From: a bacterium
GTDB taxonomy: Bacteria > Electryoneota > RPQS01
Reading direction: 5' to 3'
DNA: 64,000 nucleotides
Assembly (NCBI GenBank): GCA_013360195.1
Contig: JABWCQ010000011.1
Coordinates: 32,671-96,670, forward strand
Part shown: one piece after another, positions 1-64,000 of the stretch
Layout of the letters: every line of letters starts with the position of its first letter
Numbering within the stretch: position 1 is the stretch's first letter
The notes under the pieces: generated by a model
The model's database searches: none
The model's input: the letters and a program-made list of their open reading frames with translations, nothing else
What the model was told of the DNA's origin: nothing
Translations under genes and position numbers: made by a program

Positions 1-1663
1 AATTTTGCTGTGACAACGAGCCTGCTCCAAAGGTCGGGACAAGCCAAGCCTTCGCTTGATTTACACAGTGTCCAATGTGCTCGGTTTCTGTTACCGCAAT
101 TGCGTATCCCAATCCACCCGTTACACACAGATTTTCCGGCGGGTGGGTTCCTGATGTGGCCATGCCAAGTCCTGTCACGCCCCCTTTGGGAGAGGCGGCG
201 GTACCGGCGAGAACCCATGACTCGGAAAGGGCTGTTCCAAACTCAAAGGAACCTGTGGCACAAGTTACAGTCAAGCAAATCGGTGTTCGGGCGCCATTGT
301 TGCATTGTCCGGCGACTTCATTTCCCATACCCCCAATCCAACTTCCGCGCCAAAGGAAAATTCCGCGGCCAGCATTCAGTTGGCTGGTAATATCCGAGTT
401 ATTGACCTGATTTCCGCTGTGCGTGAGCAAATAGACCGAGTCGATGGCGGTGTTACGCTTCAGCATGTCAGCCATCCATTGGAAGGTCGTGTAATTAGAC
501 GTCAACTCCAAACTGATTCCTGCATAAAGAAATGCCTTGCGGAACCAAGTCGGATCGGCCATGTGCGGATTGCGCTCGTAGCCGACGGTCTTGCCGAAGA
601 TATTTGCAAGGTCGGTTCCGCTCGAGGCGCAAAAACGGCCGACACCGATATCCTCGATGTCATCGAGCGTGTTTGCCAGCGCATAGCCGTGGTCATAATC
701 GGAGCCACCGGAAACCGGAAGTCCCCAGCTCGCCTGCGGATCGCCAATGAGGCAGACATATTCCAGCGGGCTCTCATCGGGGGCTTCAAGCCATGCGTCA
801 CGGATTTCCGTGATAATCTGCGATGCCGACCAGTTGGCAGCCTGCATCACCAACACATCATGTCCAGAGCGCTTCTTCCACAGGGCGAGACTGTCCACCC
901 ACGGATTCACCTGATCGTTCGTGCGGGCGAAAATCATGTAGGTGCCGGGAGTCGTGGTCGCGTCATCTAACGCGGCGTCATCGAGGTTCTCAATCAGCTG
1001 CTGATAAATCGGCGTCCATGAACCGGACGGGCGGCGGACACGTTCAATTTCGTTGAAACCGGGCTCGTTGTTTGGCACGATATCCACTTGAATATCACGA
1101 TAAACGCGTGCCTGACCGGTCACAGGATTCACCTGAACCGGATTGATGCGAACGGTGACTACGCGGAAATCGCGCATAATCATCGGTTCGGACATTTCGG
1201 CGATATTGGCAGGGAACCACTCGTCCCGATTGAAAATGTTCGGATTGCGGCTTTCTTTGCGGAATTCGTGGCCTTCAGCAGTGTAGGGCAGCGGATTGTA
1301 GTTATCGATGAGTTCGTACTCGGCACTCATCACCACAAGGTCCACCCCACCGGTGGCCGGAATGCGATAGAATCGCGACACGTGCGGCAATGCGGGTGAA
1401 CCATCTTCCGTGATGATCGCTTCTCCGTCAATGCCGATGAAGTCGTAATTCTCGAATTCCCTTACGAGAGTCTGGCGTTCCAGATTACTTCCGTCAAAGC
1501 GAATCGAGGTGTACTCAGGGCCAGTCTTGCTGACCTCGAGTGCCGCTCCATTCCCTTGGAACGTTGAGTATATTGGTCCGCGGCTCTCTTGTGTGGCAAA
1601 TACCACGCATGAGAAAGCAAGTAAGGTGAAGGCGCTAAGAAACAGTCCTGGTCTACTTGCCAT
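1..1663 (-). CDS. Peptidase C25 (gingipain-like cysteine peptidase) family protein, N-terminal ~554 codons; gene continues beyond the left edge
   Basis: Absent from the ORF track because no stop lies in the window. My reverse-complement translation from ATG 1663 (GGAGG at 1671-1675, 7-nt spacer) stays open to position 1. It reads MASRPGLFLSAFTLLAFSCVVFA (signal peptide) ... FYRIPATGGVDLVV ... EYVCLIGDPQ ... SDYDHGYA ... DIGVGRF ... ICLTVTCATGSFE. This is the C25 propeptide plus His/Cys catalytic-domain pattern. The in-frame ATG at 1687 has no SD. Confidence 0.7.
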   Translation of the reverse strand, partial: MASRPGLFLSAFTLLAFSCVVFATQESRGPIYSTFQGNGAALEVSKTGPEYTSIRFDGSNLERQTLVREFENYDFIGIDGEAIITEDGSPALPHVSRFYRIPATGGVDLVVMSAEYELIDNYNPLPYTAEGHEFRKESRNPNIFNRDEWFPANIAEMSEPMIMRDFRVVTVRINPVQVNPVTGQARVYRDIQVDIVPNNEPGFNEIERVRRPSGSWTPIYQQLIENLDDAALDDATTTPGTYMIFARTNDQVNPWVDSLALWKKRSGHDVLVMQAANWSASQIITEIRDAWLEAPDESPLEYVCLIGDPQASWGLPVSGGSDYDHGYALANTLDDIEDIGVGRFCASSGTDLANIFGKTVGYERNPHMADPTWFRKAFLYAGISLELTSNYTTFQWMADMLKRNTAIDSVYLLTHSGNQVNNSDITSQLNAGRGIFLWRGSWIGGMGNEVAGQCNNGARTPICLTVTCATGSFEFGTALSESWVLAGTAASPKGGVTGLGMATSGTHPPENLCVTGGLGYAIAVTETEHIGHCVNQAKAWLVPTFGAGSLSQQN

Positions 1664-1801
1664 GAAGGCTCCTCCAATTTCGTACATTTGGTTGCGGCTG
1701 ACCGCCGGTCGGGACCGGCTGGGCTAATTCATGCTAAAGTAAGGAAACGAGCGGGGCCATGCAAGTATGACGGTGGCTCAATTTACATTTCTCGACTGGA
1801 A

Positions 1802-1837
1802 AAAGGCGACATGACTACAAAAGCCCGAGTCGCCTTT
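1802..1837 (-). terminator. Possible weak terminator hairpin downstream of the S9 peptidase gene
   Basis: AAAGGCGAC (1802-1810) pairs with GTCGCCTTT (1829-1837). The 18-nt loop is large and only a short U run follows on the minus strand. Confidence 0.3.
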
Positions 1838-1960
1838 CTCTTAAAAAACAATGTCTTATAAGATTGAAGTTCTCGTGAACTGCTCAAGGCCTCGATTTCG
1901 CCTCATTTCTGACCGTACAATTGAGGGAAACAAGTGACCTTCGCGATGGCCAGGAGCCGC

Positions 1961-4483
1961 TTACTTCCATGTGCTCATTCGAGCCTCCCAAGCCTCCGGC
2001 TGGTCTTTCAAATACTTGTCAAACCACTCCAGCATCATCTGCCGATGCAAGATTAGATTCTCGTACTTGCTGTTGATATTGTGGGTCTCGTTCTGGAAGC
2101 GCGCGTATACAACGTCCCTGCCGAGGAGTTTCAGCGCAACAAACATTTGGTCTGATTCCAGCCACGGCACGTTCGTATCATTCCCACCATGCAGGATTAA
2201 CAACGGTGTCGCAATTTTGTCTGCATTGTAGATGGGAGACTTTTCCACGTAGACATCTCGATCACTCCACGGGAATTGCCCGGGAGAAGCAAGGTCGCTG
2301 TACCAATATCCCCACGTGCCGCCGCCGAAGTAATTGGTGATATTCGAAATTCCGTACATATCAATGGCGACTTTGAACATCTTTGTTTTGGTCAGCAAAT
2401 CAAGTGTAATGAAGCCGCCGTAGCTGCCGCCATAACAGCCCATGCGTTCGCTGTCCAAGTAAGGATGCGCCGCCAGAAGTTTTTGCGTCCCTTCAATGAC
2501 GTCCTGCGTAGCCTCCGTTCCCCAATCACCGGCGTGGTAGTCCGCAAACTCCTGTCCCCGCCCCACTGCGCCGACTGTGTTCAACACATAGACCACATAG
2601 CCATTGGCAAGCCAAAGCTGGTTCTGAACGCTGAACCGCTCATCGCGCGGAGATACTCCGGCGTAGAAATAGACGATCAGCGGCCACTTCCTGTCGGGAG
2701 TGAAATCGGCGGGCTTGTACAGCCAACCGTCAATCTCAATACCCAGCCGGTTTGTGAAATTCCACTCTTCCATGGTTCCTAATTCCCACTGCGATGCTGT
2801 CACCTGATTTGTCATCACGATAGCCCGTTCAGCGGGAGTGGAGAGAGAATTGACGTAGACCGCCTTGGGAGAATTGTAGTCCGAGGCGACATAGGCAACA
2901 CGTGATCCGTCTTTGGCATATGCCGGATCATCCGTGAAATCAAAGCTGGTCTTGACCGCTCGATACGTCACGTTTTTGCCATCCAGTGAAATTCCTGCAA
3001 ACTGCCGCTCACCGCGGTAGCACACATGCGCATACAGTTTCCGGTCGCGTGGGTTAAACAAGATCCGCTGGTGTCCGCCCTCGTCGTTAACGGAAAAATC
3101 CTGATTTGCCGTGAGGTTTTTATGCTCACCCGTGCTCAAATTCAGCGTGTACAGACGCAGCTGATTCACATTGTGGTACGTTGTATCCTCAGGTGACGCG
3201 TCGTGCGAACCTGCACAGTAGGCAATGTTATTCTCATCTATCCATGCTATGTTTTGCGGATACTCAAGAAGCGACCGATTCAATACTTTGGCTGCTTTGC
3301 CGGATAAGACGTCAAGCGTCCAGAATTCCTGCCTCATGTAAGGTCGGCCAAGCTTCGGTATGTTGTTTACCAGTAAAATGCGTTCACCGGAAGGTGACAC
3401 CGACCACTTCTGGATCTCGAATTCACCAGCCTTTGTCAGTTGCCGCGTAAGCCCGCTTCCAATTTCAGCAGCAAAAAGCTCCCTGCGGTTGTTATAGCCC
3501 GTTGGTCTGTCGTCCATGTCGCGAAACAGGTCGTATCCGGACTTGTTTTCAGGCTTTTCTTCAGAGCGACTGTAAAAAATCTCGCGCCCGGACGGGACAA
3601 CTTTGAAACTTTCAAGATCCTTAATTGCCGGCAAGAGATGTGTCAAGGCCTTGGTGGACATGTCAAAGGACCAGATTTCACTCCCGTCGTCCATACTCTT
3701 CTTGAAGTACAGTTTCTTTCCATCGTCTGAAAAAGCAAAAGCCGAGACTCGGTCTTCGGAAAACGTGTAGTAGAGTGCGGACTTGTCGAGTTGCCAAAGC
3801 TCAAACCACGACTTCTGCCTATGCTCTTCACCTTCCCGGACGGATCTCTTGAACAAGAGGTGTTTTCCGTCCGGCGACATCACAAGCGAGCTGTAGTCTT
3901 CGAGCTTCGCATCATATCGGAAATGGGCAGGACGTTCCGGCAATGTTGTGCCTACGAGTACAACTCTGTTGGAGACCGTGTCCTGTTTGACCTTGGCGCC
4001 AATCTGCCAATCGCCGCTGTCCTGCTTCTGTGAGACTGTTAGAATCAGCAGTTCAGTACGTGTGCGGTCCAAGATGAGTTCGCCAGAGGCAACATAACGG
4101 CCGCTGTCCGCGCTAGTGGCTTTGGCAACCTCCTTGCCGCCGGCATATACAACAAGTGGCCGCGACCCTGACACTTCGAGAGTTGTTTTGACATACCCGT
4201 CCGCTGACAAATAGGACTGCGCAAGCACTGCCGCGCGATCAACAGACGTCGAAAATCTCAAGAACTCGACCGGGTCTGCCTCAACTGTTGTGAGCCGGTT
4301 TGCCTTATTCAATTCCACCTTGACTTGTTCCAGCAAGTCGGAGGTTTTTACCGCTGAATCGCCGAACATCACCGGCGCAAGCGGAATCGGATCCGAGAAC
4401 TTCCAGGAAGTTACGGCAGTTTCCTTGGCCAATAGACTGGAGGCCAAGACAAGGAGCAGAGTTATTCGAAGCATGGGTCTCAT
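1961..4483 (-). CDS. S9 family serine peptidase (prolyl oligopeptidase / acylaminoacyl-peptidase type) with N-terminal TolB-like beta-propeller, secreted
   Basis: 840-aa ORF with signal peptide MRPMLRITLLLVLASSLLA. Propeller-type repeats are present (SPDGKHLLF, SDDGKKLYF, SPSGERILL, AKDGSRVAYV). The C-terminal hydrolase has the GGSYGG nucleophile elbow, LHGGNDTNVP (Asp) and NETHNI (His). Confidence 0.85.
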   Translation of the reverse strand: MRPMLRITLLLVLASSLLAKETAVTSWKFSDPIPLAPVMFGDSAVKTSDLLEQVKVELNKANRLTTVEADPVEFLRFSTSVDRAAVLAQSYLSADGYVKTTLEVSGSRPLVVYAGGKEVAKATSADSGRYVASGELILDRTRTELLILTVSQKQDSGDWQIGAKVKQDTVSNRVVLVGTTLPERPAHFRYDAKLEDYSSLVMSPDGKHLLFKRSVREGEEHRQKSWFELWQLDKSALYYTFSEDRVSAFAFSDDGKKLYFKKSMDDGSEIWSFDMSTKALTHLLPAIKDLESFKVVPSGREIFYSRSEEKPENKSGYDLFRDMDDRPTGYNNRRELFAAEIGSGLTRQLTKAGEFEIQKWSVSPSGERILLVNNIPKLGRPYMRQEFWTLDVLSGKAAKVLNRSLLEYPQNIAWIDENNIAYCAGSHDASPEDTTYHNVNQLRLYTLNLSTGEHKNLTANQDFSVNDEGGHQRILFNPRDRKLYAHVCYRGERQFAGISLDGKNVTYRAVKTSFDFTDDPAYAKDGSRVAYVASDYNSPKAVYVNSLSTPAERAIVMTNQVTASQWELGTMEEWNFTNRLGIEIDGWLYKPADFTPDRKWPLIVYFYAGVSPRDERFSVQNQLWLANGYVVYVLNTVGAVGRGQEFADYHAGDWGTEATQDVIEGTQKLLAAHPYLDSERMGCYGGSYGGFITLDLLTKTKMFKVAIDMYGISNITNYFGGGTWGYWYSDLASPGQFPWSDRDVYVEKSPIYNADKIATPLLILHGGNDTNVPWLESDQMFVALKLLGRDVVYARFQNETHNINSKYENLILHRQMMLEWFDKYLKDQPEAWEARMSTWK

Positions 4484-4492
4484 CGAATTGTG

Positions 4493-5038
4493 TTATTTGA
4501 AGAAAAAATTGCTGATGTAAATTGCTGCAAGTATTCCCGTAACGTCGCCTATCAGACATGCGGCCAGCGTGTGCCGGGTGCGGCGAACTGCCACAGAGCC
4601 AAAATAGACGGCGAGGACATAGAACGTTGTTTCCGTTGAACCCATCAGAACAGACATCATATTTCCAATCAGTGAATCCGGCCCATGTGCAGTTAGTCCC
4701 TCGGAGAGAACGCCAAGTGCGCCGGATCCCGACATCGGGCGAATGATTGCCATGGGCAGGATTTCCGGTGGTATACTCAGCGGGGAAAGGACAGGACTCA
4801 GTGCGCTGACGACCGCATCCAGTGCACCTGAGGCGCGGAATATTGCGATTGCACAGAGGATTGCAACAACGTAGGGAATGATGCGCACTCCGACGTTAAA
4901 GCCTTCCTTTGCCCCCTCAATGAACTCCTCGTACACTCTCACTCGCTTGAACATCGCCGCAGCAGCGATTATGAGAAACAGCACCGGCACCGCCCAATCG
5001 GATGCCGTTTGCATCACGGCGAATAAAGCGTCCTTCAT
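4493..5038 (-). CDS. spmB: Spore maturation protein B-like nucleoside-recognition (Gate) domain membrane protein
   Basis: 181-aa polytopic membrane ORF with a 4-nt overlap with the upstream spmA-like gene. The N-terminus FKRVRVYEEFIEGAKEGFNVGVRIIPYVVAIL matches the SpmB family as I remember it. Confidence 0.75.
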   Translation of the reverse strand: MKDALFAVMQTASDWAVPVLFLIIAAAAMFKRVRVYEEFIEGAKEGFNVGVRIIPYVVAILCAIAIFRASGALDAVVSALSPVLSPLSIPPEILPMAIIRPMSGSGALGVLSEGLTAHGPDSLIGNMMSVLMGSTETTFYVLAVYFGSVAVRRTRHTLAACLIGDVTGILAAIYISNFFFK

Positions 5039-5640
5039 TCCGCCGTTTCCTCGCTTGGCTGTTTGTACATGCGGCGTCGTTCAAGCAGTTTCACAGCTAT
5101 GAGACTCGCAGCCATTGAGATTATCGTTGCAAGAAGCGTCGGACCGATGATTCCTGTGGGATTTTGTGATCCGGCTGAGGTCCTCATCGCAATCACCGTA
5201 GCTGGTATCAACGTGATTGAAGCAGAGTTCATTGCGAGGAACGTTGCCATCGCGTTGGTGGCCGTGTCCCCCAGCTTGCTCAAGCTCTTGAGGTCCTGCA
5301 TGGCTTTCAGTCCAAGTGCTGTCGCCGAGTTTCCTAAGCCCAACATATTGGCGGCCAAATTCGACAACATTGACCCCATCGCCGGGTGCTCGGGAGGCAC
5401 ATCTGGGAACAGCCGCCGCATAACCGGTTTCATGAGTTTAGCAAGCCCTTGCACAAGCCCGGCTTTCTCTGCTAACCTCATAAATCCCAACCACAAAGCC
5501 ATTATTCCGATCAAGCCAATGCACAATTCCACCGACGTCTTCGCCGCTTCCACAGTCGCTTTCGTCACTTCGGCCATCTTGCCCGTAAACATCGCGGTAA
5601 TTACACCGATAAGTATCAATCCTAACCAGACTACTTGCAC
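5035..5640 (-). CDS. spmA: Spore maturation protein A-like nucleoside-recognition domain membrane protein
   Basis: 201-aa ORF with GTG start 5640 preceded by AGGAG. It is collinear with Bacillus SpmA from memory (VWLGLILIG..., FPDVPPEHPAMGSMLSNLAANMLGLGNSATALGLKAM, ITLIPATVIAMR). Confidence 0.85.
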   Translation of the reverse strand: MQVVWLGLILIGVITAMFTGKMAEVTKATVEAAKTSVELCIGLIGIMALWLGFMRLAEKAGLVQGLAKLMKPVMRRLFPDVPPEHPAMGSMLSNLAANMLGLGNSATALGLKAMQDLKSLSKLGDTATNAMATFLAMNSASITLIPATVIAMRTSAGSQNPTGIIGPTLLATIISMAASLIAVKLLERRRMYKQPSEETAE

Positions 5641-5667
5641 GATTGCTCCTAAGTTTTGATTACTAGC

Positions 5668-5696
5668 AGTTTACGAAAAGTGTTTGGGAATTGCAA
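5668..5696 (-). promoter_or_regulatory. Putative sigma70-type promoter of spmA-spmB
   Basis: On the minus strand: TTGCAA (5696-5691), 17 nt, TAAACT (5673-5668). It ends 28 nt upstream of GTG 5640. Confidence 0.35.
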
Positions 5697-5813
5697 TGAA
5701 CCCGCAACTGGCACGAAAAATTTGCTTTCCGGGAGGCTTGGTGGAACTGATTTTGGGAAACTTTCCCTGACCCAAATAGTTGAAAAAACAATGGGTCGAG
5801 GGATACCTAAAAA

Positions 5814-5842
5814 TTGACATTTCCGGTCAAGGAGTGTATATT
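5814..5842 (+). promoter_or_regulatory. Putative sigma70-type promoter of ispG
   Basis: TTGACA (5814-5819), exactly 17 nt, TATATT (5837-5842). It ends 49 nt upstream of ATG 5891. Confidence 0.5.
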
Positions 5843-5890
5843 AGCAGATTACAGGATTGTCAAAGCTGATTAAAATTGTCATATTAGAAA

Positions 5891-7084
5891 ATGACTTTGT
5901 TTGAATTGCCGCTGAAAGGCAAATGCACGGACAAACCGGGAGGAGGAACGGCTCTTCCGGTTTTGGGCGAATTCACTCCTCAATCGTTCCGGCACAAGCG
6001 CGTGCGCGAATGCCGCATCGGCTCGGTCACGATCGGAGGAGAGCATCCGGTGGCAATTCAATCCATGACCCTCACGGATACTCGGGACGCAAAAGCCACC
6101 CTCGAGCAAATCCATCGGCTTGAAGAGGCCGGATGCGAGATCATTCGCGTAGCCGTTCCCGATGACGAAGCTGCGGCGGCACTTTCCGAAATCAAGAAGA
6201 ATATGCGGGTGCCACTCGTCGCGGACATACATTTTCACTACAAGCTTGCATTGAAGGCGATTGATGCCGGCGTGGACAAGATTCGCATTAATCCGGGCAA
6301 CCTTGGCGGCGAAGGCCGCGCGAAGGTGGTCACGAAGGCGGCGCTTGACGCGGGAATCGCGATGCGTGTGGGAGTGAACTCCGGCTCGCTTGAAAAAGAC
6401 CTGATTGACAAATATCAAGGTCCGACTCCCATGGGCATGGTGGAGTCGGCTTTGCGGCATGTTCAATGGCTGGAGGACGAAGGCTTTACGAATCTTACGG
6501 TTTCGCTCAAGGCTTCCAATGTGCCGCGCATGATTGAGGCCTACACGTTGTTCCGCGAGCGCAGTGACTATCCGCTGCATCTAGGCGTAACTGAGGCTGG
6601 CCCAATCTTTACCGGTTCGATCAAGTCGGCATTGGGAATTGGCTACTTGCTTCAGAATGGAATCGGAGAGACTCTGCGTGTGTCCCTGACCGCGGATCCG
6701 GTTGAAGAGGTGCGTGTTGCCTGGGAGATCTTGAAGGCGCTGGGTCTGCGCACGAAAGGAGTCAACCTTGTTGCCTGTCCGTCGTGCGGAAGGTGCGAGG
6801 TCGATCTGCTTGACTTGACCGCGCGAGTGGAGAAAGCTGTAGCCAAGATAGAGAAACCTTTGCATATCGCCGTCATGGGCTGTGTCGTCAACGGCCCCGG
6901 AGAAGCCCGCGAAGCAGACCTCGCCGTCGTCGGCGGCAAAGGCAAGGGCCTGTTGATGAAAGACGGCAAAGTTGTCGCCACGCTGCCTGAAGATGAATTG
7001 ATTCCGGCATTGCTTCGAGAAGCGGAGCTTTATGACGTTTCGATGCGACCGAGCGGGAAAGTTAGGTTTGTGGCGAGTGCGTAA
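5891..7084 (+). CDS. ispG: 4-hydroxy-3-methylbut-2-en-1-yl diphosphate synthase (flavodoxin), MEP pathway
   Basis: 397-aa ORF. RIGSVTIGGEHPVAIQSMTLTDT, IIRVAVPD, RINPGN and the C-terminal Cys ligands ACPSCGRC ... VMGCVVNGPGEA are hallmark GcpE/IspG motifs. Confidence 0.95.
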   Translation: MTLFELPLKGKCTDKPGGGTALPVLGEFTPQSFRHKRVRECRIGSVTIGGEHPVAIQSMTLTDTRDAKATLEQIHRLEEAGCEIIRVAVPDDEAAAALSEIKKNMRVPLVADIHFHYKLALKAIDAGVDKIRINPGNLGGEGRAKVVTKAALDAGIAMRVGVNSGSLEKDLIDKYQGPTPMGMVESALRHVQWLEDEGFTNLTVSLKASNVPRMIEAYTLFRERSDYPLHLGVTEAGPIFTGSIKSALGIGYLLQNGIGETLRVSLTADPVEEVRVAWEILKALGLRTKGVNLVACPSCGRCEVDLLDLTARVEKAVAKIEKPLHIAVMGCVVNGPGEAREADLAVVGGKGKGLLMKDGKVVATLPEDELIPALLREAELYDVSMRPSGKVRFVASA

Positions 7085-7096
7085 GGAAGGGAGCGG

Positions 7097-7660
7097 ATGG
7101 TGCTGTCTAACCTAGAGTTGGTTGAAGACTTTGCCAGCGCACTCGTGAAATTCGACGCTGGCGGGGCAGTTTTCAAGGATTACCGTCCGGGCGTTGGCCC
7201 CCACTCTGAAGACGCGATGGTGAAAGCCGCCATGAGCATTCTTCGTGACTCCAAGCCTGAAAGTTGGGGAAGGGCAAGAACTAAACGAACGCCAGATTTG
7301 CTAATAGAAGGCGACTGGCAGATAGAAGTCAAACTGCTTCGACCTTACGGCGACAATAACAGAATCGCGGAAAATTGGTCGCAGAATCTTCTTCATCCCT
7401 ACGCTGGCAATGAAAGTTGCTTAGGGGACTGTTTGAAGCTCTTAAGGAGCGAACGGCAGGAACGTCGCGGAATTCTCGTTGTCGGCTACGAGCACAATCC
7501 TTGCAAGACCCCTCTCGAACCGTGTTTACGCGGTTTTGAAATACTTGCGAAGTCTATATTAGGAGTGGAACTCTCTAAAAGAGAAGAAGTGGTTTGTACT
7601 GGACTCATTCACCCTGTTCATCAGGTTGCCCGAGTTTCGTTTTGGGAAGTTGTCAAGTAA
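7097..7660 (+). CDS. Hypothetical protein with restriction-endonuclease-like PD-(D/E)XK signature
   Basis: 187-aa ORF with GGAAGGGAG RBS-like sequence upstream. The core TPDLLIEGDWQIEVKLL fits PD...(D/E)xK. No methyltransferase or partner gene is adjacent. GC is lower than its neighbours (hand counts of two 60-nt lines: 47-48%). Confidence 0.5.
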   Translation: MVLSNLELVEDFASALVKFDAGGAVFKDYRPGVGPHSEDAMVKAAMSILRDSKPESWGRARTKRTPDLLIEGDWQIEVKLLRPYGDNNRIAENWSQNLLHPYAGNESCLGDCLKLLRSERQERRGILVVGYEHNPCKTPLEPCLRGFEILAKSILGVELSKREEVVCTGLIHPVHQVARVSFWEVVK

Positions 7661-7673
7661 TTTGTTGTCAAAC

Positions 7674-8036
7674 ATGCCCGCCAAAATATCCATAGCCTCC
7701 ACTTTCTCCCAAATTCATGACTACGAGAATCCGCGCATCGCGGCGATGGTCAATGAATGCGCGGTGAAGTTCGTCAAGCTCAAGGGTGATTTTGTGTGGC
7801 ACCATCACGAGGAAGAAGACGAACTCTTCCTGGTCGTCAAAGGCTCGCTCGTGATGAAATTGCGCGACGGAGACGTGACCGTGAATGAAGGCGAAATGAT
7901 CTTAATCCCACACGGTGTTGAGCATTGTCCTGTCTCCGAAGAAGAAGTCCATTTGATTTTGTTTGAGCGCGCGACGACCGTGAATACGGGCAATGTCTTG
8001 AACGAGAAGACGAAAGTTACGTTAGAGACGATTTGA
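7674..8036 (+). CDS. Cupin domain protein
   Basis: HHHEEEDELFLVVKGSLVMKL...GEMILIPHGVEHCP is the two-motif cupin signature. I moved the start to ATG 7674, because the track start 7626 overlaps the previous gene. Confidence 0.75.
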   Translation: MPAKISIASTFSQIHDYENPRIAAMVNECAVKFVKLKGDFVWHHHEEEDELFLVVKGSLVMKLRDGDVTVNEGEMILIPHGVEHCPVSEEEVHLILFERATTVNTGNVLNEKTKVTLETI

Positions 8037-8054
8037 CAGTTTGACCCCCCTTTA

Positions 8055-8076
8055 TCCCCCCGGAAGACCGGGGGGA
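8055..8076 (+). terminator. GC-rich hairpin after the cupin gene (possible terminator, no U-tract)
   Basis: TCCCCCCGG (8055-8063), AAGA loop, CCGGGGGGA (8068-8076). This is a 9-bp perfect stem followed by AATCAG, not by a T run. Confidence 0.35.
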
Positions 8077-8095
8077 AATCAGAACCCAGAGAACA

Positions 8096-8851
8096 TTGAG
8101 CAGCTTAGTCGAAAATATTCAAGTGGAGCCTCGGAAGGGGCCGAAGTATCTGTTCTTTGACGTGGAAGTGACGCGAATCGTGGATGCGACGCCGACTGTC
8201 AAATTGTTTGACTTACGTGTGCCGGGCCGCGACTCCTACAGGTTTCAAGCCGGGCAGTTCGTTCAGATAGATTTTCCGATTGATGCGAAAGTCACCCGCC
8301 GCAGCTATTCCATCGCTTCGGCGCCGGACGGAGGGAATTCGTTTCAGTTGTGTGTGGGCCGCGTGCCGGACGGATTGGCAACTCGCTACCTGTTTGAAGA
8401 CGTTAAAGTCGGTTCAATTCTGAAGGGGTCCGATGCTCTCGGCCGATTTGTGCTGCCGGATGTTGTGGAGAAGGAAACCTGTTTCATTTCCACAGGAGTC
8501 GGGATTGCGCCATTTCGCTCCATGCTGCTTGACGGCTACGCGCGCGGTATTATCAAGGCCCCGGTCAGCCTGTTTTTCGGCAACCGCCACGAGTCTGACA
8601 TTCTCTATCGCGATGATTTCGAACACATGCGCAGGCAATTCGGATTGCACTTCTTCCCCGTGTTGTCAAGACAGCACGATTGGCACGGGCCGCAAGGGCA
8701 CGTGCATGTGCATTACACGAAGTTTTTTGCCGATAAGCGTCCGTGCACTTTCTATCTCTGCGGCTGGCGCGCCATGCTTGACGACGCGCGCGCGCATCTG
8801 ACCGAAATGGGATATGACCGCAAGGACGTTAAAATCGAGTTGTATGACTGA
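8096..8851 (+). CDS. FAD/NAD(P)-binding oxidoreductase, ferredoxin-NADP reductase-like (no Fe-S domain)
   Basis: 251-aa ORF with RSYSIAS (the RxYS FAD motif) and STGVGIAPFRSM (the GxGxxP NAD(P) motif). The C-terminus has the FYLCGWRAM type CG motif. Start is TTG 8096; GTG 8123 is an alternative. Confidence 0.75.
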   Translation: MSSLVENIQVEPRKGPKYLFFDVEVTRIVDATPTVKLFDLRVPGRDSYRFQAGQFVQIDFPIDAKVTRRSYSIASAPDGGNSFQLCVGRVPDGLATRYLFEDVKVGSILKGSDALGRFVLPDVVEKETCFISTGVGIAPFRSMLLDGYARGIIKAPVSLFFGNRHESDILYRDDFEHMRRQFGLHFFPVLSRQHDWHGPQGHVHVHYTKFFADKRPCTFYLCGWRAMLDDARAHLTEMGYDRKDVKIELYD

Positions 8852-8892
8852 TTGCAAATAGGAAATTTGAAGCAGATCAATAGGGAATTTAC

Positions 8893-9153
8893 ATGAGCAA
8901 TGTTGAAACGACCACCGACCTCGATCTCGAATTGTCGCAGAAGGTCACGAAACTGCTGGATATGTTCCGCCCGATTTTTCAATCGGAAGGCGGAGACGCG
9001 CAATTGATCTCCTTGAAAGAGGGTATCGCGACGGTGTCGATGGGCGGAGGATGCGAAGGCTGCGGCGGCTCACTTTCGGCGATGGAAGGCGGTGTGCGCC
9101 GGACTCTGCTTGAAAAAGTCGAGGGTCTGCGCGAAGTTGTCATTGTCTCATAA
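8893..9153 (+). CDS. NifU-like (NifU C-terminal / Nfu-type) Fe-S cluster scaffold/carrier protein
   Basis: 86-aa ORF. FRPIFQSEGGDAQLISLKEGIATVSMGGGCEGCGGS matches the IRPxLxxDGGD...GxCxGC pattern of the Nfu domain. Confidence 0.8.
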   Translation: MSNVETTTDLDLELSQKVTKLLDMFRPIFQSEGGDAQLISLKEGIATVSMGGGCEGCGGSLSAMEGGVRRTLLEKVEGLREVVIVS

Positions 9154-9165
9154 AGGACTGGTGTC

Positions 9166-10011
9166 TTGACAAACATACTTGATCGGATTTGGCTGATATT
9201 CTCTTCAGTCAAACTCACCATTGTTCTGCTGCTGATTTTCGGCATTGCAATGGCCTACGGAACCTGGATTGAAACCGTATACTCCAATGGTGCGGCGCGA
9301 ATTCTAATTTACCGCACCTGGTGGTTTGACGTTTTGACCGTTCTGCTCGCACTCAATCTCATCGGCTGCACGCTCAGGCGGGCTCCCTACTATCCTCACC
9401 AATATCCGTGGCTGCTCACACACGTTTCCCTGCTCCTGATTATGGCGGCGTCGCTCATTACGAACCGCTTCGGACTGCAAGGACAAATGGTCATTCTGGA
9501 GGGTGAAACCGAAAACCGCTTCGGACTGGAGCAGCTGGACTTCGAGAATTGGGAAACCACAATCGGAGAAGAGCGGCAGCTCCCGTTTGGAGTTCACTGT
9601 GTGGCTTTTGAACAGGTAATGTATCCCGGCACGGGCATGACCTCCCTGTTCAAATCGCATGTAATTGTGGATGACCCCGGCAATCCCGAAAAGATCGAGT
9701 GGGATGTCATTTTGAATCATCCTCTCGTTTACAAAGGCTACAAGATCAGCCAGGCATCGTGGATTGACCTGCCGGACGGCAGACAGGCAACGGTTCTTGG
9801 TGTATCCTACGACCCGGGCATTCCCTACATGTATGTCGGGGGAAGCCTGCTTGTACTTTCCATGGCGGGTATTATCTTTCTGAAGCCGTGGCTGAAAAGG
9901 AAATTTCCGCCCGCACCGCGCGGACCGATAATGCCGCTTGCTGAAAACACGGAGATGACACAAGAGCTTATGGCCGATTCTCCCACGAACAAAGAGGGAA
10001 TCCCCGCATGA
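9166..10011 (+). CDS. ccsB: Cytochrome c biogenesis protein ResB/Ccs1 (system II), compact form
   Basis: 281-aa ORF with an N-terminal TM helix (VKLTIVLLLIFGIAMAYGTWIE), two further helices, a periplasmic domain and a C-terminal helix. It has an ATGA overlap with ccsA. Confidence 0.7.
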   Translation: MTNILDRIWLIFSSVKLTIVLLLIFGIAMAYGTWIETVYSNGAARILIYRTWWFDVLTVLLALNLIGCTLRRAPYYPHQYPWLLTHVSLLLIMAASLITNRFGLQGQMVILEGETENRFGLEQLDFENWETTIGEERQLPFGVHCVAFEQVMYPGTGMTSLFKSHVIVDDPGNPEKIEWDVILNHPLVYKGYKISQASWIDLPDGRQATVLGVSYDPGIPYMYVGGSLLVLSMAGIIFLKPWLKRKFPPAPRGPIMPLAENTEMTQELMADSPTNKEGIPA

Positions 10012-11747
10012 AGAAGTTCGCATTCCTGATCACGGCTTTGCTTTTCTCGCTGTCGTTTGCACATGCCGAAGACTATGACTGGAAGATCGCCGGTCAAATC
10101 GTCGTGCAAGACGGCGGCCGCCTGAAACCACTGGACACGTTCGCACGCGAGCTGGTGTCCGATCTTACTGGCCGTGACAAATATGAAGGCCAGCATCCCG
10201 TGGAGACATATTTCCGCTGGATGGCTGACGGCAGCCGCTGGTCGGATATGCCGCTCATCTATTTGCCCAAAGGAGATTTGAGCCGCGAACTCGACCTACC
10301 CGGCGGACACGGCAACATGTATTCAATTCAGGAGCTGCATTCCAAACCGCGACTGATGCAGATCGTCATGGAGGCTCAAGAGGCACAGAAGGCGAACGAG
10401 AAGCTCACGTTCACACAAAGCAAGGCCAACGAAATCCTGCACAAAGTGAACACGCTGTCGCTCGTGTTCCAGCATGAACTTCCTTCGTTCGTTCCGCCGC
10501 AGGAAGGTGATGCCAAGACAAAGGAATGGATGTCCATGCCCGAACTTCTGGCCAAGCTCGAGCGTGACTCGATGAATGCTGTCGGGATTAGTGAAGAAAT
10601 GTCCGCCTTCGGTCTGGCCTGGGCAGGCATGTTTCATTCCGTGCTTGACAACCGCCCGGATATGTTCAATACTTCAGCGAATCTCTTTGTCGAGACGCAG
10701 CATAAACTTCTGGCAAATCAACCTGAGATCGAGGCCCACAATAGCCTTGAAGTGACTTTTAACAGTCTCGCTCCCTTTTTCTGGTCGCGGATTCTACTGC
10801 TCGCCGCGGCAGTGCTGTTTGCTCTAAGTTACACGCAGCGATTCGCCAGAATGCGATCATCCGCCCTGATTGGTATGGTCGGCGGATTGATGTTCTTTTC
10901 AATCGGGATGATCATGCGCTGGATGATCGGCGGACGCGCACCGTGGTCAAACATGTACGAATCGCTGATGGCTATCGGCTGGTCGCTCGTTATCATCGCA
11001 CTGATCTACGAACTCGTCCGGAGAGACAAGATTTTCGGCCTGTCCGGTTCGCTGATGGGTGGAATTGTGCTTTGGCTTGCGCATTACGCGAATCTCGACC
11101 GCGGCATCAATCCGCTCGTTCCAGCTTTGCAGAGCTACTGGCTCATCTATCACGTCATAACGATTCTGACGAGTTACGCCTGTCTGGCCATTGCCATGGT
11201 CATCGGCCATGTTGTCCTTATCGGCGCAGTGAAGTCAAAGGGGCAAATCAGCCCAACACTTGCAAAGATGGCGTCGGCCAATTTGCATGTGATGCAGGTC
11301 GGATGCGTCATTCTCATTTTCGGAATTCTGCTCGGCGCGGTTTGGGCGGACTCAAGCTGGGGACGCTTCTGGGGCTGGGATCCGAAAGAAACGTGGGCGT
11401 TGATTACGTGGTTCGTCTATATCGCCTTCCTGCACGGTCGCAGCGCGGGATGGTTGAACTGGAAAGGGCTTGCGTTTGTCTCGGTAGCCGCATTTCCTGT
11501 TGTGGTGATGACTTATTACGGTGTGAACTTCTACCTTTCCGGACTGCACAGCTACGGCGCCGGTTCCTCGCCGGGTATTCCGTGGGAAGCCTATGCTTAC
11601 CTCGTTATTGAAGCGATCTTCCTCGGTTGGGTGGCCATGCAGCTGAAAGGAAAGTGGGGCAACATGAACTACAAACAACAGCCGCCTGCGTCACCGGCAA
11701 CGGCTGTTCCGCGCGCTGCGCAGGAACCCGCAGGAGTCAACTCTTGA
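10008..11747 (+). CDS. ccsA: Cytochrome c-type biogenesis protein CcsA/ResC (system II haem lyase subunit) with ~270-aa N-terminal periplasmic extension
   Basis: 579-aa ORF with a signal peptide. The Trp-rich haem-handling motif WGRFWGWDPKETWALITW and conserved His residues lie in flanking helices. Confidence 0.85.
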   Translation: MKKFAFLITALLFSLSFAHAEDYDWKIAGQIVVQDGGRLKPLDTFARELVSDLTGRDKYEGQHPVETYFRWMADGSRWSDMPLIYLPKGDLSRELDLPGGHGNMYSIQELHSKPRLMQIVMEAQEAQKANEKLTFTQSKANEILHKVNTLSLVFQHELPSFVPPQEGDAKTKEWMSMPELLAKLERDSMNAVGISEEMSAFGLAWAGMFHSVLDNRPDMFNTSANLFVETQHKLLANQPEIEAHNSLEVTFNSLAPFFWSRILLLAAAVLFALSYTQRFARMRSSALIGMVGGLMFFSIGMIMRWMIGGRAPWSNMYESLMAIGWSLVIIALIYELVRRDKIFGLSGSLMGGIVLWLAHYANLDRGINPLVPALQSYWLIYHVITILTSYACLAIAMVIGHVVLIGAVKSKGQISPTLAKMASANLHVMQVGCVILIFGILLGAVWADSSWGRFWGWDPKETWALITWFVYIAFLHGRSAGWLNWKGLAFVSVAAFPVVVMTYYGVNFYLSGLHSYGAGSSPGIPWEAYAYLVIEAIFLGWVAMQLKGKWGNMNYKQQPPASPATAVPRAAQEPAGVNS

Positions 11748-13696
11748 GTACTTTCAACGCCGAACTCTATCCTCTTCTTTCGCGTATTGATTCCCCGGCG
11801 GAATTGCGCAGGTTGAATGTTGAGGAGCTTGAGATTGTCTGCACCGAACTTCGACGCTATCTGTGGGACACCATCAACGCAGTCGGCGGGCATTTGGCCG
11901 CATCGCTCGGTGTCGTTGAACTGACTACCGCCCTCCACTACGTCTACAACACGCCCGAAGACCGGATCGTGTGGGACGTCGGTCATCAGGGTTACATTCA
12001 TAAGATTCTCACCGGCCGAAGGGACAAGCTTGGCACTATCCGCCGCAAGGGGGGATTGTCAGGCTTTCTGAAACGCAATGAAAGTGAGTTTGATTCGTTT
12101 GGAGCCGGCCATGCGTCCACGTCGCTTTCAGCGGCATTCGGGATGGCCGTAGCTCGCGACATCAAAGGCGAAAAACATAGCGTCGTCGCTGTGATTGGTG
12201 ACGGCGGCATGACCGGCGGACTTGCGTTTGAAGCGCTAAACAACGCCGGACACTCAGGCCGTGACATTACCATCATTCTGAATGACAACAGAATGTCCAT
12301 CTCGCCGAACGTGGGTGCCGTCCCAAAGTTTCTGGCCAAAATGGAAACCAATCCGCTGCTTGGCAAAATCAAGGACGAGATGTGGGAGATGATGGGTAAG
12401 TCTCCGGTCGGCAAGGATACGATGCGCAGCTTTGCCGGACGCTTTGAAGCATCACTGAAGAGCCTCGTCTCGCCGGGAATGCTGTTCGAAGAGTTCGGGT
12501 TCCAGTATTTCGGACCATTCGATGGACACAATATCAAGGAGTCCGTCGAAATTCTGAATAACATCAAGAGCCACCACAAACACCCTGTTCTGGTTCATTT
12601 CCTGACCAGAAAAGGTAAAGGCTATGATGTAGCAGAAGCGGATTCTGTGACATGGCACGCGGTGAAAGCACCAGCCAAAGTCGAGCCGAAGGTCGAAGCG
12701 AAACCCGAGCCGGAAACCGAAGCTTACATGAACATTTTCGGCAAGGCAATGATTCAAGAGGCCAAGCGCGATAAACGCGTATGCGTGATTACCGCGGCGA
12801 TGAAGGAAGGCACCGGACTTGTCGAGTTTTCGCAGGAATGTCCTGAACAGTTCTTTGACGTAGGCATCGCAGAAGGTCATGCCGTCACGTTTGCCGCGGG
12901 ATTGGCCGCCGAAGGATTAAAACCTGTCGCCGCTATTTACTCAACTTTCTTGCAGCGTGCCTATGACCATATTTTGCATGATTGCGGCATCCAGCATTTG
13001 CCCGTCCTGTTTTGCATGGACAGAGGCGGCCTCGTCGGTGAAGACGGCCCGACACATCATGGCTGTTATGATTTCGGTTATTTGACTACCATTCCCGGTA
13101 TGGTGGTATGTGCTCCTCGCGACGGACAAGAGCTTCGCAACCTAATCCACACCGGCTTGAATTGGGCTGAAGGGCCCTTCGGCATTCGCTACCCGCGAGA
13201 TAAGGCTCCCGATCATATTAATTGGGATGAATCACCTGCTCTGCTGAAAGTTGGAAGCTGGGAGATGCTGCGTGAAGGCAAACGAGTTTGTGTCCTTGCC
13301 GCAGGAACGATGGTGGAAGCGGCGCGCAAAGTCATTGCTGCCGAAGAGTTCAATGTTACTTTGATCAATGCACGCTTCATCAAGCCTTTTGACGAAGTCC
13401 TGTTGTCTCAACTGCTCGACACGCATGAAGCGGTGCTGACGCTGGAAGAAGGCACAGGGTACGGCGGGCTCGGTTCGCAAGTGGCTTTGTATTTGAAGTC
13501 CAACGGCCATGAGCATCTGTTCCATGCAATGCATTTGCCGGATAGCTATATCGAACACGGCACGCGTACTCAGCTTCTCGAAATCGCAGGACTGTCACCA
13601 CGCCATATTTCAGAGGCCATCGCCGGATTAATTCAGGCCGAGTTGCCCGCTTCGATGCTCATGCGCACCGGTCAAACTGAGGACAGCGGAAGATGA
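11744..13696 (+). CDS. dxs: 1-deoxy-D-xylulose-5-phosphate synthase
   Basis: LLSRIDSPAELRRL, GGHLAASLGVVELT, VWDVGHQGYIHKILTGRR and IGDGGMTGGLAFEALN are DXS/TPP motifs. I set the start to TTG 11744, which overlaps the ccsA TGA (11745-11747). The track start 11627 lies inside ccsA. Confidence 0.93.
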   Translation: MSTFNAELYPLLSRIDSPAELRRLNVEELEIVCTELRRYLWDTINAVGGHLAASLGVVELTTALHYVYNTPEDRIVWDVGHQGYIHKILTGRRDKLGTIRRKGGLSGFLKRNESEFDSFGAGHASTSLSAAFGMAVARDIKGEKHSVVAVIGDGGMTGGLAFEALNNAGHSGRDITIILNDNRMSISPNVGAVPKFLAKMETNPLLGKIKDEMWEMMGKSPVGKDTMRSFAGRFEASLKSLVSPGMLFEEFGFQYFGPFDGHNIKESVEILNNIKSHHKHPVLVHFLTRKGKGYDVAEADSVTWHAVKAPAKVEPKVEAKPEPETEAYMNIFGKAMIQEAKRDKRVCVITAAMKEGTGLVEFSQECPEQFFDVGIAEGHAVTFAAGLAAEGLKPVAAIYSTFLQRAYDHILHDCGIQHLPVLFCMDRGGLVGEDGPTHHGCYDFGYLTTIPGMVVCAPRDGQELRNLIHTGLNWAEGPFGIRYPRDKAPDHINWDESPALLKVGSWEMLREGKRVCVLAAGTMVEAARKVIAAEEFNVTLINARFIKPFDEVLLSQLLDTHEAVLTLEEGTGYGGLGSQVALYLKSNGHEHLFHAMHLPDSYIEHGTRTQLLEIAGLSPRHISEAIAGLIQAELPASMLMRTGQTEDSGR

Positions 13697-14643
13697 GTAT
13701 GAGAGTCCTGGTTGATCCGCGGGCTGGCTTCTGCGGCGGCGTACGACGCGTTGTCAAGATGGCCGAAAAAGTGATGAGTGACACCGGACTTCCGCTGGTG
13801 TCGCTCGGTGACATCATTCACAACGAAGTTGAAATTGCGCGCCTCGAGAAAAGCGGATTGTCTTCCATTGACCATGGCGGAATGGCCGCCGAACAGCGTC
13901 CGCAAAAGGTTCTGATTCGTGCACATGGCGAACCACCTGAAACCTACGCCAAGGCAAAGGAACTCGGTGTCGAGTTGATTGACGGGACGTGCCCCGTGGT
14001 GACCCGTTCGCAGAATATTGCTCGCAAGCACTATGAAGCGGGCGAACAGGTCGTCATTATCGGCAAACCTTACCATCCCGAAACGATTGGCATCAAGGGT
14101 CATTGCGACAACAGGGCGTTCGTGGTTTACGAACGCGAAGACTGTCTGCAACTCGATCCAAATAAGAAAGTCTTCATCCTTGCTCAGACGACCGTTTCGA
14201 AAGAGTGGTTTGAAGAGCGGATCGGGTGGATCAGAGATTACGCCCGCGATGTCGAAGTTCAAGTTGAAAACACCCTTTGCCGCTTTGTGGTCGGTCGCGA
14301 TGGAGATTTGGAGCAATTCGCAACTCAGGTGGATGTTATCATCATGGTTGGCGGCACGAAAAGCTCTAACACAAAGGCTCTCTATGGTGTGTGCAAGCGC
14401 ATGAACAACCGCGCACACCTCATCGTCGATGAAAACGATCTTGAATATTCGTGGTTCCGTGATGGAGACACGATTGGAGTCACAGGCTCAGCTTCAACAC
14501 CGCATTGGCTGCTGGAAAAGGTGCGGGATATGATTGGCGAACGCACCGGTGCCGACGTACTCCGCGATACAACCGATTGGGAATCCCTGCAGCAGCAGAG
14601 CGAGCTTGAAAAAATGACAAAGGATGATTGCGAGTGTAATTAG
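13693..14643 (+). CDS. ispH: 4-hydroxy-3-methylbut-2-enyl diphosphate reductase
   Basis: 316-aa ORF with an ATGA overlap with dxs. GFCGGVRRVV, IIHNEVE, GTCPVVT and SSNTKAL are LytB/IspH motifs, including the three Cys ligands. Confidence 0.95.
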   Translation: MSMRVLVDPRAGFCGGVRRVVKMAEKVMSDTGLPLVSLGDIIHNEVEIARLEKSGLSSIDHGGMAAEQRPQKVLIRAHGEPPETYAKAKELGVELIDGTCPVVTRSQNIARKHYEAGEQVVIIGKPYHPETIGIKGHCDNRAFVVYEREDCLQLDPNKKVFILAQTTVSKEWFEERIGWIRDYARDVEVQVENTLCRFVVGRDGDLEQFATQVDVIIMVGGTKSSNTKALYGVCKRMNNRAHLIVDENDLEYSWFRDGDTIGVTGSASTPHWLLEKVRDMIGERTGADVLRDTTDWESLQQQSELEKMTKDDCECN

Positions 14644-14689
14644 CACCTGACCGCCGACTGACGGTTCTTTGAATTGACGAGGTTATACG

Positions 14690-16273
14690 ATGTTTGTATT
14701 ATTGATGGTATGCTGCTCTTTGAGTATTGTTATGTCAGCTGAACGGCCCAATGTGCCGCGCTCCGCAGTAGTTGATGTTCTGCCGATTGACTTTCGGGCA
14801 ACATCCAATCCGCTCGATGACAGCGGCCCGAATGTCCGTATGAATCAAGACACAATCGGCAGACGACAAAATGAAATCACGATGGCGTCGTGGATTCAGA
14901 ACCCGCGTCTGGTCATGGGCGGTTCCAACGACTACCGCAACGGTGATGCGTCCGGGGGATTCTATGTCAGCATTGACGGCGGTTACTCGTTCTATGATGC
15001 CCTGGTCACGAGAGGCCCTGCCGGAGTGTTTGAGGCGTCCGGTGATCCGGTTGCGGCAATTGACCGCACGGGGCGACTCTACGCGAATTACATTTCCTTT
15101 GACCGTACGACGGATGACGGAGGACTGTATGTCCAATCTTCCGTTGACAGCGGCATAAGCTGGTCAGACCCTGTGCCGATTGCCGAACACATCAATGCGC
15201 CGGGTGCGGATTTTGAAGATAAGCCCTATGCCTGCTGTGACTTGTCGCCGGGTTCGCCACATGTGAACTCACATTATGTGTCGTGGACAAGATTCTATGC
15301 GGCTGGCGGCTCTCCGATTTTCTTGTCCTACTCGAGGAACGGCGGCGCAAGTTATTCCGCACCCGTCCGTGTTTCCGAGTCGGATGCCTGTCAATTCTCC
15401 TGTCCTGCCACCGGACCAAATGGAGAAGTTTATGTGGTCTTCGTGGACTACTGGACCGCTCGCATCAAGGTTGATAAATCACTTGATGGAGGCGTTACAT
15501 GGGGCACCGATGTTACGGTGTCACAAATTTGGGACTTGTGGGGTCAGGTAAATCCATGCGGAACGTTCCGCACGCCGTCCTACCCTATGATCGCGTGCGA
15601 CATCTCCGGCGGTCCGCGTCACGGCTGGATCTATGTCTGCTGGGTTACCTTTAACGGCACCGATCCAGATGTGATGCTCAGCAGTTCTGCTGACGGCGGT
15701 GCCACATGGAGCGCGCCGGTTCGCGTGGACGACGGCCCTGTCGGAACGTGGCAATGGTGGCAATGGATGAGTGTTCATCCGGAAACAGGTCACTTGGGCA
15801 TCGGCTGGCTTGATCGCCGCGATGACCCCGCAGGCTGCCTGTATTTGCCTTATGCGACGATTTCAACCGATGGCGGCGTGACGTTTGAACAGAGTTTTCC
15901 GCTTTCCTCCGTTCAATCGAATCCGACGGTCACGAATTTTCTGGGTGATTACAATAGTGCAACGTTCAGACATGACGGCGGCTTCTACTACGGCTGGGTG
16001 GACACGCGCAACGACACAGGCGATGGATACAGCGCATGGTTTCGTCTTGGACCACCGGCGCCGGAGGGCTTAGTCATTTCGGTTGCGGGTGATGATGCCC
16101 GCCTTGACTGGAATCCCGTTGAAGCGGCAAGTTATGAAGTTTACAGCGCGCTAAGTTCTGAAGGCCCATACGCAACTTTTGTCGGCGCTACCGCCGATAC
16201 CTTCTTGTTAGATATTAGCGCTTTTTCCACAAATGAAGAGAAATTCTACGTGGTGAAAGCTGTAGGAGAATAG
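14690..16273 (+). CDS. Secreted BNR/Asp-box repeat protein (sialidase-like beta-propeller) with C-terminal Fn3-like domain
   Basis: 527-aa ORF with a hydrophobic N-terminus. It has six SxDxGxTW-type Asp boxes (SIDGGYSF, SVDSGISWS, SRNGGASYS, SLDGGVTWG, SADGGATWS, STDGGVTFE). Confidence 0.7.
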   Translation: MFVLLMVCCSLSIVMSAERPNVPRSAVVDVLPIDFRATSNPLDDSGPNVRMNQDTIGRRQNEITMASWIQNPRLVMGGSNDYRNGDASGGFYVSIDGGYSFYDALVTRGPAGVFEASGDPVAAIDRTGRLYANYISFDRTTDDGGLYVQSSVDSGISWSDPVPIAEHINAPGADFEDKPYACCDLSPGSPHVNSHYVSWTRFYAAGGSPIFLSYSRNGGASYSAPVRVSESDACQFSCPATGPNGEVYVVFVDYWTARIKVDKSLDGGVTWGTDVTVSQIWDLWGQVNPCGTFRTPSYPMIACDISGGPRHGWIYVCWVTFNGTDPDVMLSSSADGGATWSAPVRVDDGPVGTWQWWQWMSVHPETGHLGIGWLDRRDDPAGCLYLPYATISTDGGVTFEQSFPLSSVQSNPTVTNFLGDYNSATFRHDGGFYYGWVDTRNDTGDGYSAWFRLGPPAPEGLVISVAGDDARLDWNPVEAASYEVYSALSSEGPYATFVGATADTFLLDISAFSTNEEKFYVVKAVGE

Positions 16274-16278
16274 TTAGC

Positions 16279-17187
16279 TTGCAAGCCCTACCCGTACTAA
16301 CCGACACAACTCCTGCGTCGCCGCGGAAGCCGGAGTGGCTGAAAATCAAAATCGGCCACACCAAGAAATTCCATGGAGTGCGCGAACTGATTCACGGACA
16401 AAAACTCTTCACCGTGTGTGAAGAGGCGGCCTGCCCCAATATGGCCGAATGCTGGTCGCGCGGCACGGCAACAATCATGATTATGGGCGATATCTGCACG
16501 CGCTCGTGCGGGTTCTGCAATGTCAAGACAGGCAAACCTCTTCCACTCGATAAAGAAGAGCCGCGCCGCGTCGCCGAAGCCCTGCGCGAATTCAATCTGA
16601 AATACATCGTTATTACCTCGGTCGATCGGGATGAGCTTGACGATTGCGGAGCCGGACACATTGCTGAAACCATTCGCCTCTGCAAGGAGTTATCTCCATC
16701 GACGCGCTTGGAAGTCCTCGTTCCGGATTTCAAGGGTAAGCCTGAGTGCGTAAAGACCGTTTGTGACGCCGGTCCTGCTGTCTATGCGCATAACATGGAA
16801 ACCGTTGCCCGTTTGCACCTGCAGGTAAGGCCGCAGGCGAAATACTGGCGCAGCCTGGACACGCTTGCCCGCGCAAAACGTCACGGAATGGTAGTCAAGT
16901 CCGGCATCATGGTCGGTCTCGGCGAAACTCCGCAGGAGGTCAAGGAGGTCATGCGCGACCTTGTGGACGCCGGTTGTGACCTGCTGACGATCGGACAATA
17001 CATGCAGCCTTCCCGCCGTCATTTGCCGGTCATCGAATATGTCCACCCTGACCAGTTCCGCGAGTACAAGGAACTGGGGCAGTCGCTGGGACTGAAATAT
17101 GTCGAAAGCGGTCCTCTCGTGCGTTCGAGCTACAAAGCTGAAACGCAAGAGGAGCTGATGCGAAGCGGTGTACTGGCCGGGGCTTGA
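16279..17187 (+). CDS. lipA: Lipoyl synthase
   Basis: 302-aa ORF carrying the auxiliary cluster motif CEEAACPNMAECW and the radical-SAM motif CTRSCGFCNV. Confidence 0.95.
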   Translation: MQALPVLTDTTPASPRKPEWLKIKIGHTKKFHGVRELIHGQKLFTVCEEAACPNMAECWSRGTATIMIMGDICTRSCGFCNVKTGKPLPLDKEEPRRVAEALREFNLKYIVITSVDRDELDDCGAGHIAETIRLCKELSPSTRLEVLVPDFKGKPECVKTVCDAGPAVYAHNMETVARLHLQVRPQAKYWRSLDTLARAKRHGMVVKSGIMVGLGETPQEVKEVMRDLVDAGCDLLTIGQYMQPSRRHLPVIEYVHPDQFREYKELGQSLGLKYVESGPLVRSSYKAETQEELMRSGVLAGA

Positions 17188-17247
17188 ACCGTCAGGATTT
17201 TTTTCTCGATTACTTAATTCAATTTTCAGATAACGGAGAATCACACC

Positions 17248-17571
17248 ATGATTACACTGTCAGGAACTGCTCACTCCAAGGTCAAGGCCATCATGGAGCA
17301 GGAGCAGAAGAGCGATTGGAATCTTCGCATGGGCGTGCGCGGCGGCGGCTGCAGCGGCATGAACTATGTGCTCGGTTTCGATAACCAACTTTCGGAAGAC
17401 GATCAAGTCTTTGAGCAGGACGGCATCAAGCTGGTTTGCGATATGAAGAGCTACCTGTACCTGAACGGGACCGAAATTGACTACGAAGACGGTCTGAACG
17501 GATCGGGTTTCGTATTCAAGAACCCCAATGCCAAGCGCTCCTGCGGTTGCGGGCAGTCCTTCTCAGCCTGA
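17248..17571 (+). CDS. HesB/IscA/ErpA family iron-sulfur cluster insertion (A-type carrier) protein
   Basis: 107-aa ORF with GGAG RBS-like sequence upstream. It has GGGCSG ... CGCGQSF, the C-x(n)-CGC ligand pattern. Confidence 0.85.
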   Translation: MITLSGTAHSKVKAIMEQEQKSDWNLRMGVRGGGCSGMNYVLGFDNQLSEDDQVFEQDGIKLVCDMKSYLYLNGTEIDYEDGLNGSGFVFKNPNAKRSCGCGQSFSA

Positions 17572-17627
17572 TTCAACCTCGGGCGTTGGCAGGTGACCGC
17601 ACTTGCCTCGCTTGGAACATTATTCGG

Positions 17628-17649
17628 CGGGCCTTAACCGGCCCGTTTT
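17628..17649 (+). terminator. Putative intrinsic terminator after the IscA-type gene
   Basis: CGGGCC (17628-17633), TTAACC loop, GGCCCG (17640-17645), followed by TTTT. Confidence 0.4.
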
Positions 17650-17657
17650 GACTTTCC

Positions 17658-17993
17658 ATGACCTCCAAGACTTATTGCGACATCCCTGTAACCGAGGAAA
17701 ACCTTTGGTTTATGGAAAGATACCTGAATGTCTTCGATTTTCTGGAACTTTTTCCACGGGATGCCGTCTCAAAGGCAGACGGCTCTCCAGGTATTCCCAT
17801 TAAACTTCGGACGGACTTAGGGTTCACAATAGAAACGGATATCGACCGCTCGAAAATGCAGCTTCGTAACCGCTCGAAACTGCATGGCTGGACCCGCTTC
17901 ACAACTGAACATAACCTGTCCGTCGGAGACACCATACGTATCGAGAAACTTAGTGACCGTGAATTCACTTTGCGGCTCATTCGTCAAGCTTAA
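17658..17993 (+). CDS. Small stand-alone B3-like (DNA-binding pseudobarrel, EcoRII-N/BfiI-C type) domain protein
   Basis: 111-aa ORF. IPIKLRTDLGFTIETDID...LRNRSKLHGWTRFTTEHNLSVGDTIRIEKL follows the B3 pattern (...GW..F......L..GD.I.F). GC is low (hand counts 40% and 48% on two lines). Confidence 0.4.
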   Translation: MTSKTYCDIPVTEENLWFMERYLNVFDFLELFPRDAVSKADGSPGIPIKLRTDLGFTIETDIDRSKMQLRNRSKLHGWTRFTTEHNLSVGDTIRIEKLSDREFTLRLIRQA

Positions 17994-18003
17994 ATAAACA
18001 ACA

Positions 18004-18276
18004 TTGGAACTTATCAGATTCCCCCTTGAAGACCTGCTGGATGGAGGCATTGTTCGTGAAAGTGACTATCGCCAGAAGCTGAACTCTATTAATCTGGACG
18101 AATACCGGGGCAAACCGGTTATGATTCCCTGGATTCACGGGCAAGAAGTGCCAATTTGGGTCTATCTCATGGCTGTCGCAAAACTGTCCCCAGTGGCAGG
18201 TGTTCTTTCGTTCGGCGAGCCGTGCTCTCCAGTCGTCCTCTCACAGACCATGCGGCCTGAAGCTAAGTCGTTATAA
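18004..18276 (+). CDS. DUF2480-like small protein (single-repeat version)
   Basis: 90-aa ORF starting 10 nt after the previous gene. FPLEDLLDGGIVRESDYRQKL...YRGKPVMIP...PIWVYLMAVAKLSPVAGVLSFGEPCSPV resembles the Bacteroidetes DUF2480 family as I remember it. Confidence 0.35.
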   Translation: MELIRFPLEDLLDGGIVRESDYRQKLNSINLDEYRGKPVMIPWIHGQEVPIWVYLMAVAKLSPVAGVLSFGEPCSPVVLSQTMRPEAKSL

Positions 18277-18302
18277 AATGAACAACCTAAAACCGATTTT
18301 TC

Positions 18303-18331
18303 TTGACATTCCTTAAGGTTTTTCATATATT
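18303..18331 (+). promoter_or_regulatory. Putative sigma70-type promoter of the tol-pal operon
   Basis: TTGACA (18303-18308), exactly 17 nt, TATATT (18326-18331). It ends 78 nt upstream of tolQ ATG 18409. Confidence 0.5.
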
Positions 18332-18408
18332 TGTATTTTATGAAGTAGGCCATGGCATGTCGGGGACAAATTGGGAATTTAGCTTTAGGATGAACAAAGG
18401 TTTGCACT

Positions 18409-19101
18409 ATGGGCGGTAACGAGAGTATTTGGCAGTTGCTGACTGTAGCATCGCCTTTTGCCAAATTCGTCCTGCTGATTCTGGCCATTATGTCCGTGCT
18501 TTCGTGGACAGTAATTCTGGACAAAGTTGTCATGTGGATGCGTGTGCGCAAGGACTCAAAGGGCTTTGAAGGCTACAACTGGAAGCACTTCGAGCCGCGC
18601 AGTCTGTTTAGCGAGGCACGCCGCTACGGAAGCGCCTTTCCGGCCCGGGCTTACATGTACGCCCATCGCGAACTGTTCGACCGTGGTTTGCCGGATGACC
18701 TGGACGGAGAACTGGTCGCTCGTGAATATGCCCGTGCTGCGGCGCATCACCTCAACCGTGCAGAACGATTTCTGCCGTTCCTGGCAACCTGTTCGGCTGC
18801 GGCCCCGTTCCTTGGACTGCTCGGAACCGTCTGGGGAATCATCTCCGCTTTTCAGCGAATCGGAATCTGGGGCAATGCCAGCATTGCGGTGGTCGCACCC
18901 GGCATTGCAGAGGCACTTGTGGCAACTGCACTCGGACTCTTCGTTGCCATTCCTGCGCTGATTGCCTACAACTTCTTCTCGAATTGGCTGCGCAAAGAGG
19001 CGGAGAAAGCCGAAGCGTTCGGGGATGATTTGGCCTTCGCGGTTGACCGTCAATTGCTGAAGCGCACGGCTGTGACCGGCAACCGTTCGGTGGTGAGCTG
19101 A
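18409..19101 (+). CDS. tolQ: Tol-Pal system protein TolQ (MotA/TolQ/ExbB proton channel)
   Basis: 230-aa ORF with three TM helices. FLGLLGTVWGIISAF and APGIAEALVATALGLFVAIPALIAYNFF are family signatures. It is the first gene of the tolQRAB-pal order. Confidence 0.85.
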   Translation: MGGNESIWQLLTVASPFAKFVLLILAIMSVLSWTVILDKVVMWMRVRKDSKGFEGYNWKHFEPRSLFSEARRYGSAFPARAYMYAHRELFDRGLPDDLDGELVAREYARAAAHHLNRAERFLPFLATCSAAAPFLGLLGTVWGIISAFQRIGIWGNASIAVVAPGIAEALVATALGLFVAIPALIAYNFFSNWLRKEAEKAEAFGDDLAFAVDRQLLKRTAVTGNRSVVS

Positions 19102-19102
19102 A

Positions 19103-19576
19103 GTGGCCGGCGCCGGAGGATTGCCGCAAGAGCACCGCACCGCAAAGGGCAGAGGAAGACAGCTGACCAAGATCAGCTACAGACCTCTGGCCGATATTAA
19201 CATCACGGCGCTTGTGGATGTGACGCTCGTGCTGCTGATCATTTTCATGGTTGCGGCTCCAATGCTGAAAAACTCCGTTGATGTTGCCGTACCCCAGGCA
19301 TCGACGGCAGAGTCGAAAAGCGACGAGGGGATCACGATTACAGTCAAGAAAGACGGCTCGATCCTGATTGACCAGACCAAGGTCGACGAGTCAAGCTTTG
19401 ATATAGCCTTCGAGCAAACTTATGGAGCGTCCAAGGAACCTGTCTTCCTGCAGGCCGACAAGGAAGTTCCCTACCAAAAAGTTCTCCACGTGATAGATGT
19501 GCTGCGGCAGGTAGGAGTCACGGATCTCGGTCTCGTAGCCGACCCGATGCAGTCGCAGACCGGCCGACGGGGATAG
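19103..19576 (+). CDS. tolR: Tol-Pal system protein TolR (ExbD/TolR family)
   Basis: 157-aa ORF. INITALVDVTLVLLIIFMV is the ExbD/TolR TM segment with the conserved Asp. The gene sits between tolQ and tolA. Confidence 0.8.
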   Translation: MAGAGGLPQEHRTAKGRGRQLTKISYRPLADINITALVDVTLVLLIIFMVAAPMLKNSVDVAVPQASTAESKSDEGITITVKKDGSILIDQTKVDESSFDIAFEQTYGASKEPVFLQADKEVPYQKVLHVIDVLRQVGVTDLGLVADPMQSQTGRRG

Positions 19577-20217
19577 TGCTCATGAAGAAGTCGTTTATCG
19601 GCTCTCTCGTGCTTCACGCGGCTTTTCTTGTGGTGCTGATCGTTGCAAGCTATGCCAAGACTGAGGTAAAACGGCCGCTGCCGGATGTCACCAATGTCAG
19701 ACTGATTCGACCCAAACCTGTTCCCGTACAATCCAGCAAGATTGCCGAGGACATCAAGGTCCCGGAAACTCAAAAGCCACTCGAGACTCCCAAGAAGGAG
19801 CCGAAGAAAAAGGTCAAGGAAGAGAAAAAGCCCGAGCCTCCGAAAGAAAAAAAAGTTCGTTCGAGTGACCCGGTGCCTAAAGAGCTTGTTGGTGAAGCCG
19901 GTACTCTGAAGCTGCAGAATCCCGGTTTCGATTACGACTTCTATCTCGCACTGATTCAGTCCAAGATTGAACGTAATTTTCGCCCGCCGCCCGGCGTAAG
20001 AGCTGGAACAATGGCTACTGTTGGATTTGTCATTCTGCGTGATGGAACGGTGTCTTCGATCACGATGGTTCAATCCTCGAAAAATTTGTTAATCGATCAG
20101 GCCGCCGAACGCGCGGTGAGGGCTGCGGGAAAATTTCCGCCGCTGCCGCCGCAGTATGATCAGGGTGAATTAGGAATTAATTTTGAATTTGTTGTCAATC
20201 CGAGCGCGCGTTCTTAG
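19576..20217 (+). CDS. tolA: TolA-like energy transducer (TonB C-terminal domain family)
   Basis: 213-aa ORF with an N-terminal TM helix and a K/E/P-rich linker (PKKEPKKKVKEEKKPEPPKEKK). The C-terminus is a TonB_C/TolA-III-like domain. The call rests on position in the operon. Confidence 0.65.
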   Translation: MLMKKSFIGSLVLHAAFLVVLIVASYAKTEVKRPLPDVTNVRLIRPKPVPVQSSKIAEDIKVPETQKPLETPKKEPKKKVKEEKKPEPPKEKKVRSSDPVPKELVGEAGTLKLQNPGFDYDFYLALIQSKIERNFRPPPGVRAGTMATVGFVILRDGTVSSITMVQSSKNLLIDQAAERAVRAAGKFPPLPPQYDQGELGINFEFVVNPSARS

Positions 20218-21514
20218 TCTCTGCATTCTCCTGTCAGCGTGCGCGAGCCTTGCTCAAATTACGCTGCGCACCGAGACTGCTTCCGTTGGCAGACTCGATG
20301 TTGTCGTCTATCCCTTTACTGCCGACGGTGATGGCGCCTTTATTGGCGAATTGCCGAGGCAATTGTCAGATTTAATCAAGGGCGACCTGTCCTACTCAGG
20401 GTTCTTTAATGTCATCGATCCGTCAGATCTGCCGCCCGACACGACCATTCAAGTCAAGAAGGTCGGAGGAACGTTTGACACGCTGATGACCTTCACAGGT
20501 TCAAGTGCGGCCAGAATTCGCGGCACGGTTTCGGTCAAGTGGGATAAGTCGGTGGCTTCGATCGCCATTTTCCAACCACCACTGCGCGACCCGATTCATA
20601 TTTCCGATTTCACGTTCCAGTCCGACAAGGTGCGTGACGCGGCCCACGAAATTGCGGCCTGGATAACCCGCATGCTGACGGGGGAAGAAGGCTCCTTTCT
20701 GACCAGAATTGCGTTTGTCGTCAAGACAGGTCAGAACAAGGACCTCTGGCTCATGGATTGGGATGGTGCCAACGCTCGCAGCCTGACACGTGACCAGACT
20801 TTGAACATGTCGCCGACGTGGGCGCCGGATGGAAAAACCATATACTTCACGTCGTTCCGTAACGGTGATGCAGACATCTATCGCTATGATCTCGAGACTG
20901 GCAAGGTTCGACCTTTCATTCAGACGCCTCGTACCGACAGCGCGCCGTCGGTTTCTCTCGACGGACAGTGGGTCGCCTATGGGTCGAGCGAATCCGGCAA
21001 TTTTGAAATCTATCGTATTCGCCCCGACGGTACGCAGAAAACCCAGTTGACTTTTAACGGTCGTGACGACACGTCACCGTCATGGTCGCCGACCGGTCGC
21101 GAAATCGTCTTCACGTCCGATCGTTCCGGACAGCCGCACATTTTCATCATGGACTTCGATGGAATCAACGTGCGGAGACTGACTCATTCGGGTGTCTACA
21201 ACGAAACAGCACGATGGTCTCCCCGCGGCGACTTGATTGCATTCTGCAGCCGTGAAAGCGATGCCTATCCTAAGTTCCAGGTCTTTACGGTACAGCCTTC
21301 GGGCGGACGTGAACGAAGGCTGACAGACGGAGGAAACAAGTTCGATTGTTCGTGGTCACCCGATGGAATGAAACTGGTCTTTACATCCACGATTGAAGGC
21401 AGGACTTCCATCTGGACGATGAACTGGGATGGCAGCAATGCGCGCCAGCTCACTTTTGGTCTTGAAGCCTCACAACCGCAATGGGGACCCGTGGTTCCCT
21501 TTGTTTCACCATAA
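20183..21514 (+). CDS. tolB: Tol-Pal system beta-propeller protein TolB
   Basis: 443-aa ORF with a signal peptide. It has a TolB N-domain followed by repeated PxWSPDG-type blades (SPTWAPDGKTIYFTS, SLDGQWVAYGS, SWSPTGREIVFTSDRSG, RWSPRGDLIAF, SWSPDGMKLVFTS). Confidence 0.88.
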   Translation: MNLLSIRARVLSLCILLSACASLAQITLRTETASVGRLDVVVYPFTADGDGAFIGELPRQLSDLIKGDLSYSGFFNVIDPSDLPPDTTIQVKKVGGTFDTLMTFTGSSAARIRGTVSVKWDKSVASIAIFQPPLRDPIHISDFTFQSDKVRDAAHEIAAWITRMLTGEEGSFLTRIAFVVKTGQNKDLWLMDWDGANARSLTRDQTLNMSPTWAPDGKTIYFTSFRNGDADIYRYDLETGKVRPFIQTPRTDSAPSVSLDGQWVAYGSSESGNFEIYRIRPDGTQKTQLTFNGRDDTSPSWSPTGREIVFTSDRSGQPHIFIMDFDGINVRRLTHSGVYNETARWSPRGDLIAFCSRESDAYPKFQVFTVQPSGGRERRLTDGGNKFDCSWSPDGMKLVFTSTIEGRTSIWTMNWDGSNARQLTFGLEASQPQWGPVVPFVSP

Positions 21515-21554
21515 GAATTCTCTATTTATACTTATTTCCCTCGCAGGAGAGAAC

Positions 21555-22082
21555 ATGAAAACGCAGAAACTTGGTTTGCTTACTATTCTCATCATGCTTA
21601 TTGCAGCGCTGGCTGTTGCCCCCGGCTGCAAGAAGAAGATGCCAAAAGAAACCGCACGGCCTGTTGAGCAGCAGATTGAAGAAGTTGCCCCGACAACCGA
21701 AGAGGAAATGACCGGGGACACTCGCAGCGAAATGGAACGTGACCTCGCTCTGATTCAAGTCGTCTATTTTGAGTATGACCGCGCGGAAATCCGCCCCGAA
21801 GGTCGAGAGGCAATTCGGAACAACGCCGATATTCTGCGCAAGTGGACGGATTGGACGGTTACGATTGAAGGCCATTGTGACGAACGCGGCACCAACGAGT
21901 ATAACCTCGCTCTCGGTGAACGCCGTGCCCGCGCCGCACAGCGCGCACTCGAAGCCGAAGGTATCGCCTCTGCACGCATTCGCACGATTAGCTACGGCGA
22001 AGAGCGCCCGGCAGACCCCGGTCACACTGAGACCTCGTGGTCACGCAATCGCCGTGCTGAATTTCGTGTCGCTACGAACTAA
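21555..22082 (+). CDS. pal: Peptidoglycan-associated lipoprotein Pal (OmpA family)
   Basis: ATG 21555 with AGGAGA RBS-like sequence upstream and a lipobox (LAVAPGC). The OmpA-like domain reads VYFEYDRAEIRPE...IEGHCDERGTNEYNLALGERRA...NRRAEF. The track start 21429 lies inside tolB. Confidence 0.9.
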   Translation: MKTQKLGLLTILIMLIAALAVAPGCKKKMPKETARPVEQQIEEVAPTTEEEMTGDTRSEMERDLALIQVVYFEYDRAEIRPEGREAIRNNADILRKWTDWTVTIEGHCDERGTNEYNLALGERRARAAQRALEAEGIASARIRTISYGEERPADPGHTETSWSRNRRAEFRVATN

Positions 22083-22091
22083 TCATCGTTT

Positions 22092-22820
22092 GTGAAGAAA
22101 CTTCACTTTATCTTCCTTGCGCCCGCTTTGTTAGTCGCACTTTCCGGGTGTGCGACCCGAAATGAAATTGTTGGCTTCAAGGAGGATTCGCGCTATATTC
22201 GCCAGCGCGTGGACTCGCTCGCGTTCTCACAAATGAGCATCGAGGAGCAGCTCAATCAGCTCTCCAACGACATGCGTGAACTGCGTGCCAACTCAGAATA
22301 CGGCTCGTCTGATTTGCAGGACCGGGTCGAAACGCTTGCCTCGCGGCTGGACGAAATCCTTGTCCGTCTTGACCGATCGCTCGCTCCCCTGGAGGAATTC
22401 CTGCGCGGCCAAGGAGGAAACACCACTACAGGTCCTGAACCCGCAATGGGTGTGGATGTGTATGACGCGGCGATGCAGGATCTTAGTCTCGGAAACTACG
22501 ACCTCGCAGAAGTGGGCTTCTTGTCCTTTCTGTCGAAGAACCCGCGCTCCGAGTTGGCTGATGATGCGCGTTATGGTTTGGCCGAAACATTCTACGCCCG
22601 CAAGTTGTTTGAGGAAGCTGCGGCTGAGTATTCACGTGTGCTCGATATGGACCCCATGGGCTGGAAGGCTCCAGCCGCTATGCTCAAACTTGGACTGTGC
22701 TACAGACAGCTCGCAAGACCGCAGGATGCGCGCACCGTTTGGAATCAGCTCCTTCGCGATTTTCCAAATAGTGACGAAGCCAAGGTTGCACAGCAGCGCT
22801 TGAACGAGCTTGGCCGGTGA
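22092..22820 (+). CDS. cpoB: Tol-Pal system protein CpoB/YbgF (coiled coil + TPR), here with a lipobox
   Basis: 242-aa ORF with LVALSGC lipobox. It has an N-terminal coiled coil and C-terminal TPR repeats (YDAAMQDLSLGNYDLAEVGF..., ARYGLAETFYARKLFEEAA...). It is the last gene of the cluster. Confidence 0.75.
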   Translation: MKKLHFIFLAPALLVALSGCATRNEIVGFKEDSRYIRQRVDSLAFSQMSIEEQLNQLSNDMRELRANSEYGSSDLQDRVETLASRLDEILVRLDRSLAPLEEFLRGQGGNTTTGPEPAMGVDVYDAAMQDLSLGNYDLAEVGFLSFLSKNPRSELADDARYGLAETFYARKLFEEAAAEYSRVLDMDPMGWKAPAAMLKLGLCYRQLARPQDARTVWNQLLRDFPNSDEAKVAQQRLNELGR

Positions 22821-22846
22821 TGGGCTGACTCCCATTGAGTTGACTT

Positions 22847-22874
22847 TCGCCCCGTCTGATTTCAGACGGGGCGA
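22847..22874 (+). terminator. Intrinsic terminator of the tol-pal operon
   Basis: TCGCCCCGTCTGA (22847-22859) pairs perfectly with TCAGACGGGGCGA (22862-22874). CTTATT follows. Confidence 0.7.
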
Positions 22875-22897
22875 CTTATTAGCTATGATTTTCCGAC

Positions 22898-23977
22898 ATG
22901 ACTGAAATTACTCCTGACAAGGCCAACAGCGTTCTGAGAAAGCGCTTCATTGCCATACTGATGCTTGCTCTGATGGGGCTGTTTCTGTATGTCGTCTCTT
23001 CGCTGCTGCTTGGTGTTGTCGGAGGGTTTATCCTGTGGGCAATTTCGCGCGGGATGTTTGAAAGATTCCGGAAATGGACCAAAGACAGGTCAACACTTGC
23101 CGCCTCGCTCTCCGTGCTTACTTTGCTCGTGCTTGTGATTGGTCCCGTGATCTCGATTCTTTCGCTCATGGTCAATGATGCCGTCAAGCTGACGGGACAG
23201 GGTATTGAGTTTTTCAATCATCTCAAGCCGCGAATACAAGAGTTCATCAGCCGCTTCTCAGCCGGCGACAATCCGAGCATCTTCGGATACTCCATTGATA
23301 TCGACCTGATTGTCAACAAACTGCAGGAATTCTCCGGCACCGCCGCGGAATACCTTGTGACCGCGATGCAAAAGACCGCAGGTGGAGTTGCAAGTGCCTT
23401 TCTTCAAGTTTTCGTCATGCTTTACACCTTGTTCTTTCTCTACCTTGACGGTGAGAAATTTGTAGCGTGGCTCAAAAAGCTGTTGCCGCTTGATGACGCT
23501 GAAACGGACAAATTGTTCGGCCGTTTCTTTGAAACATCCATCACCTCTCTGAAAGCGCTTGGCGTAATCGGAGTCGTGCAGGGTATTCTGGGCGGAGTTG
23601 CGATGTGGATATGCGGTATTCCCTCCCCGTTTTTCTGGACAGTTCTCCTGATATTCGCGACGGTCATTCCGGTCGTTGGTGCACAGATTATTATGCTGCC
23701 CGCGGGAATTCTGCTCATTGTATTCGGAAAAGTCGGGTTCGGAATCGGACTGTTGCTATGGAGTTGGATAGTTCTTGCCAACGTGGACAATTTGCTTCGG
23801 CCGTACTTGGTGGGTCGTGCCGTTCAACTTCACGAGCTTATCGTGTTTCTTACAACACTGGGCGGCATCGCCGTATTCGGTTTCTGGGGCTTCCTTGTTG
23901 GACCGGTGATCGCGTCACTCCTGAGTGTAATGACAGAATTCTATATAGAAAATCAGCACCGCGAGCTTAAAGCTTAA
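22898..23977 (+). CDS. AI-2E family transporter (PerM/UPF0118)
   Basis: 359-aa polytopic membrane ORF. Its layout and the C-terminal NLLRPYLVGRAVQLHELIVFLTTLGGIAVFGFWGFLVGPV segment are typical of the family. Confidence 0.85.
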   Translation: MTEITPDKANSVLRKRFIAILMLALMGLFLYVVSSLLLGVVGGFILWAISRGMFERFRKWTKDRSTLAASLSVLTLLVLVIGPVISILSLMVNDAVKLTGQGIEFFNHLKPRIQEFISRFSAGDNPSIFGYSIDIDLIVNKLQEFSGTAAEYLVTAMQKTAGGVASAFLQVFVMLYTLFFLYLDGEKFVAWLKKLLPLDDAETDKLFGRFFETSITSLKALGVIGVVQGILGGVAMWICGIPSPFFWTVLLIFATVIPVVGAQIIMLPAGILLIVFGKVGFGIGLLLWSWIVLANVDNLLRPYLVGRAVQLHELIVFLTTLGGIAVFGFWGFLVGPVIASLLSVMTEFYIENQHRELKA

Positions 23978-23981
23978 AAAA

Positions 23982-24007
23982 AAACGCCCGGCAATGACCG
24001 GGCGTTT
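23982..24007. terminator. Bidirectional intrinsic terminator between convergent genes
   Basis: AAACGCCCGG (23982-23991), CAATGA loop, CCGGGCGTTT (23998-24007). An A-run lies upstream and a T-run downstream. Confidence 0.8.
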
Positions 24008-24027
24008 CAATTGTGATTCGCGCACAT

Positions 24028-24681
24028 TTACTCAAACCGTTCCGGGAAAATCGTACCGCCTGATACGATAAGACGAAACGCTTCGTCCGTACTGAGGTCG
24101 AGTTTCTTAGTCTCCTTTTCGGCTACAAAGAACAGAAAGCCTGACGTTGGGTTTGGAGTCGTAGGTACAAAAATGTGCAAGTATCGCTCTTCCCCAATCA
24201 AAGTGCTTTCTCCTGTCACAAAACCGACGGCCCAGGACGTATCATTCGGAAACTTCGTCGCGACAACGCCGCGAAAGCTCTTCTTGTCTCCGAAAAAGGC
24301 TTCAAGAAACTTCCGTACCGATCCGTAAATGTCGCTCACCAGCGGAATTCGATTCAGCAATCTGTCGACAAGTGAAAACAGTCTCTGCCCGAGAACTCGC
24401 TGAACAATCAGACCTATCAGTGCAATCAACAGCACCGTGAGCGTGAACGCCACGACATCCGACAGCAATTCGACAAGCTTCGACTTTTCCTCAAGCTGGA
24501 GAATCTCAGCAGCTCCGTACTTCACATACGGAGACAGCACGCCGCCAAGCAGTTTGACTATGAGCAGAATGATGTAGCCTGTCAGCCAAATTGGAGCGAG
24601 AAAAAACAGTCCTGTCGTAAAGGCGCGGCGAAACCGTTTGGCCTTGGATTCCGGAAGTCTGGTAGGTTCAGTTGTCGACAT
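24028..24681 (-). CDS. DUF502 domain-containing membrane protein
   Basis: 217-aa ORF. FFLAPIWLTGYIILLIV, RIPLVSDIYGSVRKFLEAFF, WAVGFVTGE and VPTTPNPTSGFLFFV match DUF502 conserved blocks. Confidence 0.8.
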   Translation of the reverse strand: MSTTEPTRLPESKAKRFRRAFTTGLFFLAPIWLTGYIILLIVKLLGGVLSPYVKYGAAEILQLEEKSKLVELLSDVVAFTLTVLLIALIGLIVQRVLGQRLFSLVDRLLNRIPLVSDIYGSVRKFLEAFFGDKKSFRGVVATKFPNDTSWAVGFVTGESTLIGEERYLHIFVPTTPNPTSGFLFFVAEKETKKLDLSTDEAFRLIVSGGTIFPERFE

Positions 24682-24721
24682 AGAGAATGCGCCCGTGAAG
24701 TTTGTTCACGGGCGCCACGTT

Positions 24722-25042
24722 TTAGTTACCGGTTACTGGTTCAGCCGGTGTAGGTACAATCTTCCACAAGTACTCTCGTTCGCCCACAAGGCCGTATTGC
24801 CGTGCGGCAAGTTCAAGCGCCGCCTCGTCACCGCGCCGGACGGCTTCAAGATATCTGCTTAACTCCGCCTTCTGAAGCTCGCGCGCAGCAATCTCCTGTT
24901 GCTGACGATGATAAGTGTCTCTGAGCCGGTTCGCCTCGCGAACTCCGCCTTCGCCAAAGTAAAACCAAACTGAAAAGGCGATAACGGATAAGCCAAGCAC
25001 CGAGTACCATGACACCTTGCGTATTTTCGCCCAGTTCGCCAT
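24722..25042 (-). CDS. ftsB: Septum formation initiator family protein (FtsB/DivIC-like)
   Basis: Single TM helix (WYSVLGLSVIAFSVWFYF) plus a short coiled coil and the C-terminal ARQYGLVGEREYLWKIV motif. It lies directly downstream of eno, a common arrangement. I prefer ATG 25042 over the track GTG 25057. Confidence 0.65.
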   Translation of the reverse strand: MANWAKIRKVSWYSVLGLSVIAFSVWFYFGEGGVREANRLRDTYHRQQQEIAARELQKAELSRYLEAVRRGDEAALELAARQYGLVGEREYLWKIVPTPAEPVTGN

Positions 25043-25047
25043 TCTAC

Positions 25048-26397
<1,350 letters not shown>

Positions 26398-26408
26398 TTA
26401 CTCAACCC

Positions 26409-26705
26409 CTACAGCGACGGGTCGTCAACCTCCTCGGCCGGCTCACTTGTATGGTCCCCTCCCAAAATTGAGTCGTGAATCTCCAAGGCCCGTGTATAGT
26501 ACTCCTCCGGAACCTGTATCCGCCACGCCTTTCCGAGCGTCTCTGTTCCTGTCACCACCCCCAGTCCACCACTTGCCAAATCCGTCTTGACGATGTTCGG
26601 AATCTCCTCATTGTCAAGTACTTCCGTTACCATGGCCACCCAAACACCCCCTCCAAGCGGCGGCAGCGACTTCCAATTTGTATAAGACTTGACTTGGTCG
26701 CTCAT
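26409..26705 (-). CDS. Small DUF2007-like (putative signal-transducing) protein with acidic tail
   Basis: 98-aa ORF with an ATGA overlap with the upstream HD gene. VWVAMVTEVLDNEEIPNIVKTD ... WRIQVPEEYYTRALEI resembles the DUF2007 beta-alpha-beta pattern. Confidence 0.35.
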   Translation of the reverse strand: MSDQVKSYTNWKSLPPLGGGVWVAMVTEVLDNEEIPNIVKTDLASGGLGVVTGTETLGKAWRIQVPEEYYTRALEIHDSILGGDHTSEPAEEVDDPSL

Positions 26706-27700
26706 TGCTCTCCCCTTTCTGATTCATCCGCCGATCGGAAATAGAAAAACCTTTCCATCAGCCGTTGATAGTCCGAAAACTCCTGCATATCCGGCGTCTT
26801 CGCCCTTACTTGTTCAAAGGCGTTAACCCGACTGTCAAGCTCATCGAGGTAGTGCAACACCAGCGCCTCCAGCGTCATCGGCTTCACAGGCGAGCCCTTA
26901 TCCCCGTCTCCCTGATGCGACAATATCAGATGCAGCAACTGCTTGCGCATTTCTGCCGGAAAATTCTCTATCGCTCTAATCTTCTCTTCCACCAGCAGAG
27001 TACCCACTGTGATGTGCCCAAGCAGCCTGCCATCGCTTGTGTAATCAAGCGCGGGTTCAAACGTCAACTCGACCACCTTGCCGATATCGTGAAGCAGTGT
27101 TCCGGTAATCAGCAAATCACGGTGCAACTGCGGATAATGTTCCGCCATTTGTCCGGCCAGTTTCACCATGGACAGCGTATGCTCGACAAGGCCTCCCACT
27201 GTTGAATGATGCCAGTTCTTGCCGCCCGGCGTCTCCAGAAACTTGCTCCTCAACTCGTGGTCGTCAAACACCAAATGCAGAAGCCTGTTCAACGATTCGT
27301 CTTTGACCGAATCAATCTGTTCGTTGAGCAGTTCGCTCGCCCGGTTCGGAGAAAGAGCCGAGTGAGGCAGAAAACTTCTCTTATCAGGAACTTCCTGCTC
27401 GCTCGCCTTGCGAATCTGTGACAGAGTGAGGCTTGGAGTCTTCATGTAGAAATCAACCCTGCCATCCACATAGACTGCATCGCCGGCCCGCAGCGACCCA
27501 AGCGCATCACTGAAATTATCCCACTGCTTGGCCTCAATTTTCCCGCTTGCGTCCGCGAGCTCGACTACAAGAAATGGCTCGCCGTTCTTCTTGTTGCGAG
27601 TCTCGATCTTGGTCAGCAAGTAGAAACCCTGCACCTGATCGTTGGCCGAGTATTCACGAACTGCTTTCAGGTCCGGGGTTGTCGCAAGCGTCACGGCCAT
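26702..27700 (-). CDS. YhaM-like 3'-5' exoribonuclease (OB-fold + HD domain)
   Basis: 332-aa ORF. The N-terminal OB-fold reads FYLLTKIETRNKKNGEPFLVVELADASGKIEAKQW. The HD domain has NWHHSTVGGLVEHT ... LLHDIGK. Confidence 0.75.
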   Translation of the reverse strand: MAVTLATTPDLKAVREYSANDQVQGFYLLTKIETRNKKNGEPFLVVELADASGKIEAKQWDNFSDALGSLRAGDAVYVDGRVDFYMKTPSLTLSQIRKASEQEVPDKRSFLPHSALSPNRASELLNEQIDSVKDESLNRLLHLVFDDHELRSKFLETPGGKNWHHSTVGGLVEHTLSMVKLAGQMAEHYPQLHRDLLITGTLLHDIGKVVELTFEPALDYTSDGRLLGHITVGTLLVEEKIRAIENFPAEMRKQLLHLILSHQGDGDKGSPVKPMTLEALVLHYLDELDSRVNAFEQVRAKTPDMQEFSDYQRLMERFFYFRSADESERGEQ

Positions 27701-27701
27701 C

Positions 27702-28595
27702 TCAGTCGCACTCCGCTAGTCGCCTGCTTATCTCATCCAAGTCTTCCTGTGGTCTTCCCGATTCCCGCGCCAGCATGGTGGCGATCAACAGCTCATATTT
27801 CGCCATACCACGTTTGTTCGACGCTTCGAGCGGATCCACGGCAGACAGATTCTCCGCCCATTTCAGAAAGACCATTGCCAAACCATAATGCGCCCAACCA
27901 ACTCGAAACTCCTTCGTGTCGCCGGTCATCATCTCCCACTCTTCCCATGCCGCAAGCGCCGCTTGCGCCTTCTCCTGAGCCTCCTCGAAATTATGCAGCT
28001 CGGCCAGAGTTCCGGCCAGATTGTTGCTGCTTGTCGCTTGTGCACGAATTCTCGTAACCGGCTCTGTTATCTGTGCCGCAACTTCGAGACTTTCCCGCAG
28101 TACGCGCTCCGATTCCGTCCAATCCATCAGATAGTAGCAGTCCACGTCTATGCTGATAAGACAGTCGTGCTCTTCCTCGGCAGAGCCGTAGTGCTGCGCC
28201 AATTCCAGAGCGGCATAGTGCCTTTTTCTCGACTCCTCATATCCCCCTCGTTTGCGCTCGATATAACCGAGCTTGCGTTCGATCCGCGAAAGCAATCGTC
28301 CTGATTCCGCTGCTCCCGAAATCTCTTTGCATTTCGCCGCCGCCTGTTGCAGCACCGTCTCCGCCTCGTTCAAATTCCCCTGTCCAATCCGTGCCAGACC
28401 CGACAGATAGCCGTGCCATGCAAAGTCCGATGGAGTCTTCAAATCCACCCGCAACAAAACGAGCGCTTCATCGAAGCGCTCATCGTCAATCGCCTCCTGA
28501 GCTCGCTGCGCCCAGGGTTGTCCTTGCAGAACTCCTTCAGGCCGCTGAGCCAGCACAGTCGTCGTTAGAATCAATAGCAATCCCCAAATTTTCAT
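27702..28595 (-). CDS. Secreted TPR-like repeat protein
   Basis: ATG 28595 gives the signal peptide MKIWGLLLILTTTVLAQ, followed by helical repeat units (AWHGYLSGLARIGQGNLNEAETVLQQA, YYAALELAQHYGSAEEE, NNLAGTLAELHNFEEAQEKAQAAL). The track start 28712 overlaps the upstream gene. Confidence 0.6.
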   Translation of the reverse strand: MKIWGLLLILTTTVLAQRPEGVLQGQPWAQRAQEAIDDERFDEALVLLRVDLKTPSDFAWHGYLSGLARIGQGNLNEAETVLQQAAAKCKEISGAAESGRLLSRIERKLGYIERKRGGYEESRKRHYAALELAQHYGSAEEEHDCLISIDVDCYYLMDWTESERVLRESLEVAAQITEPVTRIRAQATSSNNLAGTLAELHNFEEAQEKAQAALAAWEEWEMMTGDTKEFRVGWAHYGLAMVFLKWAENLSAVDPLEASNKRGMAKYELLIATMLARESGRPQEDLDEISRRLAECD

Positions 28596-28615
28596 TGAGA
28601 ATGTGGTACGGAGGA

Positions 28616-29818
28616 TTACATGCGGTAACTTAGCGTCAGCAGAGTCTGCGAACTGCGAATATCTTCCTTCAAGCCCGTGGTCACTTCTTCGGTGTACGAG
28701 GCCGTACGCCACGTCGCGTCCAACATCACAGACCGGTCAATCAGAACGCCAAATCCAAGCGAAAGAACTCCCTTGTCGGCATCTTCACCTGCGTCCTTGA
28801 AATTCGACGGCTCAATACTGTATCCCAGTCTGCCCCGGAGTCCGTACGCCGGAAACAGATACTCTCCGCCCAGCGATATTCGAGTTGTGCTCTCATACCG
28901 TTCCCGAATCTGGCGGTTCCCCTCGGCGCGCGTCACTCCTTCATACGGCGTGTCCCCGCGAAACTCAAGCGACTTCCAGTCACGATACTCAATATCGCCC
29001 GCCAACATCCACCGGCCCGGCGCAACACTTGCTCCCATCCGCCAAATCCAAGGATACGACATTTTGTAATCGAAATAACCGTCGTCTCCGTCAATCACCC
29101 ATTCCTCGTTCAAACTCATGGAAAACGGTGTTGATGTCGCAACTCCGATTCGAACCATTCTTCCCGGACGATAAAGTCCGCCCAGATTGAAATTCCAGCC
29201 GCCCAAGTCCGTGAAAATGGACTGTTCTGTCTGAACGGTCGAATTGTATTGTCCAAGTAATGAGTAATCGCTTGAACCCGTCCAATAGTTGATTCCAGCG
29301 CCAACCGACAAATTCGGCGAAATGTCGACGGCTGTCGCAAAGGACCACTGGCCCAGCTTGCCGCTCTCTACTTCATCGAAATTGTCCCAATCCTGCCCGG
29401 CCTGACCGCTCTCGACCTGAGTCCGGCGTTCAAAATCCGTTACCTGCGAGTAACCAAAGGCAAAACTCAAAGCACCCTGATAAACAGGCACGGGAAAAAC
29501 CACACCGATGTTGTTCAGCCGCATCGCGTCTGTTGAGCCTTCACGATTCAAGCCAAAATAACTCGACTCGTTCGAAAATCCAGTTCGCAATAGCGTGCCC
29601 TGTACTTCAATGCGTTTCACCTGCGCCAAACCCGCAGGATTCCACCATATCGCCGAAAAGTCATCTGCGATTCCCGTATATGTGCCGCCCAAGCCAAGCG
29701 CGCGAGCGCCCGAGCCAAGCTGCTGACCTCCGGTCAGCAAGAGACGTTCCGGTATTTCATCCTGTGCAAAAACCAAACTTGCGACAAGAAGCTGTGCGAG
29801 AAGTATGTATCGTGTCAT
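28616..29818 (-). CDS. Outer-membrane beta-barrel protein, FadL/Toluene_X- or PorV-like
   Basis: 400-aa ORF with a signal peptide. GARALGLGGTYTGIADDFSAIWWNPAGLA is the N-terminal plug motif shared by FadL and PorV-type barrels. The rest shows alternating amphipathic strands. Confidence 0.6.
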   Translation of the reverse strand: MTRYILLAQLLVASLVFAQDEIPERLLLTGGQQLGSGARALGLGGTYTGIADDFSAIWWNPAGLAQVKRIEVQGTLLRTGFSNESSYFGLNREGSTDAMRLNNIGVVFPVPVYQGALSFAFGYSQVTDFERRTQVESGQAGQDWDNFDEVESGKLGQWSFATAVDISPNLSVGAGINYWTGSSDYSLLGQYNSTVQTEQSIFTDLGGWNFNLGGLYRPGRMVRIGVATSTPFSMSLNEEWVIDGDDGYFDYKMSYPWIWRMGASVAPGRWMLAGDIEYRDWKSLEFRGDTPYEGVTRAEGNRQIRERYESTTRISLGGEYLFPAYGLRGRLGYSIEPSNFKDAGEDADKGVLSLGFGVLIDRSVMLDATWRTASYTEEVTTGLKEDIRSSQTLLTLSYRM

Positions 29819-29827
29819 TGTCTTTTC

Positions 29828-30430
29828 TTATCGTCTCCGCTTGCCGTTGCGCTTCTGCGAATTATCCTGCGCAGGCTGCGGATTCTTCACTTCCGGTGTT
29901 ACCGGCTGAACTGCCGGAGGAGTAGGATTTGCCGGCGGATTATAGGTGGCTCCGCCCCCTGTCGCGCCGCCGCCGTTATATATCGGCGGGGGGCTTACAT
30001 CGCTTGAACGGCGACCCGGGCGCTGTGACGGCGGTTCACCCGGCTTTCCCGGACTTCCACCCCACCATGGGCGATTGTGATACCAGTCATGCCACCACGG
30101 ACGGCCGTAGTAATCGTAATAGCCGTAGTAGCCCCAATAATAGTTAGGCGAAAACCGGTTGAAATCAAATCCCCACCGCGTGTAACCGCGCGGACGTCCC
30201 CAGTAAGACCAGTTGTCATAGTAATACGGATCATAATTCGGATAGACATCCACCGTTTCCGGCTTCGTCAGCGTCGTATCTATCGCCGTCGAATCGTATC
30301 GGTTGTAAAGCGAATTCTCCGAAAACGGTCCCTGATCTTCCATCCCGGGACGGTAAAGTTTCGTGTAACAACCCGTGGACAAGACCAATAGCCCAAGAGT
30401 TGTAAACAAAATTAAAATGCGGGTCTTCAT
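29828..30430 (-). CDS. Lipoprotein with extreme Tyr/Trp/Gly/Pro-rich low-complexity core and basic tail
   Basis: 200-aa ORF with lipobox LVLSTGC. The core reads YPNYDPYYYDNWSYWGRPRGYTRWGFDFNRFSPNYYWGYYGYYDYYGRPWWHDWYHNRPWWGG. A Pro/Gly/Thr-rich region follows, and the protein ends in ...KRNGKRRR. Confidence 0.6.
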   Translation of the reverse strand: MKTRILILFTTLGLLVLSTGCYTKLYRPGMEDQGPFSENSLYNRYDSTAIDTTLTKPETVDVYPNYDPYYYDNWSYWGRPRGYTRWGFDFNRFSPNYYWGYYGYYDYYGRPWWHDWYHNRPWWGGSPGKPGEPPSQRPGRRSSDVSPPPIYNGGGATGGGATYNPPANPTPPAVQPVTPEVKNPQPAQDNSQKRNGKRRR

Positions 30431-30441
30431 AGCATCCTCTT

Positions 30442-30906
30442 CTATTGCGGGACGGCCCCGACAAACATCACATTGCCGTCCGTACGGTCAAGCTTCAAAA
30501 ACAAATACGCGTAAGTCTCGGCATGACAAACTTCCTGCTGCGGCTGCTCCCGCAACGAGATAACCGTCACGTCCTCATGCCGTGTCACCGCCTCCACGCG
30601 CTCCGCGTAATCTACACAGCCGAATCCTTCAAGCCCCCAGAATATCGCCACCACCATGCTCGAATCAAAATCCACATACGGAGGCGCGAATACACATCCG
30701 TTGCTGCATTCGGGATGGGCAGCCCAAAAATTCTCCCATCGCTGCCATGAACGAAACACCTGAGTGTGCGGCTCATCCACCTGCAGCAAGGTCGATGTCA
30801 AAACCGTTTCATAGGAAATCTGCTCCGGCGCGCTTGCGCCCTCCTCACGGTCACAGGAGGCAAGCAGCATTGCAGTAGCCAATATCGCCAACAGCTTGGA
30901 CATCAT
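30442..30906 (-). CDS. PrcB_C-like lipoprotein
   Basis: 154-aa ORF with lipobox MLLASC. VFRSWQRWENFWAA ... PYVDFDSSMVVAIFWGLEGFGCVDY ... VTVISLRE ... YAYLFLKL follows the PrcB C-terminal domain pattern as I remember it. Confidence 0.45.
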   Translation of the reverse strand: MMSKLLAILATAMLLASCDREEGASAPEQISYETVLTSTLLQVDEPHTQVFRSWQRWENFWAAHPECSNGCVFAPPYVDFDSSMVVAIFWGLEGFGCVDYAERVEAVTRHEDVTVISLREQPQQEVCHAETYAYLFLKLDRTDGNVMFVGAVPQ

Positions 30907-30913
30907 ACCTTTC

Positions 30914-31843
30914 CTACTTCTTCTCCATCAGTATCGTCATGATTGCCTTCTGAGCGTGCAGTCGGTTTTCCGCCTGATCGAACACAACGCTATGCGGGCC
31001 ATCCATAACTCCGTCCGTTATCTCCTTGCCACGTTCAGCAGGCAGGCAGTGCAGAACTATGCAATTCCTGTCCGCATGCGAAACCAACTGCTCGTTCAAT
31101 TGAAAAGCTCGCAGCTTGCGCGCCTTGTCGTCCGCCTGGTCTTTCTGCCCCATCGAAGCCCAAACATCCGTGTACAGCACATGAGATCCTTTGACCGCCC
31201 GCACCGGATCATGTTCAACAATCACTCGTGAATTGCCCAGCTTATTCGCCGCATCCACAAGCTTCATGTCCGGCAGCGTATCTTCTGCAGTGCCGATGAC
31301 CAGCTCGAAATTCAGCCGTTGAGCAAGCTCTATCCAACTATTCGTGATGTTGTTCCCGTCACCCACATAGGTAATCCGGAAATCGTCAAATCGGCCAAGC
31401 TTCTCATACACCGTCTGAATGTCCGCCATGATCTGACAGGGATGCGAGTAATCCGTCAATCCGTTGATGACCGGAATATCCGCGTGCTTCGCCAACTCTT
31501 CCACATCCCTGTGGCTGAATGTGCGAATCATAATGCCGCCCAGATAGCGCGACAGCACCTGAGCCGCGTCGGAAATCGTCTCGCGCTTGCCAAGCTCAAT
31601 CTCCTTCTCGGTAATATACAAAGCGTGCCCGCCCAGCTCGGCAATCCCGACTTCAAACGAAATGCGCGTCCGCAAACTCGCTTTGTGGAAAATCAGCCCC
31701 CAAACTTGCCCTTCAAGCGGCCGAACTTCCTCGTGGCGATTCCTCCGCTCCTTTAACTCGCGGGCAAGTGCTAATGTTTCAATAACCTCGTCACGGCTGA
31801 AGTCGGTGACGGCCAAAAAATCGCGATGATTTCGCATGTACAT
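30914..31843 (-). CDS. argF: Ornithine carbamoyltransferase family enzyme (OTCase; an acyl-ornithine variant cannot be excluded)
   Basis: Motifs SLRTRISFE (STRTR-like), HPCQIMAD, DVWASMG and HCLPAERG. Start is ATG 31843 or 31837; the track start 32002 overlaps the upstream gene. Confidence 0.85.
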   Translation of the reverse strand: MYMRNHRDFLAVTDFSRDEVIETLALARELKERRNRHEEVRPLEGQVWGLIFHKASLRTRISFEVGIAELGGHALYITEKEIELGKRETISDAAQVLSRYLGGIMIRTFSHRDVEELAKHADIPVINGLTDYSHPCQIMADIQTVYEKLGRFDDFRITYVGDGNNITNSWIELAQRLNFELVIGTAEDTLPDMKLVDAANKLGNSRVIVEHDPVRAVKGSHVLYTDVWASMGQKDQADDKARKLRAFQLNEQLVSHADRNCIVLHCLPAERGKEITDGVMDGPHSVVFDQAENRLHAQKAIMTILMEKK

Positions 31844-31890
31844 ATCTGATTTAAGAGTTTCTGTGTTAATTCCGGCAGTTCCGAAGCTAA

Positions 31891-34257
31891 TTACTTCAGG
31901 AACATCAGTTTCTGTGTCCCGACAAAGTGCCCTTTCGCCGACATCCGGACAAAATAAATTCCCGATGTCAACTGCGTCCCGCCATTCGTAACCCCGTTCC
32001 ACCGCAGTTCATACCTTCCCGGTGAAGGAGGCATTTCCGTGCTCGACCAAACCATTTGACCCAGTACATTGTGTATCGAAAACTCCACCGGTCCTGAGGC
32101 CGGTGCATCGTACGCAATCGTTGTTGTCGGATTAAACGGATTCGGATAGACCTTGGATAGTGCGTACTCCGTCGGGAACGGACTCGGATTGCGCGGCGAA
32201 GACAAATCCACTCCCCCCATCACCTGGATGTTGTCAAAATGGATTCCCAGGTCGCCCAGCACGTTATCCGTCTTCAAACGAAAGCGAACATACACATTCG
32301 TGTTTCCGGCCCACGGACTCAGGTCACACCACACCCGGTTCCACGGCTTCTCCAAGTCGCTGAAACCGCGCACCTCTTGCCAGTCCGTCCCGTTCACCGA
32401 TGCGTCCACAAAGAAACTGTCACCCGGCATATCCAGCCTGCCGCGATAATCAAATCGCAAATGAAATGCGTTCCCGCTTGTCAGATTGAGTGAATTGTTA
32501 TACGTGAAGGTCGCGTTTAAGTTGTTCCCGTAGTTTTCGCGGTATCCCGGCCCGTTCGTGTGCACGCAGATCCCGTAGTTCAGAGATGTCGTGTCCACCG
32601 TCTGCCGCCATGCACCGCCTGCCGCCGTCCAATTGCCGATTCCCTGTTCAAAATCCTCACTGAACAAAACCGTTCCCGTCGGCACAGTAAACGTCACCGT
32701 CGTATCGTTGTTATGATAAAAATGGAACGTTCTCGCGATTAAGTTCTGATTCAGCGGCTCCACACGGAAATGAACGACTCCCTCTGGTTTTGAAAGTTCG
32801 ATCATGCCAACATCGTACCGGTAGCGTTGCGGATAGCCGTTGTCAACCAGCACGTCCGCTGAAACTGCCTGACTGGATTCGTTCACCACATTGAAATTCA
32901 AACCGTACCACGGCAGCGGTTCAAGTTCCAACGTCGTCGTCACCGTTGTCCCGCCCGGGTTGACAGTGACCGTGTTTGTGTCGTTGCGGAATCCTTCCTT
33001 GCGCGCCATCACTTGTATCGTCCCCGGCGGCGGCAGAATCGTCGCGCTGCCGTGCTCCTCGTTCGTATACCACGGATTCAAAATTGCCGACCACGAATTC
33101 AAAATCCGGTATTCCGCCGAGATTGGTGCTCCCGTCAGACTGTTCCGTGTATGAATCTTCACCGGCGAACCCTGATTCTGCATGTCATTCCCGTTCGGGA
33201 AATTTATCAATCGCCGCGCCAGCCACTCCATTGGAGGTATCAGCGTCTGTGCCAATCCCGGTAAGTTCGGTGCCGGTGCCAAAGAGTCACAGGTCGGCTG
33301 TATGTCAATCCGTGGACTCGTCTCCGTCAAAATCTGAATCGTCCCCAAATTCCGGTAAAACCAATCGTGCAGCGCGCCATTGCGCGTCGCTCCGATGACT
33401 TCAAGATAGGGCTGCGTCCCCGGATGTTTAATCGTCTTACCAATGTAACCGCGGTTCACGATCCCGATTGCCGTGCAGTCCGGTGCAAACTTCGCATTCC
33501 CGTCAAGTCCCCACTGCCAAGCGACAATACACCGCTCCGACACATTCCCCGAACGCGAAGAGTGCCACACAATCGAAACCGTCGGTTTTATCCTCAATGC
33601 TAAATCTCTCACCGCCCGCGATTCCGGTTCCGAGAACGGTCCCGGCCCGCGAAAATAGTCAAATGGCTCCACGTTCTCGCGCACAAACAGCGTGTCGCCG
33701 TATATCCAATTGATATCCCAGTTACGGTTCAAATCCACTCCGCATGAATCCTCGCCCATGCCTTGCACGACAATGCAGGAATCCAAATGAAGTTCCGGCG
33801 GTACATAACCGTTCTTTCGCCAATAATTGTCGAGTCCCAGAGAGATGACCTCCAACCCGTCCGGATTCATCGTCGGCACAACATAAACCTGCGTCTGATT
33901 CCGAATCGTCCGGTACGGCTCCTGATTCGTCACCAGCTTCTGCATGAACCGAAGCGTCGCCTCCATACCCGCCACCTCTTCGGCATGGATATGAGCGATA
34001 ATGAGATTCACCGGCTCGTCCTCGAACGTTGCTACATTGTCTGAGATCTTCACCGAGTAAAGCGGAAACTGATGGCCAAGCATCTCCCCGCGGGAATGAC
34101 CGATCGAGTCCACCTGAACAAACTGCGGAAAATCTGACTGCAAATCAAAAATGAACTCATAGAGTTCATCAAGCGTGTGATAACACGAGTCCAAGCCTTG
34201 CGCATACACGCCGCTTGATAAAACGAGCACACTTAGAATACAAAAGATGCTGCGCAT
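31891..34257 (-). CDS. M14 family zinc carboxypeptidase with C-terminal T9SS sorting domain
   Basis: Zinc/active-site blocks are HIHAEEVAG (HxxE), VPTMNPDG and DLNRNW. ATG 34257 (GAGGA 8 nt upstream) gives the signal peptide MRSIFCILSVLVLSSGVYA; ATG 34296 and 34272 are alternatives. The C-terminus reads VYPNPFNPTTTIAY...LMFLK. Confidence 0.8.
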   Translation of the reverse strand: MRSIFCILSVLVLSSGVYAQGLDSCYHTLDELYEFIFDLQSDFPQFVQVDSIGHSRGEMLGHQFPLYSVKISDNVATFEDEPVNLIIAHIHAEEVAGMEATLRFMQKLVTNQEPYRTIRNQTQVYVVPTMNPDGLEVISLGLDNYWRKNGYVPPELHLDSCIVVQGMGEDSCGVDLNRNWDINWIYGDTLFVRENVEPFDYFRGPGPFSEPESRAVRDLALRIKPTVSIVWHSSRSGNVSERCIVAWQWGLDGNAKFAPDCTAIGIVNRGYIGKTIKHPGTQPYLEVIGATRNGALHDWFYRNLGTIQILTETSPRIDIQPTCDSLAPAPNLPGLAQTLIPPMEWLARRLINFPNGNDMQNQGSPVKIHTRNSLTGAPISAEYRILNSWSAILNPWYTNEEHGSATILPPPGTIQVMARKEGFRNDTNTVTVNPGGTTVTTTLELEPLPWYGLNFNVVNESSQAVSADVLVDNGYPQRYRYDVGMIELSKPEGVVHFRVEPLNQNLIARTFHFYHNNDTTVTFTVPTGTVLFSEDFEQGIGNWTAAGGAWRQTVDTTSLNYGICVHTNGPGYRENYGNNLNATFTYNNSLNLTSGNAFHLRFDYRGRLDMPGDSFFVDASVNGTDWQEVRGFSDLEKPWNRVWCDLSPWAGNTNVYVRFRLKTDNVLGDLGIHFDNIQVMGGVDLSSPRNPSPFPTEYALSKVYPNPFNPTTTIAYDAPASGPVEFSIHNVLGQMVWSSTEMPPSPGRYELRWNGVTNGGTQLTSGIYFVRMSAKGHFVGTQKLMFLK
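31894..32169 (-). other. T9SS type-A C-terminal sorting domain (Por secretion tail) of the M14 peptidase
   Basis: EYALSKVYPNPFNPTTTIAYDAP...SGIYFVRMSAKGHFVGTQKLMFLK. The NPFNPxT start and G.Y/K-terminal end are shared with the two other cargo proteins in the window. Confidence 0.75.
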
Positions 34258-34333
34258 GATGCGGGTCCTCATGTGTCTTCTCTCTCTAATCCTCATTCAA
34301 GTCCGTCCCGGTCTGTCTTGCCCTGAAAATGCT

Positions 34334-34365
34334 GCGGCGCGGGGCAGATTTGTGCCCCGCGCCGC
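34334..34365 (-). terminator. Intrinsic terminator after the 1041-aa repeat protein gene
   Basis: GCGGCGCGGGGCA (34334-34346), GATTTG loop, TGCCCCGCGCCGC (34353-34365). This is a 13-bp perfect stem, with AUUUUC following on the minus strand. Confidence 0.6.
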
Positions 34366-34374
34366 GCTGTACGC

Positions 34375-37300
34375 TTACTTAATCAACACCATCTTCTTTA
34401 CCGTCTGGAAACTCGGAGTCTCGAGCCGGTAGAAGTATGTACCCGAAGACAACTCTGATGCGTCGAAACGCACCTGATACGTGCCCGCATGCATCACTTC
34501 GTCCACCAAAGTCGAAACCAGCTGGCCAAGTGTGTTGAATACTCCAATCCTAACTGCCTCCGTCGCTGGAAGAGTGAATCGGAACTCCGTTGTCGGGTTA
34601 AACGGATTCGGAAAATTCTGCGTCAGCATGTATTCCCGCGGCATCGGAGCCGGAAGTTCACGAACACTCACCGTGTAGTCGTTCACCCAGTTGCCCCAGA
34701 TGTTCTGCAGAGGCTCTTTACCCGATGAACGCCAGTCCACCCACACCGCCGACACGCCGCCATGATAGTCATGCGCAAGTGCCGGCTGATTCTGGTTCTG
34801 ATACTCCACGTTGATCGCACCGCCCAGCGGCGTCTCGCCGCTCGACTGATCCCACCACGGCTCGGCAATATTGCTCTGCTCGTCAAGATGCAAACCGTAG
34901 ATATCCGAATAAGGATTCGTGCGGCCGTCTTCCCAAACCATGTACAGCCCGTCACTCCACTCAACCAGCAATTGCTGATCGCTCTGGTCGCTGTTCGCGC
35001 CGCAAATCCAGCGACCGGTCTGTTCCGGCCAGATCCGCGATCCGTCCGGATTCAACTTCTGTCCAAAGAGATCAAGATTCGCTCCATTACGGAAATCCTG
35101 CCACACCACGAACACTCTGCTCTGGCTGTCCACAGCCAGCCGCGGCAGCTTCTGGTCCTGCGCAAAAGTTACAATCAACCTGCCATTGTTCGTCCACTGC
35201 GCCTGTCCGGCTGCGTTCAATCGCTGGCCATAGATGTCCTTCGATTGAATCTCATCGCGGTCGTCCGTCCATACAAGATACACTCCGCCCTGGCCATCTG
35301 CGGCTATCTGAGGCTCCTGCTGATTGCGCGGCGCCGTCGAAACCGCCGTCTGCCACGCAACCGTGCCGTCTCCGCAGACTTTCGCTGCCCGAACGTCAAG
35401 CTGACCGAACTCGCCCGTCTGCCAAACCGCGACCACGCACCCGTTACCGTCGGCCACCGCAAACGGATTCGAATCATCCGAAGTTGCGTCGCTCGATAAT
35501 AACGCCGGCTCGTTCCACATCGGCTCGCAGTCCGCGTTCATCCGCATCGCATAAACGTCAAGCTGGAAGTTCTGGTCAAAACCTGCCCAAACCACGTAGC
35601 AGCCGCCCGCTCCGTCAGGAACAACTTGTGCGTCCTTCTGGTCAACACCAGAGGCCGATACAATCGCACCCGCGCTGTCGCAAGCCAAATGTCCATTCTG
35701 TCCCACGCGCTGCAAACGAATCTGAATCAATCCGTCCGCCAGATTCTCGAACACACAGTAGAAACCGTTGTTGTCGTCCGTGCATACAAAAGGCTTGGCC
35801 TGACCGAACACGTCGCCCGCTACCGAAACCGGTGCGATCGGAGAGCCGTTCTCTGGAATATGCGGGAACGTGCGATCATATGTTGTGTCTAAAACCTGAT
35901 AGTAAATCTGCTTGCCGTAGTTTACTCCACGGTTGTCTTCCCAAACAAATGCGACGTTGCCCCAGAACATTCTTACGTTCATCGGACTTGTCGCGTCGCC
36001 GTCCAAGCCGAAAATAATCTCCTGGTCACGTTCGACCACGCATGTTGCAAGATTGCACTGAGCAACGCGCACCGTGCGTGAACCGCGATAGAAGTCGGCG
36101 TAAATACAGAACACGTCGCTGCCGTCGCCGCTCATGCGCAATACCGCTTCCTGCTGCTGGTTGTTCCCTGTGTTCACCGCAACACCGCAGTCGCCGCACT
36201 GCTGCACGCCGCTCGCGTTCAAGTGCTGAATATATGTGTTGTATTGCGTAATGTCACCTGCATCGTGGCGAGTGTCATCCCAAACGTACATTCCGCCACC
36301 GGCTAAATCCGAAGTCAAACGGCTGTTGTCACGCGACTCGCCCGTGCCGCCCGGTCCTGCATTGCCGCACACCTTCACGCCGTTCGCCGTCCATAAATGG
36401 CTGCCCGCGGCATTCGTCTTCTGTGCAAACACTTCTTCCACCGAACCGTTCTCGCGCACGTCCTGCCAGCACGTCAGCACACCGTCCTGAGCGTCATTGT
36501 TGAAGCTCGGAGTGATACGCGCGCCGCGCTGATCATCGTTTGCATTGCAAACCACTATTCCATCTTCAGTCCACTGTGCGTCACCGGCTCCATTGAATCG
36601 CTGCATGTACAGGTTGTTCGATGTGCCGTCACGTTCATCCTGCCAAATAAAGTAGGCACCGCCCGTCGTGTAGTCCGGACACAGCTTCAAGCCCAACTGA
36701 CGGCTCGTGAAATCACACACTGCGCGGCCGCCAACTCCGCCCCACGGCAGAGTGCCGCTGTTCGTTATTTTGGCCGCAAACACGTTGCCGCCGTCACGGT
36801 TGTCATTCCAACCGACGATCAAACCGCCCTGTCCGTCCGTGTCAGCCGTGATTCCTGTCTGCACACCGGATGCGTCCGTCACTGAAACGACGCTGCCCCA
36901 GCCGCGTTGTCCGTTTGACAAAATTCTCTGCGCGTAAATATCCGCCGCGTCGCCGCGACGTGTGTCTTCCCATGCCACAATTGCGCCGCCCGAACCGTCC
37001 GTTGCGCCGCGAAGCGTTGTTTCATTGGTCATTGAGGTCGTGTTCGTGTCCACGATCATCCCGTCCGGATGCCACAGCTTGGCGCCCGTGTAGTCGAGCT
37101 TCTGTGCAAACACGTCGCCCGTGCTGTCATAACGAAAGTCAATCCACGCAATGATGAAACCGCCGTCCGTTACGATCGGCTCTGGATCCTCTTGCCGGAA
37201 CGGATAATTGATCACATGCACCGGCCAGCCCGGTGCCAGATCACCATCCGGCTCTATCAACTGTGCGAAAACATCACGGTCACCTGTTCGAGTGTCCGAC

Positions 37301-37500
37301 CACGTCATCAACGTGTAACCGTTGGCATCCGTGTACGCGGCGCGTTGCCACTCGATGTGATGGCCTTGCCTTATCGGGCGTCCCGGGGGACCCCATTGGC
37401 GGGGATCGTCAGCGAACGATACACTCACGTTCCACAGCAGACCGACCGTGCATAGCAGCAGTGCGAAGTACCTCAATGAGGCGGTGCTGGGTCTCTTCAT
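34375..37500 (-). CDS. Large secreted repeat protein (about 16 W-x-D-x-R / D-[IV]-[YF]-[AG]-Q units, propeller-like) with T9SS sorting domain
   Basis: ATG 37500 (GAGGAG 9 nt upstream) gives the signal peptide MKRPSTASLRYFALLLCTVGLLWNVSVSFA. A unit of ~50-60 aa recurs about 16 times (see findings). The C-terminus reads FPNPFNPTTEFRF...KKMVLIK. Confidence 0.75.
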   Translation of the reverse strand: MKRPSTASLRYFALLLCTVGLLWNVSVSFADDPRQWGPPGRPIRQGHHIEWQRAAYTDANGYTLMTWSDTRTGDRDVFAQLIEPDGDLAPGWPVHVINYPFRQEDPEPIVTDGGFIIAWIDFRYDSTGDVFAQKLDYTGAKLWHPDGMIVDTNTTSMTNETTLRGATDGSGGAIVAWEDTRRGDAADIYAQRILSNGQRGWGSVVSVTDASGVQTGITADTDGQGGLIVGWNDNRDGGNVFAAKITNSGTLPWGGVGGRAVCDFTSRQLGLKLCPDYTTGGAYFIWQDERDGTSNNLYMQRFNGAGDAQWTEDGIVVCNANDDQRGARITPSFNNDAQDGVLTCWQDVRENGSVEEVFAQKTNAAGSHLWTANGVKVCGNAGPGGTGESRDNSRLTSDLAGGGMYVWDDTRHDAGDITQYNTYIQHLNASGVQQCGDCGVAVNTGNNQQQEAVLRMSGDGSDVFCIYADFYRGSRTVRVAQCNLATCVVERDQEIIFGLDGDATSPMNVRMFWGNVAFVWEDNRGVNYGKQIYYQVLDTTYDRTFPHIPENGSPIAPVSVAGDVFGQAKPFVCTDDNNGFYCVFENLADGLIQIRLQRVGQNGHLACDSAGAIVSASGVDQKDAQVVPDGAGGCYVVWAGFDQNFQLDVYAMRMNADCEPMWNEPALLSSDATSDDSNPFAVADGNGCVVAVWQTGEFGQLDVRAAKVCGDGTVAWQTAVSTAPRNQQEPQIAADGQGGVYLVWTDDRDEIQSKDIYGQRLNAAGQAQWTNNGRLIVTFAQDQKLPRLAVDSQSRVFVVWQDFRNGANLDLFGQKLNPDGSRIWPEQTGRWICGANSDQSDQQLLVEWSDGLYMVWEDGRTNPYSDIYGLHLDEQSNIAEPWWDQSSGETPLGGAINVEYQNQNQPALAHDYHGGVSAVWVDWRSSGKEPLQNIWGNWVNDYTVSVRELPAPMPREYMLTQNFPNPFNPTTEFRFTLPATEAVRIGVFNTLGQLVSTLVDEVMHAGTYQVRFDASELSSGTYFYRLETPSFQTVKKMVLIK
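34378..34635 (-). other. T9SS type-A C-terminal sorting domain of the repeat protein
   Basis: EYMLTQNFPNPFNPTTEFRFTLP...SGTYFYRLETPSFQTVKKMVLIK. Confidence 0.75.
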
Positions 37501-37582
37501 CTTGCCTGACTCCTCTAACTGATACAAAGGGGAATAAAAAACAATATCTTAAGTTTCTTCGAAAACATTCTTCCAGTCTGTG

Positions 37583-37611
37583 AAAATAAGCATTCCCCAT
37601 CCGAGTTGCAA
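37583..37611 (-). promoter_or_regulatory. Putative sigma70-type promoter of the repeat protein gene
   Basis: On the minus strand: TTGCAA (37611-37606), 17 nt, TATTTT (37588-37583). It ends 83 nt upstream of ATG 37500. Confidence 0.35.
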
Positions 37612-38025
37612 GTAACCTCATGGATTTTGAGAAATTACATCCTGTGTTTTCAATTACTTTGCATACTACGTTCACCGAAAGAGAGGCACTCCTACAAGCC
37701 GCTCTTTATTCGTCTTACAACCTTCATCATCCTTCGGTTCAATTGGGGCACGGCATCTCTTGAAATCTGAAGTCTTTTTCAAGATTTCTATTCTGTCACC
37801 CCGAACATAGCAAAAGATCACTTCATGCCTGCAAATACTCTTTCATCCCGCAACTTAGTCACGAGCAACTGGCACCGGCGAATGCACGATTTCCTGTAAA
37901 GACTTCCGGCTCCAAGAGCCTCTCTATTTCTTCAAATTCCAATGTCATGCCTCTTTAGACCTTCTTTTTTGACTAACCTTATCTAAATCATACACTTCCT
38001 AAGTTCAATATTTGAGTTTTTTCTC

Positions 38026-38054
38026 TTGACCGTACGTTCAATTCTTCGTATATT
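38026..38054 (+). promoter_or_regulatory. Putative sigma70-type promoter upstream of the SRPBCC-DLH gene (long leader)
   Basis: TTGACC (38026-38031), exactly 17 nt, TATATT (38049-38054). It ends ~209 nt upstream of ATG 38263. Confidence 0.5.
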
Positions 38055-38262
38055 AGTAGAGTCATTAAGATTGAACTTGTTTGACTTTGTAAATTATAGC
38101 ACACGATACTGTTCACTTTCCGCGTTTTCGCGATGCTCCCGTATCGTACGTTTCCACCTTTTTACACTGTATCACATTACCAGAAGTCCCTGCATCAGAA
38201 AAACGTTAGCATCGGAACGCAGGTGGAGATTCAGCCGTGAAACATGTAAATTGTGGCAAACT

Positions 38263-39369
38263 ATGGGAGCTCCTATGATGAAAACCCTCGTCCTCACACT
38301 GCTTTGCCTTGCAGCTTTCGCTCGCGCAGATGAAACCGTTCTGCGCTCGCTCGAGACCACGGCCTCACCCCTCCAATGCTGGCGCGCGCTCTGTGAAGAT
38401 TGGATATACAAGCAGTGGATGCCCGTTCAATCCGTCACCTTCGGTGGTGCACCTGAAACCCCGTGGCGGGTAACTTTTAAGGACGGTTCTTTTGAAGAGG
38501 GAATCCTCAAAGTCCTTGAACCCGGCCGAGTCCTCGAATACACCTATCACGGTGAATATGAAATCGAGACCGTGCACCTTGATTTCATCCCGACTGAGAC
38601 CGGCACAACCATTAAGCTCGTTCATACGATTCCCGGTCGTGATGGCCGCACACTTAAGTCTGCGATGAATGCCGGTGACCGCTGGGAAGCACGCTTCACG
38701 TTCCTGCGAACCTACCTCGATTCGCGGCCAAATTCTTATTTGGTTAAGCCCTACGGCGACGGCCGATATCCCGCCGTTCTGCTGCTTCACGACCGATTCG
38801 GATTAAACAACACCGTCCGCGCACTGGCCGACTCTCTGGCCAATCGAGGCTACGTTGTGCTTGCAATGGACATGTTCAAAGGTGATCGCACCAGTGATGT
38901 CGCGCAGGCCCGTCAGTTTCTGCAACTGGTAAATGAGTCCGACGCGTTGCGTGCAGTCGGCTCGGCTTGGCAAGCATTGCTGGCCGACTCCTCCGTGAAT
39001 CGCAGCCGTATCGGTGTTGCCGGGCTTGGATGGGGTGGAGAAATGACCATGCGCGTTCTCGCTGCCGATCCGTCCTTCAGAGCGGGCGTTGCGTGGTATC
39101 CGTCCACTGCACCTGCGGACACTATTCTGACTCGCATTGCCGCGCCGCTTATGATTATACACGCGGCTCCAGCTATGGACAAACCAACATCGCAAGCCGA
39201 GGCAATGTCACAAGTTCTCGTGCAGCAGGGCGTTCGCGCTGAAACGGTGCTTATCAAGGGTGACGTAGGTTTTGCCGAACCTGCAAATGGTGCCGCCTAC
39301 AGTGCATCCGCATCCACAGATGCCTTCAGAACTACCATGGGCTTTCTCGACAGACGGCTCAAACTTTGA
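38263..39369 (+). CDS. Secreted fusion of an SRPBCC/AHSA1-like ligand-binding domain and a dienelactone-hydrolase-like domain lacking the catalytic Cys and His
   Basis: The start is one of ATG 38263, 38275 or 38278, giving the signal peptide MMKTLVLTLLCLAAFARA. The N-domain has CWRALCEDWIYKQW...GILKVLEPGRVLEYTY...GTTIKLVH...GDRWEARFTFLRTYL (SRPBCC). The C-domain has YPAVLLLHDRFGL...GYVVLAMDMF (DLH fold). However, it reads GLGWGG where DLH has GxCxGG, and GDVGF where DLH has the His. Confidence 0.7.
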   Translation: MGAPMMKTLVLTLLCLAAFARADETVLRSLETTASPLQCWRALCEDWIYKQWMPVQSVTFGGAPETPWRVTFKDGSFEEGILKVLEPGRVLEYTYHGEYEIETVHLDFIPTETGTTIKLVHTIPGRDGRTLKSAMNAGDRWEARFTFLRTYLDSRPNSYLVKPYGDGRYPAVLLLHDRFGLNNTVRALADSLANRGYVVLAMDMFKGDRTSDVAQARQFLQLVNESDALRAVGSAWQALLADSSVNRSRIGVAGLGWGGEMTMRVLAADPSFRAGVAWYPSTAPADTILTRIAAPLMIIHAAPAMDKPTSQAEAMSQVLVQQGVRAETVLIKGDVGFAEPANGAAYSASASTDAFRTTMGFLDRRLKL

Positions 39370-39395
39370 CCGGCGACTCTGCTCTGAAAATTCAA

Positions 39396-39421
39396 AAAGG
39401 CAGACCGGTTGGTCTGCCTTT
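39396..39421. terminator. Bidirectional intrinsic terminator between convergent genes
   Basis: AAAGGCAGACC (39396-39406), GGTT loop, GGTCTGCCTTT (39411-39421). Confidence 0.8.
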
Positions 39422-39442
39422 GCATTCTACAAATGATTGCCT

Positions 39443-41074
39443 TCACTTCAACAGCAGCAGTTTCGTCACGGCGAGCGTCTCGGTTGCCCGACTCAAAACC
39501 GCAAAGTAAACTCCGCTCGGAAGCCAATTCGCATTTACGCTAACTTGCGTCTGACCGCTCAGATAACCGTCATACAAAACCGTGCTCTCCCGCCCCATTA
39601 CATCAAACAGCTTTACCTCATACTCCCCCGCGCGCGCAACAGTTATCACCAAAGTTGTCACCGCGTTGAAGGGAGTTGGATATGCGGATAATGTACACGA
39701 TTCCGGTCGGAAAGGCGAGGGAGAGTCAAATGACACCGAATTTGAATCGGCAGTCGTATCATGAGGTAACAGAGACCATGGAGCAAACAACACGTTGTCA
39801 CCAACTTCTGCGCCCTGCCCGTTCGGATTCCGATCAAAATGATAAGGACCCGTCGCGTCTCCCCACCAGTTGTTGCGAGCGTCAATACGCGATTCCTCGT
39901 TCTCAACGTGCTTGACGCCCGGAAGGGAATGGACGAAGTCATTCCCTCGCAAGAATATCGTGTCAACGCCCGTGTCGCAGGAAACATAGACCTGAGGTCT
40001 GTTACCCAAAAGTGTTGGGCGGAATCTGTTGTGAAGTACCTCACAACCTGCTTGAAGCAGAAAACCCGTCGCGTCGCCGGCAATTCGTCTCGTTGAGTCC
40101 ACGATTGTGCTGTCGATTCGAGCCAGGAATCCGTTGCCTCCCGCCGCGCAGTGAACGCGTAGCATTTCCCCTCCGCCAAGATCGCTGCTGCCCGAACCGC
40201 AGTCAATAAACCTGTTGCCGCTTAGTTCTATGGCGCAGGCATTCTCCTTAAGTTGACCAAAACATGTGTCAACAACTTCCACCACACTGCCGCCAACGCT
40301 CAATCCGCTGAACAAGCAATCCCGTACTTCTGAATTGCACCGAGGACGGATGGTTAATGCGCTGCCATCCAGCGAATCGGAGGCAAAAAACTCGCACCGA
40401 AGCACCGACAAGCTGTCGCCCAATCCTGTCAGCAGACTACCTCTTGCACTCGACATCACTCGACAATCTTCCAGCCTGCCACCACCACGCACCCACAGTA
40501 CTATATTCCCGGTCAGACATTCAAAATCCGTGTCAAACGCATACAACCTGCCTTGTATGTGGGTGCTCACGCATCTCTCGAAGCAGCCGACAAAGTTGCA
40601 TTCGTTAAGGACAGTTCGCCGAAGCCCGCGTATGCCTACAAACGTGGAATCAAAGGTGCAGTCAGTAAAAGTAGCGCTTACAACATTTGAGCTCCCTTGT
40701 ACTCCCCCGGTACGGGAATCCTGTCGATTTTCACGCATTGGCGACCTGTTCCGGAATACCATGTTGCGTATCTCAATTGTACCCCCAGTCAGCACCAGAC
40801 AACCCAGCGTGTCTGATCCGGGCAAATCTGTTGGGTCAATCACCGCCCGCTCATTTTCAATGGAATCTTGGCCGATTTCACCAACAATCATAAGATTTCG
40901 CGCGGGTACTGTTACTGACTCAACGAATACCCCCGGCGAAACTATCACAGTGTCGCCACTTGCCGATGCACTAAGTGCGCCTTGTATCGTTGCGAAATCG
41001 CCTGGCACTCGCAAGATTTCTGCCGCTGCGCTCTTGAAAATGGCCATTAATATAAGGATCAAAATTGTCAACAT
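39443..41074 (-). CDS. Right-handed parallel beta-helix repeat protein with T9SS sorting domain
   Basis: 543-aa ORF with a signal peptide. The N-terminus LRVPGDFATIQGALSASASGDTVIVSPGVFVESV is typical of pectate-lyase-fold proteins. Repetitive G/N/C-containing coils follow, and the C-terminus reads YPTPFNAVTTLVI...TKLLLLK. Confidence 0.7.
   Translation of the reverse strand: MLTILILILMAIFKSAAAEILRVPGDFATIQGALSASASGDTVIVSPGVFVESVTVPARNLMIVGEIGQDSIENERAVIDPTDLPGSDTLGCLVLTGGTIEIRNMVFRNRSPMRENRQDSRTGGVQGSSNVVSATFTDCTFDSTFVGIRGLRRTVLNECNFVGCFERCVSTHIQGRLYAFDTDFECLTGNIVLWVRGGGRLEDCRVMSSARGSLLTGLGDSLSVLRCEFFASDSLDGSALTIRPRCNSEVRDCLFSGLSVGGSVVEVVDTCFGQLKENACAIELSGNRFIDCGSGSSDLGGGEMLRVHCAAGGNGFLARIDSTIVDSTRRIAGDATGFLLQAGCEVLHNRFRPTLLGNRPQVYVSCDTGVDTIFLRGNDFVHSLPGVKHVENEESRIDARNNWWGDATGPYHFDRNPNGQGAEVGDNVLFAPWSLLPHDTTADSNSVSFDSPSPFRPESCTLSAYPTPFNAVTTLVITVARAGEYEVKLFDVMGRESTVLYDGYLSGQTQVSVNANWLPSGVYFAVLSRATETLAVTKLLLLK
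39446..39700 (-). other. T9SS type-A C-terminal sorting domain of the beta-helix protein
   Basis: SCTLSAYPTPFNAVTTLVITVARAGEYEVKLFDVMGRE...SGVYFAVLSRATETLAVTKLLLLK. Confidence 0.7.
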
Positions 41075-41075
41075 T

Positions 41076-41564
41076 CTAAGGACACGTCGTTACATTTCTG
41101 GAAATCCAGCCTGTTGCAATACAGGCAGACTTGCAATCAGTAGTACATTCTGCTTCCTCGCAAGGGCGTTTGCAGACATACAGCCGATACGTTATGTTCG
41201 CATTCAATGTCACATCGGTGTCCAGCGTACAGAACTGCACAGTGCAACCGGATTCATACGAGTTAACGATTACGCCGGTGGATTCAATAACGACAAGCAC
41301 GCATGCTGAACATAGGCCGCAGTCGACGCATCCTGCTCCTGATACTTTAGCGCCCAGCTTGTATGTTCCAGTACATGGAGGAGTAAACGTCGCAGTACTT
41401 GAGCAGCCTGTTGTAGAGACACTGCAGTCATCATACGTTCCAGAACAAGTTGCGTCTGTGGTCCCGATACAATAGTTGCACTGCGCAGAAACTTGCGCAC
41501 TCCCCAAACACAAAAAAACCGCGAGGATCGTCGTCGCGGCAAGGGTAGAAGGTGCTTTTCTCAT
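41076..41564 (-). CDS. Small secreted cysteine-rich protein (18 Cys in ~135 mature residues)
   Basis: 162-aa ORF with AGGAG 7 nt upstream of ATG 41564. The signal peptide ends ...GSAQVSA. The mature part is C/T/S/G-rich (QCNYCIGTTDATCSGTYDDC...CVDCGLCSAC...CKRPCEEAECTTDCKSAC...TTCP). Its stop lies 1 nt before the start of the beta-helix gene. Confidence 0.65.
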   Translation of the reverse strand: MRKAPSTLAATTILAVFLCLGSAQVSAQCNYCIGTTDATCSGTYDDCSVSTTGCSSTATFTPPCTGTYKLGAKVSGAGCVDCGLCSACVLVVIESTGVIVNSYESGCTVQFCTLDTDVTLNANITYRLYVCKRPCEEAECTTDCKSACIATGWISRNVTTCP

Positions 41565-41597
41565 AGCTTGACTCCTTCGGTGTTGTGTTCCGGCACA

Positions 41598-41620
41598 CTG
41601 GTTGGTGCTCTGGTTGGTGC
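41598..41620 (-). repeat. Tandem 11-nt direct repeat in the leader of the Cys-rich gene; the second copy extends into a 12-nt perfect palindrome (41614-41625)
   Basis: On the plus strand: CTGGTTGGTGC T CTGGTTGGTGC. TTGGTGCACCAA (41614-41625) is its own reverse complement and sits at the predicted transcription start. Confidence 0.6.
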
Positions 41621-41629
41621 ACCAAACTT

Positions 41630-41658
41630 AATTTACAACTGCAAATCAGTTTTGTCAA
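41630..41658 (-). promoter_or_regulatory. Putative sigma70-type promoter of the Cys-rich / beta-helix operon
   Basis: On the minus strand: TTGACA (41658-41653), exactly 17 nt, TAAATT (41635-41630). It ends 66 nt upstream of ATG 41564. Confidence 0.45.
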
Positions 41659-41710
41659 GCCTTTTTTCGAGAAATCAAGAGTATTGTCTAACTGCTTGAA
41701 AATAAAGAAA

Positions 41711-41731
41711 GAGCCTCGCGGGGCGAGGCTC
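41711..41731 (-). terminator. Intrinsic terminator of the macAB-GNAT-S9 operon
   Basis: GAGCCTCGC (41711-41719), GGG loop, GCGAGGCTC (41723-41731). UUUCUUUAUUUU follows on the minus strand. Confidence 0.65.
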
Positions 41732-41741
41732 GAAGATTCAA

Positions 41742-43682
41742 TTATTTGTCCGTGCGTTTCATACCTAAATTTGCGCGCATGAAATCGTACATTGCGTGAT
41801 AGGCTTTCAGTTTGTTTTCACGTTTGCGTAATCCGTGTCCTTCATCTTCGAAGATGAGATACTCGACTTGTTTGCCGTTCTTGCGCGCCGCTTCAACGAT
41901 CTGTTCCGACTCCGCAACTTTCACGCGCGGATCATTTCTTCCCTGCACAATCAACAACGGTCTGACAATGCGATCGGCGAAGAACACCGGTGACTGGCTG
42001 TACATGCGCGCACTGTCTTCGGGAATGCTCGGATTGCCTATCTCGCGGTAGAAGTACTCTTTGTAGGGCTCCCAATAGGGCGGTATGGATTCCAATAGCG
42101 TGAATAGATTCGACGGCCCAACCCAATCCATTCCAAGCGCGAATTCTTCCGGAGTAAACGTCATTGCCGCGAGTACCATGTATCCGCCATAGGATCCGCC
42201 CCAGATCACCGTCTTAGAGGTATCCGCTTCGGGATAATTATCAGCAATGAAATGCTTCAGGTACACCACATCCTGCAACGGATCTTCACCCCACTTCTTA
42301 TCGTCGGCAAGATAGTAAGACTTGCCGTATCCTGTCGAACCGCGCACGTTCGGTGCGGCAACGATGTATCCGCGGCTCACAAGAAATTGAATCCACGGAG
42401 AATAGCCGGCCTTCTGCTGCGCCATCGGCCCGCCGTGCACTTCTATCACCACAGGCGACTTTCGTCCCCATGACAACTTCGCCGGACGGTAGACCCACGC
42501 GGGAATCTCAGTGCCGTCAAAGGACTCGTATCGCACCAGTTCCGACCGTACCAGCATGTCCGGTTTCAATTCGCTTGAGTCGAACAGGTTAGTCAGCTTG
42601 ATGAGTTCAAACGTCTCAAGATCGTATATATACTGGTCACCGGGAATGTGATCCGCCATAACGTAGATTCGCAAGTAACGCTCTGAGCGTGAAAAACCGA
42701 CCGGAATCACCTCTGCGTTCGGCAGCGGCGGCAATTGCAGCTCATCCCCGGTCTGAACGTTGCGGATTTCGACACGCGACACGCCGTCTTCATTGACGCG
42801 GATGTAGAAGTATTTGTTGTTGTAACTGAACCCCGCGCTGACGACGTCCCATTCATCTTCGTACTCGACAGCCCATTCCTGTGACTCCGTGTCGTAGGTC
42901 ATCAGCCGCATAAACTCGGACTCGTAATCGGTCAGAATATAAAGCTGGCGACCGTCCGGAGAGAAGTCGGCAAATTCGTAGTTGGCTTCGCCGTTCTCCT
43001 GCGATGTCAGCGGCGACATCATGCCCGAATTTACGTCAAAGGCATAAAGGTTGGACGCTGTCGTGCTGATGAACTCCGAGAGAATGAGTGTTGATTCGTC
43101 ATGCGAAATGCCGACAACGGAGAAGGTTGTGTTGTTTTCGAACACGCGCTGGCTTTTCATTGTCACCACATTCAGCCGATAGGTGTCCATGAAGCGCGGA
43201 TGCCGTTCATTTGAATTATAATAGAGCGAGTATCCGTCGTGCGACCAGCCAAGAATGTCACAGCGAGACTTCTCCGGTGTCACTGCATGGGAGACACCTG
43301 TGCCTATTTCAAACATATAGAGTCTGAAATTCTCATCGCCGCCGGTATCCATTGAATAAAAAATTCTGTCCATGTTCACCGGACACCATAAGACGGAGTA
43401 GATGGCGTCTTCGGTTTGCAGAAGCGGTTTCCACTCGCCGCCGCGGACCGGCATTGTGTAAGGTTGTGAATGCCCGAACTTGTCGGACACAAACACGAAC
43501 TGCGTTTCATCCGGGCAAAACGAAAGACTGCTTACACGGTATGTCTTGAAAAACTCCTCGAGCGGCAATTCGGCCGCTGATTTGGCGAAAACAGGTTCCA
43601 TAATTAGCACGAGCGCCGCAAAGGCGCTCCAGAAAAATCTTAGCATCTCTTCTTTCTCACGTATCTGACACCAACCGTTCAT
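41742..43682 (-). CDS. S9 family serine peptidase (prolyl oligopeptidase family) with N-terminal beta-propeller
   Basis: 646-aa ORF with WGGSYGGYM nucleophile elbow, LLIVQGRNDPRV (Asp) and DEGHGL (His). ATG 43682 overlaps the GNAT stop (ATGA). The alternative ATG 43646 gives the cleaner signal peptide MLRFFWSAFAALVLIMEPVFA. Confidence 0.85.
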   Translation of the reverse strand: MNGWCQIREKEEMLRFFWSAFAALVLIMEPVFAKSAAELPLEEFFKTYRVSSLSFCPDETQFVFVSDKFGHSQPYTMPVRGGEWKPLLQTEDAIYSVLWCPVNMDRIFYSMDTGGDENFRLYMFEIGTGVSHAVTPEKSRCDILGWSHDGYSLYYNSNERHPRFMDTYRLNVVTMKSQRVFENNTTFSVVGISHDESTLILSEFISTTASNLYAFDVNSGMMSPLTSQENGEANYEFADFSPDGRQLYILTDYESEFMRLMTYDTESQEWAVEYEDEWDVVSAGFSYNNKYFYIRVNEDGVSRVEIRNVQTGDELQLPPLPNAEVIPVGFSRSERYLRIYVMADHIPGDQYIYDLETFELIKLTNLFDSSELKPDMLVRSELVRYESFDGTEIPAWVYRPAKLSWGRKSPVVIEVHGGPMAQQKAGYSPWIQFLVSRGYIVAAPNVRGSTGYGKSYYLADDKKWGEDPLQDVVYLKHFIADNYPEADTSKTVIWGGSYGGYMVLAAMTFTPEEFALGMDWVGPSNLFTLLESIPPYWEPYKEYFYREIGNPSIPEDSARMYSQSPVFFADRIVRPLLIVQGRNDPRVKVAESEQIVEAARKNGKQVEYLIFEDEGHGLRKRENKLKAYHAMYDFMRANLGMKRTDK

Positions 43683-44281
43683 CCAAGCGAAGGTTCCGGC
43701 ACGCGGACGTCGGGATCATCCGCACGGTACTGTTCCCACAACGGCAGCCACTCGGAACGCAGCAGCCCCGTCTCAATCACATCCCAATATCTTCCCGCGC
43801 GGAAATAGTGCTCGCGCCGACGACCTTCCTCGCGATAGCCGCACTTCTCGTTGTAGCGCAGGCTTGCCCTGTTAAACTCGTACGCGTGTGTGTAGAGTTT
43901 GTGCAAATTGAGCATGCAAAATGCGTGGTAACACATCAGCATTTTCGCGTCCACACCATAGCCCTTGCCTCGATTTTCCGGAGAGCCGAAGAACGCGCCG
44001 GACGTGGCGTTGCGATGGATCCAATTGATTTCATGCAGTCCCATCAGCCCGATCAGCGTGCCGTCGTGTTTGCAGACTGAAAACATCTGCGTGTCGTCTG
44101 AAGTACAGAACTTTTCAATCCGCGCCCGGGAATCCTGTTCTCGGTTCGGTTTGACGATCAGCAAATTCAAATATATTTCCGGATCATTCAGCCAATCCGC
44201 AATGATCGGAACATCCTCGTCAATGATCGCGCGCAACTGCACGAGCTTTCCGCGCAGGAAAGGAGTATGGATTCGTGACAC
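43679..44281 (-). CDS. GNAT family N-acetyltransferase (RimJ/RimL-like)
   Basis: 200-aa ORF. LRAIIDEDVPIIADWLNDPE ... IGLMGLHEINWIHRNATSGAFFGSPENRGKGYG ... LHKLYTHAYEFNRASLRYNEKCGYREEG is the RimJ/RimL-type acetyl-CoA binding core. Confidence 0.85.
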   Translation of the reverse strand: MSRIHTPFLRGKLVQLRAIIDEDVPIIADWLNDPEIYLNLLIVKPNREQDSRARIEKFCTSDDTQMFSVCKHDGTLIGLMGLHEINWIHRNATSGAFFGSPENRGKGYGVDAKMLMCYHAFCMLNLHKLYTHAYEFNRASLRYNEKCGYREEGRRREHYFRAGRYWDVIETGLLRSEWLPLWEQYRADDPDVRVPEPSLG

Positions 44282-44295
44282 CGTGTTTTACCGTG

Positions 44296-45549
44296 TTATT
44301 CGTAGCGCAGCGCTTCAATCGGATCAAGCCGTGAAGCTTTGACAGCGGGCCACATGCCAAAGCCGACACCGACGAAGGTGCAGAAAATTGTCGCCAGAAA
44401 GACCGCCCACACCGGCACAGGGGCGGGGAAATTCAAGTTGTTGTTAATGAAAATTGCGATGCCGTATCCAAGTGCGATACCAATTGCGCCGCCGACCAGC
44501 GACAGCGTCGTCGCTTCAATCAGAAATTGCCGCAGAATCGAACCGCGCGTGCCGCCCAATGCTTTTCGAACGCCGATTTCACGCGTGCGCTCTGTCACTG
44601 ACACCAGCATGATATTCATGATTCCAATCCCCGCGACGAGCAGCGAAATTCCGCAAATTCCGAATGCCGCCACACCAATCCATGACGTCTGCTCGGTGAA
44701 CTGTTTCTGCATCAAATCCGGTGTCCACATGCCGAAGTTGTTCTCTTCGCCGGGACGCAATCCGCGAATGACGCGCATGGCCTCGACAACTTCCGACTGC
44801 GCCTTGCGAAAGGCTTTCGGGTCCCATGCCTGTACCGTCAGGTTAACCGACTTTTCGCCGTATATGCGCTCAAAGGTCGAAAACGGAATCCAGTTTTCTC
44901 TGTCCTGAGACTCGCCGAACATTTCGCCGCGCTCCTCGAACACCCCGACGACTTCAAACTTTTGTCCGTCCACGCGAACGAACTGACCTATCGGATCGGA
45001 TCCGGCAAACAAAGTTTTATAAGCGTCGAAACCAAGCACGATGACCCGACGCGCGGAGTTGATATCCTGCTGGGTTATCGGCCGTCCCATCACGGTGTAG
45101 CGGGAGTTGTTTGTGCCATACTCGACTGAACCACCGGCAACCTGCTGGTCTGCGTTTGTTTCCAGGCCACCGCGAGTAATACGCAAGCCGAAGGTCCAAG
45201 CTTCGACGCCCACAGCGCGCACAGAGGGACAGCGCTGTCTAATCTCATTGGCATATGAAGCCTCAATCTTTGGCCGCCATTTACGCCGGCGCGGTCCAAA
45301 CTGAATGCCGCCTTCACTGTCGTAGCGCTGCACTTGAAAAACGTTGGCTCCCAGGGAGTTCAACATCGCGTCATCAATCTTATACTTGATCCCGCCAAGG
45401 ACGGTCATCATCGAGATAATTGTCGCAACACCGATGACAACGCCTACGAGCGTAAGAAATGCGCGCATCTTGTGCGCCCGCATAGCTTCAAGAGCCATGC
45501 GGAACGATTCCCAATATGACGAAAGTTGTCTGAATAGTTTCTTGCCCAT
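44296..45549 (-). CDS. ABC transporter permease, MacB/FtsX type
   Basis: 417-aa ORF with an N-terminal TM helix, a MacB-type periplasmic domain and a C-terminal FtsX 3-helix bundle (TERTREIGVRKALGGTRGSILRQFLIEA). Confidence 0.85.
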   Translation of the reverse strand: MGKKLFRQLSSYWESFRMALEAMRAHKMRAFLTLVGVVIGVATIISMMTVLGGIKYKIDDAMLNSLGANVFQVQRYDSEGGIQFGPRRRKWRPKIEASYANEIRQRCPSVRAVGVEAWTFGLRITRGGLETNADQQVAGGSVEYGTNNSRYTVMGRPITQQDINSARRVIVLGFDAYKTLFAGSDPIGQFVRVDGQKFEVVGVFEERGEMFGESQDRENWIPFSTFERIYGEKSVNLTVQAWDPKAFRKAQSEVVEAMRVIRGLRPGEENNFGMWTPDLMQKQFTEQTSWIGVAAFGICGISLLVAGIGIMNIMLVSVTERTREIGVRKALGGTRGSILRQFLIEATTLSLVGGAIGIALGYGIAIFINNNLNFPAPVPVWAVFLATIFCTFVGVGFGMWPAVKASRLDPIEALRYE

Positions 45550-45552
45550 GTG

Positions 45553-46776
45553 CTACTCCGCGCGCAAAGCCTCTATCGGAGAAAGCTGCGCGGCTTTGAG
45601 GCTCGGGTAGAGCCCGAAGAATATTCCGACCACGGCGGAAAAGACGACACCCACAAGCACAATCCACAATGGCATGTAGGTCGGCAAGAAGCTGTTGATT
45701 GCCTGCGAGACGACGGCAGCAAGCGCAACTCCGGCAATACCCCCAATTGCGCATATCACGGCTGACTCGATAAGAAACTGCCACGCGATGTTCCAGCGTT
45801 TCGCACCGAGTGCCTTGCGCAGCCCGATTTCGGCCGTTCGTTCCGTGACGGACACCAGCATGATATTCATAATACCGATGCCGCCGACAATCAGCGAGAT
45901 AAAACCAATAATGATTCCGCCTGCATACACACCGGCCGTCATGGCGTTAAACTGTTCGAGTATGGCGGACTGTGTGTTCAATCCGAAATCGTTAGCTTCC
46001 CAGGGCTCAAGATGACGGAGCCTGCGCATGATTCCCGTAATTTCCCACTGAAGTTCTTCAATACGATCCTCACCGTGTCCTTTTGCCACAATTGTCAAGC
46101 CGTCAAAATTGCGCCCGGCGAATCGCTTCTGAAACACGCCGTATGGAATCACGCAGAAGTTGTCCCAGCTCTGACCAAACACCTTGCCGTATTTCGTCGT
46201 GACCCCGATTACTTCAAAGTTCCATGCGCCGATCTTCAGTTCCTTGCCAATTGGAGACTGGTCGGGGAAAAGCTGACGGGCGATGTCCGGGCCGATCACG
46301 GTAACGTTGGCGTTGCGCCTGACTTCCTGAGCGGTGAAAATCCTGCCCTCGGCAAGTTCCTTGGGGTTCGTCAGGAAAAATTCTTCGGAGACGCCCTGAA
46401 CGTTAACGCGCGAAAGCTGTGCGCCGCGATAGGAGACGGTCATGTGCTGGTCGAAGAACGGTGAAATTGCTTCGATTTCACGCGACTCCTTGCGCAACTC
46501 GTCGATGTATTCCAGCTCCATGTCCCGCCGCTTCAGCATGTCGCGCCAATCGTTGCTCTGCCAATCCCAACGGGAAATGAACACTGTTTCGGCGCCAAGG
46601 AAGTCCAACTGACTCTTGAGGGCCTTATTCAGACCCATCACGATCACGACCATCATGATAACCGTCATAACGCCAATGACAATTCCGAGTGTCGTAAGAC
46701 CCGCGCGCAATTTATTCGCGCGGAGAGCTCCAAAGGCTATCCTCAGACCGTTGATGACGTCGGTTAAAAATCGCAT
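45553..46776 (-). CDS. ABC transporter permease, MacB/FtsX type (paralogue)
   Basis: 407-aa ORF with the same architecture (TERTAEIGLRKALGAKRWNIAWQFLIES). It ends 3 nt upstream of its paralogue. Confidence 0.85.
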   Translation of the reverse strand: MRFLTDVINGLRIAFGALRANKLRAGLTTLGIVIGVMTVIMMVVIVMGLNKALKSQLDFLGAETVFISRWDWQSNDWRDMLKRRDMELEYIDELRKESREIEAISPFFDQHMTVSYRGAQLSRVNVQGVSEEFFLTNPKELAEGRIFTAQEVRRNANVTVIGPDIARQLFPDQSPIGKELKIGAWNFEVIGVTTKYGKVFGQSWDNFCVIPYGVFQKRFAGRNFDGLTIVAKGHGEDRIEELQWEITGIMRRLRHLEPWEANDFGLNTQSAILEQFNAMTAGVYAGGIIIGFISLIVGGIGIMNIMLVSVTERTAEIGLRKALGAKRWNIAWQFLIESAVICAIGGIAGVALAAVVSQAINSFLPTYMPLWIVLVGVVFSAVVGIFFGLYPSLKAAQLSPIEALRAE

Positions 46777-46791
46777 GAGACCGTGCTCCGG

Positions 46792-47496
46792 TCAGGCCGC
46801 GCGGCTGACGATTTGGTCGGACTCGATGAGACCGTCGCGCAGTCTCACAATCCGGCGCGCATGACGGGCGATATCCTCTTCGTGCGTGACGAGAATGATC
46901 GTGTTGCCGTTCTCGTAAATCTTCTCGAACAGCTGCATGATTTCATCACCAGTTTTCGAGTCGAGGTTTCCGGTGGGTTCGTCGGCAAGAATTATGGAGG
47001 GATTGGTGACAAGCGCGCGTGCAATGGCCACTCGCTGCCGCTGGCCGCCCGACATTTCATTCGGTTTGTGCTTCATTCTGTCGCCCAGACCTACGGCCTC
47101 CAGCGCCTCCTTCGCGCGCCGGCGCCGTTCCGAGGGGGATTCACCTGCATAGACGAGAGGGAGTTCCACGTTTTGCAGCGCCGACGCGCGAGGGAGGAGG
47201 TTGAAGGTCTGGAAAACAAATCCAATGCGGCGATTGCGAATCTCGGCAAGCTGCCGGTCGGAAAGGTGTGCCACGCGCTCGCCGGCAAGGATGTACTCGC
47301 CGGACGTCGGTGTATCAAGGCAGCCGATCAGGTTCATCAACGTAGATTTGCCGGAACCGGACGGACCCATGATGGCCACGTAGTCGTTCTCTCGGATGTT
47401 CACGTTGACTCCGCGCAGTGCTTCGACTTTTATAGTGCCCAGGTCGTACACCTTGCGCAGGTCCTGAATGTCAATTATCGAGCGGCGTTCAGCCAT
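46792..47496 (-). CDS. ABC transporter ATP-binding protein (MacB/LolD-like)
   Basis: Walker [11 protein letters not shown]-loop, signature [15 protein letters not shown] and Walker [12 protein letters not shown]. Confidence 0.92.
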
Positions 47497-47541
47497 ATAA
47501 CTAGACCGTAAAATGCTTGATTGGTTGCGGGACGCGGGCGA

Positions 47542-48831
47542 TTAGCCCTGCTCTTTCTCGTCTTTTTTGTCCTTCTTCTCTTCGAGCGCGACTTTGTCCT
47601 GGTCCTTCATGTCGCGGGCAAGACTGCGATACGGACCCGTGATTATCGAGTCGCCGTCGGATATACCGGACAACACTTCGATAAACCTGTCCGCGGCAAC
47701 TCCGGTCTTGACGGGCGTCCACGTGGCAACTCCGTTAACAAAGCGGAAGACTCCTGTCTCAAGTTCATCCGATGCGGCAATCTTCGTTGTATCTATCGTT
47801 CCCGCACGAACCTGCTCCGCCATCTGACGGGAAGAGAGCTCCTCTTTTTCGCGCGTGAGCGTTACCGCCTCGCCTTCCCCCTTTTTGCGCACGGCAACGG
47901 ATTGAATCGGCACTGCCAGAGCGTTATTCCGATAGTCCGTTTCGATGTCCACAGTTGAGGACATGCCGGGGCGAATACCGGGAACTTGATCAATCAGCAC
48001 GACGCTGACCTCAAAATTCGTGGCCGAAACCTCCGCACCGAAATCACCGGAGCCGGTGATATTGCTGGCCGATTGGGCAATTTCGCGCACCAGCCCGCGA
48101 AAGGTCGTATCCGGAAATGCGTCAATCTCGATGCGGGCGGTGTCATTCATAGACACGTTGACGATGTCATTCTCGTCCACATTAGCTTTTACTTCCATGA
48201 CGCTCAAGTCGGCAACTATCAGAATCACGTCTTCCTGAAACTGGGAGCCAAGCGTCAGCTCGCCAACTTCCTTATTAAGAACAGAAATCGTTCCCGACAT
48301 CGGAGCATTCAGTCGCGTTTTGCTCAGATTCTCCCGTGATTGACGCTCGTTCGCCTGAGCACGCTCAAGGTCCGCTTCGGCAAGCTGAGCGGCCGCAAGC
48401 ATGGCGTCAAGGTCCGCCTGCGAAGACATCCCGCGAGACACAAGCTCGGACACTCGCTTATAGTCAGCGTCGGCCTTCAGCTTGCTCGCCTGCGCGGATT
48501 TCAGCGCTGACTTGGCGGCATCAAGCGCTGAGATATAGGTTTCAGGGTCGAGTTCAACGAGAAAGTCTCCTTGCTGAACAACATCGCCTTCCTTGACGGC
48601 AAGCTTGATGATGCGGCCGGGAATTTCGGCGGAGACCTTGACCTGAGTAACCGGCTCTATCTTACCTTCTGCCGATACAGTGGCAACAAGCTGCCGGTAC
48701 GCGGACGTCTCGACCGTTACCTGTGTCGCGGGCTTTTCCTTGTTCTTGTTCTGCTGATAGGCAGCGACGCCACCGACAACCACCAAGACTGCGATGACGA
48801 TCCAGAGAATTTTCTTAGATTTTCTTGACAT
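47542..48831 (-). CDS. Efflux transporter periplasmic adaptor (HlyD/MacA family membrane fusion protein) with K/E/D-rich tail
   Basis: 429-aa ORF with an N-terminal anchor, a lipoyl-like half (VKEGDVVQQGDFLVELD), a long alpha-hairpin and a beta-barrel domain. It is the first gene of the ABC operon. Confidence 0.85.
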   Translation of the reverse strand: MSRKSKKILWIVIAVLVVVGGVAAYQQNKNKEKPATQVTVETSAYRQLVATVSAEGKIEPVTQVKVSAEIPGRIIKLAVKEGDVVQQGDFLVELDPETYISALDAAKSALKSAQASKLKADADYKRVSELVSRGMSSQADLDAMLAAAQLAEADLERAQANERQSRENLSKTRLNAPMSGTISVLNKEVGELTLGSQFQEDVILIVADLSVMEVKANVDENDIVNVSMNDTARIEIDAFPDTTFRGLVREIAQSASNITGSGDFGAEVSATNFEVSVVLIDQVPGIRPGMSSTVDIETDYRNNALAVPIQSVAVRKKGEGEAVTLTREKEELSSRQMAEQVRAGTIDTTKIAASDELETGVFRFVNGVATWTPVKTGVAADRFIEVLSGISDGDSIITGPYRSLARDMKDQDKVALEEKKDKKDEKEQG

Positions 48832-49023
48832 GTTTTAACCAATTACTCATCAAGTTCAAGTGTGCGGCCAGCTTTGCTGGACGCATTTCCGGCCACCCCG
48901 GCGGCCTTGTTATGTAGGAGAGACCTACCCTGCGAAATGTTGCATAGTAGCTTCACCGGGTGGTCCCAAGCTTGCACATACTCTGCGAGTTAAGTGGAAA
49001 AGCATGAAAAAAGGAGCCATCGC

Positions 49024-51600
49024 ATGACCCCTGCCAAGCCCACGCCTGGCGCTGAACTCGTGGAACCGTTGCGCCAATTCTTAGAGTCTTTCACGCAAGA
49101 GCTTACAGAACAACAGTTTATACCTGCGTTTCGAGGTGAACTGGGCAAGCTCGCGGAGGGTCTCGATAATATACAGCAGTCCGGCGAAACCTTGCAACAG
49201 ATTGCGAAGGGCGTCGAAAGACTGCGGGAAGTGTTTGCCCCGGCGGGCACCCGAATGCTTGAAGGGGTCAAGGATATCGAGGAGCAACTCAAGTCCGGTG
49301 GTGAACAAATGCGCGCCCGAGCCGAAGAGGTGCTCGGACAACTCGCCGCAACACATCGCGAACTTGATCAAGCACTGCGGGCTGAAGCGGGACTGCTGGG
49401 AGAGCAGACTTCCACCAGCCGCGACGCCTTAACGCGCATTTCCGGGGAGATTGACGAACAGTTGCGCAGTTTCTCCTCCAAGCTCGACAACTTGTGTCGC
49501 AAGGCCGAACAGGAAATCCATCAGCTCAGTCAGCTCTCCGCCCGCGCTATCGAGCAGCAGGCGACGTCAGTCGCCGCAACATCCGAGACCGTTCAAATGC
49601 CGGCGACGGCATTCCCCAACCCTGCCGAACTATCGGAGTTGATGAGCCGCACTGAGTCCACGGTATCCGAAGAACTGGCGCGGCACTCACAGCAGTTGAG
49701 GGAACTGCTTTCCAACAACACACGCGATCACAATGAACGGCTGGCACGCATTGACAAGACCATTGACGACGCTCTCCGTGCCGTTGCACCCAAAGTGCAG
49801 TCTGAGCTTGACAGCGCGCTGCAGCGGCTGCGTGATCAAATGGATGCGATGGTCAGAGTTGAGCGAGAGGTCATTCAGCAGCAGCAGGAGCATAATGCGC
49901 GGCAACAGGAAGAGAACGCGCAGCCGGCGCCTGCTCCGGTCATTGATTCGTCCGCGTTTGTCTCAGCGTTGGGCGGTATCGAGAACCGTGTGCTGCGCGA
50001 GTTCGACGAATTGCGCAAAGCCAGTGTCAATGAGCTGAATGAAATCCAGAAAAGTCTGGCGGACTTCGCTCTCGATCTTGCGGACATCACTGAAAAACAA
50101 ACTGAGCGTGTTCAAAACGAACAGCAGTCGGTCAAAGAGCTGCTCGTCCGGCTCGAGCGATTGAGTAAAGAACGCTCGACGACGCTTGCATACATCACCA
50201 AGCAGGTCGGTGAAAACAGACAACAGTTCGATCAGCTCGTCACGCAGAGCGCGCAGACCACAAATCAGGTCGTGCAGCACTTCAATACGTCGCTCGAACA
50301 GATAAATTCACAGAGCCAGCAGCTGCATCAGCTTGCCGACAATGCCGACGCGTGGTTCAACAAGCTGACATCGCTTCTCAATCACACGGAAGAGCAAATC
50401 GGACGGCTGCTTGATCAACAGAACAACGAGTCGCGTCTGGTGCGTGAACGCATTGACGCCGGAGTCGCGGATCTCCGGGGACGTTACGACGGGCGGTTTG
50501 ATCAACTTGTGCAGCGCAGCGAAGAGATCGCAGGAAGATTGGGAAGCGATTTTCAGGGACATCTCGAATCTCTGAAACATGAGGTTGAGAACCGATTGCA
50601 CCAGATGAGCGAAGCTTTGAACGCGGATTTGCAGCGGTACGAGACTGTGATCCGTGAACAGAGCAAGCAGCAGGAAGCGTCGGCTCATGATCTCGCCAGC
50701 GAGGTATCCCGTGCGGCGAATCTGATTGACGAGAAACTCTCGGGCTTCGAATCAAAACGTGAGGAGAATGAACGATTCACGCGCGCCATCGAAGGTCACG
50801 TCAAAGTCGTCGCAACCGAAGTCAGTGCGCTGCGTTCCAAACAGCAGGAGCAACTGGAGGTCCTGAAGGAGGCGATTCGCGCCAATTATGACGATAATGC
50901 CGCCCGACTGAAAGAGGTCATTGACGGCGCGTACGACCAATTCCTTGAACAGATTCGCACAGTTCCGCAGGCGCTCGAACGCTACTCGAAATTCGTCGAG
51001 ACAATGCACCAGAGTAACCAGCTCGCTTTGCAGGGCATCTCCGGTGACACGACGAATCTCCTGACTATCGCGCAGGACATCAAGAGTGAGACGGAGACAC
51101 AGAAGAAGTTCTTCCCGCTGCTGAATAAAATGATGGAAAAGCACTCGCAGGTTCTTGAAGCAGTGCGCCGTTCGCAGTCGGATCATGATAAGAATTTCGC
51201 CCACGCGGCGAAGTTTGACAAGGATTTCCACGAAGAATTCGGAAAGACACTGGCCGATTTGAAAGGCGAACTGCGCCGCGTTGAAGGAGCGGAGCAGTCC
51301 AAGCTTGCCGAACTGACACAGATGCACATGTCGACCTACTCGGAGCTCGAGAATCTGCAGCGCAATGACTTGCCTGCCTTCAGGCGAGAGGTCATACAGC
51401 TCATTCAGTCCAAATTTGAGTTCATCGAAAATACTCAGGCCGAACGGCAGACCGCCATGCGTGCCGAGATGGCGGCGAGACTTGACGCACAGGAAACCGC
51501 TGCGCAAAAGCATTTCAAACAGCTTGTCTGGCTTGTGGCAGGTGCCGCGCTGCTGCAAATCGCTCTGCAAACCAATCTACTGGCCTTAATCGGCTTCTAA
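49024..51600 (+). CDS. 858-aa tail-anchored coiled-coil protein, no recognisable family
   Basis: ATG 49024 has AAGGAG 7 nt upstream; the track start GTG 48994 has none. There is no signal peptide. The protein is Q/E/L/A/R-rich and helical throughout, with one C-terminal hydrophobic segment, LVWLVAGAALLQIALQTNLLALIGF. Confidence 0.7.
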   Translation: MTPAKPTPGAELVEPLRQFLESFTQELTEQQFIPAFRGELGKLAEGLDNIQQSGETLQQIAKGVERLREVFAPAGTRMLEGVKDIEEQLKSGGEQMRARAEEVLGQLAATHRELDQALRAEAGLLGEQTSTSRDALTRISGEIDEQLRSFSSKLDNLCRKAEQEIHQLSQLSARAIEQQATSVAATSETVQMPATAFPNPAELSELMSRTESTVSEELARHSQQLRELLSNNTRDHNERLARIDKTIDDALRAVAPKVQSELDSALQRLRDQMDAMVRVEREVIQQQQEHNARQQEENAQPAPAPVIDSSAFVSALGGIENRVLREFDELRKASVNELNEIQKSLADFALDLADITEKQTERVQNEQQSVKELLVRLERLSKERSTTLAYITKQVGENRQQFDQLVTQSAQTTNQVVQHFNTSLEQINSQSQQLHQLADNADAWFNKLTSLLNHTEEQIGRLLDQQNNESRLVRERIDAGVADLRGRYDGRFDQLVQRSEEIAGRLGSDFQGHLESLKHEVENRLHQMSEALNADLQRYETVIREQSKQQEASAHDLASEVSRAANLIDEKLSGFESKREENERFTRAIEGHVKVVATEVSALRSKQQEQLEVLKEAIRANYDDNAARLKEVIDGAYDQFLEQIRTVPQALERYSKFVETMHQSNQLALQGISGDTTNLLTIAQDIKSETETQKKFFPLLNKMMEKHSQVLEAVRRSQSDHDKNFAHAAKFDKDFHEEFGKTLADLKGELRRVEGAEQSKLAELTQMHMSTYSELENLQRNDLPAFRREVIQLIQSKFEFIENTQAERQTAMRAEMAARLDAQETAAQKHFKQLVWLVAGAALLQIALQTNLLALIGF

Positions 51601-51613
51601 GCGGAGCGACCCA

Positions 51614-53167
51614 ATGCCTGAACGATTTCAGAAATCCGCCTCCGATGCCGTCGCGTTCATGTCCGGTATTCTCGGCTTGTCCGAGCATGACAGCAGCCGA
51701 ATCGCGTCACCGCAGATGCTCGAAATGCTCACCCTCTGTCGTGAAACCGGATTGCGATTGCCGACTCTCGAAGTTTTCAGCAAAGTGTGCGACAATGGTC
51801 TTGCTGTAACCCTGCTCGGCGGCGACGCGGAGTTGGCGAAGAACTTAGCGCGCTGCGTCGGACTTACAGCCGATTTGCAGGACATTCCGGAAACACCGCT
51901 CATCTGGTGGATTGAATCCGCACGCTCCACCCGGACCGTCGTCGAGTTCGGCGCCACCGAACGCGAGTTATCAGAGACAGCTCTCAACGCCCTGTTATCC
52001 ACCGCATTGCCTCCCGACCGCGTCACCGTCGTACGGCGGAAAGTCGAATCAGATTCGGAGTGGCGATTCGCGTGGCTCCCGGATATCGACTCGCTTGTCA
52101 ATCATGCCGCATGGCCGGCCGTCTTGGAAACCTTCATCGGCGCGCAGGTGATGATTGCGATTCGTGATGAACTCCCCGCAGCATTTCAATCCTGGTTCTC
52201 ACGTCCCGGAATGATTGCCCGACAATACTCGGCTACGGAGATTGTGCGCGACGACGTGAGACCGGTTCTCTTCAGCGAATTGTGCGCCATGCGCGAGCAG
52301 TCCTTCGCAGAACGGGAGGCGATGATCGCCGCAACATGGAGCTATCTGATTCCAAAGTTAGTGGACCAGCTTGACGCCCTGCGGCAACAGAATACGATTG
52401 AAATTGACCGTCAGAACATGAAGCTGCAGTTGACGCGACAGACTCTGGGGGAGTACCGCCGCAACTGGAGCAACGGTATCCGAAACCTGCTTGACGACTT
52501 CTTCAACAAGAAGAACTCCGGCACCGCCATGTCCGCCTTGATTGATCCGAGGCAGCCCGGCCCGCAGCCGGGCACATATCTGCAAGCTTTGGCACTTCCT
52601 TCGCTGTGGAAGCAATTGTCGGAGCTCATGAATGAACGACTTGGCGAGTTTGTGCAGGGACTCGGCGCGCTGGCAATTCGCGTGGAATTGCGCAGCATCT
52701 CGCTGAAGGATTTTGACATGAAGTGGAATCCCTCCTCAATCGCGCAATCCCTCGAAGAAGAGCTGCTGTCGCGGCGGGTTTTCAGTGAAGGGGGAGGCGC
52801 GCGCGCGGGAATCGTCGGAGCCTTGATCGGAAAAAGTGAAGAGATTGCGGGACTGCGCCGCGGTCAAATCGTGCGCGCGAACAAGACAGTGCAGCAGCAA
52901 ATCGAACAGGATTTTCTCGAATGGGCGGACAGGTTGTTTCACTCCATCGAACAGCGGGTGCGCGTCCAAATCGCGGCATCTCAGGCCAATCAGGGCTTGC
53001 CTGATATTGAAACACTGCGCACAAGCCTCACCGGAATCGATCGTCTGACCGCTATGCTGGAAGGAAACCGCGAAGGCGCCCGCGAAGAACCGGTTCGCCG
53101 AGTCGCGCAATTGCTCCGGTCGTGGAGTCAAAGACGGTGGATTAGACGATATCTGCCGGCTGCATAG
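51614..53167 (+). CDS. Hypothetical protein; N-terminal region resembles a bacterial dynamin-like G domain with degenerate G1/G3 motifs
   Basis: 517-aa ORF starting 13 nt after the coiled-coil gene. LAVTLLGGDAELAKNLARCVGL, RFAWLPDIDSL and AQVMIAIRD lie in the positions of the P-loop, DTPG and post-G3 strand. A long helical C-terminal part follows. Assignment is by eye only. Confidence 0.45.
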   Translation: MPERFQKSASDAVAFMSGILGLSEHDSSRIASPQMLEMLTLCRETGLRLPTLEVFSKVCDNGLAVTLLGGDAELAKNLARCVGLTADLQDIPETPLIWWIESARSTRTVVEFGATERELSETALNALLSTALPPDRVTVVRRKVESDSEWRFAWLPDIDSLVNHAAWPAVLETFIGAQVMIAIRDELPAAFQSWFSRPGMIARQYSATEIVRDDVRPVLFSELCAMREQSFAEREAMIAATWSYLIPKLVDQLDALRQQNTIEIDRQNMKLQLTRQTLGEYRRNWSNGIRNLLDDFFNKKNSGTAMSALIDPRQPGPQPGTYLQALALPSLWKQLSELMNERLGEFVQGLGALAIRVELRSISLKDFDMKWNPSSIAQSLEEELLSRRVFSEGGGARAGIVGALIGKSEEIAGLRRGQIVRANKTVQQQIEQDFLEWADRLFHSIEQRVRVQIAASQANQGLPDIETLRTSLTGIDRLTAMLEGNREGAREEPVRRVAQLLRSWSQRRWIRRYLPAA

Positions 53168-53191
53168 TCCTCCGATTTTCCTTATTTCCTG

Positions 53192-53220
53192 AACGGCTCG
53201 CCTGATTGGCGGGCCGTTTT
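53192..53220 (+). terminator. Intrinsic terminator closing the two-gene operon
   Basis: AACGGCTCGCC (53192-53202), TGATT loop, GGCGGGCCGTT (53208-53218). The stem has one G-U pair and is followed by TTTACTTG. Confidence 0.65.
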
Positions 53221-53272
53221 ACTTGTCTCCGCCTTGCTTTTCCGCTTGTTTTTTGCCTAATTTCAAGATTAC

Positions 53273-55177
53273 ATGCGTAATCTGACCCGACATATCGCAC
53301 GGACAGCCGCTCTTGCCGCACTGCTGCATGTGTTTTCAGCACATGCTCAGTTCACTCTTCAAGAATATGAGTCCTGGCAAAGATATACCGGCTGGCCAAT
53401 TCGAGTGGTCGAATTCCCCGGTGTTGACGCTTTCGCCCGTGCGGACGTGCTGGAAGTTATGGCGACGGAAAAGCCGACGTGGCTCCGCCGCTACTTGCCT
53501 CTGGGGTCTCGCACAACGTTCTATGCGGAAGACTTCGCCGCCGATCTGATTCGAGTGCGGAATTTCTATGCACGGGAAGGATTTCCCAATGCCATCGTGA
53601 CTGGAAAGGTCATTCCGCGCGAAGACAAGGAAGATTTAAGGCTGGTCGTGCAAATCGATGAGGGGAATCCGCTGATTCTCAGACAGTGGAGCCTCCGCCA
53701 AACCGAGGGCTCAAATGCCGGTGTGGACTCCGCCAGATGGTCGGAGCGGTTGCCCATCCGCATTGGCAAGCGGTTATCCCAAACAGATCTTCAACTTGCC
53801 GCCGACACGCTGCGCTACAAATTGCGATTGATTGGCCATGCGCGTGCCGAAGTGAGTTTTGACACCCTGAATGTCATGAATGACTCGGTCGATGTCGTGT
53901 TTCTGCTCGACAGCGGGCCGTTCTGCCGCTTCGGTCAAACTCGAATCACCGGACTGAAGCAAGTTTCTGAGGAAACGGCGCGACGGGAAATCGCATATAA
54001 GGAGTATGCGCCCTACACTCCGCTGCTGCTCGATGAAACGCGGAAGCGGCTGTTGCGGCTTGAAACGTTTCGGATGGTGCGCGCCGACGTGGACTTGAAA
54101 CAGGAATCAGATACCCTCGACGTCCTCATCCGCACGGAAGAGGGGAATCGCTATATCGTTCGAACCGGTGCGGGATATGACACCGAAGAAGGCGTGCATA
54201 TTTCCGGCGAACTGAGTGATTTGAATTTTTTCGGCAGAGCTCGCCGATTCACTCTGGAAACCGGCGTCTCCAATCTCATCAGTGATCCGCAGCGGCTGGA
54301 CACAGCCGGGCTGTTCAACGACACAAAAGAGATCGACCGCAAGGTCGGCTTCACACTTTTTTGGCCGCACACGCCGCTTGACGCCACCGATATCACCATC
54401 GCGCCGTCATGGGAGTACGAGTACAACGTCGGAACCATTGTCACCACTACTTCTGCGAATACAAGCGTCTCATCATCACCTTTGCCAAAGGTCGCCGTTT
54501 CTCTCTCCAACGAATTCGGACGGCAGGATGTGCGGATTGATTCAGTGGACAGCGAAGGACGTGTCAGCACCATCTCCATCGAGAGTTTCGCCTTCGGATG
54601 GGACACGCGCGACAATCCGCTCGTTCCCCGGCGCGGACAGGTTGTAAGTCTATCGCTCGCGGAGTCAGGGCTGTTGTGGAAGCTTGATGACCGCTGGTGG
54701 CGGGCAACAGTCGGAGGAAGACTCCTCATCCCGGCCAATCGATTTACGGTGTTTGCCATGCGCAGCGAAGTGGGATTTATGGGAACTCTTCACGAATCCA
54801 CGCAAACTCCCGTTCAGGAGCGCTTCAGGCTCGGCGGTGTTTCAAACATTCGCGGCTGGGGAAGAAACCTCATCGGGCCGCGTGCCGCTGAAGACGACAA
54901 GCTTGTGCTCGGCGGCAATCATTCGCTGTTCGGGACTCTCGAAGTGCAGCGTGAAGTCTGGGGTCCAATGGCGATGATTCTGTTCGCGGACGCCGGCAAC
55001 GTGTGGCCGGAAGCCAAGAACGCGCGGTTGGACGACTTGTATACCGCTGCAGGACTTGGACTGCGCTTTCTCACACTCATCGGGCCGATACGTGCCGACT
55101 TCGGCTATCAATTGCGCCAAAATGAGTTTGGCGAGCGGCCGTGGGCTATTCATATTCTCCTGGGGTCGGCATTCTAA
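53273..55177 (+). CDS. Omp85 family outer-membrane protein, TamA/BamA-like (POTRA domains + surface antigen D15 barrel)
   Basis: 634-aa ORF with signal peptide ...HVFSAHAQ. It has POTRA-like repeats (IRVVEFPGVDAF..., RLVVQIDEGNPL..., VVFLLDSGPFCRFG...). The barrel contains RFRLGGVSNIRGW and ends in the beta-signal ...HILLGSAF. Confidence 0.8.
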   Translation: MRNLTRHIARTAALAALLHVFSAHAQFTLQEYESWQRYTGWPIRVVEFPGVDAFARADVLEVMATEKPTWLRRYLPLGSRTTFYAEDFAADLIRVRNFYAREGFPNAIVTGKVIPREDKEDLRLVVQIDEGNPLILRQWSLRQTEGSNAGVDSARWSERLPIRIGKRLSQTDLQLAADTLRYKLRLIGHARAEVSFDTLNVMNDSVDVVFLLDSGPFCRFGQTRITGLKQVSEETARREIAYKEYAPYTPLLLDETRKRLLRLETFRMVRADVDLKQESDTLDVLIRTEEGNRYIVRTGAGYDTEEGVHISGELSDLNFFGRARRFTLETGVSNLISDPQRLDTAGLFNDTKEIDRKVGFTLFWPHTPLDATDITIAPSWEYEYNVGTIVTTTSANTSVSSSPLPKVAVSLSNEFGRQDVRIDSVDSEGRVSTISIESFAFGWDTRDNPLVPRRGQVVSLSLAESGLLWKLDDRWWRATVGGRLLIPANRFTVFAMRSEVGFMGTLHESTQTPVQERFRLGGVSNIRGWGRNLIGPRAAEDDKLVLGGNHSLFGTLEVQREVWGPMAMILFADAGNVWPEAKNARLDDLYTAAGLGLRFLTLIGPIRADFGYQLRQNEFGERPWAIHILLGSAF

Positions 55178-58100
55178 TGTGGAAAGTGCTGGCAAGACTT
55201 CTACTATGGCCGCTAACGCTGGTCGGTGCGCTGCTTGCAGGTGCGTTTTTTTTAATTCAGCAGGAACCGGTACAGCAAGCCGTGGCGAAAAGAGCCTTGA
55301 AGATTCTGAACCGCAAGATCGCCGGCAGCATAGACGTGAAACACGTTTCGCTGAAGCTGCACGGCGCCGTTAACGTTGACGGTTTCGTGCTTCGTGATGC
55401 GGACGGAGATACAATTGCGACTGCTCGCCGCATCGATGCGTGGTTAGCTCCTTGGGATATTTTGCGCGGACGAGTGCATGTGTTGAAAGCCGATATCGAA
55501 GGTTTGAATGCGGTTTTTGCCATGGACTCTTCGGGAAACAACTTCGCCGGTGCGTTTGCGACAATTCCATCACAGCCTGCGGACAGCATGAAGTCGCCGC
55601 TCTGGGTACGGCTTGACAGACTTCACATGGATCTCGATTCCTTGTACGTTCAAGTTGACACGTCCTTTACGAAGTCATTCATTGAACATGCGGTTGAGGC
55701 GGACGTTCTGTTGACGGATTCTGTCATAACGTATGCACTCGAAATTGTAAAGGAAACAGATTTCCGCTTGTCGAGCGAAGGAGTTGTCCGCGTGAATTCG
55801 GACTCGCTGTTCGCCGGCGAAGTGCATTTTGACGGCTCTTCTGCGTACGTGCGGGACAATTGGGCTCCCGACCTGCCTGATCTTGGCCGCATTGAACTGT
55901 CAGCAAAGGCGGATGTTTTCACGCGAGATCTTGTGTCCCTCTTCAAGATCGAGCTCTCTAAAGTCGGTTCGCTCGGCGGTGACATCGAAATTGATGACTT
56001 TGCCGGAAGGCCGCGTGTTTCTCTCGGCGCAACCTTCACAAACATTGATCTCTCAGCATGGATTGGCGATTCGGTCGCACATCAATTCAACGGTCGAGTC
56101 GCTGTGGTCAAGAGCGAGTCGCAATCATGGCTGTACGATTGGACCGGCCGCGTCGAGTTGGACAGTTCCTTCTATGACAGTATCGGGATTGACGCAGAAC
56201 TCGAAACCGAACTCTTCGCCAACAGTGCCGCACTTGCCGGAGAGATTCGCACGAACGCCGGACAATTTGATGTGCGGCTGTTCTGCGAGGGGCTGAGTCC
56301 TGATTCGCTATCGCTTTATGGCCGCGCGGTTTTGTCAAATGCGAAGGTGCATGAGCTTGTTGCGGCCGTTCCTGATTCTCTGTCTCCGCTTTCCGGAACC
56401 GCAGAGTTTTCACTTACACGAGTTGTGCCCGATGAGCTTGAACTTGACGCCGTACTCGCACTCGGCCCGCTCTCTCTTGGACGATACAAACTTGACAGTC
56501 TTGCGTTGCATGCCGCGGTGCACGGCACTGAGTTTACACTCGACTCTACGCGTCTGCGTCTCGGCTCTGCTCATGCTTTGCTCGCGGCGCGCGGTGATTA
56601 TACCAAGAGCATCACAACGGAAGTTTCGGCTGAAATCCCTGCAGTAGAGGAGTTTCGAGATTTGCTTCGACCCTACCTGCCACAAGTTGATTCGCTCGCA
56701 GGCGGTCTCTCTGTCTCGGGAAGCGGAGAACTCTCCATTGCTGATGACTCGTTGTCAAATATTGTCGTTCGCGGTCAACTATCCAGCGAAAAACTCGTGC
56801 TTGGCAACACAACCACGCATAATTTGCTGGTTGACTGCACTATTTTCGATTTGAACGGCGAGACAATCGCAGCCGGGATTACTTGCGATTCCGTGCTGGC
56901 TGCCGGAGAAACAATAACTCCGTTTGAATTTAAGCTCAAAGGAAACTGGCTTTCTCCGGAATTTGCCTGTTCGTTTGCCGCCCGTGCGGATACTCTGCAA
57001 GTATCTGCAAATGGCAGCGCGAACTTTACCACTGAACCGTATTCCGTTGACCTTGACGAACTCGAATTGAATCTCTTCAATACGGTGTGGACAAACGATT
57101 TTCCGGTGGCTGTATCCTTTGACAGTCTGCATTATGAAATCGAAGCTCTCATTCTGCGTTCTGACTATGGTGTGCTGCGTGCGACCGGTTATCTCGAGAT
57201 TCCGGGAGAACAGGATCTTGTGATTGAATTTTCGGGCTTTCGAACAGGCGCGCTCTCTCCAATACTGCGCACAGAGATTCCTGACGGACGGCTAAACGTC
57301 CGACTGCAAGTTTCCGGACGCGACACTGCCGTCATCGGTCGTGTGGAGCTTGTCATCGACAGTGTTACCTACAAGAGCGCACATCTTGCCGATGAAATTC
57401 GCTTGAACGCGGACCTCGGTGCTGACGGTACTCTCGATGCGCGGCTGCTCTATCAATGGTATGGGGATACAGCCGCGATTGCTGCAGCGTCTCTTCCAGC
57501 CTCGTTTTCCATGGAGAACGGATTGCGCATTCCCGAAGGTGAAGAGCTCGCAGGCACATTGCAAATTGATTCACTCCCCTTGCAGAGATTCGCTCCATGG
57601 ATGTCAGCAGGGACACTGCTTGATGGCTTTCTGTCCGCAAATCTTATACTCAAGGGAAGCGCTCTTGAGCCGGATTGGGACGGCGAAGTTCATCTGGATG
57701 ACGGGTTCTATCGTGACACCCGTTTCGGTATCGCGTACAAGTGGATTGTGCTTGATGCGGATTTGCGCCGCGATTCGCTGCTCATCAATTCCCTTCGCGC
57801 GACGAGCCGCGGCACGATGACAGGTTCCGGCTTTGCCCGCCTTGGCGTACCGTGGCCTGAAGAGCTTGACATGGAACTCAAGTTCGACAGGTTCGAAGCC
57901 GTCTCTTCCCGCATTCAAAAGGCAAGACTCGACGGTGATCTGGCGCTCAACGGTCCGTTTGACTCGCTGCATGCCGCTGGACGACTGACCGTTCAGGAAG
58001 GCCTTTACCGGCTTACGCAGTCGGCTACCAAAACCATTGAGCCCGTGAATATGGACAGCGTTCTGGCCGTTCTGCGCGGAGACTCTCTTGAGGAAGGATT

Positions 58101-58872
58101 CAATACCGATGCGCTCTACCAATCCATGTCGCTTGACCTGAACGTTGAAATTCCCGGCAATTTCTGGATCCGCGGCGCTGGACTGAATACCGAGCTTTTC
58201 GGCGAACTGCGACTCGAAAAGGATCACTTTCAGGACGCCACCGCGAATGGTGAAATCGCCGTGCGCAACGGTACCGTTAACTTTTACGGTCAGGAGCTGC
58301 GTATCACCGATAATTCCTCCTTCCGCTTTGACGGACCGGTGGACTCGCCGGAACTGAATGTTTCTGCGGTTTATACCGGTGTCGAGCGTGAACGCGGGTA
58401 TGAAGTAACCGTTAAGCTGACCGGCACGCCCGATAAGTCACTTGCGGAGTTCAGCGGCAAATTCGACGACGGGACAGTCATGTCTGAGGATGAGGCAATT
58501 CAGAGATTGCTTCCTTTTGCCAATGTCGGGGACGGCAGCGGATTTGATGCCGAGCAATCCGTTGTCGATGCCGCGAGCGGCCAGGTTTCCGATATCGTCT
58601 CCAAGGCAAGCGGGCTCGATGTCTTCGAATTCCGTCCCGGACCCGGCGGCCTGAGTGATTTGTCCTCGGGACAGCTTGAGCTCGGCACCTATGTCACAGA
58701 CCGGCTGTTCATCCGGGTTTTTCAACCCATTGAAGACCCCCGCGCAGGACAGAAAGTGTCCATTGATTATCGACTGCTCGACTGGATGAAGCTTACAGCC
58801 GAGCAGGAATCGCGCTCACAAGCGACCACGAGCAGTTCGTTCACCGTCTATCTTCAGTTCGAGTGGCGCTGA
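55177..58872 (+). CDS. tamB: Translocation and assembly module protein TamB (AsmA-like, DUF490 C-terminus)
   Basis: ATG 55177 overlaps the upstream TAA (TAATG), and an N-terminal TM anchor follows (LLLWPLTLVGALLAGAFFLI). The protein is ~1200 aa and beta-rich. The C-terminus LELGTYVTDRLFIRVF...IDYRLLDWMKLTAEQE...VYLQFEWR is DUF490-like. Confidence 0.8.
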   Translation: MWKVLARLLLWPLTLVGALLAGAFFLIQQEPVQQAVAKRALKILNRKIAGSIDVKHVSLKLHGAVNVDGFVLRDADGDTIATARRIDAWLAPWDILRGRVHVLKADIEGLNAVFAMDSSGNNFAGAFATIPSQPADSMKSPLWVRLDRLHMDLDSLYVQVDTSFTKSFIEHAVEADVLLTDSVITYALEIVKETDFRLSSEGVVRVNSDSLFAGEVHFDGSSAYVRDNWAPDLPDLGRIELSAKADVFTRDLVSLFKIELSKVGSLGGDIEIDDFAGRPRVSLGATFTNIDLSAWIGDSVAHQFNGRVAVVKSESQSWLYDWTGRVELDSSFYDSIGIDAELETELFANSAALAGEIRTNAGQFDVRLFCEGLSPDSLSLYGRAVLSNAKVHELVAAVPDSLSPLSGTAEFSLTRVVPDELELDAVLALGPLSLGRYKLDSLALHAAVHGTEFTLDSTRLRLGSAHALLAARGDYTKSITTEVSAEIPAVEEFRDLLRPYLPQVDSLAGGLSVSGSGELSIADDSLSNIVVRGQLSSEKLVLGNTTTHNLLVDCTIFDLNGETIAAGITCDSVLAAGETITPFEFKLKGNWLSPEFACSFAARADTLQVSANGSANFTTEPYSVDLDELELNLFNTVWTNDFPVAVSFDSLHYEIEALILRSDYGVLRATGYLEIPGEQDLVIEFSGFRTGALSPILRTEIPDGRLNVRLQVSGRDTAVIGRVELVIDSVTYKSAHLADEIRLNADLGADGTLDARLLYQWYGDTAAIAAASLPASFSMENGLRIPEGEELAGTLQIDSLPLQRFAPWMSAGTLLDGFLSANLILKGSALEPDWDGEVHLDDGFYRDTRFGIAYKWIVLDADLRRDSLLINSLRATSRGTMTGSGFARLGVPWPEELDMELKFDRFEAVSSRIQKARLDGDLALNGPFDSLHAAGRLTVQEGLYRLTQSATKTIEPVNMDSVLAVLRGDSLEEGFNTDALYQSMSLDLNVEIPGNFWIRGAGLNTELFGELRLEKDHFQDATANGEIAVRNGTVNFYGQELRITDNSSFRFDGPVDSPELNVSAVYTGVERERGYEVTVKLTGTPDKSLAEFSGKFDDGTVMSEDEAIQRLLPFANVGDGSGFDAEQSVVDAASGQVSDIVSKASGLDVFEFRPGPGGLSDLSSGQLELGTYVTDRLFIRVFQPIEDPRAGQKVSIDYRLLDWMKLTAEQESRSQATTSSSFTVYLQFEWR

Positions 58873-60143
58873 TGCACAAGTTCATTATTCTCCTATTGTG
58901 TCTCCCTCTCACTCTGCTCTCCGCTCAGCGGGTGCAGGTGTCTGAGATTGTGTTCATCGGCAATCAGATTACACAACAGTGGGTGATTGAAAGAGAGTTG
59001 CGCTTCGATGTCGAGGACAGCGTGTCCGCCGATGACCTTGAAAAGGCCCGGCTGCGATTGCTTTCGCTCGGAATTTTTAACAATGCGCGCGTGGACTTCG
59101 ATGATGAAGGAGTCGTCACGGTGCAGGTCTCTGAGCAATTCCGCTATATCCCTGTGCTCGGGACCGATGCTGTCGAAGGGTCCTTCAATGACGCACTGAA
59201 GGAGCCGTCAAAGCTCATGGACATCGTGGTTTTCACGGCCGGCGTGGCCGACATCAATCATCGCGGAAGCGGCGCCATGGCCGGTGTGCTCGGGGAGTTC
59301 GGAGCACGTTCAGGTATCAGTGTCGAGTATCGCACACGGTGGCTTTCCGCCCGCTATCCGGTCGCGTTGAATTTCGGCGTGCGTTCAATGCGTATCTCCG
59401 ACCGACATGCCTCCGTGCTGGGATTCTCGCGCAGAATGCGTAATGACCGCGCCTTCATTGATATCGCCACACGAAGGGGAGCACCTTCGCGCGTGGGGAT
59501 GCTTCTCAAATATGATCATGTCGAAGAGTCCGAGGACTTTCCGGCCATGGGCAAGTCGTACGACGTCGGCTGGATTGCTCCGTATGTCATTCTCGATCGC
59601 CGTAATCTCGAATGGTTTCCCACGGACGGATTGTTTGCTCGCGGTGACCTTGACGCGGCATTTGGCAGCGAACTTTTCTTCCGGTCGCGCGCCGTGATTG
59701 CACGGTACCTGCCGTTCTCCGAATCCTACCGTGCAGTTACACTCGCAATGCGCGGCTACAGCGGCACGGCAAGTTCAAACACACCGCCGTGGGCGCGCTA
59801 CTATTTCGGTTTTGCGGACAAGTTCCGGGGTTATTCCAGCGAACAAACGGAAGCCGCAACCTATCTTGCCGGTGAAATTGAACTGCGGTTTCCAATCACT
59901 CGTGAATTAACGTACGATGTTCCGCTGGCCGGGCGTTACGGTGACGATATCCCCTTCTGGCTTGGCGGCGCGGTATTCTTCGAGCGTGCACAAACCCAAC
60001 TTGACGGCACCCGTAACGACCTTTACGCGTATGGAGCCGCTCTTCACATTCGCGTTCCCTATGTGCAGGTGCTCGAAGTCAGTGCCGCAGCCAACCGCGA
60101 TGACGAAAAAGAATTCGTCTTTTCAACCGGAGTGAGGTTTTAG
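58872..60143 (+). CDS. Second Omp85 family outer-membrane protein (single POTRA-like domain + barrel)
   Basis: ATG 58872 overlaps the tamB TGA (TGATG), giving the signal peptide MHKFIILLLCLPLTLLSAQ. The POTRA-like segment reads VSEIVFIGNQITQQWVIERELRFDVEDSVSADDLEKARLRLLSLGIFNNARVDF. The protein ends in ...FVFSTGVRF. Confidence 0.7.
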   Translation: MHKFIILLLCLPLTLLSAQRVQVSEIVFIGNQITQQWVIERELRFDVEDSVSADDLEKARLRLLSLGIFNNARVDFDDEGVVTVQVSEQFRYIPVLGTDAVEGSFNDALKEPSKLMDIVVFTAGVADINHRGSGAMAGVLGEFGARSGISVEYRTRWLSARYPVALNFGVRSMRISDRHASVLGFSRRMRNDRAFIDIATRRGAPSRVGMLLKYDHVEESEDFPAMGKSYDVGWIAPYVILDRRNLEWFPTDGLFARGDLDAAFGSELFFRSRAVIARYLPFSESYRAVTLAMRGYSGTASSNTPPWARYYFGFADKFRGYSSEQTEAATYLAGEIELRFPITRELTYDVPLAGRYGDDIPFWLGGAVFFERAQTQLDGTRNDLYAYGAALHIRVPYVQVLEVSAAANRDDEKEFVFSTGVRF

Positions 60144-60144
60144 C

Positions 60145-61119
60145 ATGTACGAATTGCTGCGGCCCCTTTTGTTTTCCGGTGACCCGGAGAAAGTTCATGA
60201 CAGAGTGCTTACCGCACTTGAGATTGCCGGTGAATCATCGCGGGGACGCAAACTGCTGGCGCGGATGGCCGGAAAGAATTCAGCCGCTTCCGTCCGAACG
60301 ATGGGACTTACCTTTGATCATCCCATCGGACTTGCGGCCGGATTTGACAAAGACGCGCGCGCGCTCCCGGCTCTGTTCGCGCTCAATTTTGCTTTCGTTG
60401 AGATTGGCACCGTCACTCCGCGTCCGCAGCCCGGCAACCCCAAACCACGAATGGTCAACGCGATGGGTTTTCCCGGTGAAGGTATGCATGCGGTCAAGCG
60501 CAGGTTGATCTCGCTACTTGAGCGCGAACTTATCACCCGGCCCTACGGTATCAATATTGGCAAAAATGCCACTACTCTGCTGGAACAGGCGTCCGATGAC
60601 TATCAAGCCGTTCTACGCGAACTGCTCAACTTCGGCGATTATTTTGTCGTCAATGTGTCTTCGCCGAATACACCCGGGTTACGCACATTGCAGAAGCCGG
60701 ACTCTCTGCGCCAGTTGCTGTTCCCGCTGATGCAAATGACAAAGGGCAGCAAACCGCTGCTGCTTAAAGTCGCACCGGACTTGACGGATGATGATTTGAT
60801 CACCGCAGCATCCGTGGTCACCGAATTGGGTCTCGCTGGCATGGTGTGTGCCAACACGTCCATTCGTCGTGAGATGGTTCCGCGAGCCGCAACTCTCGAC
60901 CGCGGCGGACTCTCGGGCTCACCAATTTTCCCACGAACGGTTGAGTGCGTGAGTATTGTCCGCCAACACTTGGACAAAAATGCAACCATCATCGCCGCAG
61001 GCGGCTTAGATTCGCCGGAACGTGTGCATTTCGCACTGTCGGCCGGAGCAAATCTCATTCAAGTCTACACTCCGTTTGTCTATCTTGGACCGCGAGTTGT
61101 AAAAAAACTATTGGGGTAA
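60145..61119 (+). CDS. pyrD: Dihydroorotate dehydrogenase (quinone), class 2, divergent
   Basis: Motifs GLAAGFDKD, EIGTVTPRPQPGNPKPR, GINIGKN, VVNVSSPNTPGLRTLQ (catalytic Ser), KVAPDL, ANTS and GGLSG. The start lies 1 nt after the previous stop. Confidence 0.85.
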   Translation: MYELLRPLLFSGDPEKVHDRVLTALEIAGESSRGRKLLARMAGKNSAASVRTMGLTFDHPIGLAAGFDKDARALPALFALNFAFVEIGTVTPRPQPGNPKPRMVNAMGFPGEGMHAVKRRLISLLERELITRPYGINIGKNATTLLEQASDDYQAVLRELLNFGDYFVVNVSSPNTPGLRTLQKPDSLRQLLFPLMQMTKGSKPLLLKVAPDLTDDDLITAASVVTELGLAGMVCANTSIRREMVPRAATLDRGGLSGSPIFPRTVECVSIVRQHLDKNATIIAAGGLDSPERVHFALSAGANLIQVYTPFVYLGPRVVKKLLG

Positions 61120-61122
61120 GCG

Positions 61123-61641
61123 ATGTATCTCCTCCTTGTGCTTGCGCTGTTATGTCTTTCGTGCAACAAACCCGATCATTCGCAGCCCGGGCTCCAGCGC
61201 GTGCCCGTCACGTCCAAAGATGACTCGCTTTTCCTTGCCGACGATTTTGAAGAACTCGGGTGGGACCAGTATTCATACGAAGATTATGATTCGGGTCTTG
61301 TGCTGTTTGATTCGGCTTTGAAGTATAATCCTGAGCATTCGCAGGCATGGCATGGACGCGCGCTGATGCTCGACAACTTGCAGCGCGACGCCGAGGCGGA
61401 AATCGCCTATCAAAACGCCGAAAAGTTCAACCCGCGCAACAAACAGGCGATCTGGCACCTTGGCTGTATGTACGCCAAAGCCGGACGAAAAGAGAAGGCG
61501 CTTCGTCAACTTCGCACGGTTGTCGCTCTTGATTCAAGCTACGCGATCGGCGTGCGAACTGAAGAGTGCTGGACATCCCTCTGGCATGACACCGACTTTC
61601 TTGAAGTCGTCGGTATGCTCGAGCCACTGGGGACAGAGTAA
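61123..61641 (+). CDS. TPR repeat lipoprotein
   Basis: 172-aa ORF with lipobox LLCLSC. TPR units are YDSGLVLFDSALKYNPEHSQAWHGRALML..., AEIAYQNAEKFNPRNKQAIWHLGCMYAKAGRKEKA. Confidence 0.7.
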   Translation: MYLLLVLALLCLSCNKPDHSQPGLQRVPVTSKDDSLFLADDFEELGWDQYSYEDYDSGLVLFDSALKYNPEHSQAWHGRALMLDNLQRDAEAEIAYQNAEKFNPRNKQAIWHLGCMYAKAGRKEKALRQLRTVVALDSSYAIGVRTEECWTSLWHDTDFLEVVGMLEPLGTE

Positions 61642-61665
61642 CATAGTCAGAAACGTCGCAAAGAA

Positions 61666-61692
61666 AAGCCCCCGGCTATGTGTCGGGGGCTT
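61666..61692. terminator. Bidirectional intrinsic terminator between convergent operons
   Basis: AAGCCCCCG (61666-61674), 9-nt loop, CGGGGGCTT (61684-61692). An A-run lies upstream, which is a U-run for the minus-strand pepF transcript. Confidence 0.75.
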
Positions 61693-61712
61693 CTGATTCC
61701 GTTGAACCCGGT

Positions 61713-63659
61713 TTAGAGATTCGAGCGTTTCTTGCTCTTTTCCTTCCGGTTCTCTGGTTCATTTGCCTTCGCGCCGCTCTTTCCCTTCAAACTGCCGTTT
61801 TCAGCAAGCAGCACTTCAAGCTGGTCAACATACTCCGCAAACTTCTTCATCGCCGCTTCAATGGGAGCAGGAGAGGACATGTCAATTCCCGCACCCTTCA
61901 GCAAATCGAGCGGATATTTCGAGGAACCTCCGGCCAGAAATCCGAGGTAATCCTGAAGCTCCTGCTCGCCGCCTTTCGTCACACGGTCGGACAAAGCCAG
62001 CGCCGCGGCCATGGAGGTCGCGTACTTATACACGTAGAAGTTGGAATAGAAGTGCGGAATGCGCAGCCACGTGAAGTCATACTGCGGATCCATGGCGACT
62101 TCCGGTGCATAATAGCTCGCCAGAATGCCGCGGTAAAGTTCGTTCAAAGACTCGGCGGTCAGAGGCTCGCCGCGCTCGTACTTGCGGTGCATTTCAAGCT
62201 CAAACTCCGCAAACACCGTTTGGCGAATAATCGTTCCATGAATATTGTCAATGAACTGATTCACATAGATGAGCCGCTTCTCCGGATCTGTTTCCGTCTT
62301 CAGCAAGTGATCGATCAGCAGCGCTTCGTTGAACGTCGAGGCAACTTCAGCAACAAATATCGCGTAGTCCGCGTAAATCTGCGGCTGATACTTGTATGTG
62401 TACCACGTGTGCATTGTGTGGCCGATTTCGTGGGCATTCGTGAACACGTCGTCCAATGTGCCGTGATAGTTCAGCAGCATGTATGGATGGCTCTTGTAGC
62501 TGCCCCATGAATACGCCCCGCCGCGTTTGGCCGGAGTCTCGTATACATCCACCCAGCGATTGTCATAGGCATAGGCCAGTGCGTCACCGTACTCCTTGCC
62601 CAGCGGCTTCAGTGCTTCCTTAATGGTTGCGACTCCGGCTTCGTACTCCCATTCCGGCGCATCACCGACGATAGGCGCGCTGAAGTCGTAGAAGTGAAGC
62701 TCGTCCAGGCCAAGCGCTTCGCGGCGCAGCCGGACGTACTTCTGCAGCGGCTCAAGATTCGCCTTCACCGTTGATATCAAATTCAAGTAGACCGTCGTGT
62801 CCACGTTGTCGTTGTCCACTGCCATATGCAAAGCCGAATTGTAGCCGCGGGCGCGCGCCTGAAAAACCTCGGCAGCAACGTTCGCTCCCATCAGGCTGGC
62901 AAACGTGTTCTTGTATTTTGCATATTCGTCATGCAGGGCAATGGCTGCGTCGCGACGAACCTTCGGATTCGTCGTTTCCATCAAGGCCCGATAGCGCCCT
63001 TCGGTCAGTTTCACCATTTTGCCGTCGGGTCCCTTGATTTCGGGAAACTGGATGTCCGTGTTACGCAGCGCTTCCGCAGCCGACTCTGATTGCGTAATTA
63101 TCTCGCTGGCCATTGACATCAGCTTCTCTTCTTCCGGCGATAACACGTGAGCCTTCTGGCGAAGTTCGTTGCTTATGTATTGCTTGTAAAGGTCAAGTCC
63201 CTTCACATCCTTGTACCACTTGTCAAGTGATGCCTGCGGAATTGAGGTCAGCTCCGGTGAAAACCACGACAAAGCGGCGCCCATCTTCGCACTGATAACA
63301 TCCGCGCGATCGCGCAGGGCGATGTAAACCTGGTCCCGCGTGTCCAAGTGATGTGACATATTAGCATAGGTGTACAGATTCTCGCTGTGGCCACCCACCT
63401 CAACCATCAAATCCAAAAAAGCCTTCAGGTCCTTGCCGGACTTGCTGACCTTGCCCTTGAAGGCTTCGAGTTCGGGAATCTTGCTTTCAATCCATTCGTA
63501 ATCGGCCTCCCAAGCCTCATTACTCGGGTACATTGCCGTCAAATCCCACTTATACTTGGTTTCGACCTGCGAACGCTCCAACTCTGAAGCCTGAGCGACC
63601 CATGCCCAAGCCAGAAGTGCCACCATAACCCCGGTCATCCGGACGGTCCTACGATTCAT
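61713..63659 (-). CDS. pepF: M3B family oligoendopeptidase F with N-terminal signal peptide and Lys-rich C-terminal tail
   Basis: 648-aa ORF with the HEIGHTMH zinc motif plus a downstream E ligand region (FVAEVASTFNE). AAGGAG lies upstream of ATG 63659. The N-terminus reads MNRRTVRMTGVMVALLAWAWVAQA. Confidence 0.85.
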   Translation of the reverse strand: MNRRTVRMTGVMVALLAWAWVAQASELERSQVETKYKWDLTAMYPSNEAWEADYEWIESKIPELEAFKGKVSKSGKDLKAFLDLMVEVGGHSENLYTYANMSHHLDTRDQVYIALRDRADVISAKMGAALSWFSPELTSIPQASLDKWYKDVKGLDLYKQYISNELRQKAHVLSPEEEKLMSMASEIITQSESAAEALRNTDIQFPEIKGPDGKMVKLTEGRYRALMETTNPKVRRDAAIALHDEYAKYKNTFASLMGANVAAEVFQARARGYNSALHMAVDNDNVDTTVYLNLISTVKANLEPLQKYVRLRREALGLDELHFYDFSAPIVGDAPEWEYEAGVATIKEALKPLGKEYGDALAYAYDNRWVDVYETPAKRGGAYSWGSYKSHPYMLLNYHGTLDDVFTNAHEIGHTMHTWYTYKYQPQIYADYAIFVAEVASTFNEALLIDHLLKTETDPEKRLIYVNQFIDNIHGTIIRQTVFAEFELEMHRKYERGEPLTAESLNELYRGILASYYAPEVAMDPQYDFTWLRIPHFYSNFYVYKYATSMAAALALSDRVTKGGEQELQDYLGFLAGGSSKYPLDLLKGAGIDMSSPAPIEAAMKKFAEYVDQLEVLLAENGSLKGKSGAKANEPENRKEKSKKRSNL

Positions 63660-63717
63660 GCCTGCTTGCTCCTTGCGGATTGAACTATGTTAGAAATGCT
63701 TGCTCTCGCTATCATAT

Positions 63718-63746
63718 TAGAGACTGCATACTAAGCCCTTTGTGGC
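63718..63746 (-). promoter_or_regulatory. Possible promoter of pepF
   Basis: On the minus strand: TTGCAA (63746-63741), 17 nt, TAGTAT (63723-63718). It ends 59 nt upstream of ATG 63659. Confidence 0.3.
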
Positions 63747-63958
63747 AGAGTTGCAAGGGGGAATTCCAGATTTTTATATGTGACAAGGTCACTCCTTTGT
63801 TTATTCACTATTTAGACATATCTTTATGTATAATTTACTTCACAGGAGAGGCACGAAATCCGGTACTAATTGTTAACTTTCAGTTCATGTGTCGATTTTC
63901 AAGACTTTTACGGATGGGTCAGTTCTCTAACTTTTATGCGATTTGGCAACTTCGACTC

Positions 63959-63987
63959 TTGACTCAGGAATTCATCATTCCCATATT
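63959..63987 (+). promoter_or_regulatory. Possible promoter firing rightwards out of the window
   Basis: TTGACT (63959-63964), 17 nt, CATATT (63982-63987), in an AT-rich non-coding stretch at the window edge. Confidence 0.25.
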
Positions 63988-64000
63988 ACCCGTGAATGGC

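Follow-up and report, generated by a model that had tools for sequence, protein, structure and literature searches.

A sigma-54-type gene pair upstream of tamA–tamB encodes a tail-anchored helical protein and a predicted dynamin-fold pseudo-GTPase

What could a two-gene unit that matches no recognised family contribute beside the genes of the TamA/TamB pathway? The window analysed here (64,000 nucleotides of bacterial DNA; all features given with coordinates lie on the + strand) contains such a pair, gene 1 (49024–51600, 858 aa) and gene 2 (51614–53167, 517 aa), the latter starting 13 nt past the gene 1 stop. Judged from sequence, both are real genes, because their homologue clusters are collinear at full length (47 for gene 1, 16 for gene 2). 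A ribosome-binding GGAG (49013–49016), invariant in alignment A6, lies 7 nt ahead of the gene 1 ATG; since GGAG precedes this ATG and homologues share the same Met, the GTG at 48994, which would give a longer ORF, is not used. Neither protein scores above the cutoff of any Pfam, NCBIfam or PADLOC family, neither has a signal peptide, and no membrane helix was found in gene 2, nor a second one in gene 1. The ORFs, KD19 and 18/18 homologues bear out the preliminary description in its gene boundaries and lengths, the 13-nt spacing, and a gene 1 with no signal peptide and one C-terminal hydrophobic segment; profile searches likewise agree that gene 1 falls in no recognised family. Its term "orphan" is apt in that no characterised family claims the pair, and too strong in that the pair makes up a family of its own, small (29 clusters among 1.84 billion proteins) yet deep and lineage-specific, restricted to Calditrichota/KSB1-type MAGs.

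Long amphipathic helices make up about 830 residues of gene 1 and are followed by one C-terminal membrane helix (aa 834–858, 51523–51597). These last 25 residues are its only hydrophobic stretch (KD19 = 1.76) and include a near-invariant Gln845. The hydrophobic segment recurs in 18/18 aligned homologues, with basic residues N-terminal to it and 0–10 residues behind it; this arrangement of helix, N-side basic residues and short end would place the protein's bulk in the cytoplasm. The AF2 model is all helix (pLDDT 64, pTM 0.22), with seven helices, six of them 91–158 residues long. In the homologue alignment the ends are conserved and the central region is variable. The N-terminal head (about aa 10–130, 49051–49413; ELVEPL..FLE..ELTEQQFIPAFR...LQQIARGVDRLREVFAPAGTR) is nearly invariant even among homologues of only 26–28% overall identity, and the membrane-proximal blocks (about aa 604–803, 50833–51432; AIRANYDDNAARLKEVID, VPQALERY, KKFFPLL and DLPAFRRE..SKFEFIE) contain the invariant or near-invariant columns R604, Y622, L629, R653, K695, P698, R715, K797, F798 and E802.

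An earlier reading of gene 1 as a giant tail-anchored coiled coil holds for the helical character and the tail segment, but a coiled coil is not supported: the hydrophobic period is 3.59–3.61 in 18/18 homologues, that is 3.6 versus 3.5 for a heptad, and power at 3.5 equals background in all homologues. No internal repeat was detected. The centre (about aa 230–590) repeatedly gave weak profile matches (PF01442 at 29 bits; PDB ApoA-IV at E = 2e-9) to exchangeable apolipoproteins and perilipins (ApoA-I, ApoA-IV, ApoE, apolipophorin-III, perilipin-3), which bind lipid through long amphipathic helices. Kinship is improbable: 29 bits falls short of the curated cutoff of 90, and the match is probably compositional. 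The 11-mer repeats of apolipoproteins have a period of 11/3 = 3.67, whereas that of gene 1 is 3.6, and gene 1 is membrane-anchored with conserved ends unrelated to apolipoproteins.

No sequence method finds dynamin similarity in gene 2, which has no sequence-family match. Its AF2 model, built on 16 sequences (pLDDT 82, pTM 0.61), retrieved the dynamin superfamily in all of the 50 Foldseek PDB matches listed, including BDLP (2j69, E = 2.2e-10), DLP1/2 (5oxf, TMq 0.40), IniA, MxA, Drp1, Mfn1/2, OPA1 and LeoA. Some of the listed matches are to constructs that consist mostly of the G domain, namely stalkless MxA (4p4u) and mini-mitofusin (5gof), with alignments spanning about 300 columns, so the G-like domain contributes to the fold match. 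The predicted architecture is that of a dynamin, with N-terminal helices, a G-like α/β domain (aa 61–225, 51794–52288) and a long helical stalk-like region (aa 231–513, 52304–53152; model helices 231–300, 328–356, 408–460 and 465–483). The stalk-like region contains a Gly-rich conserved segment, F390–K407 (52781–52834), in which F390, G394 and G406 stay unchanged down to 25% identity, and bears a basic-aromatic tail, RRWIRRY; parts of it may serve as a membrane paddle or hinge.

The G-like domain is devoid of nucleotide-binding motifs. The model joins strand 1 to helix 1 by a loop of GG(D) only (GGD, residues 69–71) with no GxxxxGK[ST], and W-[LIV]-P-x-P replaces DxxG across the family. P-loop/Walker A, DxxG and N/TKxD occur in 0/23 full-length family members examined, and no member matches a P-loop Pfam family. 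The family as a whole lacks G3 and G4 and has a deletion in place of the phosphate-binding loop; on sequence criteria, gene 2 is a pseudo-GTPase throughout its family. Invariant residues of the domain are G69, G70, W98, D135, W150, R151, W154 and G199. The dynamin likeness, the pseudo-GTPase character and the stalk had all been proposed before a model was available, and the model puts the guessed motif positions at the strand-1/helix-1 junction (GGD), the end of strand 3 (WLPD) and strand 4.

A conserved −24/−12 promoter, close or overlapping gene spacing (a 4-nt overlap in loci L001 and L005) and a conserved terminator define the pair as a transcription unit. The sigma-54-type promoter TGGTCCCAAGCTTGCA (48961–48976) has canonical spacing and is the sole strict TGG-N8-TTGCW match in the whole window on both strands. 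A strict match lies 44–142 nt upstream of gene 1 in 23/25 loci from three deep clades, with about 0.014 expected by chance per 350-nt upstream region; the remaining two loci are one consensus base off each and keep the GG and GC dinucleotides. This promoter is a new element of the locus, not mentioned in the preliminary description. About 55–70 nt upstream of the −24 box, a GC-rich palindrome, GGCCACCCCGGCGGCC (48891–48906), kept as CCGCCCCGGCGG in 5–6 of 7 close loci (alignment A6), is a candidate sigma-54 activator binding site. The AAATGTTGCA element (48935–48944) is invariant in 7/7 close loci, and a related GRAAAGTTGCA stands behind an AGGAGAG motif in the KSB1-type loci L001 and L020, at another distance from the promoter. 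Functions at the cell exterior are over-represented in sigma-54 regulons (PMC3162934).

Downstream of gene 2, an intrinsic terminator hairpin with a partial U-tract (53191–53226, hairpin 53191–53219; −22.6 kcal/mol, z = −5.5 versus shuffles) is as good as first described. Hairpins at the same place have other stem sequences in L006, L007, L008, L010 and L011, and by these compensatory changes the terminator is conserved in the window's clade. A promoter-like motif ahead of tamA, CTTGCTTTTCC-N-TAATTT (53233–53263), has invariant columns in the 7 close loci (alignment A7); the tamA ATG follows 10 nt past TAATTT, with no Shine-Dalgarno sequence. A good terminator and a promoter-like motif of tamA's own thus put the pair and tamAB under separate regulation in this clade. 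In the KSB1-type locus L001, where the hairpin runs right up to the tamA start without a clear U-tract, read-through is likely.

Pfam and NCBIfam assignments agree with the flanks named earlier, a divergent MacAB-type efflux operon upstream (adaptor, ABC ATPase and two MacB-type permeases) and, downstream, a TamA/TamB operon of TamA-like Omp85 (53273–55177), TamB (55141–58872) and a second Omp85 (58863–60143). Counting only loci long enough to judge, gene 2 adjoins gene 1 in 21/21, the adjacency that had been set as a test, and the order gene1–gene2–tamA–tamB–omp85 has no exception (tamA 18/18, tamB 17/17, omp85 17/17 loci). Even in a clade of ~25% identity, with different genes on both outer flanks, the five-gene order is kept. 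Of the suggested association with tamAB or macAB, it is the former that persists; likewise, isolation of the pair as its own operon is right about the terminator but understates the link to tamAB, the one invariant neighbour. All loci stem from one related lineage, and part of the synteny could therefore be inherited rather than selected.

On balance, we think it somewhat probable that the pair is a sigma-54-dependent bicistronic operon for a two-protein scaffold that works without nucleotide at the inner membrane, on its cytoplasmic face, and probably serves TAM. An enhancer-binding activator would turn the operon on upon a signal. Gene 1 would be inserted by its tail anchor, leaving most of the protein in the cytoplasm, and gene 2 would bind it and self-assemble without nucleotide. 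The product would be a scaffold or tether, static or exchanging slowly, and not a mechanochemical remodeller. This assembly would organise or support the inner-membrane site of TamB anchoring and so serve lipid or protein transport to the outer membrane. The TamB site is the most likely one served, since tamA–tamB–omp85 follows immediately downstream of the pair in every locus long enough to judge, and the link to TAM, drawn from synteny alone, is probable. The cytoplasmic part of TamB is a stub of a few residues, so any TamB contact would have to be intramembrane. The pair thus suggests a new inner-membrane scaffold tied to envelope building.

A stand-alone inducible membrane-stress or repair module, with a role like that of Psp or DynA and a tamAB adjacency that is inherited order without functional meaning, is possible but doubtful. 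The psp operon is sigma-54/PspF dependent, and PspA is a helical protein acting on the cytoplasmic face of the inner membrane, features that the pair shares; the sigma-54 promoter implies conditional, activator-dependent expression, and the pair is uncoupled from tamAB, in the window's clade, by the terminator and by tamA having a promoter motif of its own. However, no PspA/IM30 domain was detected in gene 1, no sigma-54 activator gene is encoded near the pair, and the proteins are unrelated to those of Psp. Persistence of the five-gene block at about 25% identity with both outer flanks replaced is unexpected under neutral order. Bacterial dynamin-like proteins such as DynA are reported to protect membranes (PMC12998192), but an active DynA-like sealing or fusion cycle is unlikely without GTPase activity. 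DynA is also reported to contribute to phage defence (PMC12998192), and PADLOC ZorA models match gene 1 at E = 1e-9 to 1e-5. A Zorya-like or DynA-like anti-phage system is nevertheless very improbable: the matches are restricted to the ZorA helical tail, gene 1 has just one membrane helix and lacks a MotA/ExbB domain, ZorB–D partners are absent, gene 2 has no PADLOC match, and the core-genome position is fixed across three clades, unlike that of a mobile defence island.

The great length, helicity, variable centre and conserved ends of gene 1, with its weak matches to SMC and ZorA coiled-coil regions, would also suit a cytoskeleton-like element for shape, division or chromosome organisation, in which gene 1, tethered to the membrane, is a long EzrA-like or SMC-like filament or ruler with gene 2 as its adaptor. 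We consider this unlikely, as SMC scores reach 10–13 bits against cutoffs of 567–729, gene 1 has neither a Walker A (as described earlier) nor a Walker B motif, and no genes for division or segregation are found among the neighbours, the invariant ones belonging to outer-membrane biogenesis. We give equally little credence to gene 2 binding nucleotide or another ligand through non-canonical residues, which would leave the system a mechanochemical remodeller. Its invariant residues do cluster in the G-like domain, and certain pseudoenzymes are reported to have relocated catalytic residues (PMC10211241); yet the strand-1/helix-1 loop of two residues in the model is too short to wrap a phosphate, and the G1, G3 and G4 positions have no conserved lysine, Ser/Thr or Asp equivalents.

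Among the listed fold matches of gene 2, those at the top are bacterial dynamin-like proteins (Nostoc BDLP, Campylobacter DLP1/DLP2, Mycobacterium IniA, E. coli LeoA). They have in common with it the N-terminal helices, G-type α/β domain and long helical stalk, a cytoplasmic, membrane-associated location and, in several BDLPs, a two-gene operon with a partner. Gene 2 differs in lacking the three GTP-binding motifs, in a G-like domain of only about 165 residues, in a length of 517 aa versus about 600–700, in having no clearly hydrophobic paddle, and in undetectable sequence similarity; its partner is a giant tail-anchored helical protein, not a second dynamin. No bacterial precedent for the pair was found in the literature, and its closest analogue is fungal Mmc1 (PMC10592917), a DRP-like pseudoenzyme that functions together with MICOS. 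Mmc1 combines a dynamin fold without GTP-binding motifs with best structural matches to BDLP, IniA and LeoA, no Pfam domain and fast evolution, and is thought to act as a nucleotide-independent scaffold or tether (PMC10592917). Gene 2 resembles it in fold, motif loss, BDLP/IniA/LeoA matches and absence of a Pfam domain; the two probably lost GTPase function independently, and the parallel between MICOS/SAM50 and TamB/TamA may be drawn as an analogy only. The eukaryotic Mmc1 has a C-terminal membrane anchor of its own, whereas here the anchor sits on the partner, gene 1.

Gene 1 (49024–51600, + strand; 858 aa) and gene 2 (51614–53167, + strand; 517 aa) are separated by an intergenic gap of 13 nt. 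A GGAG lies 7 nt 5′ of the gene 1 ATG at 49024, and homologues share the same start Met, so a longer GTG ORF from 48994 is not the gene. The pair is flanked upstream by divergent genes for a membrane-fusion adaptor, an ABC ATPase and two MacB-type permeases, and downstream by genes for a TamA-like Omp85 with POTRA domains, TamB and a second Omp85. Both ORFs and these flanks agree with the preliminary description, whose overall reading, a tail-anchored coiled coil and a dynamin-like pseudo-GTPase in their own operon, is supported with refinements. Against Pfam, NCBIfam and PADLOC models, neither protein scores above a curated threshold.

Within the upstream efflux operon (44296–48831, − strand), the ATPase is encoded separately from two separate MacB-type permeases, a layout that is LolCDE-like with an added membrane-fusion adaptor and not a fused MacB. 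Farther upstream lie an M14 carboxypeptidase and a GH43-like protein (31891–34296 and 34375–37527, − strand), both large secreted enzymes with type IX secretion C-terminal sorting domains, which fits an organism of the FCB superphylum. A 543-aa ORF at 39443–41074 (− strand) has no Pfam match at E ≤ 1e-5.

The AlphaFold2 model of gene 2, built on a 16-sequence alignment, is a confident one (mean pLDDT 82, pTM 0.61) and predicts three N-terminal helices, an α/β domain (~61–225) and long helices at 231–300, 328–356, 408–460 and 465–483. When this model was searched against the PDB with Foldseek, all 50 matches listed belonged to the dynamin superfamily. BDLP (2j69) had the best E-value among them (E = 2.2e-10), and Campylobacter DLP1/2 (TMq 0.40), IniA, MxA, Drp1, mitofusins, OPA1/Mgm1, SynDLP and LeoA were also listed. 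G-domain-dominated constructs among the listed matches, namely stalkless MxA and mini-mitofusin, aligned over ~300 columns, indicating that the α/β domain adds to the match and that the helices do not account for it alone. Global TM-scores are low (0.2–0.4), as expected for hinged multi-domain proteins. The predicted structure thus joins a G-type α/β domain to a helical neck/stalk bundle drawn from segments on either side of it, and this predicted fold places gene 2 in the dynamin superfamily, nearest to the BDLP/DLP/IniA group of bacteria, which bears out the dynamin-like fold proposed earlier. No hydrophobic segment is present (maximum KD19 of 1.52, inside the G-like domain); a conserved Gly-rich stretch (390–407) and a basic-aromatic C-terminus are candidates for a membrane-binding paddle of the kind found at the stalk tip.

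At the sequence level, gene 2 matches nothing in Pfam or NCBIfam at E ≤ 1, a PDB profile search with it returned no dynamin at E ≤ 10, and none of the true family members matches a dynamin or P-loop family in Pfam. Motifs were compared across 23 full-length members, down to 22% identity. At G1, the strand-1/helix-1 junction, the canonical GxxxxGK[ST] is replaced by [LIC]-G-G-[DSGQ], a two-residue loop leading directly into the helix, and Walker A was found in 0/23 members. After strand 3, W-[LIV]-P-x-P/D stands in place of the DxxG of G3. G4, canonically N/TKxD, is absent, with no [NT]KxD in the first 240 residues of any of the 23. The motifs being missing in all members compared, together with the lack of any dynamin or P-loop Pfam match, makes the predicted loss of nucleotide binding a property of the whole family. 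The earlier placement of the degenerate motifs was essentially right, and the degeneracy extends to every member compared. As gene 2 fails G1, G3 and G4 and all sequence-profile tests, we call it a dynamin-fold pseudo-GTPase and not a BDLP.

This family is small, comprising 29 clusters at 50% identity. A first search recovered 16 clusters, all of ~517 aa, and a profile search with a 9-sequence alignment returned only these known proteins, a word prefilter having blocked the distant ones. The distant members came from neighbouring-gene loci and from an exhaustive HMMER profile search of 1.84 billion representatives, which gave 30 matches; the weakest, P0092, is an immunoglobulin-repeat protein and a false positive.

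Gene 1 contains a single hydrophobic segment, its last 25 residues (KD19 = 1.76), kept in all 18 aligned homologues. Basic residues precede this segment, at most ~10 residues follow it, and a near-invariant Gln is present; these features fit a tail-anchored protein, as previously proposed, with its bulk in the cytoplasm. The AF2 model is all-helical, with seven helices, six of them 91–158 residues long, joined by short or disordered linkers, and its tertiary arrangement is unreliable (pLDDT 64, pTM 0.22); Foldseek with this model returned no matches. The N-terminal ~130 residues hardly vary, even where overall identity is down to 26%; the centre (~170–600) varies and is reduced in length in the most distant clade, and further conserved blocks lie within ~600–805. 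Hydrophobic periodicity shows one sharp peak at 3.58–3.61 residues in 18/18 homologues (power 156–398 vs a shuffle maximum averaging 41 ± 12), and local windows range from 3.44 to 3.66. Power at the heptad period of 3.5 (0.2–35) and at the 11-mer period of 11/3 (3.67) is at background. A peak at ~3.6 and not at 3.5 or 3.67 justifies the term "long amphipathic helices" but neither "canonical coiled coil" nor "apolipoprotein repeat". The preliminary view of a long coiled coil therefore holds for length and helicity but not for the canonical heptad period, in any of the 18 homologues.

Several named identities were considered for gene 1 and rejected. An SMC/MukB-type ATPase scores 10–13 bits against NCBIfam SMC cutoffs of 567–729, and gene 1 has no Walker A, as had been noted from the sequence. 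PADLOC ZorA models match in the tail only, NCBIfam ZorA gives 24 bits vs a cutoff of 190, and gene 1 has one C-terminal membrane helix vs the MotA/ExbB-type multi-pass domain and long helical tail of ZorA. The PADLOC JetC match is likewise a tail-only helical one. Apolipoprotein PF01442 reaches 29 bits vs a cutoff of 90 with the wrong periodicity, and is retained solely to describe the kind of helix. The weak matches to apolipoproteins, the ZorA tail and SMC look compositional. No internal repeats were found by hhalign between the long helices (probabilities ≤ 52%). In the searches made, then, gene 1 has no above-cutoff match to a characterised family.

Related loci were gathered through gene 1 homologues, gene 2 and the conserved N-terminal blocks of gene 1, and were scored with tblastn. 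Gene 2 lies directly 3′ of gene 1 in 21/21 loci that can be judged, followed by tamA in 18/18 and then by tamB and the second omp85 in 17/17, again among those that can be judged. The two genes strictly co-occur and are strictly adjacent to tamA–tamB–omp85 across three depth classes: the window's own clade (52–74% identity), a KSB1-type clade (29–38%) and a third clade (~25%). The third clade keeps the five-gene block intact but has lost the downstream pyrD neighbour and carries a co-directional adaptor and ABC-2 exporter instead of the divergent MacAB-type operon; the start of gene 1 marks one edge of the block and the end of omp85 the other. The adjacency of the two genes expected from the window is confirmed in relatives; of the neighbourhood proposed with it, proximity to tamAB is maintained wherever it could be judged, but the MacAB-type operon is not. 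Genes 1 and 2 diverge at about the rate of TamB, far faster than the transporter genes.

In loci of the ~25% clade (L003/L025, 2596–7338; L024, L027 and L033, ~4900–6500), an adaptor, two ATPases and two ABC-2 permeases precede the block co-directionally, so an adaptor-dependent ABC exporter adjoins the pair in all clades, though of a different type. All carriers are uncultured MAGs, with record names giving Calditrichaeota, candidate division KSB1 or unclassified. Several records (L012, L013, L018, L019, L024, L026, L027 and L031, and also L025) are titled "uncultured Alphaproteobacteria" or "Candidatus Puniceispirillum"; on loci of Calditrichota/KSB1 type, these titles are probably taxonomic mislabels from automated submission.

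Alignment of the intergenic region upstream of gene 1 from seven close loci revealed an invariant TGG-N8-TTGCA, the canonical sigma-54 −24/−12 spacing. In the window, this promoter (TGGTCCCAAGCTTGCA, 48961–48976) matches TGGCAC-N5-TTGCW and is the sole strict match within 64 kb. A strict match occurs 44–142 nt 5′ of gene 1 in 23/25 loci from all three clades, and the other two, which retain GG and GC, are each one consensus base off. As the bare pattern is expected 4.95 times per window (~0.014 times per 350 nt of upstream sequence) and so is not rare, positional conservation alone is the evidence for sigma-54. A GC-rich palindrome (GCCGCCCCGGCGGC) ~55–70 nt further upstream is a candidate activator site; no GAFTGA-type signature of an enhancer-binding activator was found within the 64-kb window. 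Another conserved element 5′ of gene 1 (48915–48944) consists of AGGAGAG, ~14 nt and then GAAA(T/G)GTTGCA. It recurs in the KSB1-type loci L001 (~7810–7840) and L020 (~3295–3325) at other distances from the sigma-54 box, and may serve as a regulator site or as the promoter of the divergent efflux operon.

Gene 2 is followed by a strong hairpin (−22.6 kcal/mol, z = −5.5), in line with the terminator proposed earlier. Related loci carry hairpins at the same place with different stem sequences, indicating compensatory change. Beyond the hairpin, an invariant CTTGCTTTTCC-N-TAATTT motif lies 10 nt before the tamA ATG (53233–53275), which has no Shine-Dalgarno sequence; the arrangement suggests a sigma-70-like promoter making a nearly leaderless tamA mRNA. 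In the window's clade, the pair therefore forms its own operon, as claimed, under a sigma-54 promoter, and tamA has a putative promoter of its own. In L001 the hairpin abuts the tamA start and lacks a U-tract, which makes read-through likely there. In L001 and L005 the reading frames of genes 1 and 2 share 4 nt. The tamB ORF opens with a GTG inside the 3′ end of tamA, so that 37 nt (55141–55177) belong to both.

The protein-level result, a dynamin-fold pseudo-GTPase by structure prediction with a tail-anchored partner, is solid and unusual. On our preferred reading, the two proteins would assemble at the inner membrane, on its cytoplasmic face, into a scaffold that needs no nucleotide, a mode of action also proposed for the fungal pseudoenzyme Mmc1. 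That it would serve the TAM is the weakest step, suggested by genome context. In its full form, which we regard as unlikely, this reading makes the pair the cytoplasmic inner-membrane arm of the TAM in Calditrichota/KSB1: tethered to its giant tail-anchored helical partner, the pseudoenzyme would curve or organise the inner membrane around the TamB anchor, or enrich the lipid supply there, and a sigma-54 activator would switch it on when outer-membrane growth or repair is needed. TamB begins with a stub of few cytoplasmic residues, one membrane anchor and a conserved PVQ(Q/T) motif, and inspection of this N-terminus showed no cytoplasmic domain and no decisive conserved polar anchor residue; with only such a stub, contact would have to occur within the membrane or indirectly.

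The separate regulation of the pair and tamAB in the window's clade counts against a TAM arm. A pair under its own sigma-54 promoter can also be read as a stand-alone inducible membrane-stress module, with a role like that of the sigma-54/PspF-controlled Psp system. This is the main rival, and against it stands the invariant position before tamA–tamB–omp85, kept even where the exporter differs. A cryptic active GTPase is less likely and faces the loss of G1, G3 and G4 throughout the family. Also less likely are a cytoskeletal role, with the long helices of gene 1 for it and the SMC scores far below cutoff and the outer-membrane biogenesis neighbours against it, and a defence role for the pair, which passes no PADLOC threshold and keeps to the TAM genes.

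The dynamin superfamily is defined by GTP-driven membrane remodelling. If nucleotide binding was lost when this bacterial family arose and the fold was kept, the family would demonstrate that a dynamin scaffold can function with no energy cycle; fungal Mmc1 is the one case reported so far (PMC10592917). Our literature searches turned up neither a bacterial dynamin pseudoenzyme, nor a dynamin-like protein that has a tail-anchored helical partner or is controlled by sigma-54, nor any account of a TamB partner in the cytoplasm. Both the driving force of transport and the existence of inner-membrane partners are left as open questions in reviews of AsmA-like lipid bridges (PMC10345924); the invariant place before tamA–tamB bears on these questions and makes the pair a concrete, testable candidate. 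The sigma-54 promoter gives a way in to the regulation of the pair and carries the link reported between sigma-54 and cell-exterior functions (PMC3162934) into a little-studied phylum. If the reading as a TAM arm were true, gene 2 would be the first dynamin pseudoenzyme from a bacterium, and the pair would be the first partner on the cytoplasmic side of an AsmA-like trans-envelope bridge. Mmc1 is likewise a dynamin-like pseudoenzyme for which a nucleotide-independent scaffold has been proposed (PMC10592917), and the pair would then be a bacterial counterpart of the mitochondrial Mmc1–MICOS–SAM50 arrangement.
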